Assembly: GCF_001447785.1 (NCBI RefSeq)
Contig: NW_015173751.1
Span: 18,875 to 82,874 of the forward strand
Length of the DNA: 64,000 bases
Reading direction: 5' to 3'
From: Gekko japonicus
Lineage: Eukaryota
Part shown: positions 1 through 64,000 of the stretch, piece by piece
Layout of the letters: each line of letters starts with the position of its first letter
How positions within the stretch are numbered: position 1 is the first letter of the stretch
The notes under the pieces: generated by a model
The model's input: the letters and a program-made list of their open reading frames with translations, nothing else
Database searches by the model: none
What the model was told of the DNA's origin: nothing
Translations under genes and position numbers: made by a program

Positions 1-76
1 TACTACGGCTTGCCCAAGGTCATCCAGCCAGGTGCAAGTGGAGGAGTGGGGAATCAAACCTGGTTCTCCCAGATAA
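1..76 (-). mobile_element. Squam3-like tRNA SINE, 5' fragment
   Basis: Near-identical reverse complement of ~36140-36213 (B-box GGTTTGATTCCCC region). Confidence 0.7.
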
Positions 77-1732
77 ACATTAAACTAAACTGGCTCTCTC
101 TTATGCTGTGTTTTATGCTTATACTAGGAATAAGGCCCATTGTGGAAATAAATACAATGAGCGCTAGAAACAGGCTCTGGGAGAGTGCCAAGGCCATGGG
201 CACTCAGAATCAATTTGCCATGGCAACCTCAGCAGGGTATAAGAACACAGAGTCCACCATTTTCTCTAGGGGAATGGATCGATGCCATCTGGAGAGCAGT
301 TGTAATTCTGAGTGATCTCCAGCCCCCACCTGGAGATTGGCAATAGTGGTTCCCCATTACGGAATGGCTGGTTTGGAGGGCAGAGTCTATGGCATTGTAC
401 CTGTCTGAGGCTCCACTCCTCCTCAAACCTCACCCTCTCCAGGCTCCATCTCTCAAATCTCCAGGATTTCCCCATCTTCCCAGCCAAGCATCAACCTACA
501 TTCCCCCCTTATTGATCAGCTTTCCATTTCCCCCCCACCGTGCTCTGAAGCGCTCTCTGGTACATATCTGTGGCAGTAAATCCTATTATTTTTTGCCTTG
601 TGCTATTCTGCTTGTGGTGTGATCTGTCTTTTTTGTGGTGTGGCATAATTGTGTTATTGGGTTTGTTTCTTTTGAAGGGGATGTGATGTGTTGTGAGTGA
701 GGACATATTTTACCTCAGAATACAGCAGGTCCCATATGTAACTGACAAGTTACATGCCACACCCTCCCCCCTGTCTCGGTGGGGGGGGGGGGGAGTTTGA
801 GGTGCGGAATGAAGTGAAGTCCAGTCAGCGTCCATATGCAAATAACCTTGAAACGCTGGCCCAATCAGAGAAGAGTGGCCTAGGCTGCAGTGGGTGGGAG
901 AGAACTCAGGCAACACAGCCAGTGGATAGAGACACCTTGTGATTGACATATCACAGAGCCAACTGATTTTAGAGTGCATAGAACATTGTGGGACCACTAC
1001 TCAATTATATATAAGGAGAGATTTATATTGTTGTTTTATCTGTTGAAATTTTATGTAAGCCACCCTGAGTGGGGAGGGTGCGGTACAATAAAATCAAATA
1101 AATAAACATTTTGTTTAAAGTCAGGTCTGTTATCTAACTTTTGGCCCACCAAATTTTCCACCTATGTATTGTGGCTTGTTGATGTTTGAGTTATTAATGG
1201 GCTGCGATTGAGTTGGATGAAATTATTCATCCCTTCTTTATGATATCCACTGGCACGTCTAGTAACAGAGCAGGCAACTGGCAGACCAAGAATGGAATTG
1301 TTCATTCATGAGGATGTTCAAAAGGGGAGCTGTGTTGATCAGAACTGAAAGCCTGATCCAGGGTCCCCCAGTTTACCAGTTCAGGGGACAGGGTGGGCAT
1401 CTGTGCATATATGAGAGTAGTGAATCCCACCCGACTCTACTACTTCCTCTCTGTTCCAAACAAACAGTACATGATATTAAAGACCATCTGATTGGAGCTG
1501 CCATGAAGGTACTTTTCTTCAGTGTCGAATTGACAAAACAGGATTCTGGAGCCAGCTCTGAATCCCTATCTGTGCCCAAGAAAGAATCCAAGCTTAATGG
1601 CAGAAGGGGAAAAGGCCGCAGTTCAGTGGTAGAGCATATTGCTTGTGCATATTGTGTCCAGTTAACACAAGATCACAGGTTGCTGGGTGAAAAGACCTCT
1701 CCCTGAGACCCTGCAGATCCATTACTTGTTTG

Positions 1733-2095
1733 TAGGGTTACCAGGCCCAGCAGCAGATGGGGGGGGGAGTAACATGAGGGGCAGCCATGGGTGATGGCAT
1801 GATGTCATCCATGAAAACCTCAGGCAGGTGACATCAGTTATCTCTAGGAATCTCTGGAAACTTTCAGGGAAAACCTGGAAGTAATGCCAGTCTTCTCTAG
1901 GGATTGAGTTTCCAGCAATGCTTAGAGAGGTGTGATGTCACTTCCATGTTTTCCCTGGATGTGACTTCACTCCATAGGCCCCAAAGTGATTTTTTTATTA
2001 TTATTTTTTTCTCCTGATACTGCTCAGAGTAGTGGAGGCAAAATGGGAGCTGGGGGTGGGGGATCCTCCATCCTCACTGGGGGACTGGGAACACT
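1733..2095. mobile_element. Non-autonomous DNA transposon (MITE) of the AGGGTTGCCA...TGGCAACCCT type
   Basis: tagggttacca at the left end, degenerate gggaacacta at the right end, internal GATGTCAC/GTGACATC inverted motifs shared with other copies in the window. Confidence 0.55.
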
Positions 2096-3151
2096 ACGTG
2101 TCGGTGATTCTTGGATAAGGTATCTTCTAATATCCACATGTCTACCCACAGTGGGATTTCAGTCCAAGGAAAAAAAAATGCACACAATTCTTAATTTTTT
2201 ATACCTGGCCTTTGCATCCATGGTTGTATTTGAAACAGGCTTTTTTAAAAAAACTTTTGGGAATATAATTTTTTGGGTGCATGGCTGTATAAAAATAGTG
2301 AAAGATCTGTTTCTCGAGGTAGTATTTTTTTAAAAAATCAATCACATAATTTTGTAACATTTTCAGAGAACCTTTATTTCTTTCATGTGAAAGACTGATG
2401 TGCTATGCCCGTATCCTCTAATAGGATTGAGTGATGTTTTCAAAAAACTGTTCTTTGTATAGCCAAGATATACAATGGCTATACAAAGAACATGTGAATG
2501 GCTTCCTCTGTTTCTTCTTACTGGTTTGGCTGGGAATGCTTACCTTCTCCTAACTGCTGACACTGCCGTGGATGAAAACTCCATTTTACAAATTGCTACT
2601 GCTGAAAAGGAACACTTTGATAGCTCTTTGGTTAGCTGGCATATTGATTGTTTATGAAAAAGCTTTTGCTCATAGAAAAAAAGATAACACTTATGAAATA
2701 CAGCTAATCATTGGCAGTGCATTAACGGAAAGCACTAATATATAATATAATATTACTAGAGCAGGGGTTTGGTTTTNNNNNNNNNNNNNNNNNNNNNNNN
2801 NNNNNNNNNNNNNNNNNNNNNNNNNNNNNNNNNNNNNNNNNNNNNNNNNNNNNNNNNNNNNNNNNNNNNNNNNNNNNNNNNNNNNNNNNNNNNNNNNNNN
2901 NNNNNNNNNNNNNNNNNNNNNNNNNNNNNNNNNNNNNNNNNNNNNNNNNNNNNNNNNNNNNNNNNNNNNNNNNNNNNNNNNNNNNNNNNNNNNNNNNNNN
3001 NNNNNNNNNNNNNNNNNNNNNNNNNNNNNNNNNNNNNNNNNNNNNNNNNNNNNNNNNNNNNNNNNNNNNNNNNNNNNNNNNNNNNNNNNNNNNNNNNNNN
3101 NNNNNNNNNNNNNNNNNNNNNNNNNNNNNNNNNNNNNNNNNNNNNNNNNNN

Positions 3152-4285
3152 NGTGAGCGAACTTGAGGCCTCAGGCATGTCTTCTGGTTCCATTCTGGAT
3201 TATTTCAGTTCACTCAGTCTTGAGAAAGTTGACAGATTGCTCTCAACTGTATGCCCAACCACATGGAGCCTTGATCCGTGTCCTTCATGGCTTATAAAAG
3301 CTGGCCGTCTAGCATGGAAGTGTCATCCAGTCCGGCTTCCAGCCAGGCCATGGGACGGAAATGGCACTGGTTGCCCTCACAGATGACTTCCGAAGGTATC
3401 TGGATTGAGGTGGTACAGCGGTACTGTTGTTGTTGGACCTGTCAGCGGTGTTCGACATGGTCGACCATCAGTTACTGATCCACCACCTCCCTGACATTGG
3501 GATCCAGGTGCTTGCCTTGCAATGGCTCGTCTCCTTCCTCCAATGTCGGGGACAGAGGGTGGCATTAGGGGAACAGACTTCCCAGAGGTACTTACTGGTT
3601 TGCGGGGTCCCTCAAAAGATGGTGCTGTCCCTGATGTTATTTAACATCTACATGCGCCCCCTCACCCAGATTGCCCAAAGGCATAACCTAGGGTGTCATC
3701 AATACGCTGATGACACCCAGCTATATCTGTTGTTGGGCGGTCAGTCCAACTCTACCCCAGATGACCTGGAGTGGGTGCTTCAGGACATGGTGGGCTGGCT
3801 TAGACTGAGTACTGAATCTGATGAAGACGGAGGTCCTGTGCCTGAGTCGGAGTGGGCCGGGGTTAGGGATCCCACTCCCAACCTTCGATGGGGCACCATT
3901 GGTGCCAGCGCCAAAGGTTAGGAGCTTGGGAGTGCTCCTGGATGCCGCCTTAACAATGGAGGCCCAGGTAGCAGCCACTGCCAAGGCAGCCTTTTACCAT
4001 CTATGGCTGATTAGGCAGCTGGTTCCCTTCCTGAAACGCAATGACCAGGCAACGGTGATTCATGCTATGGTCACCTCAAGATTAGACTACTGTAATGCTC
4101 TCTACATGGGGCTGCCCTTGTCTCAGATTTGGAAGCTGCAGCTAGTGCAAAATGCAGCAGCCAGGCTGTCGATGGATCTCTCAATATGGGACCACATCCA
4201 GCCTGTGCTGAAGGCATTGCACTGGCTGCCAGTAGCTTACCGGATTCATTTCAAGGTGCTGTTTTTGACCTTTAAAGCCCTATAT
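3152..4285 (+). mobile_element. L2-clade LINE ORF2 (reverse transcriptase) fragment, frameshifted, internally deleted, 3' truncated
   Basis: Motifs LDPCPSWLIK, QSGFQPGHGTE, LLDLSAVFDMVDH, GVPQ, YADDTQLY, TSRLDYCNALYMGLP and LHWLPVAYRIHFKVL across ORFs 3427-3921 and 3821-4300. Confidence 0.92.
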
Positions 4286-4685
4286 TGTTGCTCAAAGTAG
4301 CTTCTTAAGCCTCCCAGAATCACCCCAAGGAAGAAAAACTGATCCAAAATTTGTTCCACGTTCACAGTAGAAACTGTGCAATCAGGTTAGCCACTCTGAG
4401 AAGAATGATGAAGATGTGAACAACTAGAGTCAACCATGTCAGTTTCCCTTCCCGATGCAAAGAGATCAGGTAGATGAGGGATGGATAAACAAACACAAAG
4501 GCCAGGCCACATGTTGCTCCAGAATACCTTATGATTCCACCTATGTTAGGGTATAATATGGCCATGGCAACACCAACGCCAACAACTGCAATGTTCAAAA
4601 CCAATACATGGAAAATACTCGGGTAAACATTCCCAAAAACATGTCCTAAAAGCTGGACCCGTGCCAAGTAACCAAGCAGTGGGTA
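4286..4685 (-). pseudogene. SLC38A9: Processed pseudogene fragment of SLC38A9 (lysosomal arginine-sensing amino acid transporter): C-terminal 107 codons plus probable start of the 3' UTR
   Basis: 4685-4362 translates as [107 protein letters not shown], matching the vertebrate SLC38A9 C-terminus as I recall it. Homology starts abruptly with no polypyrimidine-AG acceptor, and I saw no upstream exons. Confidence 0.9.
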
Positions 4686-7600
4686 GTTCAGATCTGACCT
4701 GAAGTGTCAGAATTTCATTCTCCTTCTAGGGTTCTGTCCAAATATCAGCCCGCTTGGCATGATAAGAGTTCTGCTCTTCAATCTGCCCATATGATCAACA
4801 AACTTCACTCCTGACCCATGTGGTATAGCTTAATGGTGTCCACTGTCTCCACCAGATGCAGCTGTGGTTCCAAGTGTACACTGATCTACCAGGCACCATC
4901 TTTAAATCTCAGCTTCCAGACTTCTGCTCTGGAGGAGGATCTCTAACAACTAGGATTGTCACATGGCATGGATATCCAAGCAGTATCCAGTTTCTGGGCA
5001 TGCCATTTGGTGCCTGTTCAGATAATTAGCCAGAGCAGATTCCCAAATTTTGTTTAAAAGTTCTCTCTGTCTGGTACAGTTTGATTGTGCCCTTCCTTCA
5101 AGGAGCTCAGAGAAGCATACATGGTTCTCCCTTACCCAATTTATACTAACAGCAACTCTGTGAGGTAGGTTGGGCTATCAGTGTTTGAGTTGCCCAAGGA
5201 CATCCATGAGGCTTCATGGTAATGTGGGGGCTTGAACCTGGATTGCCCATACAGTAGCCTGGAGAAAAATATACTTTCCCTTTAATAGAGGGTTAATTTG
5301 TGGAAATTGATATTTGAAGGTTTTCAACCCCCTTAATTCTTTTGGATAGCTACCACTCAAGTTGGGTAGATGCAAATAAATTGGGAGGATGAGAATAAAT
5401 TACAACTTCATGGCTTCTCCCCCTTAGCAATATGCCATCTTTGGTTCTCAGAAGTTAAGAAATGCTTGAACAATGAATCTGGGACACAGGTCTTCAAGCT
5501 GATAGAGATTAGGCACATCTGTATCTGGCAATAGGAAATTATGGCCAAAATTTCATGCCAACAAACTAACTTGATGCTCTAGAATTCCCTGAATATTATT
5601 ATTATTATTATTACACCTTGGTCTGCTTTAATCACCTCAGTGCGCCTGCAAAGGAGATATCTATACCTTCTCTACTCCCAACATCTGTGATTCTGCCAAT
5701 GGAACACAATTGAAACATTGCAACATGTGTTATTATATTGCCTATTTTACAAGGACATTCATTCCGCATATTTCACCCCGGTTCTATCCAAGTTCCCAGG
5801 AAGATCTGATAAATTCTATACATATCTCCTCCTTGCAGACCAATCTAATCAGACCACCTGTAAAGTGGCCAAATTCTGTGCTGAAGTTTTGTCTGTAAGA
5901 AAGCAGATATTCCAAACCTTTTTATTAATAATTTGTTAATGTATAATTAATTATACCTATAAGGCTATGAATTTTAATCTTTGCATAATAAAATTATATT
6001 TGTAAGTAAACTGTGCTGGTAAGCTGCCGTTGGCTGATCTTTCGATTGTAATAAATGTTGATGATGACAATTTTCATGGCAAGGAGGAAAACAGCACCCC
6101 TCGGTTAAGGGACAAGAAATTTTTCTTCAGTTCTTTTAGCAACCTAGACCCAGATCCTGGCTCAGCATCCTAATCTGTATGCTACACTGGCTCTCTAGTT
6201 AATATTCTAGCCCCTCTAGATAAAAACATATGAGATAACATGTATAGGCGTTTTTTGTGCCCAACAGTTAATAAGAAACTCTCTCCTTCCATTTTTCTTG
6301 CCACTGCCAAAGCTAAATAGGTTTTTGTTCTTGATACTTTGTATTACTTTGTATAACAATGTCATGTTATGTATTGACTGTGATAGTTTGTAAAGTAAGT
6401 GACACCTTTGCAGTATCAGTGATACTCCTGACTAAAAAAATTGATATTAATTGTTAAATGTCATTATAATATTCTTATAAATTTGTAACCATTTTGAATT
6501 CAATAAACTGTTCATTTTTTAAAGTCCTGTAGCTTTCAGTGGAGAATTTAAGTGGATGCTTAAATCTTTCCCATTTCAGTTCAACAGGAATTAAAAGTAG
6601 ATCACATATATTATTTTTTCTTTTTACTCTATCTGCAAAACTTGCAGTTTATGCATGGATCTCAGTCTTGCTAGGATATTCCCCCCCCCCCATTAAAAGT
6701 AAATAAGACTGTGATTTCTGTTTGTAAATACATAGACAAATGAAGCTCATTGCTTTTAATAACTAAAGAAAATATTGTTCATCTGATTATTTACTTCAGT
6801 TAAACAGGGACGATTACAAAAAATGACTAGTTACAAAATGTTCCTGGGTTGTTTTTTTTTTCATATTAATAGTAATTATATGTTGCATTAATAGGGGCAA
6901 GAGACCATTCATGCTATGCTAGTCGATATTATGGTTGCATGTAACATGGAACAGTTTATATTCTCATTATAGGTTAAGTTTTATATTACCTTCAAAGAGA
7001 TTCAGAATGAAATGTGATGGTCTTTGCCTTTCATCATTGAACCAAGTCTGTACTGTGATGTGTACAATTTGCCCTCTTTTCAAACAAAAGCAAATTTAGT
7101 TTTATAACATCAGGGAAAGAAACAGCCCATGTAGCATCAAAGTACTCTTCTACAACTCAGTCAGCATTTACTTAGAAGGATTTCCACCAAGTTCATTGAG
7201 ACTCAACACACTAGCATGCACAGTAGTAGATGTGGGTTTTATCTGTTACCTTAGATCCTTCTTGCAAGGAGTTCAGAGCAGGATACGTGAAAACAACATG
7301 TAAAATCCTCCCAATAGCTTGGCTGAAACAAGCATAGGCACAGAATGGCTGCTTTGGTTGGTCATGCATTGAAGAGCTTTTTGCTCCATTATGGCTCAAA
7401 CCCAAACAAAAATGGGACATGCCATTCCTTAGGAGGAGGTACTGATGTCCATACCTTGGCTGTCATTGGTGAGAGCTGGCTTTGAGGTTCAGGTATGAGT
7501 TTGGATGCAGTGTGGGGGAATGAGCATGGAGATGAAACATTTAAGAAATCCTGATCTCCAGGGCTGATCTGGAGACCTGGTGGCATGCTAATGGGACGCC

Positions 7601-8569
7601 AGGATTCCTGAGTATTAGCTGGTGGTCCAATGGTTGAGGGAGCACATTTCTTCTCGCCACCCCATAGGACGGTGGCCACCCCAAAACACAATTATTATAA
7701 GGAGAGATTTCTACAAAACATGGAAAGTCTAGAAAATGAACTGTTATTTCCCAAGTCGCAACTCTGGCCACAGTTCAGGTTAGATGGATGATTAAACAAA
7801 CCAATAGATCTTATTCCTGTCCACCTCCATCCAACTTGGACACTCATCTTCAGTGACTTCAGTCTTGGATTCTGAAATGCAAAATCTTTGACAGTTTGGA
7901 ACTTAATTGGCTGTCTCTTTGAAGAAGATCTGTGTGTCCTCAGGTCTGGTGCAGATACAAATGAGCACAAAAATGATTTTTAAACGGTCAAACAAACTCT
8001 TTGTTGGCAGAAGTTCTAGGCTGACTGTTGTTGCTAATTCATGGAGGTATCAGGGAAAAAAGAACAAAAAGCCCATCTCAGGGCTTGCTTCTTTTGTCAG
8101 TTCAAGAACAGACCATGCCAATGTAGCTTCCTTAATGCCTATAAAACAAGACATTAGATTGCTAAAGAATTACACTTGCAGAGGAAATGAATAAGGGTAT
8201 GTCGTTATTAATTTACTTGGAGATTTCAGAGTGCTCTTCAGAATGGCTGAATATATTGTGTTGCTCTTCCCACATCCCCAAGTGATTTGAATTTCCGGAT
8301 TTCACAGGATCAGTATTTTTCTGTGGCAAGAGTGCAGAAGACTTCTATGTATGAAATGAGCAGGGAGGGTATAATCAAACAATCACCTAGGCAAACAGTC
8401 GTAGTCCTTAAAGTAGCGTACCTAGAGTAGGGGCTTGGGAGATTCCTGGAGATTTGGGAGCCATGCCTAGGGAGGGCACCTATCAAAATGTCCTGTCTGA
8501 AAGACATCCATCAGATTGCTTGCAGACAGGATACTTTGGCAGGATCTGAAACCATGTTTTGAAACTGGC

Positions 8570-8812
8570 TTATTAATTTTATGTGTTTATTACCTATCCA
8601 TTTTTTTCTCCCAATCGGGACCCAAAGCAGTTTACACCATTTCCCCTCCCCTCCTCCATTTTATCCTTACAACAGCAACCTTGTGAAGTAAATTAGGCTG
8701 AGAGATGGAGTGATTAGCCCAAGATTACCCAGTGAGCTTCCATGGCAGAGTGGGGATTCAAACCTAAGTCTCCCAGATCCTAGGCCAACACTAACTGGTC
8801 CACCACACCACA
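8570..8812 (-). mobile_element. Old Squam3/MIR-like SINE
   Basis: tttatccttacaacagcaaccttgtgaagt...gcccaagattacccagtgagcttccatggcagagtggggattcaaacc core. Similar decayed copies at about 5090-5260, 15915-16100 and 33240-33460. Confidence 0.7.
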
Positions 8813-8842
8813 GTGAACCTTAATTATGGTTTTGTGTGACTT

Positions 8843-8998
8843 ATGCTGCGGTCACACACACTAAACAATCCACTTTCAATCCACTTTCACTGCACTTTCA
8901 ACTGGAGTTTGCCAGTTTACACACACAGTGAAATCCAGTTGGAAAGTGCATTGTTAAGTGGATTGAAAGTGGATTATTTAGTGAGTGTGATCACTGAA
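8843..8998. mobile_element. Fold-back (palindromic) MITE
   Basis: cacactaaacaatccactttcaatccact...agtggattgaaagtggattatttagtgagtg forms a long imperfect inverted repeat. Confidence 0.75.
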
Positions 8999-9331
8999 GC
9001 CCATTCTGCATCTAGCATTCGCTCCATTGTTTTACCAAACCCACAATGGAAGAGAAAAAGATGTGGCTCAAAACCACATTCAGCTACCCCATGCCAGCAC
9101 CATACTGATTGCAGAGTCACCCCTGAAGGGCCATAGAACAGCCATAAATCTATGCAGACACTACCATAAAACTGAGGGATCAAAAGGAAGTGAAACGGGC
9201 ATGCAGTGTGGAGGCTACCATGAAATCCGACAATCAAAGACAGTGAAAGTGGCATGCAATGTAGAAGGGGATTTCTGTTCCAACATGGGTTTGGTAAAAC
9301 AGCAGAGCGAATGCTAGATGCAGAATGGGCC
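8999..9331. mobile_element. Harbinger-like MITE with ~45-bp TIRs
   Basis: gcccattctgcatctagcattcgctc...tttaccaaaccca at the left end and its reverse complement at ~9286-9330. Confidence 0.75.
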
Positions 9332-10499
9332 ATAGTTAGAAGCACTTGTTTGAAGTCCTTGTTTGAACTTAGGTTGCTCCCTGCTATTGCTGTCAGTGTT
9401 ATACAGGAGAGGGTACCAGCCCAGTCTCTGCAGAGGAGACATGGGAAAGAGCAAATGGTGGTGAAACCAGCATTTGTCAAGGAAAACCAAGATTTGAATT
9501 ACAGTCTGCTTACTTACTCTTGGTTTCACAAACTACTCATTGTTAAAATAAATCCTGGTTCTGCATTCTGTCTTTCCTGAGTCTTAGAAAGTTAGCTTTT
9601 GTACTTCTCTGACTTTTTGGAACAGCATTGAAGTTACTCTTTTGTTATAGAGGTACAAGCAAGGGTGGAATCAGGCCTGTGACCTTGGGAGTGTTGCCAC
9701 CCTCTACTTTAATCTGATTGTATCTTGTGGCTAATGACTGGGTATTCTTCACTGGGAAAGACAGAGTGCTACTGCGTTCAAAAGGGGGGGGGGAAATGCT
9801 GACATTTTTTAAAGGATTCTTATCAAAACAATACTGGAGATGGGGGGGGGGTTGTTACTCCACACTGGGCACAGTTTCAAATTGATGGACTTGTCCAGAT
9901 TTCTGGCTTTTATGTATGTTGAACTGCCTCCACTCTGTATTCTTGGTGAAATATTAGGAAAAACAGCATCCATGAGTAATAGTGGGAAAGGTGTTTCTTA
10001 ATATATACCTGGAATTTTTTTTGTCCTGGTTGTCAAGGAAGTGTATACACACTATTTTTTTAAAAAAAATCTAGTTGTCTCTGGGTCTTAAGCACCTCCA
10101 GCCTCTTTCTTCATGAAGACACCGAGAGAGCAATCCTGAGTAGGTTCACTCAGAATCGTACTCAGACTTATTCAATGAAGCCAGTTCTCATGTTATATGT
10201 GAGCAACATGGCTGAAGCACCCATATGTCTACATGACATTCTCATGATGTTTAAATTTCACCATCCTGTGGCTTCAGGATTGCCAGCCTCCAGGTGGGAC
10301 CTGGAGCTCCTCTGTCTAGATGACAGAGATCATTTCCCCTGCATCCCTCAAAGTATAAAGCCCAACAACTGGACATTATGTATGAGAGAAATCACAAGGT
10401 TCAGTAGAATATAATTGATTAATCTCCTTTCTCTATGGCCTGACTTATACAAACCAGAGACAATGCTATAAAATATTGCCACTGTGCCCCGAACTGGAT

Positions 10500-10702
10500 G
10501 CCAAGGCTAGCCCGATTTCATCAGATCTTGGATGCTAAGTAGCTTTGGCCCTGGTTAGTATTTGGGCGGGAGACCACCAAGGAAGTCCAAGGTTGCTACA
10601 CTGAAGCAGACAATGGCAAACCACTTCTGAATGTCTCTTGCTTTGAAAACCCTACAGAGTTGTCGTACGTTGGCTATGACTTGGTGGCACTTTCTACCAC
10701 CG
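10500..10702 (+). mobile_element. 5S rRNA-derived SINE (SINE3) with RTE-like tail
   Basis: cccgatttcatcagatcttggatgctaag...cctggttagtatttgggcgggagaccacc resembles the 5S rRNA internal region; followed by a ...gacttggtggcac tail. Confidence 0.8.
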
Positions 10703-11759
10703 CCAGTGTCACTGTGTGTGCAGGAGTGCATTTTTGCTCCGTCAAAGAAGAAATTCCTGCATACAGAACACAATCATGTCAGAGTGAAGGAGGGGCTAGA
10801 ACCCTTCTCCCGGAGCATCTAGATTTCTATATGCAAGAAGGTATTTTTACACACACACATACACGCGCGCACGTATGTATGTATGTATAAGGGGTCTCAG
10901 AGCCTGAAACAGTACTTGCAGTTTTGCCACAAGCCCTGCTTTTTGTCTAGACCAGCTGTGTGTTGCTCAGTATCAGGACTCAATGAATATAAAAACATCA
11001 TACCAACGAGGTCTTGAAATGTTTGCAAATATATCAAGCAGAACCAGCTGCGAATTTCAGTGTTTAGCAGGAGAATGAAACACAGATTAACGTATTATAT
11101 GTTGTTTGTTTTCCTCAACAGCACAATCAAGACAATGCAAAAGACTTCTAAGAAAATTAATTGTATATATATTAGCTATTCTCTTTAATCCCTGAAGAGG
11201 ATGGGGGAAGGGCAGCTGATGTTGGTGTCTCAATTAAAGTGAACTCATTGTCACCCATTTAATTAGAATGTATGTCCACTTATTGCAATCCAAACTCAAA
11301 AACCTATAATAAATTAGAGCCAGTTAATGAAAAGTGTGTCTTTCCATTTCACAATGTACCAGCCACATGACTAATTAATTTATATTATGGTGCGTAATAA
11401 AAGTAGGTTAAAATTAATTTTTCAGTTTGAGGTCCAATGCTAGTCCTAATAATTATAGTTAGTGATAAATTCACCCAGCTAAAAAAAAAGCAAAACTTTA
11501 ATGCAGTCTATTTTCTAAATAATTATAGATGGGCTCTAGTTCATAATTTCTTAATTAACAGTGAAGCTAATATAAAGCAGAGAATTTTTACCAAGTTTTC
11601 TTTGTTCTTTTAATTAGCTATTGGTGGGTATTTCACGCCAGCTATTGGAAGGGAGAGGTTGAGTGAGGCCTACAGTCAGGCTTCCCAGGTTTCGGTCAGG
11701 GGTGGCGCACCCACCCCTGGATCCTGATTCCCGCCATGACTCCTATGGTTGGTGAGAGG

Positions 11760-12680
11760 AAAAAATGTTTTAAAAAATCCCTGGTTTGTTTATAGATCTT
11801 AATTGTTAACTTATTCAGAAAAAAATGTTTAGGATGTATTGGACACCACAGCAACTCTTTTGTAAAGGATTGAACAGAAGTGTTTAATTGTTGGCAATGT
11901 AAATCACAGAGCGTATCCCTTAAACTTATGCTTTGGGTGTGTCCAATCATTCAGGTTTTTTGGGAGGAAGTTACAGAACAAAGTTTGAGTCTACTGGCTC
12001 CTTTAAGACCAACAAAGTTTAATTCTGGGTATAAGTGTTGTATTAGAATGTTCATTGATTTTTGAGTATGATTATATACTTTTAGAACAAATTTAGACTC
12101 CAGTGGCATCTTTAAGACCAACAAAGGTTTATTCAAGGTATGAGGTTTTGTGTGCATGCACACTTTGATAAAGTTTGATAAAATTTGAGAAAGTGTGCAT
12201 GCACATGGAAGTTCATACCTTGAATAAACCTTTGTTGGTCTTAAAGGTGCCACTGGAGTCTAAATTTGTTCTACTGCTTCAGACCAACATGGCTGCCCAC
12301 CTGGATCTATATACTTTTAAACTGTCTGCCTGTCTCTTGGAGGCTGATGGTGAACAAAAATGGACCCTCTGTAACCTTACTATAGCTAAAAGACTTGTAC
12401 TACAACACTGGAGAGATAAATGCCCACATCTTGTAAATCAATGGACTGAGGACCTTACAACTTTATCCATATTTGAACATATGGCATATAGACAATTATG
12501 TATGGACATATTTTTAGATATTTGGAAATTTTCTACAGCAGTTTATGAGAAGATCTGCCACCACTGTTATACTTTTTATTTCTACTCTGTGTGTGTGTGT
12601 GTGGGGGGGTCCTCTCTCTTTTTAATTTGTTCTTTATTTGAAAGAAATGATTTTTTTAAAAAAAATGTTTTTAAAAATTA
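11760..12680 (+). mobile_element. L1-clade LINE 3' fragment (ORF2 zinc knuckle and C-terminus), interrupted by Penelope ends
   Basis: CWQCKSQSVSLKLMLWVCPIIQVFWEEV, then after the insertion IAKRLVLQHWRDK...QWTEDL; A-rich end near 12660-12680. Confidence 0.75.
11973..12307. mobile_element. Penelope-like element termini in inverted arrangement
   Basis: ~12082-12165 is the near-perfect reverse complement of ~12190-12273; a third partial copy lies at 11973-12035; decayed hammerhead gtgtgcatgcacatggaagttcata. Related fragment at ~49593-49678. Confidence 0.75.
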
Positions 12681-12802
12681 GCGGCCATGATGGCATGACT
12701 GCACTTCCATGAAAAACCTGGAAGGGAAGTCAGTCCACTCTAGTAATTGCTGGAAACTCTATGGTGTGCCTAACAACCCTGCCTTCATTGTTGCTGAATA
12801 AT

Positions 12803-12834
12803 TTCTTCTTCTTCTTCTTCTTCTTCTTCTTCTT

Positions 12835-12864
<30 letters not shown>
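12803..12864. repeat. (TTC)n microsatellite
   Basis: About 20 perfect units. Confidence 0.98.
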
Positions 12865-12865
<1 letters not shown>

Positions 12866-13076
12866 TGCCTGGCCAAATGGTTGGATCCTATTTCATTTTC
12901 CAGATAAGAGCCATGGTCCCAATCTAAATTAAGTTCCTACAGGGAATCTGCAATAGCTGTTTGACTGCCAGTCTCCTTGGAAGTCACATGGTAGATGTCA
13001 TGCGTAATTCAGGTTTGAGTGGAAAGGGGTAGTGGAAGCTTTCTGTGGCATGAAGGTAAATAAATGACCTGATCAT

Positions 13077-14724
13077 GGGGGGCGTGGCAGCTGTCCTTCT
13101 GGTCGGCTGCAGCTCTACCGCTCTCCTGCTATCCCCGATAGAAAATAATGCTTAGCTCCTCAACAAACAAAGTAATTTTGTTAAAACTTGCAATGCCAGA
13201 CATGGGAAGGACTGGGGGGGAGGAGCTAGAAACCTGCCTTATAAACCACCGAGGAAAGGCACTATTGACTAGGAAGAATCAGACCAAGAGACTTCTTTGC
13301 TTGAAGAAATGGCGGCAGTGGGAGGAAAACTAGACCAAAGTTATCAGGCTCCAATTGCACAGGCATTAACAGAAATAAAAGAAGAAATAAAAAGTTAGAT
13401 TAAAAACTTTGAGTTGTGATGTCAGGCAATTAAGGAAGGAATTCACACAGCTTAAGCTCGTAATTAACCCGATAAATCAAAAATTGGACGAACTTACCTC
13501 ATCTGTGAAAACAATGGGGGGGAAAGCAGAATCCACGTTTCAAATTGCCAGAAAAGCGGCTGATGATTTGTTGGAGTTACAAGAGTTTGAAAAGTGGGCT
13601 AAGAAAAAAATTATCCTTCAAGAGACCAGGTTAAGAGAAAGAAAAGCGAAACTCCATGGAGTTTCCTCCAACTTTTGTACGACAGGAGATCTTAAAGAGG
13701 AACTAAACAAATAGCTCCAGCAGACTCTTCAATTGGTGGGAGACGCAGAGACTTCAGAAGAGATAATAACCTCGGCCAGGGCTCCCGTAGGCATCTCGGC
13801 AGATATTATTGTGGAGTTCAAGGAGCTACAGACTAGAAACAGACTTTTTAAAATAGCACGAGAAAAACAAGGTCTGGCCCTTGAAGATACATGTGTTTTT
13901 TTGTATGCTGACATCATGCCAGAGGTCCTTATTGCGAGACAAAGACTATGTGAAACAGCAAAGACATTGAGAGAAAAAGAGATCCCTTACAGATGGTTAG
14001 TGCTTGGCCACCTGGTGGTCAATATAAATAATAAAAAGTTTTCAGCACATAATGAGACAATGGGTAAAAAGTTAGTGGAGGTTGTTATTAAACTGAAGGA
14101 AGGAGGTGTTTGAAGGGAATAATGTGTTCTGGCATTGATATTTAGGTTATAAAGTGAGCATGAAAAAATAACTGAAAGTTGGGTTTATTAGTATAGGAAA
14201 AGATTTAAACTTTAAATATTATTAAGCAAGAATGTTATACAAGTGTAAAGTGATAGATTAGGGTATAGCAAGGAGGCATAGAGTGTGCCCCCCTCTAAGA
14301 CCTCCAGTATAGGGTGGGAGGAGGTTTCCCCTCCCACTGTAGAGTCCTTCTCTTCAGCACCCATAATTGGAGGCAACTCCTTCCAACTTTTCTTTTCAGG
14401 AACAGAAGAGGATGGGTAGTAGAAATTGATGCTGGAATGAACTGAAGATAAGGAATGTATTAAGGATAATTATAAGTTTTGGGGGAAGTTGTATGGGGAC
14501 CTAATTAACTGGTAAGATAGGGACATAAGAAAGGAGGAGGGATTAAACGAGATCAAAAAGGATTGGGTTGATGACATAGTAACCTCGGGGGACTTTTTCT
14601 TTTCTTTTTTTGCTTGGTTATCACTTGTGTTAAAAAGATTGAAAATGAGTATATCAACAAGATGCTTAATGAATTGTGTGTATGTAGATTGATAGATATA
14701 CTCAATTAAAAATATTAGTTAAAA
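13077..14724 (+). mobile_element. ORF1-only L1 derivative (HAL1-like), apparently full length with TSD
   Basis: GGGGGGCG start; degenerate ORF1p ~13194-14113 (coiled coil, ETRLRERKAKLHGV, ADIIVEF, FLYADIMPEVLIARQRL, LREKEIPYRWL); ~610 bp non-coding 3' region; ATTAAA and A tail; 15-bp TSD aaatg(a/t)cctgatcat at 13062-13076 and 14725-14739. Confidence 0.85.
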
Positions 14725-14789
14725 AAATGTCCTGATCATTGCTTGCAGATCACACTGATATTGAAGGAACACTTAGAGGGACCAGTATA

Positions 14790-14827
14790 GACTGGCTTTC
14801 GAGCAAGGGAACCTTTACCTTTACCTT
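14790..14827 (+). mobile_element. Sauria SINE 3' stub with (ACCTTT)n tail, between two copies of a 140-bp duplication
   Basis: gactggctttcgagcaagggaacctttacctttacctt matches the 3' end of the Sauria SINE at 58262-58296 (reverse complement). Confidence 0.85.
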
Positions 14828-17475
14828 TATATCAACAAGATGCTGAATGAATTGTGTGTATGTAGATTGATAGATATACTCAATTAAAAATATTAGTTAA
14901 AAAAATGTCCTGATCATTGCTTGCAGATCACACTGATATTGAAGGAACACTTAGAGGGACCAGTATAAATGTTGACAACTTTACCACAGAGTGGTATATG
15001 AGCAGTGGAGTTTTGACTTGTTTGTAGCTTTTGTTCTCAAGCAGGAGTGCTATTGTGCCTGTTGGCAAGGGGAGAAGAGGGTCTATCCATTTCCTACCCC
15101 AGACAACACAACAGGCTAAATCCTCTCCAGACTGTGCCTATGATACAAATTTTTCTGGTTACTGACATGCGTTGACATTCAATTCAACATGCTGGTTCTT
15201 ATGATACAAATTTTTCTGGTTACTGACATGCTTTGACATTCAATTCAACATGCTGGTCCATAAAGCTCTATGTGGTCTGAGCCCCATATTTATTTATTTA
15301 TTTAGGAAAAAAACCAACCCTCTATCCAGAAACCTACCTAAAGCAGCTTACAATATCTCTGCCCTATGAATCTTTGTTTCACTTTAGATTTTTTCTGAAC
15401 TTTCTACTGAGTGTCCCATCTCCAAAATCCTTGAAATCTGCTACAGATCAGGTATGTTCCCGATCAGGTGATCTTTGGAACATTTTTCCAGAGGAGGTCA
15501 GGAAAGCATTTAGCTTGCTGGAGTTCTAGAGACATTGCAAAGTCTTATTGTTTTAAATATTCAAGATGTTTTGGCAATAGAGTAAGCAAAGATATAAGTA
15601 ACCGTAGATTAGATGTTTGGAAGCACTTGCATCACCAAGAATCATGTGTCCAAATTATGTGTTTCCAAACTGTGGCATCCATAAATAATCAATTTTGTCC
15701 TTCTAAAAATTAGAGTTTGGGATCCTAATTGCAGAACTGGAAATCAAGACCATATATCCTTAGGCTAAATACTACACTAAGGGCACACTTGGTAATGTAT
15801 CATAAACCAGAGGATCTAAATAAATAATGCAGATACATGTGATTTATGTATCATACTTGTGAATATGGTAGGTGTCAAAGTATAATGTACTGTAATAACT
15901 GTCTATACATTTTTATTTCATCCTTCCATTAAGGAGCTCAGAACAGAAAACATGGTTCCCCCGTACACACATTTTGTCCTTGCCACAGCTCTGTGAGTTA
16001 AATTAGCCTGAGATAGAATGACTTGCCCAAGTTTACCCTGTGAACTTCGTGGGCGAATGGTGATTTGAACCTATGTCTCTCAGATCCTAGTCCAACACTT
16101 GAACTGTTATGCAATATTCTGGTGTGTTACGTGGTAACCAAAACTGCCACATCATAATGGAAAGAGGAGTGTAAATGGATAAGATGTGGGGTGCTAGACT
16201 GGATTTTTTTAAAAAAAGGAAACAATTTACAAGTTTCTGATAAGAGTATGTACATTGCAGGTTATACAGTTCTGATGTAATGTAATATACATACCCTTTT
16301 AATTTCTCTGTTTCTGAATTTCAAATATATATTCTCTCCCTTGGCTCATGAATACATATGACTGTGTCTAGTTTTACTGAGACAGAAAATAGCCTGGCAT
16401 AGCTATATGGATAGCTCTGGTATTTGTGTGCTGGATAGGAAAAGAATTTTTCATTTCATACATCATTTACAAAGTGCTATATCTTTTCAATAATGTCACT
16501 CTATATACCAATTCCTAAAGAAACAGACCTGACTGCTCTACTGGTGTAAAAAGGGGATTCTATATACCAATTCCTAAAGAAACAGACTGCTCTACTGGTG
16601 TAAAAAGGGGGTAGCTTTGTGGAAGTCAATAGAGAGACACAAACTTACATCAAATGAGGGTCAGACCAAATGACAATATAAAAGAAAAAGAAAGAGAGAC
16701 TTTCCCCCCAGGGTTTGTCTAAATTCTGCATTGCTCCTGCACGTCCTCACCTTTTTCACAGCATGCTGTCTGAGCTTTGGCACCTACCAGTGATCCCAAG
16801 TGAATGCCAAGGGACTGCAATTTCATGCCGTCTTCACATTATGTCTATGTCCTTTCGATTGGCATCTTTTCTCCTTGGTCCAAAAGGAGTTGTGCACAAA
16901 ATATTGGCCCCTATGAAATACCGGTGCCTCTGCCTTACAATGCTGCCAGCAACAAGTAAATAAGGCCAGGCCAAATGGCATCAGCGTCAGAGCACATTTG
17001 TCCTCATACACAAGTGACAAAGAGAGCAAAGGAAGTGGATGAACAAGTGGTGGCAGGTTTCCATCACTCTTGTAGTGGTAAAACAGCAGCAATACCAGTA
17101 ACTGCAACAGAACTAGTAGCAGGCCTTCTCGCAAGCTGCATGATGCCAGTGGAATGCTGGTGGAGCTGGAGGCAGAGGTGCTAAGCCGCCCCCCTGAGCT
17201 TCTGTTGCCTGTCACTGCTTTTTTAAAAAAGCAGTTACAGGCATTATGATGTCACTTCTGGGGAAAACTGAGGCATGACAGTGGCACTGTAGCTTTAGGA
17301 ATTTCTAGAAATTCTATTGTTTTATGCAGCCCCCTTTCTTTATGTCTCCACCCCCCAACCATTTTGTTGAGCTTGGCAACCCTAGCAGAAAGACTATAAG
17401 ACAGGGAAGTAATTTTGTGCCATTCCACAGCCAAGTACGGTAGCCAGTTGAAGCTAACCCCCCACCCAGAAGATT

Positions 17476-17713
17476 AGGGTTCCCAGCCCCCAGGTCCCAG
17501 TGGGGGTTCCTCTGCTTTTGAGGGCTTCAATCCACTGCCAGCCAGCTGACCAGTGGGGACCAAACAGGGATGTCACACAGTGACATGATGACATCACCGG
17601 GAAGTGATGTCATTGTGTCGCCAATGTCGGAGGGTGACACTCTATAGTTTTGAAGATCCTGGAAAGGACCTGGGAGCCCCCTGCCAGCTGCCTGGTAGGA
17701 CCTGGCAAACCTA
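17476..17713. mobile_element. AGGGTTGCCA-type MITE
   Basis: tagggttccca...tggcaaaccta ends; internal gatgacatcaccgggaagtgatgtcat palindrome. Confidence 0.65.
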
Positions 17714-19834
17714 CAGGAAATTCTGGGGTTGGGCAAAGCATCATTCAGCATCACTTCTGCTAATGTCATAGAAAGCAATGGCATATATTGCCAGGGATAC
17801 TCTAGCAGCTCCAAAATTCTGTGGTCTTATCATCGAGTTTGGGGGGCATTTGTAGAGTGTCCCAGCAACTTGTCATGTTGCTTCCACTTATGTGACCAGA
17901 AGTGATGGAGTGGCAATTCACAATGTCATTTTTCAATCCAGTTTCTCTGCTGCTGTACCAGGCAGCAACAAAGGCTGGGGGCAGGAGGTCTCTCATTATA
18001 CTAGGATACCTAGTCTGCTTACAGTCAATCTTCTTTTCACTTCTCAAGAAATCTTGAGGATACAGTGTTACACTGTAGGCCTAAAGCAGGCCAAAAATGA
18101 TGAGTGGAAGTCATGCTTCCCATTCGTATCCTCTGGCTGTCAAGGGATCTGTGCTAGTCTTTTAGTGTTGCCTTGGCATCAAGTCCCCAGTTAAGAAATC
18201 ACTGGACTTTCACAAAATGTCGAACAAAAATGTGTTTACTTATATAAACTGACCCCCCCCTCAGGGAACAGGTGAATCTGCTTAAGGGCCCTATAATCAC
18301 GTGTTCCAGTGCCTTGAACAGTGAGCCAAGCACTGAAAGCTTATGAAAGATCCCTAAGGATACATACAGAAAAGAGGAGTGCCTGTTTCCCCCCAATATG
18401 GTTTGTTTTTATTTATGACCTTTATACGGGTCCCCGTTGGATGACTTTTTTTCTTTTTCCTTCTCCCCACTGTCCATCCTTAGGTACTGTGTGGGTTGCC
18501 TCTAGTATAATGACTAGACAGGCTGTCTGGTTGGGCAGCCAGTCAAAAGGCTGATGGGGGACCCTCTTTCCTCTACTTCCCCCAGCATCTGTTCCTGGTG
18601 TTCTAGAGGTGCTTCGCTGAATATATTATTTAGGGAAGAGAAGGAAAGGAAGAAAAGGAGGAGAAGGGAGCCTCAACAAATGACATCTATTCATGCACTT
18701 TTTAAAATTCAGTTTCATTACTGAAAATGAATTAAACAAAATGGACCTTTAAAAAAATTGGGGATGCACACCTCTAGGACAGACACAAAATGAGAATTTG
18801 CTATGCTCTGAAGGTCTAGATGCCTCTAAGGGCAATTAATTATTGCATTTTCATGCTCTAAAAGAAACTGGTTTTGGCCTTCAGAATGAAGAGTATTTTG
18901 ATTCAGGGAAAGAAAGCATATCATAGCTATTGGATGTTTGGAGAAATTCTGAATCCATTCCAAGGCAGCAAAAAGATTAATCAACTCTAAATTCTTTAAT
19001 CAGTTTGTTAGCCCTAAGAGATGTTGTCTATAACCAAAAGTTGTGCTGGAGGTGGTCATTACTGCAACGTTCCTTGGCTCTCACCTCATTAGGGAGTCCA
19101 GGAATGCTCTGAGAAAACAGAAGGGGGAAAGAAAGTGAATCCCCGCAAGAAGAGAATCAAAGCATTTTCTCTGCAGCTCTTCTTTTGCTCTTAGTTCAGT
19201 GATCTGCTGAAATGCTGACAGATGTACAGCCCCCTGTGCTTCTATTAGCACTTTTGGCAGTAAGACACAATGCATAGCAAGGCTGGAGCAGGGCTGGTTT
19301 GAAAATCTGCTAAGTTAAGCTCTGAAGCATGCAACTGGAGAATCCTTTGCTTATGGCAGAGGGACCTCCTCCTCACCTAGAGTTCTTGTCAAACAAAACT
19401 AGCAACAAACACAAGGATGGATCTGTCAGTTCATGAGTGGGGAGGGGGGATCACTTTGAAAGGAGTCTTGCAATTTTACTTCCCAGCATTCAAAAAGTCA
19501 AAGGGGGAAATGCTTTCCCCAGTTGTTCAACTTTGTGATTTTTAAAAGAGAAAGAGAAAGCAAAAACTACTCAGGGTAGAATGGTGCATACACTCTTCAG
19601 AGGGACAGGTGAAATAAAAACATAATAGAAAGACATTCAGAGAAATGAGGAGAGTTTATCATTGTGATAGTCCCACCATTAGGATGAGTCTGAATGGTAA
19701 TCTAAGCATTGTTTGTCTAGGAACATGTGAATATGGTCCATGTATGATTATGTGTAAAGAATGTGTGATGCAGATTGTGTGAGAGTAAAATATAATACAT
19801 AAATAGAAATGGAAGGTATATGTGAGTACAAGGA

Positions 19835-19965
19835 AGGCCCCAGGTTGAACTCTGGCATCTCCAGTTAACAGGATCAGGTAGCAGGTGATGTGAAAGACCT
19901 TTAACCTGAGACCCTGGAGAGCTGCTTGCCTGTCTGAGTAGCCAGATCAATACTATGAGACAGTG
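19835..19965 (+). mobile_element. Squamate tRNA-SINE fragment (Squam2-like)
   Basis: ccaggttgaactctggcatctccagttaacaggatcaggtagcaggtgatgtgaaagacct...gagaccctggagagctgc. Related copies at ~1610-1730, 30690-30870 (-) and 46640-46790 (-). Confidence 0.6.
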
Positions 19966-20164
19966 TGTGAGTCACTTGGCAGATTCTTCAGGACCTTCAT
20001 GGTCATCACCATGATGCTCTTTGGCCCTGTTCTCCCTTTATAGTTCTCTTAATGTTTAATACATCATCCACTCCCGACTTTTAGCTATGGCTAGGAGGAA
20101 GCAATACTGAAATATGCCAAAATGGCCATTTAGGTCCAACCCAACCACATAATTTATACACATA

Positions 20165-21870
20165 TTTCATTACCCTGGCTATGGGAAAAGCTGAAGGAAT
20201 ATGGCATTGATTGAACCATGTGTCTTTTACTTAATTCAAAAGCTCTACAACCATCCCTCCACCCGGGTTAGATGCAGGAAATTAGGACAGCTATCAGAGC
20301 CTTTCATCCTAGAAAAAGGAGTCAAGCAGGGATGTTTACCTGCACCCATGTTGTTTGATTTATATATAAATGGCCTCAGACCCTGTCTCCTGAAGGAAGC
20401 CTGTCATCATTCACGTTGATGTAAGCATGTAGTTCCAACCCTTATATATGTTGAGGATGCAGTGATAATGTCTAGACCAATAGGGTCCTCCACAAACTAC
20501 TGGAAAAGAAAATGAAATTCTTAGGAATAACATTGTATGATTAAGAATACAAAAACTAAAGACATTATAAGACAAATTAAAAAATGTGTAAGGAAGTTGG
20601 ATGTTACAAGTACGTCTTAGGGTGCACAGGATACGTTCGACACTCTATTTGGGAATTGCCTCCCGATGCAATTGTTGAGATATTTTTTTATGAATTGACA
20701 GTCCCCAAACTAAGAAGAGCTTTTACTTTGGCAGCAATGAACATTGTTCCCTGGCAGTTTTGGAGGGCAGATATAATAGTGTAATAGAGTATCATACTCT
20801 AATAGAACATACAGATGCTCATGATAAAATCCACTTCATAGATCCTGCCATTAAGCTTTTACATTAGCAAGGTCATCCCCCAAATACTCTATGCTGTTGA
20901 AGTATGGGGATGGCAAGATCAAACCCTTACCAAGCTGGAAATAATCCAAAATAATTTTATGAGGTACATTCTGGCACTCCCACAGGGGACACCAGCAGCC
21001 ATGATGTGAGCTGAGCTTGGCTTACCCTCAATAAGGGCTCGTGCACATGTTATAATCTTGAAACCTTGGAAGAAACATCAGCTAGCCAATACTAGCACTT
21101 TTAGTAATTCTAGCTTCCATATTCTGCAAACTAACGACCCAGCCCATCTTAGCACACTATCCAACATCATTGCTAAATACACTATTCCGGACGACTTATT
21201 ATTCCCTTCAGGTAACAACTTACATTTGCGGGACTGGGTCTATAATGAAGATACACTAATTGACAGATCCCTAATCAGTCGACAGAAATTTGCACCACGA
21301 TATCCAGCATTTAAAACAGACCATTCTAGAGCCTCCTATCTGGCTCTTATTTCAATATATAGCATAAGAAGGGCACTCACTGCTCTTCGCTTTCAGACCA
21401 TGCCATCTGAGCTGTTAAAAGGATGACACCTCAAACTGACTATTTCCTATAGAATGGCACTCTATGCTCATGTTGTAAGGAAAATGTACTTTCAGAATGT
21501 GCTATTTGAGAAACCTGATTTTAAAACTTATATTCATACTTCATCTATATATTTTAATTTTCTTTTAAATGTATTGTCAATCTTTGTACTGTTTTTTTAT
21601 CTTTCATATTGTGATGGCCATTGGCTACATGCAATAAACTTTGAACTGATCATGATAAAATCGAAACTATCGAACATATGATTATGGAGTGCCCTATATT
21701 CAACGAGTTGAGGACTAATTTAGTCACCTCTTTACTTAAATATATGGAATTGCTAAATGTGTGAGCCCAGGTGTTATGGTTACTATCATACAAATGATTG
21801 TGTTACCCTCTCAGTGGCAAAATTCATAGGCACAATAATCAAATAGAAGAGAAATAATACTGAGTAAGGT
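20165..21870 (+). mobile_element. Old RTE-X-like LINE fragment (RT and C-terminal zinc knuckle), split by a nested insertion
   Basis: LIQKLY...SEPFILEKGVKQGCLPAPMLFDLYINGL RT motif; LRRAFTLA; KIETIEHMIMECPIFNELR resumes after 21650. Confidence 0.7.
20832..21649 (+). mobile_element. Nested 5'-truncated RTE-X-like LINE with 13-bp TSD
   Basis: LYAVEVWG...LEIIQNNFMRYILALPQGTP...ELGL and RRALTALRFQTMPS motifs; AATAAA near the end; TSD tcatgataaaatc at 20819-20831 and 21650-21662. Confidence 0.75.
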
Positions 21871-21928
21871 CTTTTAAAATATTTTTGGTTCTAATTTCTG
21901 CTTAAGGTGATAGTCGTGTGAGCAGTAC

Positions 21929-21996
<68 letters not shown>
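21929..21996. repeat. Compound (GATA)n(GACA)n microsatellite
   Basis: Direct reading. Confidence 0.97.
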
Positions 21997-23264
21997 TTTC
22001 CTTCTGCATCTACTTTGTTTTACAAGTGGTTTCAAATTCCAGAAATCAGAAGTAAAGGAAAGCATGAACTGGGGGAGGTCATGTGAAGAAGCCCAGCAAC
22101 AAGAGTGATTTTGGAAGGGACAATTGCTCTTTGTTGGAAAGCTTTGAGTGACCCCAAAAGGAGTTCCTTGGGGACATTAACCAAGAGTGCTGCTCAGTGG
22201 CTGTTTCTTGGCAGTGTATACTGTAGAAACAGGATGCTTATAGAGTCTGACTCTGAAATGGGATTAAAAATCCCTACTCATTCCAAATGGGAAGAGCTCT
22301 GGATTTCTCTAAGAAAGGTCTGATGTGACCCTTGTATCAGAACCAGGGGCCAGGATTTCCAAGGTATTTTCCCACTTGCATACTTGCTGTTTCGCTGGGC
22401 TTTCGGTTGAAGCATCGGATGTCCAAATCTATCTTGGCATCCCCTGCTGACAGGGCTGATTTTCTTAATCTAGTGAGCTATCCAGCTGCCCTACTCTGAA
22501 ATGCGAGCTTTGTTATCAAGGCAAGTGCACTCTGGTTTTCTGCAAGATTGATTTTAATGTTATTTTTATTGTTAAATTTCTATTGTTATTGTAGTCATAA
22601 TCTTTATGTGTCTTCATAATCCGCCCTGAGCCCACTTGTGGGGAGGGTGGGATAAAAATAAAATTAATAATAAATAAAGTCACCACATGCATGTGTGCAC
22701 ACACACATACACACAAAACCTAGAACCCTGATTTGTATTCCTGTGCAAATGCTTCCTCCTGTACACCCCATAGACATGAAGCAAAATGTTTCAATATTGA
22801 AAGAAATAGGAACAACATAGAAATCTGCTGCTTTGTAAAATTCAACCAATAGTACCATGTATAAAAATCCATTTATTTTAATTTTTGCACTTGCATGAGA
22901 AGATCATTTTCATCCTGCCTGCTTTCTTTGGCAATTTTTCCATTTTTGTTTGCTTCTTTTGTGGCATTTTAATGCTATTTTTACCTCACTTTTAAAAAAC
23001 GATACCCTATTTTAATGATATTATGTTATTTATGTACAATTTTTATTTGTGAATATTTCTATTTTAATTAGTTAATATGGTGAAGAGAGAAGGATAATAG
23101 CAGTGTGAAGTGTGGGGAAACCTTAGAATAAACTTGAGCTTACTATTTAAACCTGTGTTGTCACAAAATTTGATAACATCCCTAAGAAGTACAAATTCAC
23201 ACTGGAGTTAGTATACATTATGGATTCCAACATCAAGTCTAAAACACATCCCAAAATACCTGGC

Positions 23265-24247
23265 TATTTATTATTTATTTATTTATTATTCAACTTATAC
23301 CCCTCCCTCCCCGCCACCCAGGCTCAGGCAGCTTACTTTCGTTAAAACGTTCATAGTATATAAATAACAATGAAAATCTGGTAGAATCATCACAAAACAA
23401 TTTGAATCAGAATAGTACTACTAAGTGCTGCTGATATTTCTCTAATTATACAAGGCGGCGTACTTTGTAAGTTTTCAGTTTCTCGATGTTCTTCACATAA
23501 CCGGCCCTCGAGGCTGGGAGTTGGTGGTGATAGTAGGAGCAGCTCCTAGTTGAAAGCCTGGTGGAAGACCTCTGTCTTGCAGGCCCTGCAGAACTGTGAG
23601 AGGTCCCGCAGGGCCCTGATCTCTTCCAGGAGCTCATTCCACCAGTATGGAACCACCACTGAAAAGGACCTGACCCTGGTGGTAGTGAGCCTGGCTTCCT
23701 TAGGACCAGGGAGGGTCAATCGATTCTGAGACCCCGGCCGTAGTACTATCTGGGGTATATAGGGAAAGGCAATCCCTCAGGTATGTCGGACCCTGGCCAT
23801 ATAGGGCTTTATAGGTAAGTACCAGTACCTTGAAGTGAATTCGGTATGCTATTGGCAGCCAGAGCAGTGTTCTCAGAACAGGCTTGATGTGCACTAGCTG
23901 CAGCTTCCGAATTTGCAACAAGGGCAGCCCCATGTAGAGAGCATTACAGTAGTCCAGTCTCGAGGTGACCATAGCATGGATCACTGTGACCAAGTCATTG
24001 CGGTCCAGGAAGGGAGCCAACTGCCTGACCAGCCGCAGATGGTAGAAGGCCGACAAGGCAGTGGCTGCTACCTGAGCCTCCATTGTTAAGGAGGTATCCA
24101 GGAGCACTCCCAGACTCCTAACCTCTGACACTGTCACCCATGGGGGGGACCCCATCAAAGGTTGGGAGTGGGATCCCCACCCCTGAACCACCCTGACTCA
24201 AGCGCAGGACCTCCATCTTTGCCGGATTCGACTTCAGCCGACTCAGG
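23265..24247 (-). mobile_element. L2-clade LINE 3' fragment with (TAAA)n tail
   Basis: ORF 23700-24191 (VRSLGVLLDTSLTMEAQV, TSRLDYCNALYMGLP, YKALYGQGPTYLRD) is closely related to the L2 at 3152-4285; (ttta)n at ~23265-23290. Confidence 0.9.
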
Positions 24248-26264
24248 TTACAGGCAGTCAATCAATAGGATGGGTGAGGGATTCTGAGGCTGAGAAATAA
24301 GTGATAATTCCTTATTTGCCATTTTTAAACAACAGCAATTTGTGACACCATTCTTATTTTTGACTTTACTAGAAAAGGAATGACTGTAGTGTGTCCAAAT
24401 ACCATAGCAATAGAGGGAGCCCTTGTAGGAGTCATAATTTCCTGGAAATCAGGAGAGGGAAAGGCTTGTTCTGAGAGCTTTATTTAAGACAGAGACCACT
24501 GGGCTATGAGGACTCTCTGTGGCATTTGAGTAAGGAGCTTTCATATATCTCCTATCACCCTGCCAGTGATCTGCCTGTAGATTGTGACCTGCCTTCTGTA
24601 TCTGAAGCGCAATGCAATAGCCTTGTTTTACATACTCAACTGTCCTTTTGTTATGAATTTTTCTTCAAAACTTATTATCATCTATTCATTTGTGACCACA
24701 TTTACCCATGTGGTAAACTGAGGAGGGAATTTAGGGTGCGGGGGCCTCACTGACAGGGATCTGTCCAGACTTATTAGAATCACAGGTGCCTTGCTTCTAC
24801 TTGATACTGAATTGCCATTCATTGGAGCTTGAGTTATTTTTCATATCTTCCTCCCCTTTGAGGAATGGTGTGTAATCTAATTCATAGTCCATCTCACTGT
24901 GGGCTCAGATGTACTTATGGATGAAGATCACCCTTGGATGAGGCGTTATGAGCATAGACTTCATCCTTCCCATCTTCATCCATGCAGAACATTCTTGTAA
25001 AGAGCCAGGACCATGCTGTCATCCATTCCCCTCCACTCACATCACCATGGGAAGCAGTAACTGGGGGCTGACAGGGATATAATTCTATGGTTAGCTCAAA
25101 AGAAACAGTCAAGTGCAGAGCCTGAGAGTCCTGACTCACTCCTAGCTCTTTGAAACTGGTTGTCTTTGATCAACATCAAAATTGAACAAGAAATGAAGAA
25201 TTGTGTCCTGGACATGCAATGTCCACTTGCAGTCTGATATTCCTGTCTGCAAGACCTATATTGCACTGCAGTCTGTTCTGCAGTTTCCCATCTTCCTTTG
25301 ACAACAAATGAAGAGGCTGTGCGGCTGTTGAATGTTAGAGGGAGAGTTTGGTGCAAACATAATGACATGCTTTATTGTGATTTCTCAACCTTCTAGTCCA
25401 AGGGTCCCCAATTTTTTGAGCTTGAGGCAATTTTGGAATGTTGAGAGCAGGTGGGGAGAGCTACCCCAAAATGGCTGCCATGGGAGGCAGAGCCAAACAT
25501 GAAATTGCTGCCCCAGGAGGCAGGACCAAACAATACTGCAAAACATAGACAGGGAAGAAAAAGAAATGAAGGAAAGCTGGGGTGGGGGTGGGGAGAGAAA
25601 ATAAAAAGGAGAAATCAACCAAATGCCTAAATGCTTACTAGTCCTCCTGATCCTCCAGTGGCTGCTGCTCTTATTACAACCATAGAAACTCCTTTCCTTT
25701 GAAGAAGGGCAGCCAATAAGAAGCTCTGCTTTACAAACTAGATGTGTGCCAGAGGATGCCCCATTGGGGAACATTGTTATAGTCAAATACCACACTGCAG
25801 TTTTCCCTGACCCATTTAAAAATGAGTGCAGGGATTAAGATTGGTGTCTTGCATGTACCACACCAAGTTTCATTATAATCTCTCATTCTTCAAAGCAGAT
25901 ATCTCATTATATTGAACTCTGTACCTTTCCTACCGACCCCCTTGAAAATGGGTGTAGGACCTGATTGGAGGTCTGTACCTATATACAGAGTATTGTCCTG
26001 GAACTGTACTCCACCTAAGATTTCAATGTCTTAGTATACAAAGGAAAAACTGTATTGTTTTCTATTTTCCACCCCCTCCCCCGGTTTTGAAAATGGGAAT
26101 CACACTGGCATGTGAACGTGAAATGTACAATTGTGTCCTGAATATTAGCAGACATCACTCTGATATCTCAATATTCAAGAATTTTTGTTTTACCAACAAA
26201 CAAATATACGAATGGAATATTGAACAGACAAGTCCTCACTCTTGCTTGACTTGCCTGACAAATC

Positions 26265-26802
26265 ACAAATAAATTATCTTAATAAAGTATCTTATTCCAA
26301 GACACTGAAAGGCTGGACAACATATCCAATTACCATGTCAGATTACACAGGGAAGCCATTGAAATTCATAAACATAAACACAATTTCAACAGGAAAGAAG
26401 AGAGTTTTAAAATATATAGGGCATGGTTTCTGTCCTGAAAAACACAAAATGCTCTACATTTTACCACAGCACTACAGGTAAGATTAGAATTTCAACAGCC
26501 AATCCATATGCAAAAAAACCTCTGCAGGAAAGCCCCTCAATTAGCATGTCACAGCCTGGGAAGCTCCTACAAGATAATGACTCAGCCCTACCCCACCTTC
26601 CTGAATAGATATAAATCACCTCCCTACTATTTTTCTTCTTACATTGACACAAAGAGTACTCCATCTTTCTCTGTTATACCTCTGAAAATGCCAGTCACAG
26701 CTACTGGTGAAATGTCAGATACTACAGTGCCAAGACCACAGCCATAAAGCCCGGAAAATCTACAACAACTAATGAATTCCGGCCATGAAAGCCTTCAACA
26801 AC
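26265..26802 (+). mobile_element. Penelope-like element 3' fragment (GIY-YIG C-terminus and pLTR with decayed hammerhead)
   Basis: LDNISNYHVRLHREAIEIHKHKHNFNRKEESFK at ~26313-26411; ctgaaaatgccagtcacagctactggtgaaatgtc at 26682-26716; typical ...ccggccatgaaagccttcaacaaca end. Confidence 0.8.
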
Positions 26803-27116
26803 AGTTTTTCAGCTGGTGAAAAGGAAAGACACAAGGATCTCCTTTAGACAAAGGCATGTGTGATTGGTGCTGAAGCAAAGAGGGAAATTAGGTGAGATTG
26901 AGTGGAAAACATGGCTAGATCCCACCCATACACACTTGGATTGGTTTTATATCAGTTTGACTTCCAGGTTTCCTCCACTAATGAATCTTAGGAACAATAA
27001 TTGGTTGAGAGTGTTGAAAATTCTCTGAGACCCTTGACTCTTGCAGAGGACTACATTTCCCAAGGTTCTCTGAGAAGAAAGAATGACTATTAAACCAGTT
27101 TAAGTTGGGAGTGTAA

Positions 27117-27673
27117 GGCTGCAATCATACGAGTGGAAAACAGACCCACCATAGACCCACCATAGGCATGAATGCCAGGTGGATTTAAAAACAACATCTG
27201 GGAAGTGCCCCGCAGCCATTGGCAACCCATTCTGCTCCACCGCAGAAGTGGAGTAAAAAGACACTGGGGAAAATCCAGTAGTAAACAGGTTGCAACGGGC
27301 CACGGATGGACTTTCCCCTGTCTGATTGCTCCAGCGCACTCTCATGGCATTGGGATGGTCTCATCAGGCCATCCCAACTCTGTGCCATTGTTTTTTTTTA
27401 CCCCTTCTCATCATCGCACATCATCGCAAACTCCATAGGGAGCCCTCAGTGCGGCGATGTGATTAATTCATTTCTGATTTAAACACATCAGAAACAAACA
27501 GCAAAAAAAAACCAACAACACCAACTCACCCGCGTTTGTGTCTGATCACACAGTGGCAGGCTATGCCCGCAGCTTCCAAGGACTGTGTGATCACACAACT
27601 GTGGATCAAATTCCTGCAGAGGAAATAGCCTCGCTCCCCCCCCCCACTTTATCTTGCGCATGTGACCACAACC
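27117..27673. mobile_element. Harbinger-like non-autonomous DNA transposon
   Basis: ggctgcaatcatac...tgtgaccacaacc TIRs, TAA on both flanks; internal sequence homologous (inverted) to 53124-53662. Confidence 0.75.
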
Positions 27674-27679
27674 TAAATT

Positions 27680-27974
27680 AGGGTTGCCAGAAAGAGTCTG
27701 GCTCCTGGCAGGAGATGCACTGTTGGCGGAGCTTGACTATGAGATAGTGACATTACCAGCATCATGCTGACCTCATTTTTGGTGCTGCCAGAAGTGATGT
27801 CATTTTTTGCTGGCAACGCTCCAGCATTTGTCCCAAACTCTGTGGTTGTGCTGGAAGTAATGTCAGCGCATTGGGGTGCTGGCAATCACCCCCCCCCCAA
27901 CTTCTTCCAATTTCTCTCACCAGGGCCCACTGGGGGCAGGAGATTCCCTGCCCCCAGCAGAAACATGGCAACCC
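27680..27974. mobile_element. AGGGTTGCCA-type MITE
   Basis: tagggttgcca...tggcaacccta perfect TIRs. Confidence 0.8.
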
Positions 27975-30900
27975 TAATGTAGATATGCCTTTGGTTTCTT
28001 AGCACTGTTACTTCTGAGTTCCCTTAGTTAGTTGGCATTTTCCTGTGACACTTCCCAAAGAGTGCAAAGATTGCAGTTACTACTTTTGTTCACCTCACTG
28101 TCATTATGATGGATGCGACCTGAACATTAGCCACAGCAGATGATTTTTTAAAAATGTCTAGAAATATGCTTTTCTCATTCAGGTCATAAGGAATAGGTCC
28201 TGATAATGATTGATAAGTCTGGGTTAAAAAGCCAATGAGCAACATACAAAGCAACCGAAGTGCTTTCATAACTTTCTTTAACAAATAGCCTTCTTTGTTC
28301 TTATAAAAATATTCTTAGATTATTGTAAGGGTGCCCTGGGTAATAATTGCTAAATGAGTCTAGAATTTGACAAGAGAACTTAATTTGATTAGATGATGCT
28401 TCATGGATTTGTAATTTATTCTCATTAATAGCTTCTAAATAATTGTTCTATCAGACTACAAGTGGCAAACAATTACAACCGGCTCTTTAATCAGCCCATG
28501 AATCCTAACCAGAAGTGGCAGGGCATTTACTTATAAGTTGCTTATTTAAAATGCCCCCTGACTGTTCTGGAGATCGGTGTATAAATACACTGGGGGGGGG
28601 GGGGGGGGGCACTCCATGAAATGGAAAGTAGGTGACTATTTGAGATGAAACTAGGAAAGCTTATCTACCACTATCTGTGCTTAAGGAAGAAAATCATTTC
28701 CTATCAACCTTAAGATAACTGTTGTTGACTGTGTATCTCTCTCTTTATATGAAGTTTCTGATCAAATGGAGGTATGTTTACAAAGAATCACTAAAGAAAG
28801 AGGTTAAAATTCACTTGAAAAAAACTGTCAAATCAGGGAGTCTCTTAAAGTCCCTGGGGTGTGAGGAACTAAGGACGGAGCTGTATAGGGGAAGGGGTGG
28901 GGTTAGGTCTACCTCATTTCTCAATGGCTCCCCATGGATTCTGCAGTTATTTCTCAGTCTTCCTTCTCATTTCTCTTTCCCTGTTCTAAATGGCTTTTGT
29001 CCATATGGATTCCACAATCTCTGGCCCAGGTTTTTTGGTGGTTGAAGGGGGCACCTCCTCCCTCTGTTATCATTGAAAAAGCTAGCAGGATCCAACCCCT
29101 TAAATTTCAAAATCTCCATTTAGCCATGAACTGTCCTCTGGTCCTTTCAGGAATGAATGGAAGATAATTCTGTAGATGTATAAATGCTCAAGGAACTCAG
29201 ACTCTGGTGGTCACTAGGACAAGTTTAGTTCCCATTTCAGTATTGTCCTCAATTTCACATCATGATTTCTTTCTAAGTGACCAGTATTCATCCATATGGG
29301 AGAAAATTGCTGCACTTTTGATGATGTTGTGATAGACACCCAAAATTTGCCCAGCCTCTCCTGACTCTGGGTGGTTCACCTTCCAAGAGGGGCAGCAAGA
29401 AGATTCAGATGCAAATATACAGATTCACTGTCTGCATATACTTCAGCCATCATACCAGGGGATTTTCCTCTAGCAAAAGAATACCTGTTCAAGCAATCAG
29501 CTTTTGTCAGAGAAAGTAGACTGAATCATGTGTTTACTTGCTGAAGGCCTCGGTGGATGCCAGGTACGAGTTAAATACATCATCATTAATTTTAATAACT
29601 CTGGCGTAGACAATGTGAGTTTCATTCTAGCGTGAATTGGCTGTATTAAAACAGGTGAAATATGATTTTTAATTTCTGTGTGTGATTCATCATCACAGGA
29701 TAACTTATTATAGTATCATCTAATGGCAGCATTAAGGGTCTATGGGCATTTGTGCTATGAACTCCTAGAACACTAAGAACATTATGTGTAGGTAACAGTT
29801 CTTCTGAATAGTGCTTTACCTTTAGTTTTCAATGTCATTTTAAAAACTGGAACTTTTGTAAGCAATAACAGTTGGAATGAAATACAGGTACAATATAAAA
29901 ATCTAAATTTATCCTTTTCTCTATAGCACTTGGGGGGCACTTTTAAGTACTATTTCTATATCAGTTCGGGAACATGTTGTTTACTATTGGATGCAGGCAT
30001 TTATTTTTTTTTAAAGAGCTGACAAATGGTAGATGTTTAGTTGTAAGGAACTCTATGGGAGTAAGCTAAAGGGGCTTTATTATTCCTTTTCAAATCCATG
30101 CCATCATCTATACAGAAAATGCATCCATCCGTATGGTGCTGTGTTTTTATTTCATCCATGTTTGCTAATTTCCTACATTACCATGATCATTTCTCAGGTT
30201 TGTCAATGAGAGCCAGACCTTTCAACCCTGATCCAACCTAGGGAGCAATAGTATACATGTGTATGTTCCTGTTGATTTCAGTGGAGGAATGTTGTTGCAT
30301 ACCAGGTGAGGCAAGAGTAAAACCTTCAGTGGTCAACCAGGGTGGCGAAACGGAGACTCAAGAATGTGATATGTCTGGCCAAGATCAGCTGGATGATGCA
30401 AGAAGGCAGCTAAATGGCAAGAGATTTCTAGTCTGATCATATATTGCGATGGCTGAAGGCCAAGCTATGCATGGTGAGCTGTTCTGTGATTTTCCCATTA
30501 TCTTTTAAAAACAACAACAGCAGCAGCAGCAGCAGCAAGAGTGTTGACTCAAATCAGAACTGNNNNNNNNNNNNNNNNNNNNNNNNATTCCTGCTCCCTC
30601 CCATCTATTTTCTTCTTGAGATGAAAGAATCACGGAACTGCTCATCATAGTTAATTGGGCTCTAAGAGCTGAGATGTAAATTAGGAATCACATGTGAAGC
30701 TGCCTTATGCTGACTCAGACCCATCAAAGTCAGTGTTGTCAACTGGCAGCAGGTCTCCAGGGTCTCAGGTAAATGTCCTTCACTTCAACTACTAGCTGAT
30801 CCTTTTAACTGCGGATATCAGGGATTGAACCTGGGACCTTCCGCCTGCCAAGCAGATGGCTCTTCACTAGGAACAGTCTTGCCCAATCTTGCTGTCTCTG

Positions 30901-33900
30901 TGCTGCTCTTTGCAGTTTGTCTTATAAGCGGCCAAATTTTGGTTTTCTTAGCTCTGTATGACAGGCAGAGAGGCGCTTGACAATATCATATGGACAGACA
31001 AGGAGAGAAATCTGGCCTTGCATGTCAGTTTATCTCACAGGTGTGGTGTTCAGTTTACTAAGGAACAAATGTGACCCCCTCTAATACCAAGGAGAGAAAT
31101 CTGGCCTTGCATGTCAATTCATCTCACAGGTGTGCAGTTCAGTTTACTAAGGAGCAAATGTGAAGTGCTTTGCACCCCCTCTAATTCTATGTTTATCCCA
31201 TTCATCATGATTATCTGTAGTTGGAATGGGATGAAATAGCCTTTTCCTTTAACTATCATTTTTTAAATCTTGCTGTTCCCCAGGGGCATTCAGAGCAGCA
31301 AAATAAGTTCTCTTCCCCCTTTATTTTCACATATATTGTGAAGTCAATTAGTTTGAAGGTGGGGGGAATGTGAGCAAGAATACATTGCCTACATTCTGAC
31401 AGCTTTCCCTTGATCACAGTAGAGGGAATATTTGAACCCAGAACTCCAGATCTTCCCCCTTCAAGCTCAGTACTCTAGCCACCACACCACCCTGGCTTTC
31501 GTTCTGCTACACAAATGTTCCAAATAATTTTGCAACTGTAACTTCAATTCCTTTGGTAGAACTGCCTGGAAGCTTTTCAGTGGCTTCGCATTAAAAGCAC
31601 AATACAGCAATTTAACGATAGCATTCAGTCAGCCGTCAGAGTGAATTCTCTAGCATAATATTTTGACAGGATTTTTATGAATACGTTATGCTGGGTATCA
31701 GATTCCTGCCTAATCACGGAGCTAATCTCTGCCTTTTTATAGGTTTTTACCAATGTTCCATAATTTTTTCCCGCTTCTCTGCTGCTTTAGTAAGATGGAA
31801 CTGTAATAATTAGAAAAGCTAATGAGAGCTAATATACATTGCATAAATCTTGGCACCTTTTTACTGATCATTTCTAAACCATTTTTTCCCCCTGTAATAA
31901 TCCATGACATTAATTCATTAACAAGGGATTCTAAACTCTTGTCTTTATTGGTCTTTCTCAAGTCTTTCAGACTTTTTCAGATATCCAGATTAGGTGAGCC
32001 TCTGGCTGACCCATTGTATCTCACTATGCCTAGATCTATTCATGTCAACCAGAACCTACATATATATATCCCCACATTATCCCTGGTTCACATTACAATG
32101 GTGTAGAAGAGCATATGAAACTATGTACAATATCTATGCCTTGATGATTATAAGCAAACCTGCCAGGAGTTTAGAACTCGGGTGCAACCAAGTTCTACTC
32201 CGCTTGGCATCTGGTTTCAGCTAGGCAGAAGAAGAAGAGAACAGGAACAAGGTGCATTTGTCAAGTTATGGACCTACTAAAAAAAAAAAGCCTCAGAGCA
32301 TGTCCAAGAAGGTAAAGCCCAACTGGAGGTCATTGTTATGGTGGAGGAAAAACTTGCCCTAAACTAGGGGGCAGTTGCCACTGTGAGAAGGATATGGGGA
32401 AGAAATTTCAGGGCATTTTGCTAGGAGTAGATAAGAAGTATAGTATGGTTGCACCTGTCACGGAGTGAGTGGACCTATATGCCATTATTTATTTTCTTCC
32501 TTTACAGAAACAATTAAACTTTAAAAAAAGAGTTGACTGGAACTGTAAATAACAGTGCCACACTAGAACATCAGTATCTTTAAGCACAGTGAGTAGCAGC
32601 AGAGGCAGAGATGGAGAGGTCAGAACAACCAGAGATAACAGTGTGAATACATATTCTCTAGTTACTGCACTGTTGAATTCTGGCTTCCTTATTGACCCCA
32701 GAACTGTTTTGAAGGTATGTTCATATTTATTGTTATGTCTTTTCAATCAGCCAGAAGATCTTTTTTCTTAAAAAACCACAACTGAGAAAACATTTTTTTT
32801 TCTATAAATCTAAACTTACCTGCCATTCAGAGCTGTGATATTACAGATTTGGACTCCTAGGGACTTTTCAGGAGTGCCTGCTGTTCTGTGAGGGTGGGGG
32901 GAAGGCATCTTCTTTTTTTCTCTGTGTGTATTTCCTGACTTTAAGAGCTTCCATACCCTGGTGATTATTTCTCAGTTTTCATTTCCTATCCAGAACACAG
33001 GAAGCAATTGTAAGAGATCTACCTCACAGAATATATGATAAAGAAGTCTGAATAAAGGCATCAGTATAAAACGCAAAGAAAACAATGAACTTTATCAGTT
33101 CCAAAACGTTGGTTAAGGGCCAGGCTAAGTGCTGTACTTTTGAGAGGTCATACCATTCTCAAGATAATAGTCAGGGTGGGGATGGAAACGTTTTCAATCA
33201 CTCACTGTCCCTCATGTATCTGTAATATGTTTTCACCTCATTTTCACATGATCCTTCCTCCGAGGAACTCAGGCATACCCAGGCATACTAAGTTCTCTCT
33301 TGCCCCTCCCTCATTTTATCCTCACAACAACCCTATGAGATATATTAGGGTAAGATAGAGTGACTGGTCCAAGTCACCAAGTGAGTTTCATGGCAAATGG
33401 GGATTGAACCTGGATCTTCTAGGTCCTAATCCAGTACCTTTACCACTGCTCCATGCTGGCTATGTACATACTCTGTAATGAATTAGGTGTCATCTAGCTT
33501 CACCATCATGGAGCAAACAAATTCAGACATAGGGAATTTGCACATATCTAATTCACAAAGAGGTGTTATGATGAACTGTATACTCTGCTCCTCTTCTTCC
33601 AGCTAAAATATTTTTTTTCTTTCCACGTAAATGGAACTGTTTCTTAATTAGCATTTGGCAAGTATCCCAGATGCCAAATAAACCAAGCTAGCTACACATC
33701 ACCAACTGGCTGTGTCTGGTTCAAGGATACATGGAACTGCCTCATAGCTCTAAGTGGATGCCAGTTGTACATTACCTTATTTATGAGCGTCTTGATCCTT
33801 TGTGAAGAGGAGAAAGACATCATTCTGATGTCTATCAAGATAAATTTTAGTACCAAATATGAAATCTAACTAGGTTGCATTTTGCAATCCAAACAGGGTC

Positions 33901-33942
33901 CCTTCCCCCTTTGACTGCTCATCAGATTGATTGCTATTCTAA

Positions 33943-34377
33943 GGCCCCTGCCACACAGGGGGAAAAATGCGTGGCCAAAGTGCGGTTTTTGGAAGCCGCA
34001 CCAAAATAGACACGCCGCGGCGGGATCACATGAATCCCCTGAGCCGTTGCTCCCCAGCACAATCAGATGCCGGGGATGAAGCCACGGTCGGAGACCAAGG
34101 CAGCCGGCTGCGCATGTGTGCACATGCGCAGTTCGTCCAGGAGCCGGGAATGCGCCGGTAGAAGGACGCGCCGACAATCCCACGGTTGCGCTTGCCGTGG
34201 CCGTTCAGGTAAAACCACCTCTGTCAGTGGTTCTTTTTTGCTGCGGGTTTTCGGGGGTAGGGACGGATCGGGGACAGGTCCGCACCACTTCCCAGATGTT
34301 GCGGTGAGATCGTGCCCGTTTGCTGTGCCCCCGATCCATCCCTATCCCGGGCCAAAACCCTCGGTGTGACTGGGACC
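33943..34377. mobile_element. Harbinger-like non-autonomous DNA transposon, CpG-rich (young)
   Basis: ggcccctgccacac...gtgtgactgggacc TIRs with TAA on both flanks. Confidence 0.75.
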
Positions 34378-34877
34378 TAAGGTACTTTCATATTTTCATC
34401 CTGAGCCTTGGCCCAAAAGGATTTAGAGCTATGCAGTGCATGTCCAAGTTATGCCAGCCTTTCTCAAATATCTGTGAGCCTCATGTGTGGTCAGTTTCAT
34501 GCTCCTGTACCATCAGTATCAGGGTCTCAGGATGAGGCTGCTCACGAGCAATATAACAACCAAGTCCACGTCTGCATACTGGCACTGAATCTGTAAATGT
34601 CTGGATCACTTCTCTGTGGCACATTGAGTGCACTCCTGAGCTCTGAGGCTATTAGAAAATAGATAGTGAACAGAGTCTAACTATTGGCCTGTTTGGTCTA
34701 GGTTTTTTTTTTTTTTTGGTTTTTTTTTAAATATTTATACATTTATATCCTGCCTTTCCTCATGGTCCAAGGAGGCTCTTACTTGCAGCAACTATGAGGG
34801 TTTTTAAATATTCAGCTCTTTTACCTGAGATACTTTAACAGGTTGTATGTGCAGGGATGGAATGTACTTCACACCGA

Positions 34878-35345
34878 CATCTAAAAAAGTACATAATGAA
34901 GGTCGGACCAGAACCAATGGGTTCAAATTAAATCAGAAGAGTTTTCGGCTAAACATTAGGAAGAACTCCCTGACAGTTAGTGCAGTTCCTCAGTGGAACA
35001 GTGGGCTCGCCTTCTTTGCAGGATTTCAAAGAGAGGCTAGACAACAATGCTGATTGGGTGAACTTAGGCAGATCATGAGTGGGAGGGCAGGAAGGGTTGC
35101 ATCAGTGCCTAGTTCTTGTGGCTTTCTTACATACCCAGGGAAATGCTGATCACCACCTTTGGGTTCAGGAAGCAATTTTTCTCCAGGCCAGTTTGGCTGG
35201 AGATCCTAGAGGTTTTTTGACATCTCCTGGGCATGGAACAGAGATCACTGGGGGTGTGGGGGGAGGTGTTTGTGAATTTCCTGCATTGTAGGGGGTTGGA
35301 CTAGATGACCCTGGAGGTCCCTTCCAACTCTATGATTCTATGATC
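34878..35345 (+). mobile_element. CR1 LINE 3' end
   Basis: EGRTRTNGFKLNQKSFRLNIRKN...VPQWN ORF2 C-terminus; gggttggactagatgacc...ggtcccttccaactctatgattctatga tail. Confidence 0.92.
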
Positions 35346-36104
35346 TCTGGATGACTGTTGTTGCTGAAAATTCTCCTCCACGATACCAACCTTGGTGCCA
35401 TGCTTTTATTGTTAATCTGACTATATAAAATGAAAATGCCATTTACCTTGACAAAATTGATGCCTACCAAAAAGGACGGGGGTAAATTTGCTAAAAGGAC
35501 AGGGGTAGATTGGTGTCTGCAGTCCCTTTAGAATGCTTATGACTGCCTGCGTATTTGCTTTCAGATCTTTGTATTAATCCTTTGTGTAAACTATAAAGAG
35601 CCATGAAAAGGAACTGCAATGAAGGAGGCTAATGGAAGGATTTAGACAAGGTGAAGACCATTAAAAGAAGACTGTGATAGCCTTTTATTATGTAGTTTAT
35701 TGCTTTGCAGGAAATGAATTCTCTGAGGACTCATGGCAATGTGTAGGTGTGAACTATCTCATATTTGCTGTCTTTAGACCAGTGGAATCTCTGGAGCAAT
35801 TGAATCCATTCATTAATTTAGACAATTTATATCTTGCCTTTCCATTTAGAATGAGCTCTCAAGGTGGTAATGTACAGTAATTAGGCAAATAATGAACTAA
35901 GGAGTATGCTCAGTGCTTTAGAAAAATGTCACTAACATACAGGTTGTAGGAGGGAGTATGGAGTTTACTGGACAGGAACATAACAGAAATGTTCAAGGGG
36001 AGATTTAGTCAGTTTAGTTTGGTTGTTTTAGACAGTACCATTCACAGGTGTGTGTTATGCTGATGGGCAGTAAAAACCACCAGTGCAATGTGGAAAGGTA
36101 GTAA

Positions 36105-36478
36105 GCCAGTTTGGTGTAGTGGTTAAGTGTGCGGACTCTAATCTTGGAGAACCAGGTTTGATTCCCCACTCCTCCACTTGCACCTGGCTGGATGACCTTG
36201 GGCAAGCCGTAGTTCTCATCTAATCTGGGAGAATCAGGTTTGATTCCCCACTCCTCCACATGCAGCTGCTGGTGTGACCTTCGGTTAGTCATAAATTCTC
36301 TCAGAGTTGTTCTCTCATGAGCAGTTCTCAAGAGAGCTCTCTCAGCCCCACCTACCTCACAGGGTGTCTATTGTGGGGAGAGGAAGAGAAGGGGATTGTA
36401 AACCACTCCGAGACCCCTTCAGGTAGTGAAAGGTGGAGCATAAATCCAATCTCCTCCTCCTCCTCCTCTTCTTCTTCC
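36105..36478 (+). mobile_element. Squam3-like SINE with duplicated 5' head
   Basis: A-box tggtgtagtgg; B-box ggtttgattcccc present twice (~36154 and ~36237); ctcagccccacctacctcacaggg core; (CTC/CTT)n tail. Confidence 0.85.
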
Positions 36479-36732
36479 CTCCTGGAAAACCTTCATGTCT
36501 TTTGTGCCCCATTCCCCAATAACAAGTGGGGGTTGCTTCAGGGGAAGAACAACACCTTTTGTGAGCCTCAGCACCCCCTCATTTCAACTCAGTACTCAAC
36601 TGAAATCATATATAGCCTTTCTCCCTATCGCTGACAACATGAACTCCACTGTATGTTTTTTTTTATTCCTGATACTCTACATTAGCCTGTGGGCACATCT
36701 GGAATTCTATCATAGGGTGGTGGGCACAATTT

Positions 36733-36978
36733 AGGGATGCCAGCCTCCAGGTGGGACCAGGGGATCCCCTGGAATTATACTGTTTTTCCAGATGATCAAG
36801 ATCATTTCCCCTGGAGAAAATGGATTCTTTGGAGGGTGGGTTCTGTCGCATTATACCCCACTGAAGCTCCTATCCTCCCCAGACTCCATCTCCAAATCTC
36901 CAGCACCTCCCAACCTGGATATGGCAATCCTACTCTCCCATCTCCTGCTGGTGGCTGAGGGGACCTAGGGCAACCCTA
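36733..36978. mobile_element. AGGGTTGCCA-type MITE
   Basis: tagggatgccagcctccaggtgg...ggcaacccta. Same family as ~250-498 (-) and the element at ~37962-38478. Confidence 0.7.
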
Positions 36979-38108
36979 GCGCAACTACAAAATGGCTGCT
37001 GTGGGGAATGGAGACCAGCCACAAAGTTTTGGGAAATGAGGTTATGCATTACTCTAAAAGTAACTCTTCAACATTTTGGGCTGAAGGTCTGCTAAACAGA
37101 ATGCTCTTCTAAGTGAACACGTTGTTTAAAAGTATTTTGCTGTTTACACACAGCTTACCTGCATTAAAGCAGTGAAGATCCTTGTTGTATGGTGGCAGCT
37201 GCTGCTGAAGCAACTTTTTAAAAAAGAAAGCTGCACAGTCAATCAGAAGCCCTGCTGTGCGAAGCATCACTTGGCTCCACTCACATTTTAAAAATGGGGG
37301 AGGCATCAGAAAAGGTGTGGGCAGGCATCAAGTGGGAGCTCCTGGAACTACGCTGTCTTACAGTTAGGCCAGAGCACTTGTGAACTAGGAATAAATTGAT
37401 TTGAATGGGGTAAAGGCAATTAAAACGAGCTGTGTCTGTTACTGACAAACACACGTGCATTGAATTGGGACAGTGACAGCTTATATTAAGGAAGCAGTGG
37501 TGGATGGCTAGATTTGAAGGAGTTCGCACTGGTGGTGGTGGGGAACCTTTCCCCCCTTTAAGTGCAAAAAAGGATCACAGTGACTGAATCGATAAAGTTT
37601 AGAGATTCTTTTGTTGCTGTTGCTGTTGTTTTACCATGGAAGGACTGTCAGGAGGGATGTTGTACTTGGAAGAGAAATGAATCGGGTATTTTTAGAACCA
37701 ACTATTCATTTCTATACTTGGCAAGGTAAAGGTAGTTCAGCATCCTAGTGGGGAAAAAATTACTGTCGGGTCAATTCAGTCCTAAGTCTTCACAGTATTA
37801 CGTAGAACTCTTTAACACAGGCATGTATTCATTTTCAAATTATCTGTGGATTGCCTGATTTGGGCTGATGCATGAACTAAAGGCAGAGGTGCATGTGAGA
37901 TGTAGTTTTATTATTTTTTTTCTGGGCTTTCAATTTTTTAACACAGCACAGCTTCTGAGGCTAGGGTTGTCAGGCTCCAAGTGGGGCCTGGAGATCTCCT
38001 ACAGTTACAACTGATTTCCAGACAATAGAGATCAAACCAACTGGAGAAAACAGCTGCTTTGGAGGATGGACTCTATGGCATTGTACTCAGCTGAGGTACT
38101 TGGCTGAG

Positions 38109-38405
38109 AGCCAGTTTGTTGTAGTGGTTAAGAGTACAGACTCTAGTCTGGGAAAACCAAGTTTGATTCCCCACTGCTCCACATGCAGCTGCTATTGTGA
38201 CCTTGGGTCAGTCATAAGTTCTTTCAGAGCTGTTCTCTCAAGGGCAGTTTTCGAGATAGCTCTCTCAGCCCCACCTACCTCACAGGGGTCTGCTGTGGGG
38301 AGGGAAAGGGAAAGGGATTGTAAGCCACTCTGAGACTCCTTTGGGTAGTGAAGGGTGGGGTATAAATCCAATCTCATATCTTCTTATTTTCTCTTCCTCT
38401 TCTTC
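38109..38405 (+). mobile_element. Squam3-like SINE nested inside an AGGGTTGCCA-type MITE (~37962-38478)
   Basis: Head, core and tail as at 36105-36478; MITE sequence continues on both sides. Confidence 0.8.
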
Positions 38406-39110
38406 TCAGACCCTGCCATCTGCAGGTGCCACCCCCCAAATCTCCAGGTATTTCCCAACCCAGAGCTGGCAACCCTATGCTGAGGCTGCAGTTTGGAGCA
38501 AAAGACCAGCTATGGTGGGGAGAAGTTTGTTCACCCTTTGTGTGCAGGTTCTTCTTCTTTTGCAGAAAATTCACGGTCCCCAAATGCTGTTATCATTGTG
38601 GGAGAAATATGTTTTTCCCTTGTGAGGGCAAAAGCATCATGGGAAAGAATCATGACATGATAATGAATGTGTTGTTTCAAATGCAGCATGAGCATACGAG
38701 AGTTCTGTCCTCGATGTGGTACGGTCCTTAGAGTGCTGGGGACCCAGATTTAAATCCCCACTTTGCAGTGGGGTGACCTTGGGACAGTCACTCCTTCTCA
38801 GTCTTACCTACCTCATGGTTTCTTGTGGAAATAAATGCAGGCAGCGGGAATGACATAAACCACTCTGAGTACCCATTGGGTCCCTGGTTCAGGTTAGAAA
38901 GTTTGTGGGTCCCTGGTTCAGGTTAGAAAGTGTGGTGCCTCTGCTGTTGGAGCTACCCTAGAATAAGGCAGTGCCTCTCAGCTACAATTGTGACACATGA
39001 CATATAAATCCTTATATATCTGCTTCTAAGTCTGCAGGACCAAGAAAACAGCTAATCTGCAAACTGCAACTGTTCCTGAAGTATTTGGCTCATTCAGCAT
39101 CTTTTACATT

Positions 39111-39247
39111 GGCCCCGGTCACACGGGCAGGAAACTGCAGAGGAGAAGCGTGGCTGTTTGCCCTGGGGCAAACTACTGCGCAGTTACGTGATCAGACCTC
39201 CTGTGGAGGTACCGTGGAGGTTCCATGGGTTACGTGTGACCGCAGCC
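39111..39247. mobile_element. Short Harbinger-like MITE
   Basis: ggccccggtcacacg...cgtgtgaccgcagcc TIRs. Confidence 0.6.
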
Positions 39248-39575
39248 ACTGTTAATTTCCTAAGCCTGTTTAGAAGTAGGGAATGTGTGCATGTGGGAAA
39301 TGTGTGTACAGCAAAAGTACCATAAAGGCCAAAGACCAAGGGTGCACATCCTGGCCTTGGAACAGATTATTCCCTTCTAAAATGGCACAACTTCTCTGTG
39401 TAAGCCAAGCCTTCCTTGCCCCTCCCCCAACCCCATGAAGCTTGTATTGGGAGACTAGGGGAAATGATCCTTATCTGGCTCACATTTGTTAAAAAGTATT
39501 TGGGAATAAATAGGGTGATGCAAACCACGTGGAGGTGCTTTAATAAATTACTTAATACGACTTAAAGCCAGTTTT

Positions 39576-40148
39576 TTAGACATGCTCTCAAAGGAGATTG
39601 ATGTGTAAAAAAACAAACAGAGCAGTAGTATTCAAGCTGTGCTGTAGCAAACCCTGGGAATCCCTCAATGAGAAGACCGATAACACAAGACAATATTTCC
39701 TCAAAGACCGATAATCCACAAGTGATCTTTCCTTGAGATCTGCAATCTCAGGGTAGTGTAGTGTATGTCCTATTCTCAGTTGCTGTTGTTCCTTTTCATT
39801 GCCAAACCTGATGGGATCCAGCAGTAACCGAGCGTGCATCTTCCTTGGAGCATCATGTATTGTTGTTCACTCTTCCCTGCTCCTTCTGTACTGGGTGTGA
39901 TGGATTTCTCATCTCAAATGGCTTCAACATCCAGCCCTTTGAGTTTCTACAGATTTATCCAGCCATACTGGAGGTACCACACCTACAGCAACTCTCAAAT
40001 AATGAGCTAGATAGTCCCAAATAATCCCCTTTAAAGAAACCATTAGTTTGGCTCCAGTTTTTACTTTGGTACCAAAAAAATAGGAACGGTCTGGTTTAAC
40101 TTTATCTGCTTTGACATAAACAAATGATCCACCTTCCTCTGGAGTCAC
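39576..40148 (-). pseudogene. Degenerate 190-codon reading frame of unknown origin (candidate endogenous viral element or retrocopy)
   Basis: ORFs 39924-40148 and 39588-39839 are in one frame; all four internal stops are TGA; locally CpG-rich; terminal TAA overlaps TAAAAAA. Confidence 0.4.
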
Positions 40149-41671
40149 TTAATGGTTCCCCATCTCCATAGGCATTCCGCTGAGTCGTGATCCGTATGCG
40201 TGACACCCCAATAAGCAATGCCTCTACGGGAAGCTTGGCTTGATCTCATTCCTTAATCAAAATGTAAACGGCCACGGAAATGAATCAGAACAGAGATTGG
40301 CGGCCAGCTACAGCTAAGCCAGTTTGGCATTTCAAATCGCTGCTTGCCAGGGAAGTGAGGTAAAAGTTTGTTCACACATTTTTCTTTTCCTGACAGTGAA
40401 CTGTGCAGAGCTTTTGTCTCCAAGTTCCTGAGGTGGCAGCTGAGTTTTATCCTTTGAATATCTTTGGCTGCACATCAGACAGCAGTGCTGTGTATAATGA
40501 AGTTTTATGGCTGGGAGGCAGAGTAACCCCTTGGAATATCTCTGTCCTTAGGTTGTCCTACATAGAGGGAAAGCAATATATAATATTCTCTCATTCACTG
40601 TGAGAGCTGACGGCAGCCGGCTGGTATCCTTCAGGGTGAAAAGAAGGAGGGGGGAGTTACCTCTCTAGAATGTAGAACTTTCAATTTATCTTCATACAGA
40701 TGGAGGTTTTAGCCGTATATATTTGATGTAGGTTGTGTTGATAACAGGCTAGACACACTGGTATTGGGAACAGAATACAAGATTATACCCCGGCATCACA
40801 GGCAAAAGTCTTTTTAATAATGCAAGCAAACTTGAAAATACACAAGTGAGCTTAGTACTGCTAGCGGCACTGAGACAAATGTCCAGTAGTTTATTTGTAT
40901 AGACAGTTGATGTCATGTTAGTTCCAGAGTGTTGAATTTATTTCAAATTAATATTGGCTTAAATGCTAATATATATATATTTTTTAAAAATCTGATTATT
41001 GTTCCTTCTTTGATTCTGCTTCTCAGGCCATATTTTCTGTGAGACATTTGTAAAATGAATGCTACCCTTTTCCTTGGATGATACCCTTTCAGACACAGGC
41101 ACAGGCAGGAACAACCTCCCTAGATGTTGCTCATAGGAGCAGCTCTATTTTGAGGTTATACTGTCTTTGTGCCTTGGTTCCTTCCTACGGATATCTTTGT
41201 CCTCCCCCCTCCCCACCCTAAACAGTGTCCTGACTGCTCTCCCATCGAAAAAGCAACATATGCATGTAGATCGACTACGGCAAAAGGAAAGGGCTGGTCA
41301 AGCTTTCTTCTTTGTTTTCTGCTAAAGGAGGGGATGCTTCTTTATATGCAGAAAAGTTTTCAGTCACGTATTCCTGCTTGCAGTTTAGAGTGACAGAGCA
41401 TATTTATTGTACACATTTCAATCAGGTCCCAGTCCATACATGATCTGTTCCTTGACAGAAAGAGATTTTTTTTCTCTTCTAGATCAGCTTTCTAGTAGTT
41501 GAGGTGTTGGACTAGAATCTGGGAAATGCAGGTTCAAATCTGCAGCCTGCCATGCAGTCATTTTAGAGTCTAATGAGGGCAATTTAAAAATGTCCGTTCC
41601 CTCAAGTGTTGTTTCGGCACTTGAAAAGGCATTGGGGGGAAAAGCCCCTGTTCCTGGATCAGACCCATGCA

Positions 41672-42063
41672 TAGGGTTGCCGTTCTCCAGGCCTTGGCAG
41701 GAAATCCCCTGGTTTCAGGGGCTTCTGTCTGGCACCAGACCCCTAGTGGGTGAGGGAAACCCTGCCCACAAACAGCAACATCCCCACCCCACGCAACATC
41801 CCTGATGCAATAACATCATGTGGAAGTGACATCATCGCACAGGGGACATTGTGCACCCACACTCTGGTTTTTGGGCAAAACTCTATGGTTTGACCCCAAT
41901 TTTACCATAGAGTTTTGCCCCAAAACCAGAGCATTGCCACCAACATTGCTGATGTGATGACATCACTTCCGAGTGATGTTAGTGCACCAGGGATCTCCCC
42001 GCCCACTCCCGGAGTGCCTCCCAGATCCCCCTGCCAGCAAGATGAGGGAACCTGACAACCCTA
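41672..42063. mobile_element. AGGGTTGCCA-type MITE nested in a SINE head
   Basis: tagggttgcc...tgacaacccta; central palindrome ggcaaaactctatggtttga...ttaccatagagttttgcc. Related copy at ~45901-46233. Confidence 0.75.
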
Positions 42064-42327
42064 CCCATGCAGCAGTTTTAAATCACCTTGCTAGTCTTTA
42101 AAATGGTAGCCATATTGCTGGGTCGGACCCAGGGATGCCATCACATCTAGTTGTGCCCCCAGTCTAATGTACTTCACTAGGTTGTTGTGAAAACAAACTG
42201 ATGGTGAGGAGGATCAAGAAAATGGCTTTGTGCAGCCGTTTCTTGGCTTTTCAGCAACTTTGGTTCTGGCTTTTGTCCTAGTAAAATCATAGAAGGCCTC
42301 TTTCTAGGAACTTTATGATTTTGCAGT

Positions 42328-42330
<3 letters not shown>

Positions 42331-42364
<34 letters not shown>
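42331..42364. repeat. (AG)n microsatellite
   Basis: Direct reading. Confidence 0.97.
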
Positions 42365-42367
<3 letters not shown>

Positions 42368-42982
42368 TGGGAGTTAGACATGGGAACAAGTGGAATATGT
42401 TGGAAAAATAGTTAAATATTCAGAGATTGCAATGGATCTTTGCTTCACCGGAGAGGAGACATTTTTTTCTATGTAAAAATCTGTATTTCTAAGGGAAGGA
42501 TTCACAGGAAATCTACAAAACAACAACACCTAAGACTACAACTTTACACTTTTGACCATACGGTCTACAACAATGGAGATTCTTCTTCTTCTTGACACCT
42601 AGAAGGAAATCACCTAAATGCATTAACCAATGATTGTTAGTAAATAGGCTTCAGTTTCCCAGGCTTTCTTCCCATTGGCTTTCTGCCAGGTTCCCTTCCA
42701 GGTCAGTCTAAACAATAGCACACAAGGTAAACACATTTGACCCTATAATGACTGGATTTTAGACCTTGCAACACACATATTTCCAACAAGATCATTGGGG
42801 CCTAGAAGCCTCAAGGCCAGAGGACTAGGAAATAGTTTTGCCTCCATGTTCCATCTCACTAGCACAAGGAACTTAGAATGGGGGAAGGTGGCTTGCTTAA
42901 TTGTGCCTACATGCAGCTGCACGGTATGTGGTCACATGTATAATGACACACCTAATCAGACCACCTAGCTAGCAACACAATT

Positions 42983-44633
42983 TTTTTAAGCCCCCAGAGG
43001 GGATTTTTTTAATACTACAAAAACTACCAAGAAAAAATAGGGAAAGGGTAACTACAACTAGGGAGAAAGAAAAGCAACCCACACTAAAAACCCAAGGTTA
43101 GGAGATCATTCCCTGTTAAGCTACTGTTAGTAATAAAAAAAGAAAAGCTATTAATAAACAATGTACTTTGTGAGAACCTATCTTTCTAAGCTTATATGTT
43201 TGTTTGCTACTTGTTATGAGAGGATTTCCTGAGCATCTCCTCCAGCTCACTTCATAAAGGCAATTTTCAGAGCCCTTCCGCCTTTACATCTACACTACGA
43301 CTCTCTAAAATCTTAATAGCTTCTTAGACGTTCACTCCANNNNNNNNNNNNNNNNNNNNNNNNNNNNNNNNNNNNNNNNNNNNNNNNNNNNNNNNNNNNN
43401 NNNNNNNNNNNNNNNNNNNNNNACTAAAAACCCAAGGTTAGGAGATCATTCCCTGTTAAGCTACCATTAGTAATAAAAAAGAAAAGCTGTTAATAAACAA
43501 TATACTTTGTGAGAACCTGTCTTTCTAAGCTTATATGTTAGTTTGCTTGTTACTTGATATGAGAAGATTTCCCGAGCATCTCCTCCAGCTCGCTTCATAA
43601 AGGCAATTTTCAGAGTCCTTCCGCCTTTACACCTACACTGAGACTCTCTAAAATCTTAATAGCTTCTTAGACGTCACTCCAAATTCTGCAGCCCAGTCTT
43701 CCTCTGTCTTCAAAGGGATAAAAATACCAATCTTGAGCCTCTTCCTCTCTGGTCTCACCCTCAGGGCCCAGTGGCATCTCAAAAGTTTCTTGATTGTGAA
43801 GGCAAATTCAAGCTCTTTTCTCTCAGCAAGATTTAAGATGACACTTTCTGAGGACACTTGCAAGGAAGGAGTTAAGTCCATGTAAATCTTTTCTGTTTCT
43901 CTTGTACTTTCCCTCCTTTTCTCGTTGAAATCGCTGTTTAATTTAATGTCCATCTCTTTCGCTTTAAAAGCCCTCAGTTCCATTTTTTCTGTTATCGTTG
44001 CCAACTGGAGCTGCCGGGACACAAATTGTTGATTTATCTTGGCAAGCTGCTGGACAATACCAACAAGTTGCTCCAGAATCGTCTTGGTGGCTACCGCTAT
44101 AGAGGTTTCGGGGGGGATTTTGCTTCAAAGTATCCGTTTACAATCATTTCTCTCTCTCCCCCCCCCCTCCGCTTATGTAAATGCATCTGAGAGGCGTCCC
44201 TCTCTCAGCACAATTCCGATCGCTCAAAAAGTTTTTCCTTTGGGAGGGGGGTTCTCTTCTGAAGACAATTTGCTCATTTTAACTCACAGTTCGCTTCTTA
44301 ACTCACTGTTCATTGTTGGTCTTTATCTTGACCACACTCTTGATCGCTCCTCCACTAGATCTTTTGCACTTGACCGGTTCAACACAGCTTATGGCCTTGC
44401 TGAGAGGATGCAGTCAGCGGGAGGGACCGTCAGGGCGGAGGGGAGCCACCATCTCCCTGCAGGTAGCAGGAAAAAAGGCCCACCCTCAAAAGCCCTATGA
44501 CCTGGGAGTTCCCCCCAAACTCCTGTGGAGGTGCTGATCCAGTGGCACCCCTCCCCCTCGCTGATATACAACACACCTTCCCAAAGAGCTGGAAAAGGTG
44601 TCCGCCATCGCTGTGCTGTAGACCCCGCCCTCC
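42983..44633 (-). mobile_element. Non-autonomous retrotransposon with a single orphan ORF and 16-bp TSD
   Basis: Perfect direct repeat agctagcaacacaatt at 42967-42982 and 44634-44649; GC-rich 5' end GGAGGGCGGGG...GATGGCGG; stop-free frame 44124-43648; short A tail on the minus strand. Confidence 0.8.
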
Positions 44634-45250
44634 AGCTAGCAACACAATTGACTGGTCAACTAGACTCAGGCCAACTGCTGGCAGTTTGGCATAAAGTAAA
44701 ACCCTTCATTCTAGTTTTGCACCTTTCTAGTTTGGATATCTCTTGATTTGTGGGCCAAATTGGGCCTTGCATGTCCAGAACACATGCTCTTGGACTTTGA
44801 AACTTTGCCTAGATTCCATGTCTCAGTCTGATCAGGTAGCATTTGGATTAGAGAACCAAAGCTTGTGTAAATATCTTAGGTTGGCTATTTAGATTTTATT
44901 TTTTTTCCCTTGTTTGTCATTGCTCTTATATTTGTATATTCCTACACATTTCTTTTAATAAACCTCCTGTGGTGTTTTTTTTTTTTTTGGGGGGGGGGGT
45001 TGGGGATTCAATCTAAATTCCGTATTTTAGCCTTCATTGGCTACTGATACCAGAGTAATTGTTTTTGAAACTCAGCTTGCAAATGTCCCACCCAGAAGGG
45101 CTAGAGACTCTGTCCCTTGTTCTCTGGCTGGAGGGTTAGAAAAACGGACTGGTTACCCTGGGGTTGTGAGGATTCAGTCCCCTGCATTTTGTGTTTGTTT
45201 TGCCTGACCTGTCTCTTTAGAAGTTTGCCAGGGAGAACCATGTACTGAGA

Positions 45251-45877
45251 TTTTTATTTATTTAACTTTCGACTTGCTACCCCGCTCAAACCCCACACAG
45301 GAGGTCTCTGAGCGGCTCTACAGTTAACCATTATCCCTTACCTAAGGCCACATATATGCTGGGGTGGGGACTGTCCTAACAGCACCCAGTGGAGGGACAT
45401 TCTGGATCGGCTCGTCGGCATGGCTTTCTTCTGGCTTCTTTCCTCCCGGTGGTGGTACAGCAGGCCTCCCTGGCGCTCGGCGCGGTTCCGGTGCAACTTC
45501 CGGTTCCGTCCATTAAGCCTCCACCGTGCATACGCCTTCCATGCTCCGGCATCTTTCCTGGCTCCACCTTCCACCAGCATCCGGACCCTCGAAGATGTTA
45601 TGCCTCCATCGCCATTTTCCCGCCGCTCGCCATCTGCCACTCGTCGTTGTTGCTCCACGGACCCCCTCAATGGGGGGAGGGTGCCCCCTACCATCTAAGG
45701 TAGGTACCCATTGATCTACTCGCACATTTGATGTTACATCGTGCTTTCGAACCGCTGGGTTGGCGGGAGCTGGGAACAGGGCCAGGTGCTCACTCTGGCC
45801 ACGGTGGGAATTGAACAGCTGTCGCAGCTGTTTGTAGATGTTATATGCAGGCATTTAACCGCCTGCGCCACCGCTTC
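45251..45877 (-). mobile_element. Chimeric SINE: Sauria-type tRNA head, GC-rich core, L2-type tail (most complete copy)
   Basis: A-box GGTGGCGCAGGCGG, B-box-like GTTCAATTCC, Sauria motif cccagctcccgccaacccagcggttcgaaagc...ggtacc, unique core, tail ctgtagagccgctcagagacc...gagcggggtag...taaataaataaaaa. Confidence 0.75.
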
Positions 45878-48101
45878 AACATTGGCCTGGGACCTAAGAT
45901 TATGGTTGCCATGTGTTGCCTGGCTGCTGGCAGGGGGTTCCAGCCCGGGTTCCTGACATGTATGCTATGCACACATGCTTAGATGACATCACCTGGAAGT
46001 GACATCATCACGCCAGGCACATCATGCAGGGGGCCTCTAGCATTTAGCCAAAATTCTATGCTCACCATAGATTTTTTAGCCAAATGCTAGAGAGTCCCCC
46101 AGGTGATGTGCCCGGCATGATGATGTCACCTCTGGGTGATGTCATCACACTGGGCACATTGGGTATAATGGGGCTCATTGGGGCCTCCTGAAAGTGGGGT
46201 GACCCCTGCCCCCATCAGGGGGATGTCAACCCTGAGACTTCAGGAGAAAGGACCAGATTATTGTGTACAAAATAATTATCAGAGCCAAGTGATTGTAAGC
46301 CAGTGAACAAAGGAGGTCACCACTTCCTTCTTTCCCCCACCTCCGTTGCAGTCACCTTTCTCCCTAATTGTGGCTCTGTTCTCTCCTCCCTGTCACAGCC
46401 ACAGCCCTCCCCTACAGCAGCAACTCCCTTCTTCCTTTGCAGTTGTGTTAAAGGCCATGGTGTGTGTGATTATCTAACATTCTTCCATTGTTGGAAAATC
46501 GAAAGGAATGGAAAAACTTGCTGCTCCCCCACTCCAGCACCTCTCCCTCTAGGAATGGGAGCTCACCCTTGAAGCCTTTGCACATGCACATGTGTAAAGG
46601 AAGCCTTACACCAAGTGAGACCCTTGATCCCTGTAGTTCAGTAGGTCATGCTCTGACTAGCAGTGTCTCTCCAGGTGCTCAGGCTAAGGTTTTCAGCATC
46701 ACCTACCATGTGATTGTTTTAACTATATATGCCGAGGACCAATCTGGGTATCTTCTGCACTCCCTGTCACTGAGCCATGGCCCTTCCCCTTTTGCAATGT
46801 TTCTGGAGCCTCTGGGCTAATTGAGAAAGGCACCTGGAAAAGGCAGCAGAGTGTGATTCTTTTGTACTGTGCTTGCTTCACTGACACCAGGGATCTCTTG
46901 TGCTGGAAAATAATAGATTGATCTAGCCTCTCCCACTTCTAGGCTGTATGTCTCAGCAGGTGCCCATCACCCTCTTCAAGATAAATGAGCTCAATTTCCC
47001 CAGAAGTCAAATGGCCAAATAGTCCTGCCTCATGGGCAAAGGTGAGACAAAGCTGGAAATATGGGCAAAATTAGCTACAACAACTGGTGCAATATCTTAT
47101 TTGTGTGGTTTTAAATTCAGATTCCTGTGAAAAATAATTACAGGATGCCACAAAATGATAAATCCTTTTTTCAGATTCCTGTGAAAAATAATTACAGGCT
47201 GCCACAAAATGATAAATCCTTATCATTCTTCTCTGATCTGATCTGTCATGAAATTGATTCACTATAAACTGTAGCACTCCCCAAGGTTGTATCTTGATAG
47301 TGCAATATGTATGTCAACAAGTAGTCTTGGAAGAATCATGTGTGTGTGTGTGCGCGCGCACACACACACACACATGAGTGATTTGTGGAACCTTGTTACC
47401 TAACCCTTGGACTGCTTTTGGATGCTGCCTTGGAACAGGTGCTTTGACCCTGGATTGAGACCTTGGACTGCCTTCTGACTTTGCATTTGGATTGTGTTAT
47501 CTGACCCTAGACTTCAACATTGGCCTGGGACCTAAGAACCCCTGCTGGGATTTGCCTGCTGCCTGGTAGCCAGGACAGTCCCTCATGTTGATCCCTGACA
47601 GTGGTTATGGGAATAGTTAAGGAGAAGCTTTTGGGTCTAGACAGGCGTTTCAGTCTTCGCTGTGGTAGAAGGGATGGTATTGCCTCAAGCAGATAGGTGT
47701 TCTGGTTATCATTAATTTTCTACCTTGAAAGAAAGAGGGGAAGGGGGGGGAGTTATTGTTCTTTGTAACCCGCCCTGAGCCCTGCTATGCAGGGGAGGGT
47801 GAGCTACAAATTTAATGAATTAAATAAATAAATAAAGATTGTGTGAATTAGGTCTCTGTATTATGGGTCTCTGTGTGGGTCACCTACCTCACATATTACT
47901 TCAGGGGCTTTGGGGGAGGTAAACACACACGTATTCCTATTCATCATCTGGCCAAGCATTTAAATTGGTACTTGTTCCTGTGCTGTGCAAGTTATATTTT
48001 ATTGTTGATATAGCCTTGTTCCGATTTCAGTCATATATAATTCAGATGAAGTGGTGATAATAATAAAGATCAGAAATTGGGACAGAAGGTTATACCAGAG
48101 T

Positions 48102-48398
48102 TAGGGATGGGCATGAACCAGGAAAATGGTGGTTCGTTTGATTAAACAAACCACTAACCATGAATTTACATGAACTTTTCTGTTTCCCCAAACCAGTTCA
48201 TGGTTCATCAGGTTTGTGAGTTCGTAGAATGGCCTCACCCGGAAGTGAGCCCCGAAGGCATTTAAATGCCATGAAAAACACGGAGGTTTGTGAGTGGATT
48301 GTGGCAGACACATTCTCCCAAACCCCTGGTTCATGAACCATAAACTGGCCTGGATCATGCTTGAACTGGGGTTTATTTGGGTGTTTGTGCTCATCCCT
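48102..48398. mobile_element. MITE with AGGGATGGGCA...TGCTCATCCCT ends
   Basis: Inverted termini and many internal gaacca/tggttc inverted motifs. Confidence 0.7.
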
Positions 48399-49792
48399 GA
48401 TCAGTGTATAATATAACTCTTAGAAGATGGTTTTGTATTCTGCCCAGTGTCTGCAGACTACAGGAGAATACTTGTAGTCATCTTCTTGAAGCTTGGCACC
48501 CATTCTACCCCTTCCTTTAAGATTTGCTCACTTCTCTTGACTCTCTTTCCATTCCCCAGTCAGCCATAACTGGGTAACGTTAACCCAAACTCTCAAACTA
48601 ATGTAAACTAAGAGGTTGTTGTGAGGATGAAATGGAAAAAGAATTATGGACACCACCCTGAACTCCTTGGAGGAAGTGTAATAAAATGTGGTAAAATATA
48701 ACAGATTAAGTGAAGTGTTGGTAAGTTAAGTGCGATCAAAAGTCTAGGACTGAAAGAACAACTTTAGGCATATATAAGGGCTCGAGTATACTCCATAGAA
48801 TTTTTCTGAGACTAAAATCTCTAATGTCAGCAAATCTCTAGTATAATAATAATTATTATTATTAGATTTCTGAATTGCCCAATGTGATTTACAGCATTAA
48901 AACAGATAAAATACAAACAGCATGATAACATTATTACAGTGCACTAAGAAAACAACCAATCCAGATGGTGATCAATCCTTTTTGCCAGTTGCCATGCTCT
49001 CCGTGCAGCAGGGTGGGGAAGGGAACGTGGGGTCAAAAGTAAAAAAGGAGGGTGCCAGTTTTAACCATTGCTGTCCTCAGCCAAAAGCCTGGTGGAACAT
49101 CTCTGCCTTACAGGCCCTGTGGAATTTCATCAGATCCCATAGGGATCTCTCAAACCAGAATTGGCAATTCAAGTAATAGCCTAGTGACAAGCAGGTTTCT
49201 GTAGCTGATGTCAAAAGTAATGTAGGTATGCCATATGATGCTGTTCTGGGAGGCAAAAGGGGTTCCCATTAATGCAGGAGATGGCACAAAGGAGTTCCCA
49301 TTAATGCAAGTGATGGATGACTCTATGCAGAAATGTTGTCGGTTTTGAGGTGGAATGTTGGAAAAATTAGAAGGTCTGGGGGAGGAAAAAGGTGTTTCAA
49401 GGCATGATGGAAAAGCACCAGTCTGTAGCTTTTGCAGTGTAATCCTATGTAGAGTTATTCCAGTGTAACCCCATAGGATTACACTGTTAGAGTGTTAAAG
49501 TAGAATATAGGTCATGTTGCAGAATTTATTGCATAATATCATGGTATTGGGTACAAAATAGGTCTTATAGTGTACCAAAGACTACTTCAGAAGTTGAACA
49601 AAGTTTGAGTCCAGTGGCACCTTTAAGAATAAGAGCAACAAAGTTTTATTCTGGGTATAAACTTTTGTGGGCATGCATTAAAATCAGTGACTTTAGAAGG
49701 TGTTGGAAATTTTGTAGAGTGCATAAAGCGCTGTGGAATAACACATCAAAAGACATGAGTTTGTTTAGCTTCTAAGAAAAATACTTTACAAA

Positions 49793-50162
49793 GGCCCCGG
49801 TCACACGGAGGATTTGCTGCGGAAGAGGCATGAATGTTGGGCGGAGTATACGGGCACGATCACAAGGACACACCTGGCAAGCATAGCAGACCCGTAGCAT
49901 CTGCCCGAAGATCCGGAGTTAAAAAATACCCAGGAAAGCCTACTAGCAATTTTTTTGTTACGGACTATCAATGGAATACCTATGTGTGATCGCTCAAGCA
50001 CACTCCTCTCACCGTGTTGATGCGCGCCGCAAACACGCTCCGACAAACAAAACCCTGATTTGCCGCCACCACGTCTGATCGCGTTCTGGCACATTAAATT
50101 GCGCCAGTGTGAAAAGCCACGCCTCCCCCCCCCTGCATTATCTGGCCCGTGAGACTGAGGCC
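49793..50162. mobile_element. Harbinger-like non-autonomous DNA transposon, CpG-rich
   Basis: ggccccggtcacacgg...ccgtgagactgaggcc TIRs; same left end as 39111. Confidence 0.65.
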
Positions 50163-50185
50163 TAGAAAACATAGGGAAAGGGTTA

Positions 50186-51353
50186 CATAGAAAGGGGAAA
50201 ACAATATCAGCCCAAGTCATCTTTCTAGTTCTAACTCCATCTTTGTCCCTCCATTCTGCTCATGCTGTTCTGTTCTTCTGTTCTGACCCTAAGAACAAAG
50301 AAATGGAAGTTTCTCCACAAGGCCGCACCCCTTGAGTATGTGCAGAATAGTCAGTCTTAAGATCACCTCATTAAGAATAAGACCTCCCCCTTGTTGGTGG
50401 GAAGATTCTACTTGGCACCCAATTGGTTCTATCCTACACTTGTTTACTAGCTTAAGAAACACCATCTTAACCCTTTCATGACAGAGAGGATGACACTTGC
50501 ACAACTCAACAGTAGGCTATAACTCTGCTTAGGCTAGCACTGAGAAACATGATGGAGCTTTAAAGAACATTGCCCATTTCTTTAACCTCATTTATATTTC
50601 TTAAAGAATTTTTAAAAGATATCCTTTATGGTAGGGAAGATTATATTGTTTTAATCCTTTGAATGCTGCAGATTCAATCATTACTTTTTAAAAGTTTCTA
50701 CAACACAAATGTACAATGATGAATCAGATCTGCATGGAGATTGAAACTGTAACACAAATATCCACAGGTCATAGAAAGGGGAAAACAATATCAGCCCAAG
50801 TCATCTTTCTAGTTCTAACTCCATCTTTGTCCCTCCATTCTGCTCATGCTGTTCTGTTCTTCTGTTCTGACCCTAAGAACAAAGAAATGGAAGTTTCCCC
50901 ACAAGGCCGCACCCCTTGAGTATGTGCAGAATAGTCAGTCTTAAGATCACCTCATTAAGAATAAGACCTCCCCCTTGTTGGTGGGAAGATTCTACTTGGC
51001 ACCCAATTGGTTCTATCCTACACTTGTTTACTAGCTTAAGAAACACCATCTTAACCCTTTCATGACAGAGAGGATGACACTTGCACAACTCAACAGTAGG
51101 CTATAACTCTGCTTAGGCTAGCACTGAGAAACATGATGGAGCTTTAAAGAACATTGCCCATTTCTTTAACCTCATTTATATTTCTTAAAGAATTTTTAAA
51201 AGATATCCTTTATGGTAGGGAAGATTATATTGTTTTAATCCTTTGAATGCTGCAGATTCAATCATTACTTTTTAAAAGTTTCTACAACACAAATGTACAA
51301 TGATGAATCAGATCTGCATGGAGATTGAAACTGTAACACAAATATCCACAGGT
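50186..51353. repeat. 584-bp tandem duplication (2 copies)
   Basis: 50186-50769 and 50770-51353 differ by only one substitution that I could find (ttctcc vs ttcccc); duplicated ORFs 50289 and 50873 are offset by 584. Confidence 0.95.
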
Positions 51354-52574
51354 ATCTAAGGTCAAGAAGTGGGAAAGTAGGCTGTGACAATAAAGTGAAA
51401 TGTTTCTGTCATGCCTAACATGGAATATCAGAATCCCATGCCTGGTATTTCAGCAAGAGTTCCTTTCAGTTTTGCCTTTCAGAAGGGACAGATTTGCATG
51501 GAGGAAAATATTGCATATTAACAAAGATGGCACTAAGGAATGGTAAACAGGCTCCGGGCCAGGCAGCCATTGTCAGATCTAGACCTGAAGAAGTTGTCCT
51601 CCTTCCCTAAAGAAAATTACAGGAAATATGACATGACCTATAATCTGGAGCCTGAGGTGCAACAGGAAGACCATTCTACTTTGCTGACCAGGTAAGGCAG
51701 AAGGCTAGGCCAATCCAGAGGCTTCATACTGCCTGCCAACCACATACCTATTCCCTGCAGAGCAGGAGGAGGGCTTTGGAGCCTCAGCATACACAGTCCC
51801 AATCTGCTCACCAGCAGTACAGTGCCATTCTAATTACACCCTTCTAAACCCATTCACTTCAATGGAGTGAGGAGAGTGTAACTGTTTGAGGATTATACTG
51901 TAAATCTCAGCCTTGAGCCATGTGTTTTCAAAGTCCCTGATACATAAGAGGCTTCAGAGCTGGTGATGTCCTCCACCCCCCGATCTCTTACAGTACAAGC
52001 AATGTGCCTTTCCATTCCACTGATCTTCTGAGGGTGGGGGGGGGGAGAAATAGATGTAATTACAGGTACATTTGCAGTCCTAACCACACTTTGGAGTGAC
52101 TTTCTTTTAATTCTCCAGCTGTGAAGCCATCTAACATGCTCAGGGGATCTAATTATACTAAGAAGCCTGCTTTCCTGGTGGGCTTTAATAAGCACCGTTC
52201 GTTCCAGAACTGTACCAACCTGCGTCAAAGGCCTGCAACTGTGCAGGACTGATACTGTGGGCATGTAATGCATAATTTTGTAATATAATTGCACTTAACG
52301 CTTACATCATTACTAGGGCACTGCTGGAACAGAAGCTGCTTCTACGGTACTGGAGGTAATGCTTCCATTAATGCTGATCTGTAGGGGCCAGAGGGATAAT
52401 AAAGGGGCTGGAGACCTAATGGTGAGATTTAGTCCAAACACTAGTTTTATGGACATTATGTAACAGGGGGAAGGGATCTCTCTGTGTGTTAACTCTCTGT
52501 TTATTGTGCTGCCATAGCTGGCATAACCTGCAGCAGCTGGTTCTTTTCACAGATGACTTAACAGGAATCATGGG

Positions 52575-52884
52575 TGTTATGTACTGCTGGAGCTTGAGTC
52601 GGAGCGAAGGCTCCAAAGGCTTTCAAGGCTATTGGTTGTGTTGCTGGTAACGGCCAATCGTATTTGTTGCTTTATAATCCAATAGCTGTACTGTAAATAG
52701 TTACTTTGTATATGGTCCATGTAAGGATCCTAGCTGCTTACTTTGTATCGGTTGTTGTTAAAGGTGGGTGTGGTTTCTACAAGTATAAATTAATTCCTGT
52801 TGAGCCAGTGAGTTCAGTCTGATTCCAGAGTTCAATAAAGAAGCTGTTATTGTGAAAAGAGCTGCCTCATCTCAATACTTAATA
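52575..52884 (+). mobile_element. Probable solo LTR (Gypsy-like)
   Basis: TGTTATG start, CCAAT, TATAAA at ~52785, AATAAA at ~52834, degenerate ...taataa end; imperfect 4-bp flanks. Confidence 0.45.
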
Positions 52885-53123
52885 ATGTGTATAAAATTAC
52901 TGATGCTTTTGCATATAAGAGGATGTGTGTTGTTGAGCCCTGAACTGTAGTTGTAGCAAGCTCCCTTTACCTTTTTTTTTCTCTTATGACTGCTAGAAAA
53001 TCTCTGGAGGATCCCATTAATATAGCCCCACTTCCTTTTAAACATTATTATAGAAAGTACAAAGCTAGTTAAAATCTATTAGTGCAATAGATATGTACAA
53101 GGTAAATATGTTAGATGCATTTA

Positions 53124-53662
53124 GGGTGAAGTCACACATGCCAGATAAAGGGGGGGGAGCGAGGCTGTTTTCTCCGGAGACATTTGACCCACAGTTGTGA
53201 GATCACACCTCCCTTTGAAGCTGTGGGCGCCTGTCATTGTGTGATCAAATGCAACTGTGGGTGAGTGGTTTTTTTTTTTTTGCCATTTGTTTCCCATGCG
53301 CTTAAACGAGGAATTCATGAATCGCACCTCTGCACTGAGGGCTTCCTATGGAGTTTGTGATGATGCGCATACTGAGAGGGGGGGGAAGCAACGGCACAGA
53401 GTCAGGATGGCCTGATCAGACCACCCCGAGGGCATGAGAGTGCACGGGAGCGATCAGACAGGGGAAAGTCCATCCGTGGCCCATCACAACTCGTTTACTA
53501 CTGGATTTCCCCCAGTGTCTTTTAACTCCGCTTCTGCAGCAGAGCAGAACGGGTTGTTGACTGCTGTGGGACGCTTCCCAGATGTTGCTGTCTGATCGCT
53601 CCCTTTAAATCCACCCAGCATTTACACCTATGTCACGACTAATTGTGTGTCTTATCGCAGAC
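53124..53662. mobile_element. Harbinger-like non-autonomous DNA transposon
   Basis: TTA on both flanks; inverted homologue of 27117-27673 (gatcagacaggggaaagtccatccgtggccc). Confidence 0.75.
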
Positions 53663-53777
53663 TTAAATATGTATTCATTTGCCTAATCTCATGCTTGACA
53701 TAACATTGTGAGCCAAGAAGGTTGTTCAGACCATGTAATGTTTCAGTGCTGTCTGTTTCACCAATTTGGTGAACTTT

Positions 53778-54018
53778 TTCAGGCACAATGCAAGATGCTG
53801 GTGTTGACCTTTAACACGCTACATGGTTTTGGCCCAACATACCTGAAAGACCACCTACGTCCTTATGAACCTACCCAAACACTATGGTCATCTTCAGAAG
53901 CCCTGCTTTGGATGGCCCCTCCTTCTGAAACTAGGCAGTTGGCAATACAGGAGAGGAGGTTCTCAGTCATGGAACCGAAACTCTGGAACTCTCTCTGCAA
54001 AGAGACTTACCCGCCCCC
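53778..54018 (+). mobile_element. L2 LINE ORF2 C-terminal fragment running into a gap
   Basis: KMLVLTFNTLHGFGPTYLKDHL...FSVMEPKLWNSL. Confidence 0.85.
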
Positions 54019-55104
54019 NNNNNNNNNNNNNNNNNNNNNNNNNNNNNNNNNNNNNNNNNNNNNNNNNNNNNNNNNNNNNNNNNNNNNNNNNNNNNNNNNN
54101 NNNNNNNNNNNNNNNNNNNNNNNNNNNNNNNNNNNNNNNNNNNNNNNNNNNNNNNNNNNNNNNNNNNNNNNNNNNNNNNNNNNNNNNNNNNNNNNNNNNN
54201 NNNNNNNNNNNNNNNNNNNNNNNNNNNNNNNNNNNNNNNNNNNNNNNNNNNNNNNNNNNNNNNNNNNNNNNNNNNNNNNNNNNNNNNNNNNNNNNNNNNN
54301 NNNNNNNNNNNNNNNNNNNNNNNNNNNNNNNNNNNNNNNNNNNNNNNNNNNNNNNNNNNNNNNNNNNNNNNNNNNNNNNNNNNNNNNNNNNNNNNNNNNN
54401 NNNNNNNNNNNNNNNNNNNNNNNNNNNNNNNNNNNNNNNNNNNNNNNNNNNNNNNNNNNNNNNNNNNNNNNNNNNNNNNNNNNNNNNNNNNNNNNNNNNN
54501 NNNNNNNNNNNNNNNNNNNNNNNNNNNNNNNNNNNNNNNNNNNNNNNNNNNNNNNNNNNNNNNNNNNNNNNNNNNAAAAAATGGCAGATTCCAGCCCGTT
54601 TGAAATTGTATGTAGAATAGTAGTTATTAATCCTCTAGAAAAGATTAGTGCAACTGTTACCTCCAAGCCAAAAAAGACCCTCCAGCAGAGTAACCCAAAG
54701 GGGGTGCTCAATAAATGTCCAAGTGTTGCTACTTGTCTAGGACTGCAAAAGCAAGGTAATTAAGCATCAGAGAAGGTGCTATTCATGGTCAGTGAGCTGC
54801 ATTTGGTAGGGTGGGTCACAAGTTAGGCAGGTCTGTTCAACAGTCAGGAATCAGGTGGCTAGTTATACCCTTCTAACCTCGTTGACCTCAATGGGTTTAG
54901 AAGCATGAAACTCTACTTAGTACTACACTGCCAAAAAGGTAAAGTGGAAACACAATACATAAGTGCTGAAAAACACATATATTGACAAAGCTTGCATACA
55001 GCTGGGACTGACATGGTGGCAAACTCAGTTTTAGCAGAAGGTGGCAAACCTGAGTTTGTTGCTGAGTGTGTGAAACAGCACTGAAACTCAACAGGAAATA
55101 GACA

Positions 55105-56135
55105 CGTTCCTTAGGCTGGAATTAGATTTGAGTTATCAATTGCTGCAAAGTAAGGACAAATCTCAATTGACCTTCCTTAATGACATTGTTTCCCGATATA
55201 CCATTCCAGATGATTTACTCCAGCTTTCCGGAAACAATGCTGATTTGAGGGAAAGGATTTACAAAGAGGATGACAAATTACTAATAAGTCAATCAAAATT
55301 TGCTCCACGGTATAAAAACATAAAAAGATCACTTTAAAGCATGCTATTTAACCAAAATCACAACCCACAATCTCAGAATAGCATTCTCATCATTTCCAGT
55401 CAATGACAACTGAGATGCTACTTAGACAATTAAAACAACAACAACATGGATCAGCGTATATGTAGTTGTGGAAGTTTGATCAACGACTTACCACACAATG
55501 GTCCTTTCTGCACTAGACTTTAAATCCTGGTTCAATCCTGTCCCCGAACTTACATTCTACACTACATGTGAGTTCACCCCTGTAATTATCTTGGGGTATT
55601 TTTACATTCTACACTACACTTGAGTTCACCCCTGTAATAATCTTGGGATATTTTTTTTTGTTTCCACGTTACATTGAGGGCAACCCGCTTTCACCCCATA
55701 CTTGTCCTGGGATAAATGGATGCTGTTATAACCAGAGTATTGTGTTGTGAGTTGAACTCTGATAAAACCAGGGATGAGATCCAAGTGCGAAAAGGACTTA
55801 TGTTTTAATTTGTACTTTAAAATCAGAACCAGGGAAAATTTTCTGGTCTCCTCCTTCTGCCTGATCTTGATAAATTAAGTTTCATGCTATCAGACATGGA
55901 TTCTTTTATTTCCAAAAGGATGGTACTTGACGCCCTAGCTGCCAGGAAAATAAGAGCAAATGTGGTAGCCAGGAAAGTAAACAGCTGATATACATCGTCA
56001 TCTAATAGTTTCTAGAAATTATCTGATTTTAATGTCGATTAAATTTTAAACAAACGTTAAATATTCATATCTGCATTGTATGTATATCTTTATTATGTTT
56101 GGATTGTAAAGACCTATGGCCATATAGAATACATT
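55105..56135 (+). mobile_element. RTE-X-like LINE 3' fragment interrupted by a MITE
   Basis: YTIPDDLLQLSGNNADLRERIY...SQSKFAPRY is clearly homologous to YTIPDDLLFPSGNNLHLRDWVY...SRQKFAPRY in 21058-21426. Confidence 0.75.
55500..55798. mobile_element. Harbinger-like MITE
   Basis: ggtcctttctgcactaga...tccaagtgcgaaaaggact inverted ends; ~52-bp internal tandem duplication. Confidence 0.65.
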
Positions 56136-56251
56136 TTCTACCTATCCACCTAGATGTTATGCCAAATATAAACATGCTGCTGAAAGCAATGGACAGTGTC
56201 TGTCTCTTCTTTCATCTCCCATAACATCAAATGAACACTCACTGTATAATG

Positions 56252-56687
56252 CAGGGGTGTAAACATGCGGCCCAAGGGCCAGATCAGGCCCCCGGAGGGC
56301 TTCTATCAGGCCTGTAGTGGAACTGGCTGTCTTCTGCTTCTTCTTCCAGTTCTGCTGCTGTTGCGTCATCATAGATTTGCAGCTTACAGATATACACCTG
56401 AACAGCATACTCAAGAGTTTGCAACAGCACAGACTTTTTGATGCAATAATTCAGAGCTAGAGGTGGTAGTTATCAGACACTGTTAAATAAGCAAACGATT
56501 GCAAGAGTGCTGATGTTTTAAGCATGTTTTATTTTCAGTAAAAAAAAAAAAGCTTTGTGTTTGTGTCTTTTATAAAATTTATATCTCTGCTACTTGGCAT
56601 TACATTTTCTGACACACATGGTCCGGCCCAACAAGGTCTCATTTATGTCAGATCTGGCCCTCATAACAAATGACTTCGACACCCTTG
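56252..56687. mobile_element. Non-autonomous hAT (Charlie-like) DNA transposon
   Basis: caggggtgt...gacacccttg TIRs, subterminal ggccc motifs, perfect 8-bp TSD gtataatg (56244-56251, 56688-56695). Confidence 0.9.
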
Positions 56688-56885
56688 GTATAATGATTTC
56701 ATTCTGCTGTGAGTTTTCCTATTTCTGCTTCACTTCACTACCTGCTGCTTGTGGAGCAGGAAAGCTTGCAGTGTAATGGTATAACATCTAATGTAATGGG
56801 TGAGGGCTCTGACGTGAATATGATTGCTAAGTGGACTTACCTAATTGAACTGTCCCAGTTATGAGCAAAACAAGTTCTTGTTTGT

Positions 56886-57026
56886 TATCTGAAGAAGTGA
56901 ACAGTGACTCACGAAAGCTCATTCCCTGCCTCAAATTTTGTTAGTCTTTCAGGTGCTACTGGACTCTTGCTATTTTCTACTGCTAAAGACAGACTAACAC
57001 AGCTAAACAGCTACCCATCTTGATCT
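56886..57026 (+). mobile_element. Penelope-like element 3' end with minimal hammerhead ribozyme core
   Basis: CTGAAGA-a-gtga-acagtgac-tcac-GAAA-gctc-a, followed by a ttagtctttcaggtgctactggactc... tail related to 12190-12307. Confidence 0.75.
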
Positions 57027-57513
57027 AAATTCCAATTTGGATTACTGTGATGATTTTTATTGAAATTGAGCACCATGTTGAGCAGCATTACACTTGTGCA
57101 GTAGCCACTTGTGCTAAAGGGCCAGATCGTGCCATGTTAATAAATTATAAACTTGATCAAGTCTTCCCAGTTACCTGAGAAGAGGCATTTCATCACAGTT
57201 GGGTCATTAAAATTACTGGATTGTCCCCTCTTTGCATTTGCATAACTGGATGCACACACATAATTGGATAGAGCCTTTAAATGACCAACATTGGATACTT
57301 TACATTGCTTGCCTTTTGCACCTGTGCAGTCAGCAGCATCTGTTTATAAAAAGACTGCAAAGATTAGCAAGGTTCATTGGCAGATAGACATCAAAGGCAT
57401 AGACACATAAGTAGTAAATCTAAAAAAATATATATTTTTGAAAAAAACTATGTGCTTTTTAACAATTGGAGGTGGCAAAAACAGATGAGTGGCAGGGGCA
57501 AAAAAGTGGTTAT

Positions 57514-57716
57514 CAGTAGGGTTCCCTCTAAGCTGAGTTAGTGTGAGCTAGCTCACAGTTTTTTAGCCTCTGGCTCAGACATTTTTGTCTTAGCTCAGGA
57601 AGGAGGGCTCCAGAGCAAACTAATTTATACAGTAGCCAAATCTCTTGCTCACAACTTTAATGCCAGTTGCTCACAAATTTTTACTCACAAGACTCCACAG
57701 CTTAGAGGGAGTATTG
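57514..57716. mobile_element. Non-autonomous DNA transposon with ttccctctaagctg TIR
   Basis: cagtagggttccctctaagctg...cagcttagagggagtattg; gttat on both flanks. Confidence 0.7.
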
Positions 57717-58261
57717 GTTATGAGAGAAAGCAGTATAATCACACAAGCGGATATAACGCTAGTGGCTGGTTTTAAAGGAACAATGCCTTTATTTCTGAAA
57801 AACTATGCTGTTTTTAAAATATTTAATTGTATTGTTTTTGTATTTTTAATTTTTATGTCACCATAAGAAAATCTTTGGGACAGCAATACATTTTCTAAAC
57901 AAATACGTATATCTGAACTGCTTGATTAAATGATCCATTCCCTCACTACAGAAAGCAAGATGGGTGGGCAATCAAACCAGTGGATGACCAAGCATAGCTA
58001 CATCACATAATGACTATCCCTAGATGCTACTGGTAATGAAAGTACAATGAGAAAACACAGGAAGGACTATTGTTTTTGGCAACAACTCTGCATCTGGTTA
58101 ATGCCTACTACTGGTCTAACTACTCTTTACTGTCATTTGGACATATTAGGGCTATTGTCCTTCAAAAGACACCTGACTGTGAGGCTACGGCCCCTGAAAT
58201 TCCTTGTTACAATGTGACAGTGCAAACTTCAGTAGAAATAGTATTATGTTACTGACTTAAA

Positions 58262-58612
58262 GTAAAGGGAAAGGTTCCCTTGCTTGAAAGCCAGTCGAAT
58301 CCGACTCTAGGGTTGTGGTGCTCATCTCCATTTCAAAGCCGAAGAGCCAGCGCTGTCCGAAGACGTTTCCGTGGTCATGTGGCCGGCGTGACTAAACACC
58401 AAGGTGCACGGGAACGCTGTTACCTTCCCACCAAAGTGGTACCTATTTATCTACTTGCAATTTCTTGCTTTCAAACTGCTAGGTTGGCAGGAGCTGGAAC
58501 TAGAGATGGGAGCTCGTTCTGTCATGGGGCACACTCGGGTCTCGAACTGCTGAACTACGGACCTTCCACAGCCTGCAGTTCAGTGTCTTAACCACTTGAG
58601 CCACCACAGCTC
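58262..58612 (-). mobile_element. Sauria SINE (Squam1), full length
   Basis: tRNA head, cagctcctgccaacctagcagtttgaaagc...gtagataaataggtacc body, ACCTTT-type tail; 10-bp TSD ctgacttaaa (58252-58261, 58613-58622). Confidence 0.9.
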
Positions 58613-59498
58613 CTGACTTAAATAGGAGTATAAAATTTTAGGAGGAGAAGTTGCTGTATGTTGCAAGGATTTAAAGTGCATTGGTACTGTGAAGACTTTG
58701 AAAAGGAGACAAAAAGGGTGGGAGTTCTCATTCCCTGTTGGGATAGTTTAAATCAATGCCTATGTTAGTCAGGGATGATGCCAAGCATCCAGGGATGGCA
58801 ACGCTGCATCCCTGGTTTAATTTAAAATAAATCAATGAATTTAGCATATTGGGGTTTTCTGTTCTGGGAAGTAAGAGGAGGGCAAAGAGACACTACTTTT
58901 TCATACCTGCAGTATTGACACAGCAGGAACATCTAAGAAGCATCAGCAAGGGAATGGAATATACTGCAAAGTAGCATCAATTAACTTTAATTAAGCTCTC
59001 CTAAGGCCTGTGTGTTCGGAGATCATTTTTCTTTCCGTTCCCTCGTTAAGCAGCTTTCTCGGTACAACTTCCTACACATTTCTACATACAATGCTAAAAA
59101 AGAACGAGGGAAATTATTTTTTCTTTCAGCAAACTTGTACTGCTCAATCAATGAAGGGTTTGCTGTTCTGTTACAGGCTAGCCGTAATAGCTAAATGTGA
59201 ACACTTAGTGTATTTTGTGGCTAGAGTTTTGTGTCTGAAAATGAGTCCAGCACTCAGAAACGGACTACCTGGGACAGAATGAGCCTGTGGTCTAGAGTCA
59301 TAGCAGCACATACAATTTCTCTGCATTTCTAACTGGAGAATCTCAGGGGCATCTCTGCCAACTGCATAGGATCTAGACTAAGCTTCTATTTCCCTTCTTC
59401 TTACAGATATTTAAGCCTTTGCATGACTGAGTGCTGAAGTGAAGGGCAAGAGTCCTTAGCCTGTGGCTTATTGCCTCCTCAGATGGAAGAAAGAGTCA

Positions 59499-59726
59499 GG
59501 GCAATTTCGCACTAGAGCTGCCTCGCGGCACAGCCGCCGTTTGCCCTGACACAAACATGTTAATTTCACACCTGAGGCTGCGGGGCTGCATTTGACCCGC
59601 GTCTTCGCCCGATTTCCTCTGCAGTTTCGTGATCCTCAAATACCAGGATCACGAAACTGCGGAGGAAATCGGGTGAAGCCGCGAGTCAAAATACAGTCCC
59701 GCAGCGTCGGGTGTGAAATTAACATG
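59499..59726. mobile_element. Young CpG-rich palindromic MITE, right end lost in a gap
   Basis: catgttaatttcacac...gtttcgtgatcct / aggatcacgaaac...gtgtgaaattaacatg inverted repeat centred at ~59641. Confidence 0.75.
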
Positions 59727-60319
59727 NNNNNNNNNNNNNNNNNNNNNNNNNNNNNNNNNNNNNNNNNNNNNNNNNNNNNNNNNNNNNNNNNNNNNNNNNN
59801 NNNNNNNNNNNNNNNNNNNNNNNNNNNNNNNNNNNNNNNNNNNNNNNNNNNNNNNNNNNNNNNNNNNNNNNNNNNNNNNNNNNNNNNNNNNNNNNNNNNN
59901 NNNNNNNNNNNNNNNNNNNNNNNNNNNNNNNNNNNNNNNNNNNNNNNNNNNNNNNNNNNNNNNNNNNNNNNNNNNNNNNNNNNNNNNNNNNNNNNNNNNN
60001 NNNNNNNNNNNNNNNNNNNNNNNNNNNNNNNNNNNNNNNNNNNNNNNNNNNNNNNNNNNNNNNNNNNNNNNNNNNNNNNNNNNNNNNNNNNNNNNNNNNN
60101 NNNNNNNNNNNNNNNNNNNNNNNNNNNNNNNNNNNNNNNNNNNNNNNNNNNNNNNNNNNNNNNNNNNNNNNNNNNNNNNNNNNNNNNNNNNNNNNNNNNN
60201 NNNNNNNNNNNNNNNNNNNNNNNNNNNNNNNNNNNNNNNNNNNNNNNNNNNNNNNNNNNNNNNNNNNNNNNNNNNNNNNNNNNNNNNNNNNNNNNNNNNN
60301 NNNNNNNNNNNNGCTCCCC

Positions 60320-60836
60320 CTTTATTTATTAATTAATTTATTTATTTATTTATTTATTATTTCGATTTGCTACCCCACTCAAACCCCCTAAGGGGTCTCT
60401 GAGCAGTTTACAGATTAACCTTTATACCTAATCTATGGCTACAGAAACACAGGGTGGGGACAATCCCTACCGGCACCCAGTGGAGGCACTGGAATTCCCG
60501 GGTCAGCTTTCGCCGGCTCGACGTCTCGGCAGTCTCTGGCTCCATTTTTCTTTCGATGGTCTTTCTTGTGGTGCATCAGCAGGGCCCCTTCGACATGCCT
60601 CACACTCCGGCGCGGCTTCGGCTCTGTCCTTCCGGCTCCGCCACGCCTGCACTGTCCATGCTCCTCACATCATCCGACTCTGCCTCTTCACCACCGTCTG
60701 TTCCGTCTTTCGAGCTGTACCAGGACGCCATCTTCCAGCCGTTTGCCGCTCGCCGCTTCGCTGTTTCACCAGACTCGACACTCCAACAACTCCCCTCGGC
60801 GGGGGAGGGTGCCCCCTACCCTCTAAGGTAGGTACC
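60320..60836 (-). mobile_element. Chimeric SINE, second copy (5' truncated at ggtacc)
   Basis: Tail and ggtacctaccttaga(g/t)ggtagggggcacc junction shared with 45251-45877; core homologous but strongly diverged. Confidence 0.75.
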
Positions 60837-60912
60837 ACAGCCATTGGCTGCCTCCTGTGGGGCCGGATTACTTGCAGACTTGAAGAAGCTGGGCCAGCAG
60901 ATCTGGGACTGG

Positions 60913-61090
60913 TATGTATGTCAGTGCCATCAAGCCAAAACCGACTTCCGTGACCCCAGCAAGAGGATTTCAAGGCAAATGAAAAGCAGAGGCAGTTTGC
61001 TGTGGTCTTCCTCTGCAGAGCCTTCCCTGGGTGGTCTCCCATCCAAGTAATGACCCTACTTAGCTTCAGGTCAGACTGTACCATGCTGCC
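60913..61090 (-). mobile_element. 5S rRNA-derived SINE
   Basis: ggtggtctcccatccaagta...cttagcttc is the reverse complement of 5S-like sequence; RTE-like tail as at 10500. Confidence 0.7.
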
Positions 61091-61351
61091 TTCCCTCCCT
61101 CTGGGACTAATGCATATTTGTTGTTTTCCCATTTGTTTCTTTAAATTGTATGTTTGTATTTGGAAAGCTGTTTCGGGGCCTCTGTTAAAGCAGTGCAGAG
61201 GTGCAATGACAGTGGAGCTGCCCCGAAAGGGCAATAAACATATGCAGATGTGCAAAAATATGCTAGCACTGTTGAGGTGTGAAAACGACACCAAATGTAG
61301 ACAGCTTTTTTGAAGACGGAGTCAAAAGGCTGGGACACCAGTGAGAAAGAA

Positions 61352-61462
61352 TATAAGAACATAAGAGACACCAATGTTGGATTAGGTCAAAGGCCCATCC
61401 AGTCCAACACTCTGTGTCACACAGTGGCCAGAAATACCAGGTGCCATCAGGAGGTCCACCAG
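61352..61462 (-). mobile_element. CR1 3' end fragment
   Basis: ataagaacataaga tail and aaaggcccatccagtccaacac motif. Confidence 0.7.
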
Positions 61463-62151
61463 AAAGACAAATGCAGATTCAGCCAGTATCTAAAACTGGA
61501 ATAATAGTGTTGTACCCTCACAGGACATACACAGATAGAGAAACTTGCTGTCTTTAAAGGCAATTTGTAGCTTTTAAGTGGCCTTGACATCAGCTGGTAC
61601 AAACAGAGAGTTCATTTTTAACAGGTAGGGTTTTTGCCACACAGGAAGCCATGCTGTGGCTCTAAAGCCTCTAAGGAAATAAAAGATGAAGCAGCTGCTC
61701 AGTCTTTGTTAATACTGTTGTGTGCTGTTCCTTGGTCACTTTGTGTGTTGTACTTTTTAATACAAAGAGGAAGGCGGACAACAGGACCAAAAGCAGGACT
61801 GAGCAGGAAAGGCTACACTCCCCTCGCACTGTGGAAATTAAATGCACAATGAGAGTTTCTCGGTGACATCCTGACAACCCTACTCAGTTCGTGTGTCTTG
61901 TTTGCATAAATAATATGCACTTTCATCTTACGCCAGTAGATGGGCAATATTCCCTTCCATAATTTCCCATGGGTCACTTGGTCAAGCTAGAGACACTTAT
62001 CCAATCATATTGGCCAGTTTTATGTCCTTAAAGGAGTTCTGCGTTGGTGCAGCCTGGTGAGGGCTATCTTACAATATGTTTCTAAATTGTTGAATGGACT
62101 TTGAGGGCCTTACTTTGAACTAGATGTTCCCATTCATAAATTAAGAGTAGG

Positions 62152-63067
62152 CAGGGCTATTTTGGGGTAGGAACGTACAGGAACGCAGTTCCGGCTGGCT
62201 CCCAAGTTGGCCACGCCCAGCAGGAACTCATTAACATAATAGGCAACACCCAACAGCAGAAACTCATTAGGATTGGCTACAATTAGGGGGTGTGGCCTAA
62301 CATGCAAAGGAGTTCCTGCTACAAAAAAAAGCCCTGGGTTTTGTCAACAAACAAGATTAGCCTGCAGGTTAATCTAGCCATACTGCCGATAGCAGTTCGA
62401 GTCCCACCGTGGCTGGGGTGAGCTCTCGGCCCATTGTCCCAGCTCCTGCCCACCCAGCGGTCTGAAAGGTTATACAGGCAAGTAGGTAAATGGGTACCTG
62501 CTCCTTACGAGCGGGGGGCACCTTTCCTCCGTGATTGGTGTTAGAAAAAAGCAGCAACAGAGCGAGCAACGGAAGACCGGTGCCTGGAAGCATGACATGC
62601 GGCAAGGACTGGAGCCGATTGGACAAGGAGTCCAGCTGCCTCGTTCATGTTCTGTGGGGGCCATCTGTTGGAAAGAAGCCGCTACTGCAGACGAATCTAC
62701 CATCGAAACTCCACCGGCGAATTCAAAAGGAAAAAAGATCCTGTTGTTAGGTGCCTAGTTAAGAAAAAATACTCTCCCCTCACCATTGTACCCTAGCTTA
62801 GATAAATTGTGTATGTGTCTGTAAAACCGCTCTGAGCCATATGGATAGGGCGGTATATAAATCATAAATGTAATGTAAAGAGAATAAGAAGCAAAAGGTG
62901 GGTGCGGTTGGATGACCACACTTCTGGTAACATGGGGGTGTGACCTAATATGCGAATGAGTTGTGCTGTCAGGGGTGTGGCCTAATATGCTAATGTGTTC
63001 CTGCTGTTGGGTATGGCCTGTTATAATATAGAGTTCCTGCTGGGCTTTTTCTACAAAAAAAGCCCTG
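62152..63067. mobile_element. Non-autonomous hAT-like element (composite)
   Basis: cagggctattttt...aaaaaaagccctg TIRs; 8-bp TSD (a/g)gagtagg at 62144-62151 and 63068-63075; extra internal right end at ~62336. Confidence 0.65.
62360..62879 (+). mobile_element. Chimeric SINE, third copy (A-box missing, most divergent core)
   Basis: gttcgagtcccaccgtggc...cccagctcctgcccacccagcggtctgaaagg...aatgggtacc head and ctgtaaaaccgctctgagcc...gggcggtatataaat L2-type tail. Confidence 0.7.
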
Positions 63068-64000
63068 GGAGTAGGGTTTTAGTTATTTTTGGGAGGGGGC
63101 CATTGCCCGGTGTCATTGAGGGTAAGTTGACTTAACATTTAAACAGAACACAGTCAGTGGGTTCTTCATGCCTTGGTGTCATCCTAGCTTAGCAGTTGAG
63201 CTAAATATATACATATCAGGAATTTCAACACTGGGTCAGCCACCTGTCTTGCTGCAGGATGGCTGTCTGCTTTTTATTTTTTTAAAAAAATAGCAGATGT
63301 ACCCTTTCTAATTTGTACATGGATTTTAAAAACCCTACAGACATTTTAAAAACTGGTGGAAAACTGCATCTGTAGAGTAGAAAGTGTGAATTAGTGACGT
63401 TACAGGCACTATCTAGTTGAGGTCTTCCACAGATGATTTTTCCTGAAGACCTGCAGAAGTGGTTTTTTAGGGCTCACTTGGCCAGAAGACAGCAAATGTT
63501 GATATTAAACATGGTAGGTGTTCTTCCAAGTTGGTCTTACTATCCTAATTATTCTCTTTATGTTAACAACTGTGAGACCAGCAGAAAATCAACAGTTTGT
63601 GTAGGATGCAAGTATGGTATTAAAAGCTTTGCCTACCCTGGCTCAAAAGCCAATTTAGAATGGAAAAATCCTGATTTAATATGAAATTGCTGAAGAACTA
63701 TTATCATCAGAATAGTTCTCAACTACACCAAGTAGTCTAAAGGTCACACAAAAAAGGGAATATCATTGCTGTGTCACAGTTCAAACACATATTTTACTAT
63801 ACGTATGCAACCCTTGGATGACCCTGTGCTATAGGATAGCTAGCTGTTTTACTGCAGCACCTGGAAAAATACATGTTTCCAACATAATTTTTATCACAGT
63901 GGGTTCTGTGTGGCTCACATTGAGGTCCATATGGTTTTACACAGACTGGAAAGGATATTCCCTATATTGCCTTTCAAAAGCTGTAGGCAATATAGGGAAA

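What the first reader, a model, noticed from the sequence alone, without database searches (positions are those of the whole stretch)
13062..14739. Complete ORF1-only L1 derivative (HAL1-like) in a squamate
Seen: a 1.65-kb unit bounded by a 15-bp TSD (one mismatch), with a G-rich 5' end and a ~300-codon ORF1p showing coiled-coil, RRM and CTD-type motifs (13409-14113 is one frame with a single TAG). It is followed by ~610 bp with no endonuclease or RT similarity, a hairpin (gtgggagg...cctcccac, ~14313-14336), ATTAAA and an A tail. Known: HAL1 elements encode only ORF1p and rely on L1 ORF2p in trans; I know them mainly from mammals. Inference: an independent reptile half-L1 lineage, or an L1 transcript polyadenylated in a long inter-ORF spacer.
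Basis: partly seen in the sequence, partly recalled or inferred. Interest (0 to 1): 0.7.

Follow-up and report, generated by a model that had tools for sequence, protein, structure and literature searches.

The report
Active reptile half-LINE-1 retrotransposon lineage
This is a broken copy of an old reptile jumping-gene family that carries only LINE-1's RNA-binding gene plus a conserved stretch predicted to fold as RNA, likely borrows its copying enzyme from complete LINE-1s, and has a young branch with an insertion that is present in some animals and absent from this genome.

Summary
Confirmed and extended. Window 13077-14727 is a decayed copy (three stops, two frameshifts) of a dispersed 1.65-kb family encoding only an L1 ORF1p. 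All 40 scored copies of its 3' part end at the same tail. 21 of 23 full-length copies have their own target-site duplication (control 3 of 150). None of 122 ORF1-bearing loci continues into an ORF2 start. ORF1 evolved under purifying selection (dN/dS about 0.2-0.3 on shared branches) across many subfamilies down to about 50% protein identity. Its 5'UTR and ORF1 are closest to long-spacer ('clade 2') reptile L1s. It works like mammalian HAL1 but arose independently. Borrowing of ORF2p is inferred, not shown. I found no paper on squamate HAL1 (Repbase not searchable). This scan already noted HAL1-like elements elsewhere in this genome and in rays.

The parts
13062..13076 (+). 5' target-site duplication (15 bp)
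13077..13192 (+). 5'UTR, 116 nt, GGGGGCGTGG start; aligns by eye with clade-2 L1 5'UTRs; likely holds an internal promoter (untested)
13193..14113 (+). ORF1 (L1 ORF1p: coiled coil, RRM, CTD; lacks the ~30-aa basic C-terminal tail of clade-2 ORF1p); broken here by 3 stops, 2 frameshifts, 21-bp deletion
14114..14255 (+). AT-rich, poorly conserved first part of the 3'UTR (mostly 39-48% identity between distant subfamilies)
14256..14410 (+). Conserved block, predicted multi-branch RNA: outer stem 14301-14306/14368-14373, GGG/CCC stem, hairpin 14314-14337, hairpin 14337-14357; ends in a pyrimidine tract plus AG/G at 14398-14400
14411..14704 (+). Remainder of the non-coding 3'UTR
14705..14727 (+). 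Poly(A) signal (ATTAAA; AATAAA in most copies) and short A tail
14725..14739 (+). 3' target-site duplication (one mismatch)
14790..14827 (+). Later insertion: 38-bp 3' end of a Sauria SINE, (ACCTTT)n
   Evidence: 100% to other copies; PMC13295347 passages
14828..14967 (+). Second copy (99%) of 14650-14789; likely an unusually long duplication made by the SINE insertion

Best explanation
The locus is a dead copy of a non-autonomous, ORF1-only retrotransposon family that likely arose once from a long-spacer (clade-2) reptile L1 by loss of ORF2, and that likely spreads by coating its own RNA with its own ORF1p and borrowing an L1 ORF2p in trans for target-primed reverse transcription. Shown: shared termini, individual TSDs, 5' truncations, no ORF2, selection on ORF1, L1 ORF1p homology, a recent insertion polymorphism. 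Inferred: the ORF2p donor (most likely clade-2 L1s, several of which have open 1246-1297-codon ORF2 frames here), cis action of ORF1p, and a cis-acting role of the conserved 3'UTR fold (my best guess: it helps capture or position ORF2p on the RNA).
For: All 40 scored hits to the 3' 630 bp run to the tail. TSD in 21 of 23 copies with both ends vs 3 of 150 mismatched pairs. EN-profile search behind ORF1: 2 hits in 104 loci, both beyond the family's tail and lacking the ORF2 start; 0 of 18 more; 1 of 60 block-selected loci, the same place as one of the two (clade-1 and clade-2 profiles); control 24 of 29 L1 loci. Copies sit inside L1 ORF2 as discrete inserts (L033, L039/L065). 86 copies: 804 syn/582 nonsyn changes on branches with 3 or more tips vs 1025/1958 on tips, dN/dS 0.21-0.29 vs 0.55-0.75, low in coiled coil, RRM and CTD alike; pairwise 0.15-0.26 for 11 of 12 pairs with a measurable dS. 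ORF1p 23-31% identical to clade-2 ORF1p (best E 8e-37) vs 20-33% over shorter stretches and best E 1e-5 to clade-1 type; one clade, support 99, long stem (quick tree). Young subfamily: three identical intact ORF1p, 0-0.6% DNA divergence; site L290:1514-1526 empty in G000, filled in runs X1 and X2 (both junctions, 13-bp TSD) and X14 (5' junction). RNA reads 99% or more alike: 98, 13 and 152 in three runs. 5'-inverted copies with TSDs (L142, L264).
Against: No experiment shows trans-mobilisation or which ORF2p acts. No autonomous parent closer than 31% in ORF1p was found, and searches return only the top 134-150 (protein) or 40 (DNA) candidates, so a rare ORF2-bearing relative could be hidden. 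Downstream sequence was short or gapped for a few loci (L059 53 nt; L038, L122 mostly N). The 3' region shows no similarity to 20 fetched clade-2 L1 regions beyond the CAATAAAA/A-tail end. Tip branches have dN/dS below 1, so the tip/internal split is imperfect. RNA reads are few, on both strands, and may be read-through. Folding z-scores are modest (-1.1 to -2.5; window copy -1.45).
Confidence: 0.88

Rival explanations
1. The copies are 5' halves of a still-existing long-spacer L1, repeatedly polyadenylated in the spacer; selection on ORF1 reflects the autonomous parent.
For: Clade-2 L1s here mostly have 500-850-nt spacers, like the ~600-nt 3' region; lizard clade-2 L1s have short 5'UTRs and long G-rich spacers (PMC5381506, passages). 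The block ends in a splice-acceptor-like motif; one clade-2 spacer has a 19/20 match to it (L203/L224, E 0.045-0.17, not significant).
Against: 0 of 122 ORF1 loci and 0 of 60 block loci lead into an ORF2 start. A parent would leave many 5'-truncated and full copies in every subfamily, including the young one; none was seen. Block absent from 20 clade-2 regions.
Confidence: 0.05
2. ORF1p is kept mainly because it acts on autonomous L1 particles (hetero-oligomerising to hijack or suppress them), not as a cis chaperone of its own RNA.
For: Kojima 2018 suggests such proteins multimerise with autonomous counterparts (PMC5786205, passage). The coiled coil is as constrained as RRM/CTD, and the basic tail is lost.
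Against: Only 23-31% identity to candidate partners; RNA-binding-side residues are kept (R249 80 of 85, K225 81 of 84). No binding test was run.
Confidence: 0.2
3. The conserved 3'UTR block is a regulated intron end (3' splice site) or stability element rather than an ORF2p-recruiting structure.
For: Pyrimidine tract plus YAG/G kept in nearly all of 54 aligned copies.
Against: No joints in three RNA runs, at low depth; deletions in young copies L047 and L063 do not have GT-AG ends; none of 30 loci chosen by the downstream part showed an upstream piece of the element joined at that AG, though two start 4-7 nt before it.
Confidence: 0.25
4. Domesticated host gene (L1TD1-like) with retro-pseudogenes.
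For: Intact, identical ORFs under purifying selection.
Against: Many successive and parallel subfamilies, each copy with its own TSD; intact copies are near-identical recent insertions; polymorphic insertion.
Confidence: 0.02

Closest known systems
HAL1 (half-L1) of mammals (Smit 1999; Bao and Jurka 2010, not held; known here from passages in PMC5753468, PMC3627910, PMC5786205, PMC4161310, PMC8535693)
   Same: Non-autonomous L1 derivative encoding ORF1p only; long-maintained coding capacity (guinea pig 29-44 Myr per PMC3627910); inferred cis ORF1p plus trans ORF2p.
   Different: Squamate host; closest to non-mammalian clade-2 L1; several parallel subfamilies; insertion polymorphism; conserved covarying 3'UTR block, not mentioned in the passages I saw.
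Lizard clade-2 L1 (Boissinot and Sookdeo 2016, PMC5381506; passages and section 10 read)
   Same: Short G-rich 5'UTR, ORF1p family, CAATAAAA plus A tail, TSD lengths. Assignment of the G000 elements to clade 2 rests on architecture (short 5'UTR, long spacer), not on a tree with the published sequences.
   Different: No ORF2; ORF1p only 23-31% identical and about 30 aa shorter at the C-terminus; 3' region not alignable.
HeT-A (Jockey clade) and Ag-Sponge (CR1 clade) (PMC5786205, passage)
   Same: ORF1-only non-autonomous LINEs.
   Different: Different LINE clades and ORF1p types; insects.
L1TD1 (PMC4161310, passages)
   Same: L1 ORF1p-derived ORF under selection.
   Different: Single domesticated mammalian gene; this is a mobile multicopy family.

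Membership tests
HAL1-type (half-L1) elements | Encodes an L1-type ORF1p | tested here: met
   (Pfam alone weak: E 0.063)
HAL1-type (half-L1) elements | No ORF2 (EN/RT) in any copy | tested here: met
   0 of 122 and 0 of 60 loci lead into an ORF2 start
HAL1-type (half-L1) elements | Amplified as a unit: shared ends, A tail, individual TSDs | tested here: met
HAL1-type (half-L1) elements | ORF1 coding capacity maintained by selection | tested here: met
HAL1-type (half-L1) elements | Mobilised in trans by L1 ORF2p | not testable with these tools
   Indirect only: 10-19-bp TSDs mostly starting with A, A tails, 5' inversions
HAL1-type (half-L1) elements | Arose by internal deletion keeping the L1 5' and 3' parts | tested here: inconclusive
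   5'UTR resembles clade-2 5'UTRs; at the 3' end only the signal/tail motif is shared
Mammalian HAL1 lineages (common descent) | ORF1p nested in mammalian L1/HAL1 | tested here: not met
   Human ORF1p pairwise E 0.01-0.02 vs resident clade-2 L1 E 8e-37; no mammalian HAL1 sequence was in the tree
Autonomous clade-2 L1 | ORF1, long spacer, then ORF2 | tested here: not met
Known structured RNA families (Rfam, tRNA) | Match of the element or its 3'UTR block | tested here: not met
   best Rfam E 1.1; no tRNA in 5 loci

The most novel reading that the evidence does not exclude
A long-lived, currently active squamate half-L1 lineage that has evolved (or kept from an extinct parent) a dedicated multi-branch RNA structure in its 3'UTR which captures L1 ORF2p in trans; it would be a natural, testable model of how an ORF1-only parasite beats L1 cis preference, with 5' inversions clustering at the structure as a footprint.
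Probability: 0.3. Interest if true: 0.75.

Novelty: new variant of a known kind. Interest (0 to 1): 0.56.

Why it matters
HAL1 elements are described, in the papers I could see, as mammalian and largely historical; the need for cis ORF1p was inferred from sequence. Here an independent reptile lineage has intact identical copies, a segregating insertion and candidate partner L1s with open ORF2 frames in the same genome, so the cis-ORF1p/trans-ORF2p model and the function of a conserved 3'UTR fold can be tested directly. It also suggests that ORF1-only derivatives are a recurrent fate of L1 across vertebrates.

Tried and rejected
Pfam on the window fragments gave only coiled-coil noise. The search for homologous proteins: none at E 0.001 or better for P0001; the alignment search covered only 30-51-residue proteins and is uninformative. 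Splicing at the conserved AG: no support. tRNA or Rfam origin of the block: no; ribozyme-like folds were considered by eye from recalled consensus and dropped. The 1033-aa 'open frame' at C12859 is an assembly gap. Zero stops on internal branches is partly by construction (stops were penalised) and is not used as evidence. The careful tree did not finish; the quick tree is cited and test_one_clade was not run. No run holding the element is on record as RNA among the indexed holders. X1's 47-nt record across the empty site is too short to count as bridging. No complex prediction was run. Literature: searches listed no paper on reptile HAL1; the primary HAL1 paper, Repbase and Dfam were not available, and no supplements were read, any of which could already list this family. 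Sequence look-ups in earlier scan notes found no look-alike.

Full report
Observation. The unit is as described: a 15-bp TSD with one mismatch (13062-13076, 14725-14739), a GGGGGG start at 13077, ATTAAA at 14705 and A7. 13409-14113 is one frame with one TAG. Alignment with 13 relatives places the ATG at 13193 and shows more damage upstream: a 4-bp loss near 13221, TAG at 13270 and 13396, one extra base near 13400, and a 21-bp in-frame deletion near 13777. The copy is 5-7% from its three nearest relatives. It is dead.

It is a family. The 3' 630 bp gave 164 candidates in G000 (2.49 Gb); all 40 scored run to the same tail, one in two pieces. The ORF1 C-terminal part gave 9,004 loose candidates, 150 scored, at 50-100% identity; copy number is not established. 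Of 23 copies in which my patterns found both ends, 21 have a TSD, against 3 of 150 mismatched flank pairs. Two copies interrupt an L1 ORF2.

No ORF2. An endonuclease profile built from this genome's L1s hit 24 of 29 control loci but only 2 of 104 ORF1-bearing loci (109 examined, 5 without ORF1; known duplicates removed, a few local duplicates remain). Both hits lie beyond the family's own tail: L138 is a 5'-truncated L1 lacking the start of ORF2, L070 a 45-residue scrap. Eighteen further loci gave none. Sixty loci chosen by the 3'UTR block gave only the L070 place again; a clade-2 profile gave the same result on all three sets. A few loci had little or gapped downstream sequence.

The protein. 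An intact relative (P0001, 306 aa) scores weakly in Pfam (Transposase_22, E 0.063), but a 108-sequence profile hits human ORF1p at E 4e-32. The model (pLDDT 88) has a 94-residue helix, an RRM and a CTD and matches the human ORF1p structures first (E 5e-9). Resident L1s with abutting ORFs are distant (best E 1e-5). Resident L1s with short 5'UTRs and mostly 500-850-nt spacers, the architecture of lizard clade 2 (PMC5381506, passages and section 10), are closer (23-31%, best E 8e-37), begin with GGGGGCG and align by eye over the 5'UTR. In a quick tree the 16 family rows plus two unnamed library proteins form one group (support 99) on a long stem; the family lacks the roughly 30-residue basic tail of clade-2 ORF1p.

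Selection. In 86 copies with at least 200 alignable codons (of 121), branches with three or more tips carry 804 synonymous and 582 non-synonymous changes, tips 1025 and 1958; dN/dS is 0.21-0.29 against 0.55-0.75 depending on the transition bias assumed, and about 0.24 in coiled coil, RRM and CTD. Pairwise values from the young copy are 0.15-0.26 for 11 of 12 pairs with measurable dS (0.52 for the closest), with dS near 2 between the deepest subfamilies. The tree shows many subfamilies, some successive, some parallel. I did not date them in years.

Recent activity. Three loci encode an identical intact ORF1p; young copies differ by 0-0.6%, and 12 of 40 scored hits match the full 326-bp query at 97-100%. 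A contig of run X1 joined the element's 5' end to a flank that is unique in G000 and empty there. Laid on that site, X1 and X2 show both junctions with a 13-bp duplication, X14 the 5' junction, and X4 does not cover it (two studies). This is an insertion polymorphism among runs of one species label. Three RNA runs hold few reads, on both strands (234, 16, 214 laid): compatible with transcription, not proof of promoter activity.

The 3'UTR block. A ~150-nt block (window 14256-14410) was found near full length in 103 loci. It is 58-70% identical between distant subfamilies, against 39-48% just upstream and 41-61% downstream. On 54 copies, a 22-pair structure has 96% of cells paired and 8 pairs with two-sided changes (0 of 500 shuffles; slid controls 2-5 pairs). 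Relatedness inflates such counts, I chose the structure from these sequences, and four of the eight rest on one or two copies; the strongest are columns 55-125 and 96-110. Folding z-scores are -1.1 to -2.5. Rfam has no match; a covariance model finds nothing better than E 0.17 in 20 clade-2 regions and 6 clade-1 loci. The block ends in a conserved pyrimidine tract and YAG/G, with no sign of splicing. Of seven mixed-strand loci, four look like simple 5' inversions (L023, L061, L142, L264; TSD seen for the last two) and all four break within about 50 nt of the block's 5' part; three are unresolved. Twin priming is the accepted route to such inversions (PMC2912911, passages). A mere distance-from-tail effect, which I recall for human L1 but did not check, could explain the clustering.

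Mechanism. Most likely the element is transcribed from its 5'UTR, makes ORF1p that packages its own RNA, and recruits an L1 ORF2p through the poly(A) tail, perhaps helped by the block. Anatomy, selection and insertion signatures are shown; the donor and the roles of ORF1p and the block are inferred. Several clade-2 L1s have open ORF2 frames of 1246-1297 codons. Whether ORF2 was first lost by deletion or by spacer polyadenylation cannot be decided.

Known and new. It meets the testable features of HAL1-type elements but is not descended from mammalian HAL1s, which are described as arising several times in mammals (PMC5753468, passage). Eight literature searches listed nothing on reptile HAL1; the primary paper and repeat libraries were out of reach. 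Earlier notes of this scan report HAL1-like elements in three other windows of this genome and in rays; they did not match by sequence, so they may be separate families, and I did not test them. Verdict: new variant of a known kind; interest 0.56.

Noticed in passing
window 14650-14967: A 38-bp Sauria SINE tail sits between two 99%-identical 140-bp copies; if this is a target duplication it is far longer than the 10-49 bp screened in PMC13295347, and it starts with T as that paper reports for Sauria SINE TSDs.
   Followed up: partly
L138 (G000:C4483:295300-300000): Stack of three inserts: L1 3' end, 5'-truncated family copy, then a 5'-truncated L1 whose first bases blend into the copy's A tail.
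   Followed up: yes
L176/L178 (C17451, C12333): Two young truncated copies share at least 388 bp of 5' flank but have different 3' flanks; both lie near assembly gaps; duplication or misassembly.
   Followed up: partly
L232 and L248: Two young copies with different flanks are truncated at the same base (813 of the young reference).
   Followed up: no
L180-L229: Many diverse clade-2-type L1 families with open ORF1 and several open ORF2 frames coexist with clade-1-type L1s (L081-L109) in this genome.
   Followed up: partly
L203/L224 spacer; L205/L225 spacer: TTTTAG/GTACAGAA, like the end of the conserved block, occurs in the spacer upstream of ORF2 in two clade-2 L1s (not significant).
   Followed up: partly
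window 12000-12320: Repeats of ccactggagtctaaatttgttct / ctttaagaccaacaaa in both orientations, resembling a small inverted-repeat element.
   Followed up: no
window 12330-12660: Open frame 12172-12681 ending in L1 ORF2 C-terminal-like text followed by a T-rich 3'UTR; probably an old LINE 3' end (judged by eye; not hit).
   Followed up: no
window 15134-15255: 61-bp tandem duplication (95%).
   Followed up: no
L046/L177, L058, L289: Family pieces on both strands that do not fit a simple 5' inversion.
   Followed up: no

What the first reader, a model, noticed from the sequence alone, without database searches (positions are those of the whole stretch)
42967..44649. Second TSD-flanked ORF2-less retroelement carrying an orphan helical protein
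Seen: perfect 16-bp TSD; L1-like GC-rich 5' end with a YY1-like GATGGCGG about 25 nt in; a stop-free ~158-codon frame (SKIPPETSIAVATKTILEQLVGIVQQLAKINQQFVSRQLQLATITEKMEL...KIYMDLTPSLQ...LLRF*) with an in-frame ATG at 44277 behind three stops; T-rich 3' region and short A tail. It shows no similarity to the element at 13 kb and lacks clear ORF1p RRM motifs. Inference: a non-autonomous L1-mobilised family encoding a truncated or novel coiled-coil protein, possibly an ORF1p-interacting parasite. Two unrelated ORF2-less coding retroelements within 30 kb suggest that this class is abundant and under-annotated in this genome.
Basis: partly seen in the sequence, partly recalled or inferred. Interest (0 to 1): 0.72.

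Follow-up and report, generated by a model that had tools for sequence, protein, structure and literature searches.

The report
Half-LINE-1 missing its RNA-binding domain
A few hundred copies of a 1.6-kb lizard jumping gene lack both the copying enzyme of LINE-1 and the RNA-binding middle of their one remaining protein, yet the shortened gene stayed in frame across its subfamilies, so the stub protein likely still helps the element ride on complete LINE-1s; the copy in this window is broken.

Summary
The element is real, and its protein is not an orphan. It is one copy of a roughly 1.6-kb, TSD-flanked, A-tailed, ORF2-less family of about 300 copies in at least seven subfamilies, in what is probably a gecko. 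Intact copies encode 167 aa. This is L1 ORF1p with about 115 residues removed in frame (end of the coiled coil, whole RRM, start of the CTD) plus 8 from the CTD. The parent type is a sister half-L1 (HAL1) family with full ORF1p that shares the 5' end, N-terminus and 3' UTR. The frame is kept between subfamilies (omega 0.49; 4 of 4 indels in frame), but against an empirical neutral control the signal is modest (p = 0.02). A model supports a coiled-coil trimer. The window copy is dead: a private 295-bp deletion removed its ATG, so the ATG at 44277 is only a uORF start. Its 'LLRF' end lies in 371 bp identical to another locus, beside the gap, and the gap hides no ORF2. The scan noted other HAL1-like families in this genome before, one with a clipped ORF1. 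Verdict: a new variant of HAL1; function inferred.

The parts
44634..44649 (-). 5' target-site duplication (16 bp)
   Evidence: exact repeat; family boundary agrees
42967..42982 (-). 3' target-site duplication (16 bp)
42983..44633 (-). whole element: damaged copy of subfamily A of a ~1.6-kb HAL1-type family
   Evidence: 94% identical to the subfamily consensus over the part 5' of the gap
44290..44633 (-). GC/CpG-rich 5' UTR, presumed internal Pol II promoter, with GATGGCGG at 44609-44602
   Evidence: 62% identical over 324-375 bp to the 5' end of the sister HAL1; promoter function inferred from the YY1-type motif of L1 5' ends (PMC5381506, passages)
44224..44277 (-).
44102..44250 (-). first unit of a ~115-bp tandem repeat in the 5' UTR; the second unit is deleted in this copy
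44101..44102 (-). junction of a private 295-bp deletion (consensus 532-826) that removes the second repeat, the true ATG and about 23 codons
   Evidence: the junction pattern has 1 match genome-wide, this copy
43939..44100 (-). ORF remnant, codons 24-77: N-terminal part of the ORF1p coiled coil
   Evidence: HHalign to sister ORF1p P=96.4, E=1.2e-9; helix with pLDDT about 86-94 over residues 21-70; trimer interface residues 16-77
43738..43905 (-). ORF remnant, codons 89-144: degenerate ORF1p CTD, following the coiled coil with no RRM in between
   Evidence: shuffle tests; multiple alignment
43423..43793 (-). 371 bp identical to another genomic copy (L002), carrying the 1-bp deletion that gives the 'LLRF' end; likely assembled from that copy's reads
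43340..43422 (.). 83-base N gap; about 110 bp of element expected here, no room for ORF2
42983..43339 (-). local 3' part: end of ORF (GVNV-stop), 3' UTR, T-rich tract, terminal hairpin (42990-43002), short A tail

Best explanation
This is a broken copy of an ORF2-less LINE-1 derivative (HAL1 type) whose intact copies encode an ORF1p lacking the RRM, and that stub protein likely still forms a coiled-coil trimer that helps its own RNA join LINE-1 particles and borrow ORF2p. Shown: family structure, absence of ORF2, descent of the protein from ORF1p by in-frame deletions, L1-type target sites, frame kept between subfamilies, loss of the ATG in this copy. Inferred: transcription from the GC-rich 5' end; reverse transcription by ORF2p of an autonomous L1 through the A tail; a cis role of the stub. 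In that role the retained basic N-terminus and coiled coil would co-assemble or co-condense with full-length ORF1p from L1 or the sister HAL1s, which supply the RRM, and the basic C-terminal patch would hold the RNA loosely.
For: Family: 193 exact matches of one 21-mer (control 0), carried by 61 of 99 sampled loci, so about 300 copies. 71 of 99 loci have both ends; the 65 of these without N span 1,321-1,897 bp, median 1,585. 56 of 71 have a TSD of 13-26 bp, against 0 in shifted control windows; sites read T-Y then A-A-R-A. An ORF2 endonuclease hit appears in 1 of 99 loci, outside the element on the other strand; 4 of 40 further loci have ORF2 pieces, all outside the element. Origin: residues 1-72 match sister ORF1p 1-79 (P=96.4). 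The sister matches ORF2-linked L1 ORF1p (P=99.9). Residues 89-~158 match the sister's CTD, reached by 0-15 of 1000 shuffles for 9 of 9 queries. One alignment gap covers the RRM in all 6 focal-type proteins aligned. 5' UTR 62% and 3' UTR 65-84% identical to ORF1-only sisters. Selection: omega 0.49, LRT p=1.5e-4; pairwise dN/dS below 1 in 21 of 21 pairs; 4 of 4 indels in codons 1-150 keep the frame against 36 of 95 private ones, p=0.024; other frames give 5-15 stop-involving changes against 0; two Gekko kuhli proteins at 54-62% identity keep the full frame to the same end. Trimer model score 0.59, best of 3 controls 0.28. The mark was reached by 21 of 30 microbial self-pairs and 0 of 23 single chains (eukaryotes 17 of 29 and 0 of 30); runs share at least 23% of contacts, pLDDT at least 50; the pass may be from memory of solved coiled coils. 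In human L1, N-terminus plus coiled coil heterodimerises with full ORF1p (PMC5605252, section 18), and deleting RRM and CTD did not abolish condensation in vitro (PMC10202459, section 7, citing Newton 2021).
Against: Selection on amino acids is weak. Against private mutations the odds ratio is 0.62, p=0.02, and non-CpG sites alone are not significant (p=0.24 and 0.08). The codon model ignores CpG decay. The last ~15 codons are frameshifted in 4 of 7 subfamilies. Both UTRs diverge less than synonymous sites, so RNA-level constraint may matter as much. The CTD remnant lacks the strand with the conserved Trp and is not folded in the model (pLDDT about 41-53). DNA-level support for the C-half match is clear only for subfamilies A and D, borderline for B and absent for four. 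In human cells truncated ORF1p suppresses L1 rather than helping it, and an RRM mutant is dead in cis. No autonomous partner was identified: none of 16 loci fetched around L1 ORF1 hits has an ORF2-bearing element sharing the ends. 70 of the 99 loci were picked by protein score, which favours open frames.
Confidence: 0.55

Rival explanations
1. The frame matters but the protein hardly does: the RNA has to be translated (to stay stable, avoid decay or sit on ribosomes where new ORF2p is captured), so any open frame of this length is kept.
For: Frame kept at the RRM deletion and at 4 of 4 later indels; omega only about 0.5-0.6; free C-terminal frameshifts; long branch from the sister ORF1p; UTRs more conserved than synonymous sites.
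Against: The heptad region is the best-kept part and models as a trimer interface; omega below 1 is still significant.
Confidence: 0.25
2. The ORF is a decaying relict. The element now moves like a SINE on L1 proteins supplied in trans, and the open frame persists only because few source copies over a short time gave rise to the subfamilies.
For: RRM gone; non-CpG test not significant alone; sampling favoured open frames; no evidence of translation.
Against: No stop and no frameshift in codons 1-150 across 7 subfamilies with dS up to 0.54; the frame persists at 54-62% identity in Gekko kuhli proteins; no ORF-less subfamily among 40 copies picked by DNA pattern, whose breaks are copy-specific.
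Confidence: 0.12
3. The stub is a competitor or poison: it joins full-length ORF1p trimers and lowers retrotransposition of L1 or sister HAL1s, freeing ORF2p for this RNA or benefiting the host.
For: Human N-terminus plus coiled-coil fragments cut L1 activity in trans to as little as 4% and heterodimerise with ORF1p (PMC5605252, section 18); the retained part is of that type.
Against: The family depends on L1 ORF2p; a benefit in trans is shared with ORF-less copies and would not keep the frame on the source lineage; similarity to the coiled coil of autonomous L1 ORF1p is not detectable directly.
Confidence: 0.08

Closest known systems
HAL1 (half-L1) of mammals (Smit 1999; Bao and Jurka 2010, not held; seen only through passages of PMC5753468, PMC3627910 and PMC5786205)
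   Same: L1-derived, non-autonomous, encodes only ORF1p, arose by loss of ORF2, coding capacity kept over time.
   Different: Here in a lizard, and the ORF1p itself is cut down. HAL1b ORF1p is drawn with coiled coil, RRM and CTD (PMC7586669, passages); this protein has no RRM and a damaged CTD.
Sister ORF1-only families in the same genome (S1: L207-L236, L253-L272; S2: L276-L305; the 13-kb family: L170-L199)
   Same: 1.6-1.8 kb, no ORF2 in cis; S1 and S2 share the 5' end, ORF1p segments, 3' UTR and terminal hairpin.
   Different: They keep a full 306-316-aa ORF1p with RRM and CTD. The focal family is closer to S1 at the 5' end and N-terminus and to S2 at the 3' end.
ORF1-only LINE derivatives HeT-A (Jockey clade) and Ag-Sponge (CR1 clade)
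   Same: One ORF1 protein, proposed to multimerise with proteins of the autonomous partner (PMC5786205, passages); ORF1-only lineages can give rise to new ORF1-only lineages (PMC13534243, passages).
   Different: Other LINE clades; no loss of the RNA-binding domain appears in the passages read.
Truncated human ORF1p (N-terminus plus coiled coil; PMC5605252, abstract and section 18)
   Same: Same retained module; able to join full-length ORF1p.
   Different: Those come from stop codons in dead or engineered L1 copies and suppress in trans; this is an in-frame internal deletion fixed in a family that kept amplifying.

Membership tests
HAL1 | Non-LTR insertion hallmarks (variable TSD, A tail, no LTR) | tested here: met
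   56 of 71 two-ended copies with a 13-26-bp TSD, control 0; A tails
HAL1 | No ORF2 in any copy | tested here: met
   65 N-free two-ended copies are 1.3-1.9 kb; ORF2 hits only outside the element in 1 of 99 loci (endonuclease query) and 4 of 40 loci; about 139 of some 300 copies examined
HAL1 | Single ORF homologous to L1 ORF1p | tested here: met
   through the sister family; direct Pfam, PDB and Atlas searches find nothing
HAL1 | Coding capacity maintained on the source lineage | tested here: met
   omega 0.49, 4 of 4 indels in frame; modest against the empirical neutral control (p=0.02)
HAL1 | Mobilised by ORF2p of an autonomous L1 | tested here: inconclusive
   target-site pattern fits L1 endonuclease; partner not found among 16 loci around L1 ORF1 hits; no assay
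Canonical L1 ORF1p (type II) | Coiled coil that trimerises | tested here: inconclusive
   long helix predicted; trimer model 0.59 against best control 0.28 supports but does not show it
Canonical L1 ORF1p (type II) | RRM domain | tested here: not met
   sister residues ~99-211, including the weak PF02994 match at 117-191, fall in one gap
Canonical L1 ORF1p (type II) | Intact CTD | tested here: not met
   remnant detectable but its first strand and 8 residues with the conserved Trp are missing; unfolded in the model
Autonomous L1 | ORF2 with endonuclease and reverse transcriptase | tested here: not met
Named Repbase or Dfam family | Match to a curated consensus | not testable with these tools
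   no repeat library is held

The most novel reading that the evidence does not exclude
A 'quarter-L1': a retroelement that shed ORF2 and then the RNA-binding core of ORF1p, and keeps a 167-aa trimeric coiled-coil adaptor under selection to graft its RNA onto ORF1p particles made by other elements. It would be a parasite of ORF1p as well as of ORF2p, and a natural demonstration that ORF1p's cis function can be split from its RRM.
Probability: 0.35. Interest if true: 0.75.

Novelty: new variant of a known kind. Interest (0 to 1): 0.5.

Why it matters
What ORF1p does for its own RNA is a long-standing open question. In human L1 the RRM is essential, and RRM-less fragments act as inhibitors. Here a family amplified through at least seven subfamilies, with relatives in a second gecko genome, and kept an RRM-less frame. 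It stands beside close relatives that still have the full protein, which gives a natural paired test of what coiled-coil assembly alone contributes. It also shows that HAL1-type elements are a large radiation in this lizard genome; the held papers I read describe HAL1 for mammals. The window copy itself has no function to expect.

Tried and rejected
Direct family searches with the protein found nothing specific: Pfam on the window frame and on 26 aligned members gave only scattered coiled-coil hits under the cut-offs; PDB sequences none under E 0.05; ESM Atlas gave coiled-coil look-alikes at 0.85-0.90 with low recognition, rejected as leads. Whole-profile comparisons with autonomous L1 ORF1p (P=0.6) and with the 13-kb family (P=0.05) were negative; the link appeared only through the sister family. 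The first C-half test was invalid because my sister consensus had a frameshift; it was redone on a natural ORF. The first selection comparison (p=0.0007) set all shared changes against non-CpG private ones and is superseded by the stratified test. The AlphaFold model of the sister ORF1p was poor (pLDDT 46) and no fold search was run on either model. The tree places the family next to S1 with only 77% support on a long branch; no donor is claimed. Expression: no RNA holder listed. Raw reads of 3 runs from one study lay on a full copy at low depth in both orientations, 65-72% running on into unlike sequence, with no start pile-up. At 97% likeness 2 raw runs and 2 contig sets showed no joint, and the raw runs gave no reads over this copy's 5' 330 bp. 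Both are inconclusive. The 6,888 first-look candidates are not a copy number. A hidden ORF2 in the gap, a real tandem duplication at the gap (less likely than assembly borrowing, not excluded), and a shared deletion subfamily were considered and rejected. Literature searches returned no paper describing an RRM-less HAL1 or a squamate HAL1 in the listings or the passages read. Bao and Jurka 2010 is not held, and Repbase entries or supplements that I could not see may already list this family.

Full report
OBSERVATION. The element lies on the minus strand at 42983-44633 between exact 16-bp repeats, the only match of 9 bp or more between the two end windows. The 5' end is 58% GC with GATGGCGG at nt 25, the 3' region is 46% T, and the 158-codon frame and the ATG at 44277 behind three stops are there.

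FAMILY. A DNA search of the own genome (2.49 Gb) scored 40 of 542 candidates and found copies 91-95% identical. A protein search scored 150 candidates and showed older subfamilies at 70-90%. One 21-mer has 193 exact matches (control 0) and is exact in 61 of 99 sampled loci, so about 300 copies cover that position. Of 99 loci, 71 have both ends; the 65 without N are 1,321-1,897 bp, median 1,585. 56 of the 71 have a 13-26-bp TSD, none in shifted control windows. The sites read T (36 of 56), C or T (43), then A (45), A (37), purine (42), A (38), which fits L1 endonuclease (recalled consensus TT/AAAA). ORF2 queries hit only outside the element: 1 of 99 loci and 4 of 40. Seven subfamily consensuses were built from 81 N-free copies, which are 2-3% (non-CpG) from their consensus except one 4-copy group at 8%. 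Outside this genome the only relatives are four Gekko kuhli proteins, so the host is probably a gecko.

THE WINDOW COPY. Against the subfamily A consensus it lacks positions 532-826: the second unit of a 5' UTR tandem repeat, the true ATG and about 23 codons. The junction is unique in the genome. The ATG at 44277 opens a 17-codon uORF that has 4 codons in subfamilies B and D. Bases 43423-43793 are identical over 371 bp to another copy, L002, whereas the 308 bp before them differ at 19 sites. That stretch carries the 1-bp deletion giving 'LLRF', while the piece beyond the gap reads the family end, GVNV-stop. The simplest reading is that the inner side of the gap was extended with reads from another copy; without the duplicate and the gap the element is 1,309 bp. 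The copy has lost its start codon and is unlikely to make the protein.

THE PROTEIN. Intact copies encode 167 aa (11 of the 29 DNA-picked loci are intact). Pfam, PDB and Atlas searches give nothing specific. The link came from a 49-bp match of the 5' end to another element. That family, S1, encodes a 311-aa ORF1p and has no ORF2 in cis in 20 of 20 further loci fetched with 3-4 kb downstream. S1 ORF1p matches ORF2-linked L1 ORF1p at P=99.9, and a profile of this genome's ORF1 proteins finds solved LINE-1 ORF1p at E 1e-26. Focal residues 1-72 match S1 1-79 (P=96.4, E=1.2e-9). Residues 89 to about 158 match S1 212-290, a score reached by 0-15 of 1000 shuffles for each of 9 queries (HHalign P=58, E=1e-4). 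At DNA level this half is significant for subfamilies D and A, borderline for B and not for four others. The multiple alignment shows one gap over S1 ~99-211 (last heptads, RRM, first CTD strand) and an 8-residue gap that removes the conserved Trp strand, in this genome's proteins and the G. kuhli ones alike. A second ORF1-only family, S2 (316 aa), shares the 3' end more closely, including the same terminal hairpin; S1 shares the 5' end and N-terminus more closely. The tree joins the family to S1 with only 77% support. The model is one helix (14-109), confident at 21-70, with an unresolved C-terminal third. A three-copy model scored 0.59 against a best control of 0.28, interface 16-77. The mark was reached by 21 of 30 microbial self-pairs and 0 of 23 single chains (eukaryotes 17 of 29 and 0 of 30); the runs share at least 23% of contacts, pLDDT is at least 50, and the pass may reflect memory of solved coiled coils. 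The protein is basic (pI 9.9; net +8 over 126-150).

SELECTION. Pairwise dN/dS among the 7 consensuses is 0.23-0.60 (0.31-0.77 with kappa 3); the likelihood estimate is 0.49, p=1.5e-4 against 1. These ignore CpG decay. Against post-insertion private mutations from 121 copies, stratified by CpG, the odds ratio is 0.62, p=0.02; non-CpG sites alone give p=0.24 (40 pattern-picked copies) and 0.08 (81 earlier copies). All 4 indels in codons 1-150 keep the frame, against 36 of 95 private ones (p=0.024), and no stop arises, while other frames show 5-15 stop-involving changes. The last ~15 codons are frameshifted in 4 of 7 subfamilies. Two G. kuhli proteins at 54-62% identity run from the same Met to the same end, though annotation favours open frames. 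The 40 copies picked by DNA pattern all fall in the known subfamilies, with copy-specific breaks. So the frame is kept and the residues are moderately constrained. The UTRs diverge less than synonymous sites.

MECHANISM. Shown: structure, lack of ORF2, ORF1p descent, kept frame. Inferred: Pol II transcription from the 5' end (the YY1-type motif is typical of L1 5' ends, PMC5381506 passages); reverse transcription by borrowed ORF2p via the A tail, since sampled autonomous L1 ends share neither the 3' UTR nor the hairpin; and a cis role for the stub. Selection on a source lineage needs a benefit in cis. In human L1 the N-terminus plus coiled coil joins full-length ORF1p (PMC5605252, abstract and section 18), and loss of RRM and CTD did not abolish condensation in vitro (PMC10202459, abstract and section 7). 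I therefore favour a trimeric adaptor that brings its RNA into particles whose RRMs come from other elements (0.55), over 'translation as such' (0.25), relict (0.12) and competitor (0.08). The same papers cut against it: such fragments suppress human L1, and an RRM mutant is dead in cis. RNA data were uninformative.

KNOWN KINDS AND NOVELTY. It works like, and meets the tested criteria of, HAL1 (passages of PMC5753468, PMC3627910, PMC5786205; Bao and Jurka 2010 not held). It fails membership as a canonical ORF1p: no RRM, damaged CTD, whereas HAL1b is drawn with all three domains (PMC7586669 passages). Passages of PMC5203782 on ORF1p variation show no such case, and ORF1-only lineages begetting new ones is described for Drosophila telomeric elements (PMC13534243 passages). 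Eight literature searches surfaced no RRM-less or squamate HAL1, but Repbase could not be checked. The 13-kb element is another HAL1 type with full ORF1p, unrelated in DNA. Earlier notes of this scan report HAL1-like families in this genome, one with a clipped ORF1; two look-ups by sequence found no note on this family.

VERDICT. Real feature, observation partly corrected, new variant of a known kind, interest 0.5.

Noticed in passing
window 13080-14730 (+); L170-L199: The 13-kb element is a HAL1-type family with a full 306-aa ORF1p and no ORF2 in cis; L189-L191 encode identical proteins, which suggests recent activity.
   Followed up: partly
L253-L257 (for example L255:611-2457): A very young ORF1-only subfamily: 15 places score identically and five fetched copies carry intact ORFs; the parent S1 clade drew 26,112 first-look candidates.
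   Followed up: partly
window 42990-43002; L253-L272, L276-L305, L240:5727: These HAL1 families end in a short hairpin just before the A tail, with different but complementary stems in each family; the autonomous L1 ends inspected lack it. Possibly a cis signal of the ORF1-only clade; covariation was not tested formally.
   Followed up: partly
L047:1256-1403: RNA reads in two runs show a 146-base skip in the 5' UTR just before the start codon: a deleted genomic copy or a processed form.
   Followed up: no
window 50186-51353 and 14650-14967: Near-identical tandem duplications of 584 bp (99.8%) and 140 bp (99.3%), probably assembly overlaps like the one at the 43.3-kb gap.
   Followed up: no
L311: A 5'-truncated focal copy sits inside an old L1 ORF2 on the same strand; L240 and L247 show sister HAL1 copies inserted into L1s.
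   Followed up: no
window 3409-4300 and 23700-24197: Decayed reverse-transcriptase fragments of another LINE clade (CR1/L2-like by recall), 75% alike over 466 bp.
   Followed up: no

Follow-up and report, generated by a model that had tools for sequence, protein, structure and literature searches.

In SINEBase, a SINE is a short (<1 kb), interspersed, non-tandem repeat with a length between 75 and 662 nt and a head that comes from tRNA, 5S or 7SL RNA and holds an internal Pol III promoter, and elements that differ in their LINE-derived region or carry a long inserted module are assigned to different families (PMC3531059). One such element is the Sauria SINE or Squam1, which PMC10702118 and PMC13295347 credit to Piskurek 2006 and Kosushkin 2006. 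It consists of a tRNA-like head and a 'core' up to GGTACC, a Bov-B/RTE-derived 3' end and an (ACCTTT)n tail, and PMC13295347 describes a target-site duplication of ~10 nt, in most cases T-initial. Squam3 is presented in PMC7983390 as a Ther1/MIR-derived, L2-dependent family that has an L2-like 3' terminus, ends in (TAAA)n and is very rarely flanked by target-site duplications. The accessible sections of squamate SINE surveys that cover 56 genomes, including four geckos, list Squam1-3 alone, with lengths of 190-350 nt (PMC10702118, PMC7983390). According to Kojima 2018 (PMC5786205), the body of a SINE can originate in the 5' region of a LINE, and the head is then acquired through template switching.

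We analyzed a 64-kb stretch of Gekko japonicus DNA (64,000 nt; hereafter the window), in which the original prediction had placed three copies of a chimeric SINE with a Sauria head, an L2-type tail and a hypervariable core. All three were found where it had put them, and we refer to them as copies A, B and C throughout. The copies are dispersed and non-tandem and measure 517-649 nt, near the upper end of the SINEBase length range of 75-662 nt. Copy A lies on the minus strand and spans 45248-45896 (649 nt) when measured against a contig from a related species in which the site is empty. The bounds first given for it (45251-45877) had the location right, but the full extent may be greater, as the 5' boundary can be placed only to within 19-23 nt: one end is at 45248 or 45251, and the other falls between 45877 and 45896. 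The disputed 19 nt at the 5' end (45878-45896, minus strand) are either SINE leader or filler or part of the host repeat. They are missing from the empty-site contig of the related species, and positions 45874-45899 are identical to 47512-47537, which lies inside a SINE-less copy of the diverged repeat.

Read on the minus strand, copy A begins with a tRNA-like head and Sauria-type core (45709-45877), which is delimited by homology to the Sauria SINE and to copy C and stops just before GGTACC. The head is followed by a conserved 36-nt junction block (45673-45708) that contains GGTACC, a 6-bp hairpin and then a G5/C5 hairpin; a variable body that is G+A-rich, T-poor and CpG-rich (45396-45672); a conserved 14-nt pre-tail block, CCTCCACTGGGTGC (45382-45395); a LINE-like 3' region (45265-45381) with a terminal stem-loop at 45282-45315; and a (TAAA)n-type microsatellite tail (45251-45264), read from the sequence. 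Copy B (60320-60836, minus strand) is 5'-truncated at GGTACC, and its 3' side adjoins an N gap at 59727-60312. Its junction occupies 60801-60836, its body 60487-60800 and its pre-tail block 60473-60486, and the tail and (TAAA)n extend to ~60321. Copy C (62360-62879, plus strand) has a head without the first ~25 nt and is nested between inverted arms at 62215-62320 and 62934-63045. Its head (62360-62492) and a diverged junction (62493-62530) are followed by a body and tail that gave no secure alignment to copy A or B. As a comparator we used a canonical Sauria SINE on the minus strand (58262-58612, or 58252-58622 with its target-site duplication), which has an (ACCTTT)-type tail.

The composite element has in common with the Sauria SINE/Squam1 the tRNA-like head and the 'core' up to GGTACC, but it has neither the Bov-B/RTE-derived 3' end nor the (ACCTTT)n tail. 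It is also longer, ~640 nt versus ~350 nt, and contains a hairpin block and a CpG-rich body that Sauria lacks. Under the SINEBase rule, the composite element is therefore a family separate from Sauria/Squam1. We lean towards the view that it represents a LINE-dependent composite SINE family with a head taken from Sauria/Squam1, a body and tail that most likely came from the partner LINE, and a diversity that goes back to an old source and to module exchange.

We compared the heads with each other and with the canonical Sauria SINE. In the self-comparison of the window, the heads of copies A and C were 79% identical over 82 nt, and their local alignment had a z-score of 30, with 0 of 500 shuffles reaching the score. 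Against the canonical Sauria SINE (58440-58612), z was 12.7 for the head of copy A and 17.1 for that of copy C (0/500 shuffles in each case). Copy C and the canonical element matched just upstream of GGTACC in the self-comparison, and a three-way alignment placed the end of the Sauria likeness at GGTACC. A Sauria-type head running to GGTACC, as had been predicted, was thus found in copies A and C (z 12.7 and 17.1), but copy B is headless because it is truncated at that very motif. By eye, the head of copy A contains A-box-like and B-box-like motifs. ARAGORN called no tRNA genes, and an Rfam search of 44000-64000 at E ≤1 gave no match inside copies A, B or C; a known RNA was rejected on these results.

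The junction block is 35/36 identical between copy A and copy B (60801-60836), and when the window was searched for the junction pattern with at most three mismatches, it occurred exactly twice, compared with 0 expected. The block is predicted to fold as two small hairpins. The first of these is kept in copy C, where one of the five or six stem pairs is changed on both sides (three sequences), and in the junction consensus 2 of 16 predicted pairs are changed on both sides (three sequences). For the stem-loop of the tail, the consensus of five sequences has 10 predicted pairs, of which four are changed on both sides and several are broken, and its energy is weak. Possible compensatory changes in the junction hairpins (three sequences) and in the tail stem-loop (five sequences) are suggestive only. 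Since the junction of copy C can change its sequence yet keep the hairpin, the near-identity of copies A and B in this block suggests recent common ancestry.

At the other end of the element, the tails of copies A and B were 74-79% identical (79% over 149 nt, z 35.7). The tails of the copies end in (TAAA)n instead of (ACCTTT)n, which bears out the prediction of a tail that is not of the RTE type. The tail of copy C is weakly similar to the others, with its score reached by 23/500 shuffles against copy A and by 4/500 against copy B, and a terminal stem-loop is predicted in all three copies. We also compared the tails of copies A and B, with the microsatellite removed, to two other (TAAA)n-ended elements in the window, labeled 23k and 47k. 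Shuffled sequences reached the score in 3/500 cases for A-47k, 13/500 for A-23k, 63/500 for B-23k and 123/500 for B-47k, so that the likeness is weak, with one of the four comparisons at 3/500 or less. The sole L2-like ORF2 remnant in the window, with an RVT_1 domain at 3427-3918 and a C-terminal motif near 4217, is cut before its 3' end. The canonical Sauria SINE is flanked by a perfect 10-nt target-site duplication, TTTAAGTCAG, at 58252-58261 and 58613-58622, whereas no duplication of at least 7 nt was found for any of copies A, B and C (0/3). The longest terminal duplication of copy A, at the ends set by the empty-site contig, is 5 nt (AATCT).

From the stem-loop, the (TAAA)n end and the near lack of target-site duplications, all of which are reported for Squam3, we infer an L2-type partner LINE for the tail; the assignment draws on architecture and the literature. 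The traits of an L2-dependent SINE that we found, namely (TAAA)n, the stem-loop and few target-site duplications, are a likeness of architecture, and the sequence likeness to the other (TAAA)n-ended elements in the window is weak. By description, the composite element resembles Squam3 in its (TAAA)n tail, in its LINE-like terminal region, in the near lack of target-site duplications and in being abundant in geckos. Squam3 differs in being 218-271 nt long, in having a CORE domain and in a head of independent origin (PMC7983390).

In copies A and B, identity over aligned columns of the body was 54%, with 43 gap columns. The change is abrupt: from 97% in the junction, identity dropped to 27-70% within ~30 columns, and it recovered to 14/14 at the pre-tail block and to 83-87% over the 3' stem-loop. 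The substitutions comprised 63 transitions and 62 transversions. Despite this divergence the two bodies are homologous (z 13.8, 0/500 shuffles). The likeness between the bodies of copies A and C was marginal (18/500 shuffles reached the score), and that between copies B and C was non-significant (109/500). The cores of all three copies had been said to share six islands of sequence. This holds for copies A and B, the only pair with demonstrably homologous bodies (z 13.8), but not securely for copy C (18/500 and 109/500). What copy C securely has in common with the others is the head and the junction architecture only. It is more diverged than copies A and B in every module, with a head at ~76-79% identity, a junction at roughly 65% by our own count from the alignment, and a body and tail near noise.

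The sense strand of the A and B bodies has the composition G 0.39, A 0.27, C 0.22 and T 0.12; the core is purine-rich, as proposed, and T-poor as well. The observed/expected CpG ratio was 0.96 in body A, 1.04 in body B and 0.85 in body C, compared with 0.24 in the window, and the bodies rank among the CpG-densest of the 2024 270-nt windows that were examined. The predicted CpG richness of all three cores (0.85-1.04) was therefore correct. Body A contains 23 CpGs and body B 28, and only six are at common positions, which indicates that the CpG richness is compositional rather than inherited site by site. The sense strands contain no TTTT, also as described, but when the three copies were dinucleotide-shuffled, TTTT was missing from 38% of the shuffles as well. 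The absence of TTTT is thus non-significant, and we rejected it as a Pol III signature.

Several other accounts of the body were considered and set aside. A VNTR or minisatellite was rejected because TRF at a score of 30 found no tandem repeats in the bodies. A coding body was rejected as well: the copies have no ORF in common, and a protein search with the 118-aa sense ORF of copy A gave six word-sharing candidates, none at E ≤0.001, and led to no further copies of the element. Whole-copy fold z-scores of -1.87 for copy A (20 shuffles), -2.92 for copy B and +0.47 for copy C were unconvincing for a globally structured RNA. A long-range helix between the junction and the pre-tail block was also dropped; the partner ranked best in copy B and third in copy A and was not found in copy C. 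The bodies had no matches elsewhere in the window, and a fourth copy at 33940-34380, proposed from its CpG density, proved to be an unrelated CpG-rich element. An exact-pattern scan of metagenome contigs for further copies returned 0 matches.

To place the three copies in a genome-wide context, we compared positions 44950-46150 at ≥80% likeness with four read sets. Two of them consisted of contigs from DNA runs, X1 from the same species and X16 from a related one, and the other two, X21 and X22, were raw RNA runs. The depth of a single-copy contig is ~50 in X1 and ~8-14 in X16. We summed contig depth per 41-nt bin; since this sum is no copy number, only depth ratios were used. In X1, summed depth was 42k-91k over the first part of the head, 377k-993k over the Sauria-like core of the head, which includes the canonical Sauria SINE (loose ends at 45742), 100k-172k over the junction, 103k in the pre-tail bin (45360-45400) and 35k-53k over the tail. 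In six body bins, it was 0.84k-7.2k (840-7163). The corresponding values in X16 were 117-154, 9.7k-21k, 111-454, 102 and 165-433, and all six body bins had a depth of 0. In X1, body depth was therefore 14-200 times below junction depth, and the pre-tail block was as abundant as the junction.

This genome-wide trough, together with the drop from 97% to 54% identity in the window, bears out what had been predicted from three copies, that the body varies far more than the blocks that flank it. The family-specific blocks are roughly a hundred-fold commoner in the X1 species than in the X16 species. Summed depth suggests thousands of copies in the lineage of this species versus tens in the related species. 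There are many sublineages, which have the head, the junction and the pre-tail block in common and bodies more than 20% different. With the element-free contig of the related species, the trough over the body indicates that the family is abundant, largely lineage-specific, recently active and equipped with many different bodies.

These data also bear on whether the bodies are unrelated captured cargo, each copy being a one-off retrocopy with a SINE head and an L2-type tail that arose by template switching or transduction. The body of copy C, which has no significant alignment to that of copy A or B (18/500 and 109/500 shuffles), would fit such an origin. However, the homology between body A and body B (z 13.8, 0/500) largely refutes, for this pair, the proposition that the cores are unrelated captures. 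In addition, A-like body sequence was present in 6-10 other X1 contigs per listed position (summed depth 0.5k-6.4k) and in RNA reads, and the equal abundance of the pre-tail block and the junction also speaks against one-off events. We regard captured cargo as most unlikely.

We examined the age of copy A at its insertion site. A 365-nt contig of the related species (X16 record 9, depth 11.7) runs straight from 45897-46101 into 45247-45089, from which it follows that the related species has the flanks of copy A joined without the element. This contig could be a paralogue, because both flanks of copy A are repeats themselves. The filled state is seen in the same species, where X1 record 2 extends over the 5' junction (45848-46011) with one difference. 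Of 7333 X1 pieces compared, 448 were ≥99% alike and 1493 were 95-99% alike, counts that include the flanking repeats. We examined 12 listed positions at which copy A stands apart from nearly all relatives; at six of them, a CpG in the relatives has become TpG or CpA in copy A. CpG decay at half of these positions indicates that copy A inserted fairly recently and that its source was richer still in CpG. Each copy had been thought young; for copy A this is supported by the empty contig of the related species, the many contigs at least 95% alike and a CpG decay that has just begun.

RNA reads cover the head, the junction and the tail. They map equally to both orientations and have no defined starts or ends, and 85-91% of them run on into unlike sequence. 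Without strand bias or defined ends, the RNA runs are uninformative on Pol III, and most of the reads may be read-through. Just past the junction, the loose ends of RNA reads are heterogeneous (agreement of 0.59 over 119 reads in X21), and in X22 they resemble the body of copy B by eye, unaligned. Reads within the body of copy A carry fixed differences from copy A, which indicates that another A-like copy is expressed rather than locus A. The original prediction spoke of several co-active master lineages, and the RNA, in which more than one type of body occurs, is consistent with several lineages being active.

The jump from 97% to 54% identity between copies A and B can be read in three ways: the joining of modules, old master lineages with constrained blocks, and accelerated change of the body. 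The jump fits module exchange or old lineages at least as well as it fits fast evolution. With one full and two truncated copies, module exchange is indistinguishable from strong constraint on the junction. We favor a mix of module joining and old lineages for three reasons: the near-identity of the A and B junctions suggests recent common ancestry, the 46% raw divergence of the bodies far exceeds the few percent between the flanks of the two species, and the substitutions between copies A and B show no signature of editing.

The reading of the body that had been put forward with the prediction was that it changes fast in co-active masters, for example in escape from silencing; the change could come from hypermutation or positive selection, while the flanking blocks are held constant. 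Such a process would account for a body at 54% identity between conserved blocks, for bodies that are each CpG-rich though only six CpG positions are shared, for the several body types in RNA, and for a recent expansion whose bodies are nonetheless very different. The substitutions tell against it. The 63 transitions versus 62 transversions, with 43 gap columns, are what saturation, old divergence or replacement would leave rather than editing, and by our own arithmetic on the counts, corrected for base composition, changes do not fall on any base in preference to the others. Base-specific hypermutation was rejected on these counts, and no mechanism of targeted mutation is visible. On present evidence, module exchange or old diversity among lineages is more likely than unusually fast point mutation of the body, and we consider the reading of a fast-changing body as a whole very unlikely.

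A more elaborate proposal regards the body as a CpG-island or promoter module that is portable, protects itself and stems from partner-LINE 5'UTRs, with YY1-like and ETS-like sites; it would be unmethylated in the germ line and repeatedly swapped onto one conserved Sauria head and hairpin. We judge this proposal quite unlikely. If it were true, the element would be a SINE diversifying through cassette exchange under host silencing pressure, and it would offer a natural system in which to study recombination between a non-autonomous element and a LINE and the evasion of repression.

The variability could have a more ordinary explanation. RepeatMasker and Dfam have a class called tRNA-Sauria-L2, which we take to combine a tRNA promoter or head, a Sauria core and an L2 end, that is, the same three-module logic as seen here. 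Given this class, the combination of head and tail is probably catalogued somewhere. The element could then be an ordinary catalogued family of this type with old subfamilies that differ, and its hypervariability would reflect the comparison of three members of distant subfamilies. The class itself favors such an explanation, as does the greater divergence of copy C from copies A and B in every module, and multiple co-active lineages are usual for squamate LINEs. On the other hand, the divergence between copies A and B is not uniform, falling from 97% to 54% within ~30 columns and returning to 83-87% at the stem-loop, and body depth is 14-200 times under junction depth. The accessible sections of the surveys that include four gecko genomes name Squam1-3 alone, none longer than 350 nt (190-350 nt; PMC10702118, PMC7983390). 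In searches of published papers, we found no description of a long SINE with a Sauria head and an L2 tail and no paper that uses the class name tRNA-Sauria-L2. An ordinary catalogued family is a possible but doubtful explanation of these observations.

Returning to the LINE-dependent composite family that we favor, we propose the following origin. A putative tRNA-like Pol III head and the 'Sauria core' would have been inherited from the Sauria/Squam1 lineage, and the modules after the head are arranged in the order hairpin block, body of ~280-310 nt, 14-nt block, stem-loop 3' region and (TAAA)n. The body and tail would most likely derive from the partner LINE, as in Kojima's model of a bipartite LINE plus a small-RNA head, and the body may be a CpG-rich 5'UTR or promoter-like piece of that LINE. 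Such an origin would account for a body that is CpG-rich, promoter-like and fast-diverging. YY1-like and ETS-like motifs, which lie in the A and B bodies at positions that align, are weak evidence in its favor, since they were chosen post hoc and the two copies are not independent. The diversity of bodies would mostly be old diversity of the source, added to by the exchange of modules, body and tail alike, on a head and junction of recent common origin, and the exchange could have taken place by template switching during reverse transcription or by recombination. The SINEs of bipartite-LINE origin likewise have a small-RNA head, a body whose origin is not known and a LINE-type 3' end, a CpG-rich promoter-like body and what appears to be frequent exchange of parts. 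They differ in that the published cases are mostly of the RTE type and were shown by alignment to a LINE, whereas here the LINE source is an indirect deduction.

Taken together, the composite SINE elaborates a known kind of element, and what is unusual about it is the strongly variable, CpG-rich body. The original prediction largely got the description of the element right. SINE families are usually given one consensus, and in this one, which has expanded ~hundred-fold since a recent species split, many strongly different bodies are combined with one head and one tail logic. Because the family is long, CpG-rich and abundant, it bears on how gecko genomes are masked for repeats, on their methylation maps and on the calling of CpG islands in them, and scoring orthologous sites for the insertion could supply a phylogenetic marker. 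If confirmed genome-wide, the family would be a clean case of a partner-LINE switch, from RTE/Bov-B to an L2-type element. It would also be a case of modular body exchange and a test of Kojima's proposed origin of SINE bodies in the 5' regions of LINEs.

At the 5' junction of copy A (45248-45896, minus strand), one of three copies in the window of a composite SINE family with a Sauria-type head, a variable CpG-rich body and a (TAAA)n tail, we found a 26-nt segment (45874-45899) that is identical to 47512-47537. The latter is part of a host repeat that is diverged and internally repetitive, in a copy that holds no SINE; this host repeat is also similar to both flanks of copy A. We also observed that the 26-nt identity stops exactly at the SINE start. 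For copy C (62360-62879, plus strand), inverted arms that are about 83% alike were found on either side of the element (62215-62320 and 62934-63045), which suggests that a hairpin-forming repeat was the insertion target of copy C. The canonical Sauria SINE, in turn, is bounded by a perfect, T-initial target-site duplication of 10 nt (58252-58622 with the element), which agrees with the insertion signature reported in PMC13295347.

The tails of copies A and B (B, 60320-60836, minus strand) have a LINE-like 3' region with a predicted terminal stem-loop before (TAAA)n. Two other elements, at 23270-23340 (minus strand) and 47755-47836 (plus strand), resemble these tails in layout, each ending in a G-rich stem-loop and (TAAA)n, and their sequence similarity to the tails was weak after microsatellite removal. 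A LINE ORF2 remnant was also present at 3427-4290 (RVT_1, E = 2.3e-12). Its C-terminal stretch, LDYCN...LHWLP...FKAL, is one we take to be typical of L2, and the remnant is cut upstream of the 3' end, which is missing.

At 33940-34380, a distinct element about 430 nt long equals the SINE bodies in CpG density (CpG o/e about 1, GC 0.61-0.63). It carries neither the head nor the tail of the composite SINE family; it may be a young derivative of a DNA transposon.

Beside an N gap, a hairpin at 59596-59685 gave several sub-threshold miRNA-family matches, the best of which reached 51 bits, where the gathering score is 96. Sub-threshold miRNA-precursor matches (Rfam) also fell on a palindromic, MITE-like, very high-copy repeat that adjoins copy A (45975-46150; inverted arms within 45982-46146). 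The summed depth of this repeat, which adds up contig depth per bin and is not a copy number, was 200k-325k in contigs from the same species (single-copy about 50) and 24k-50k in those from a related species (about 8-14), and we therefore conclude that the repeat is abundant in both species.
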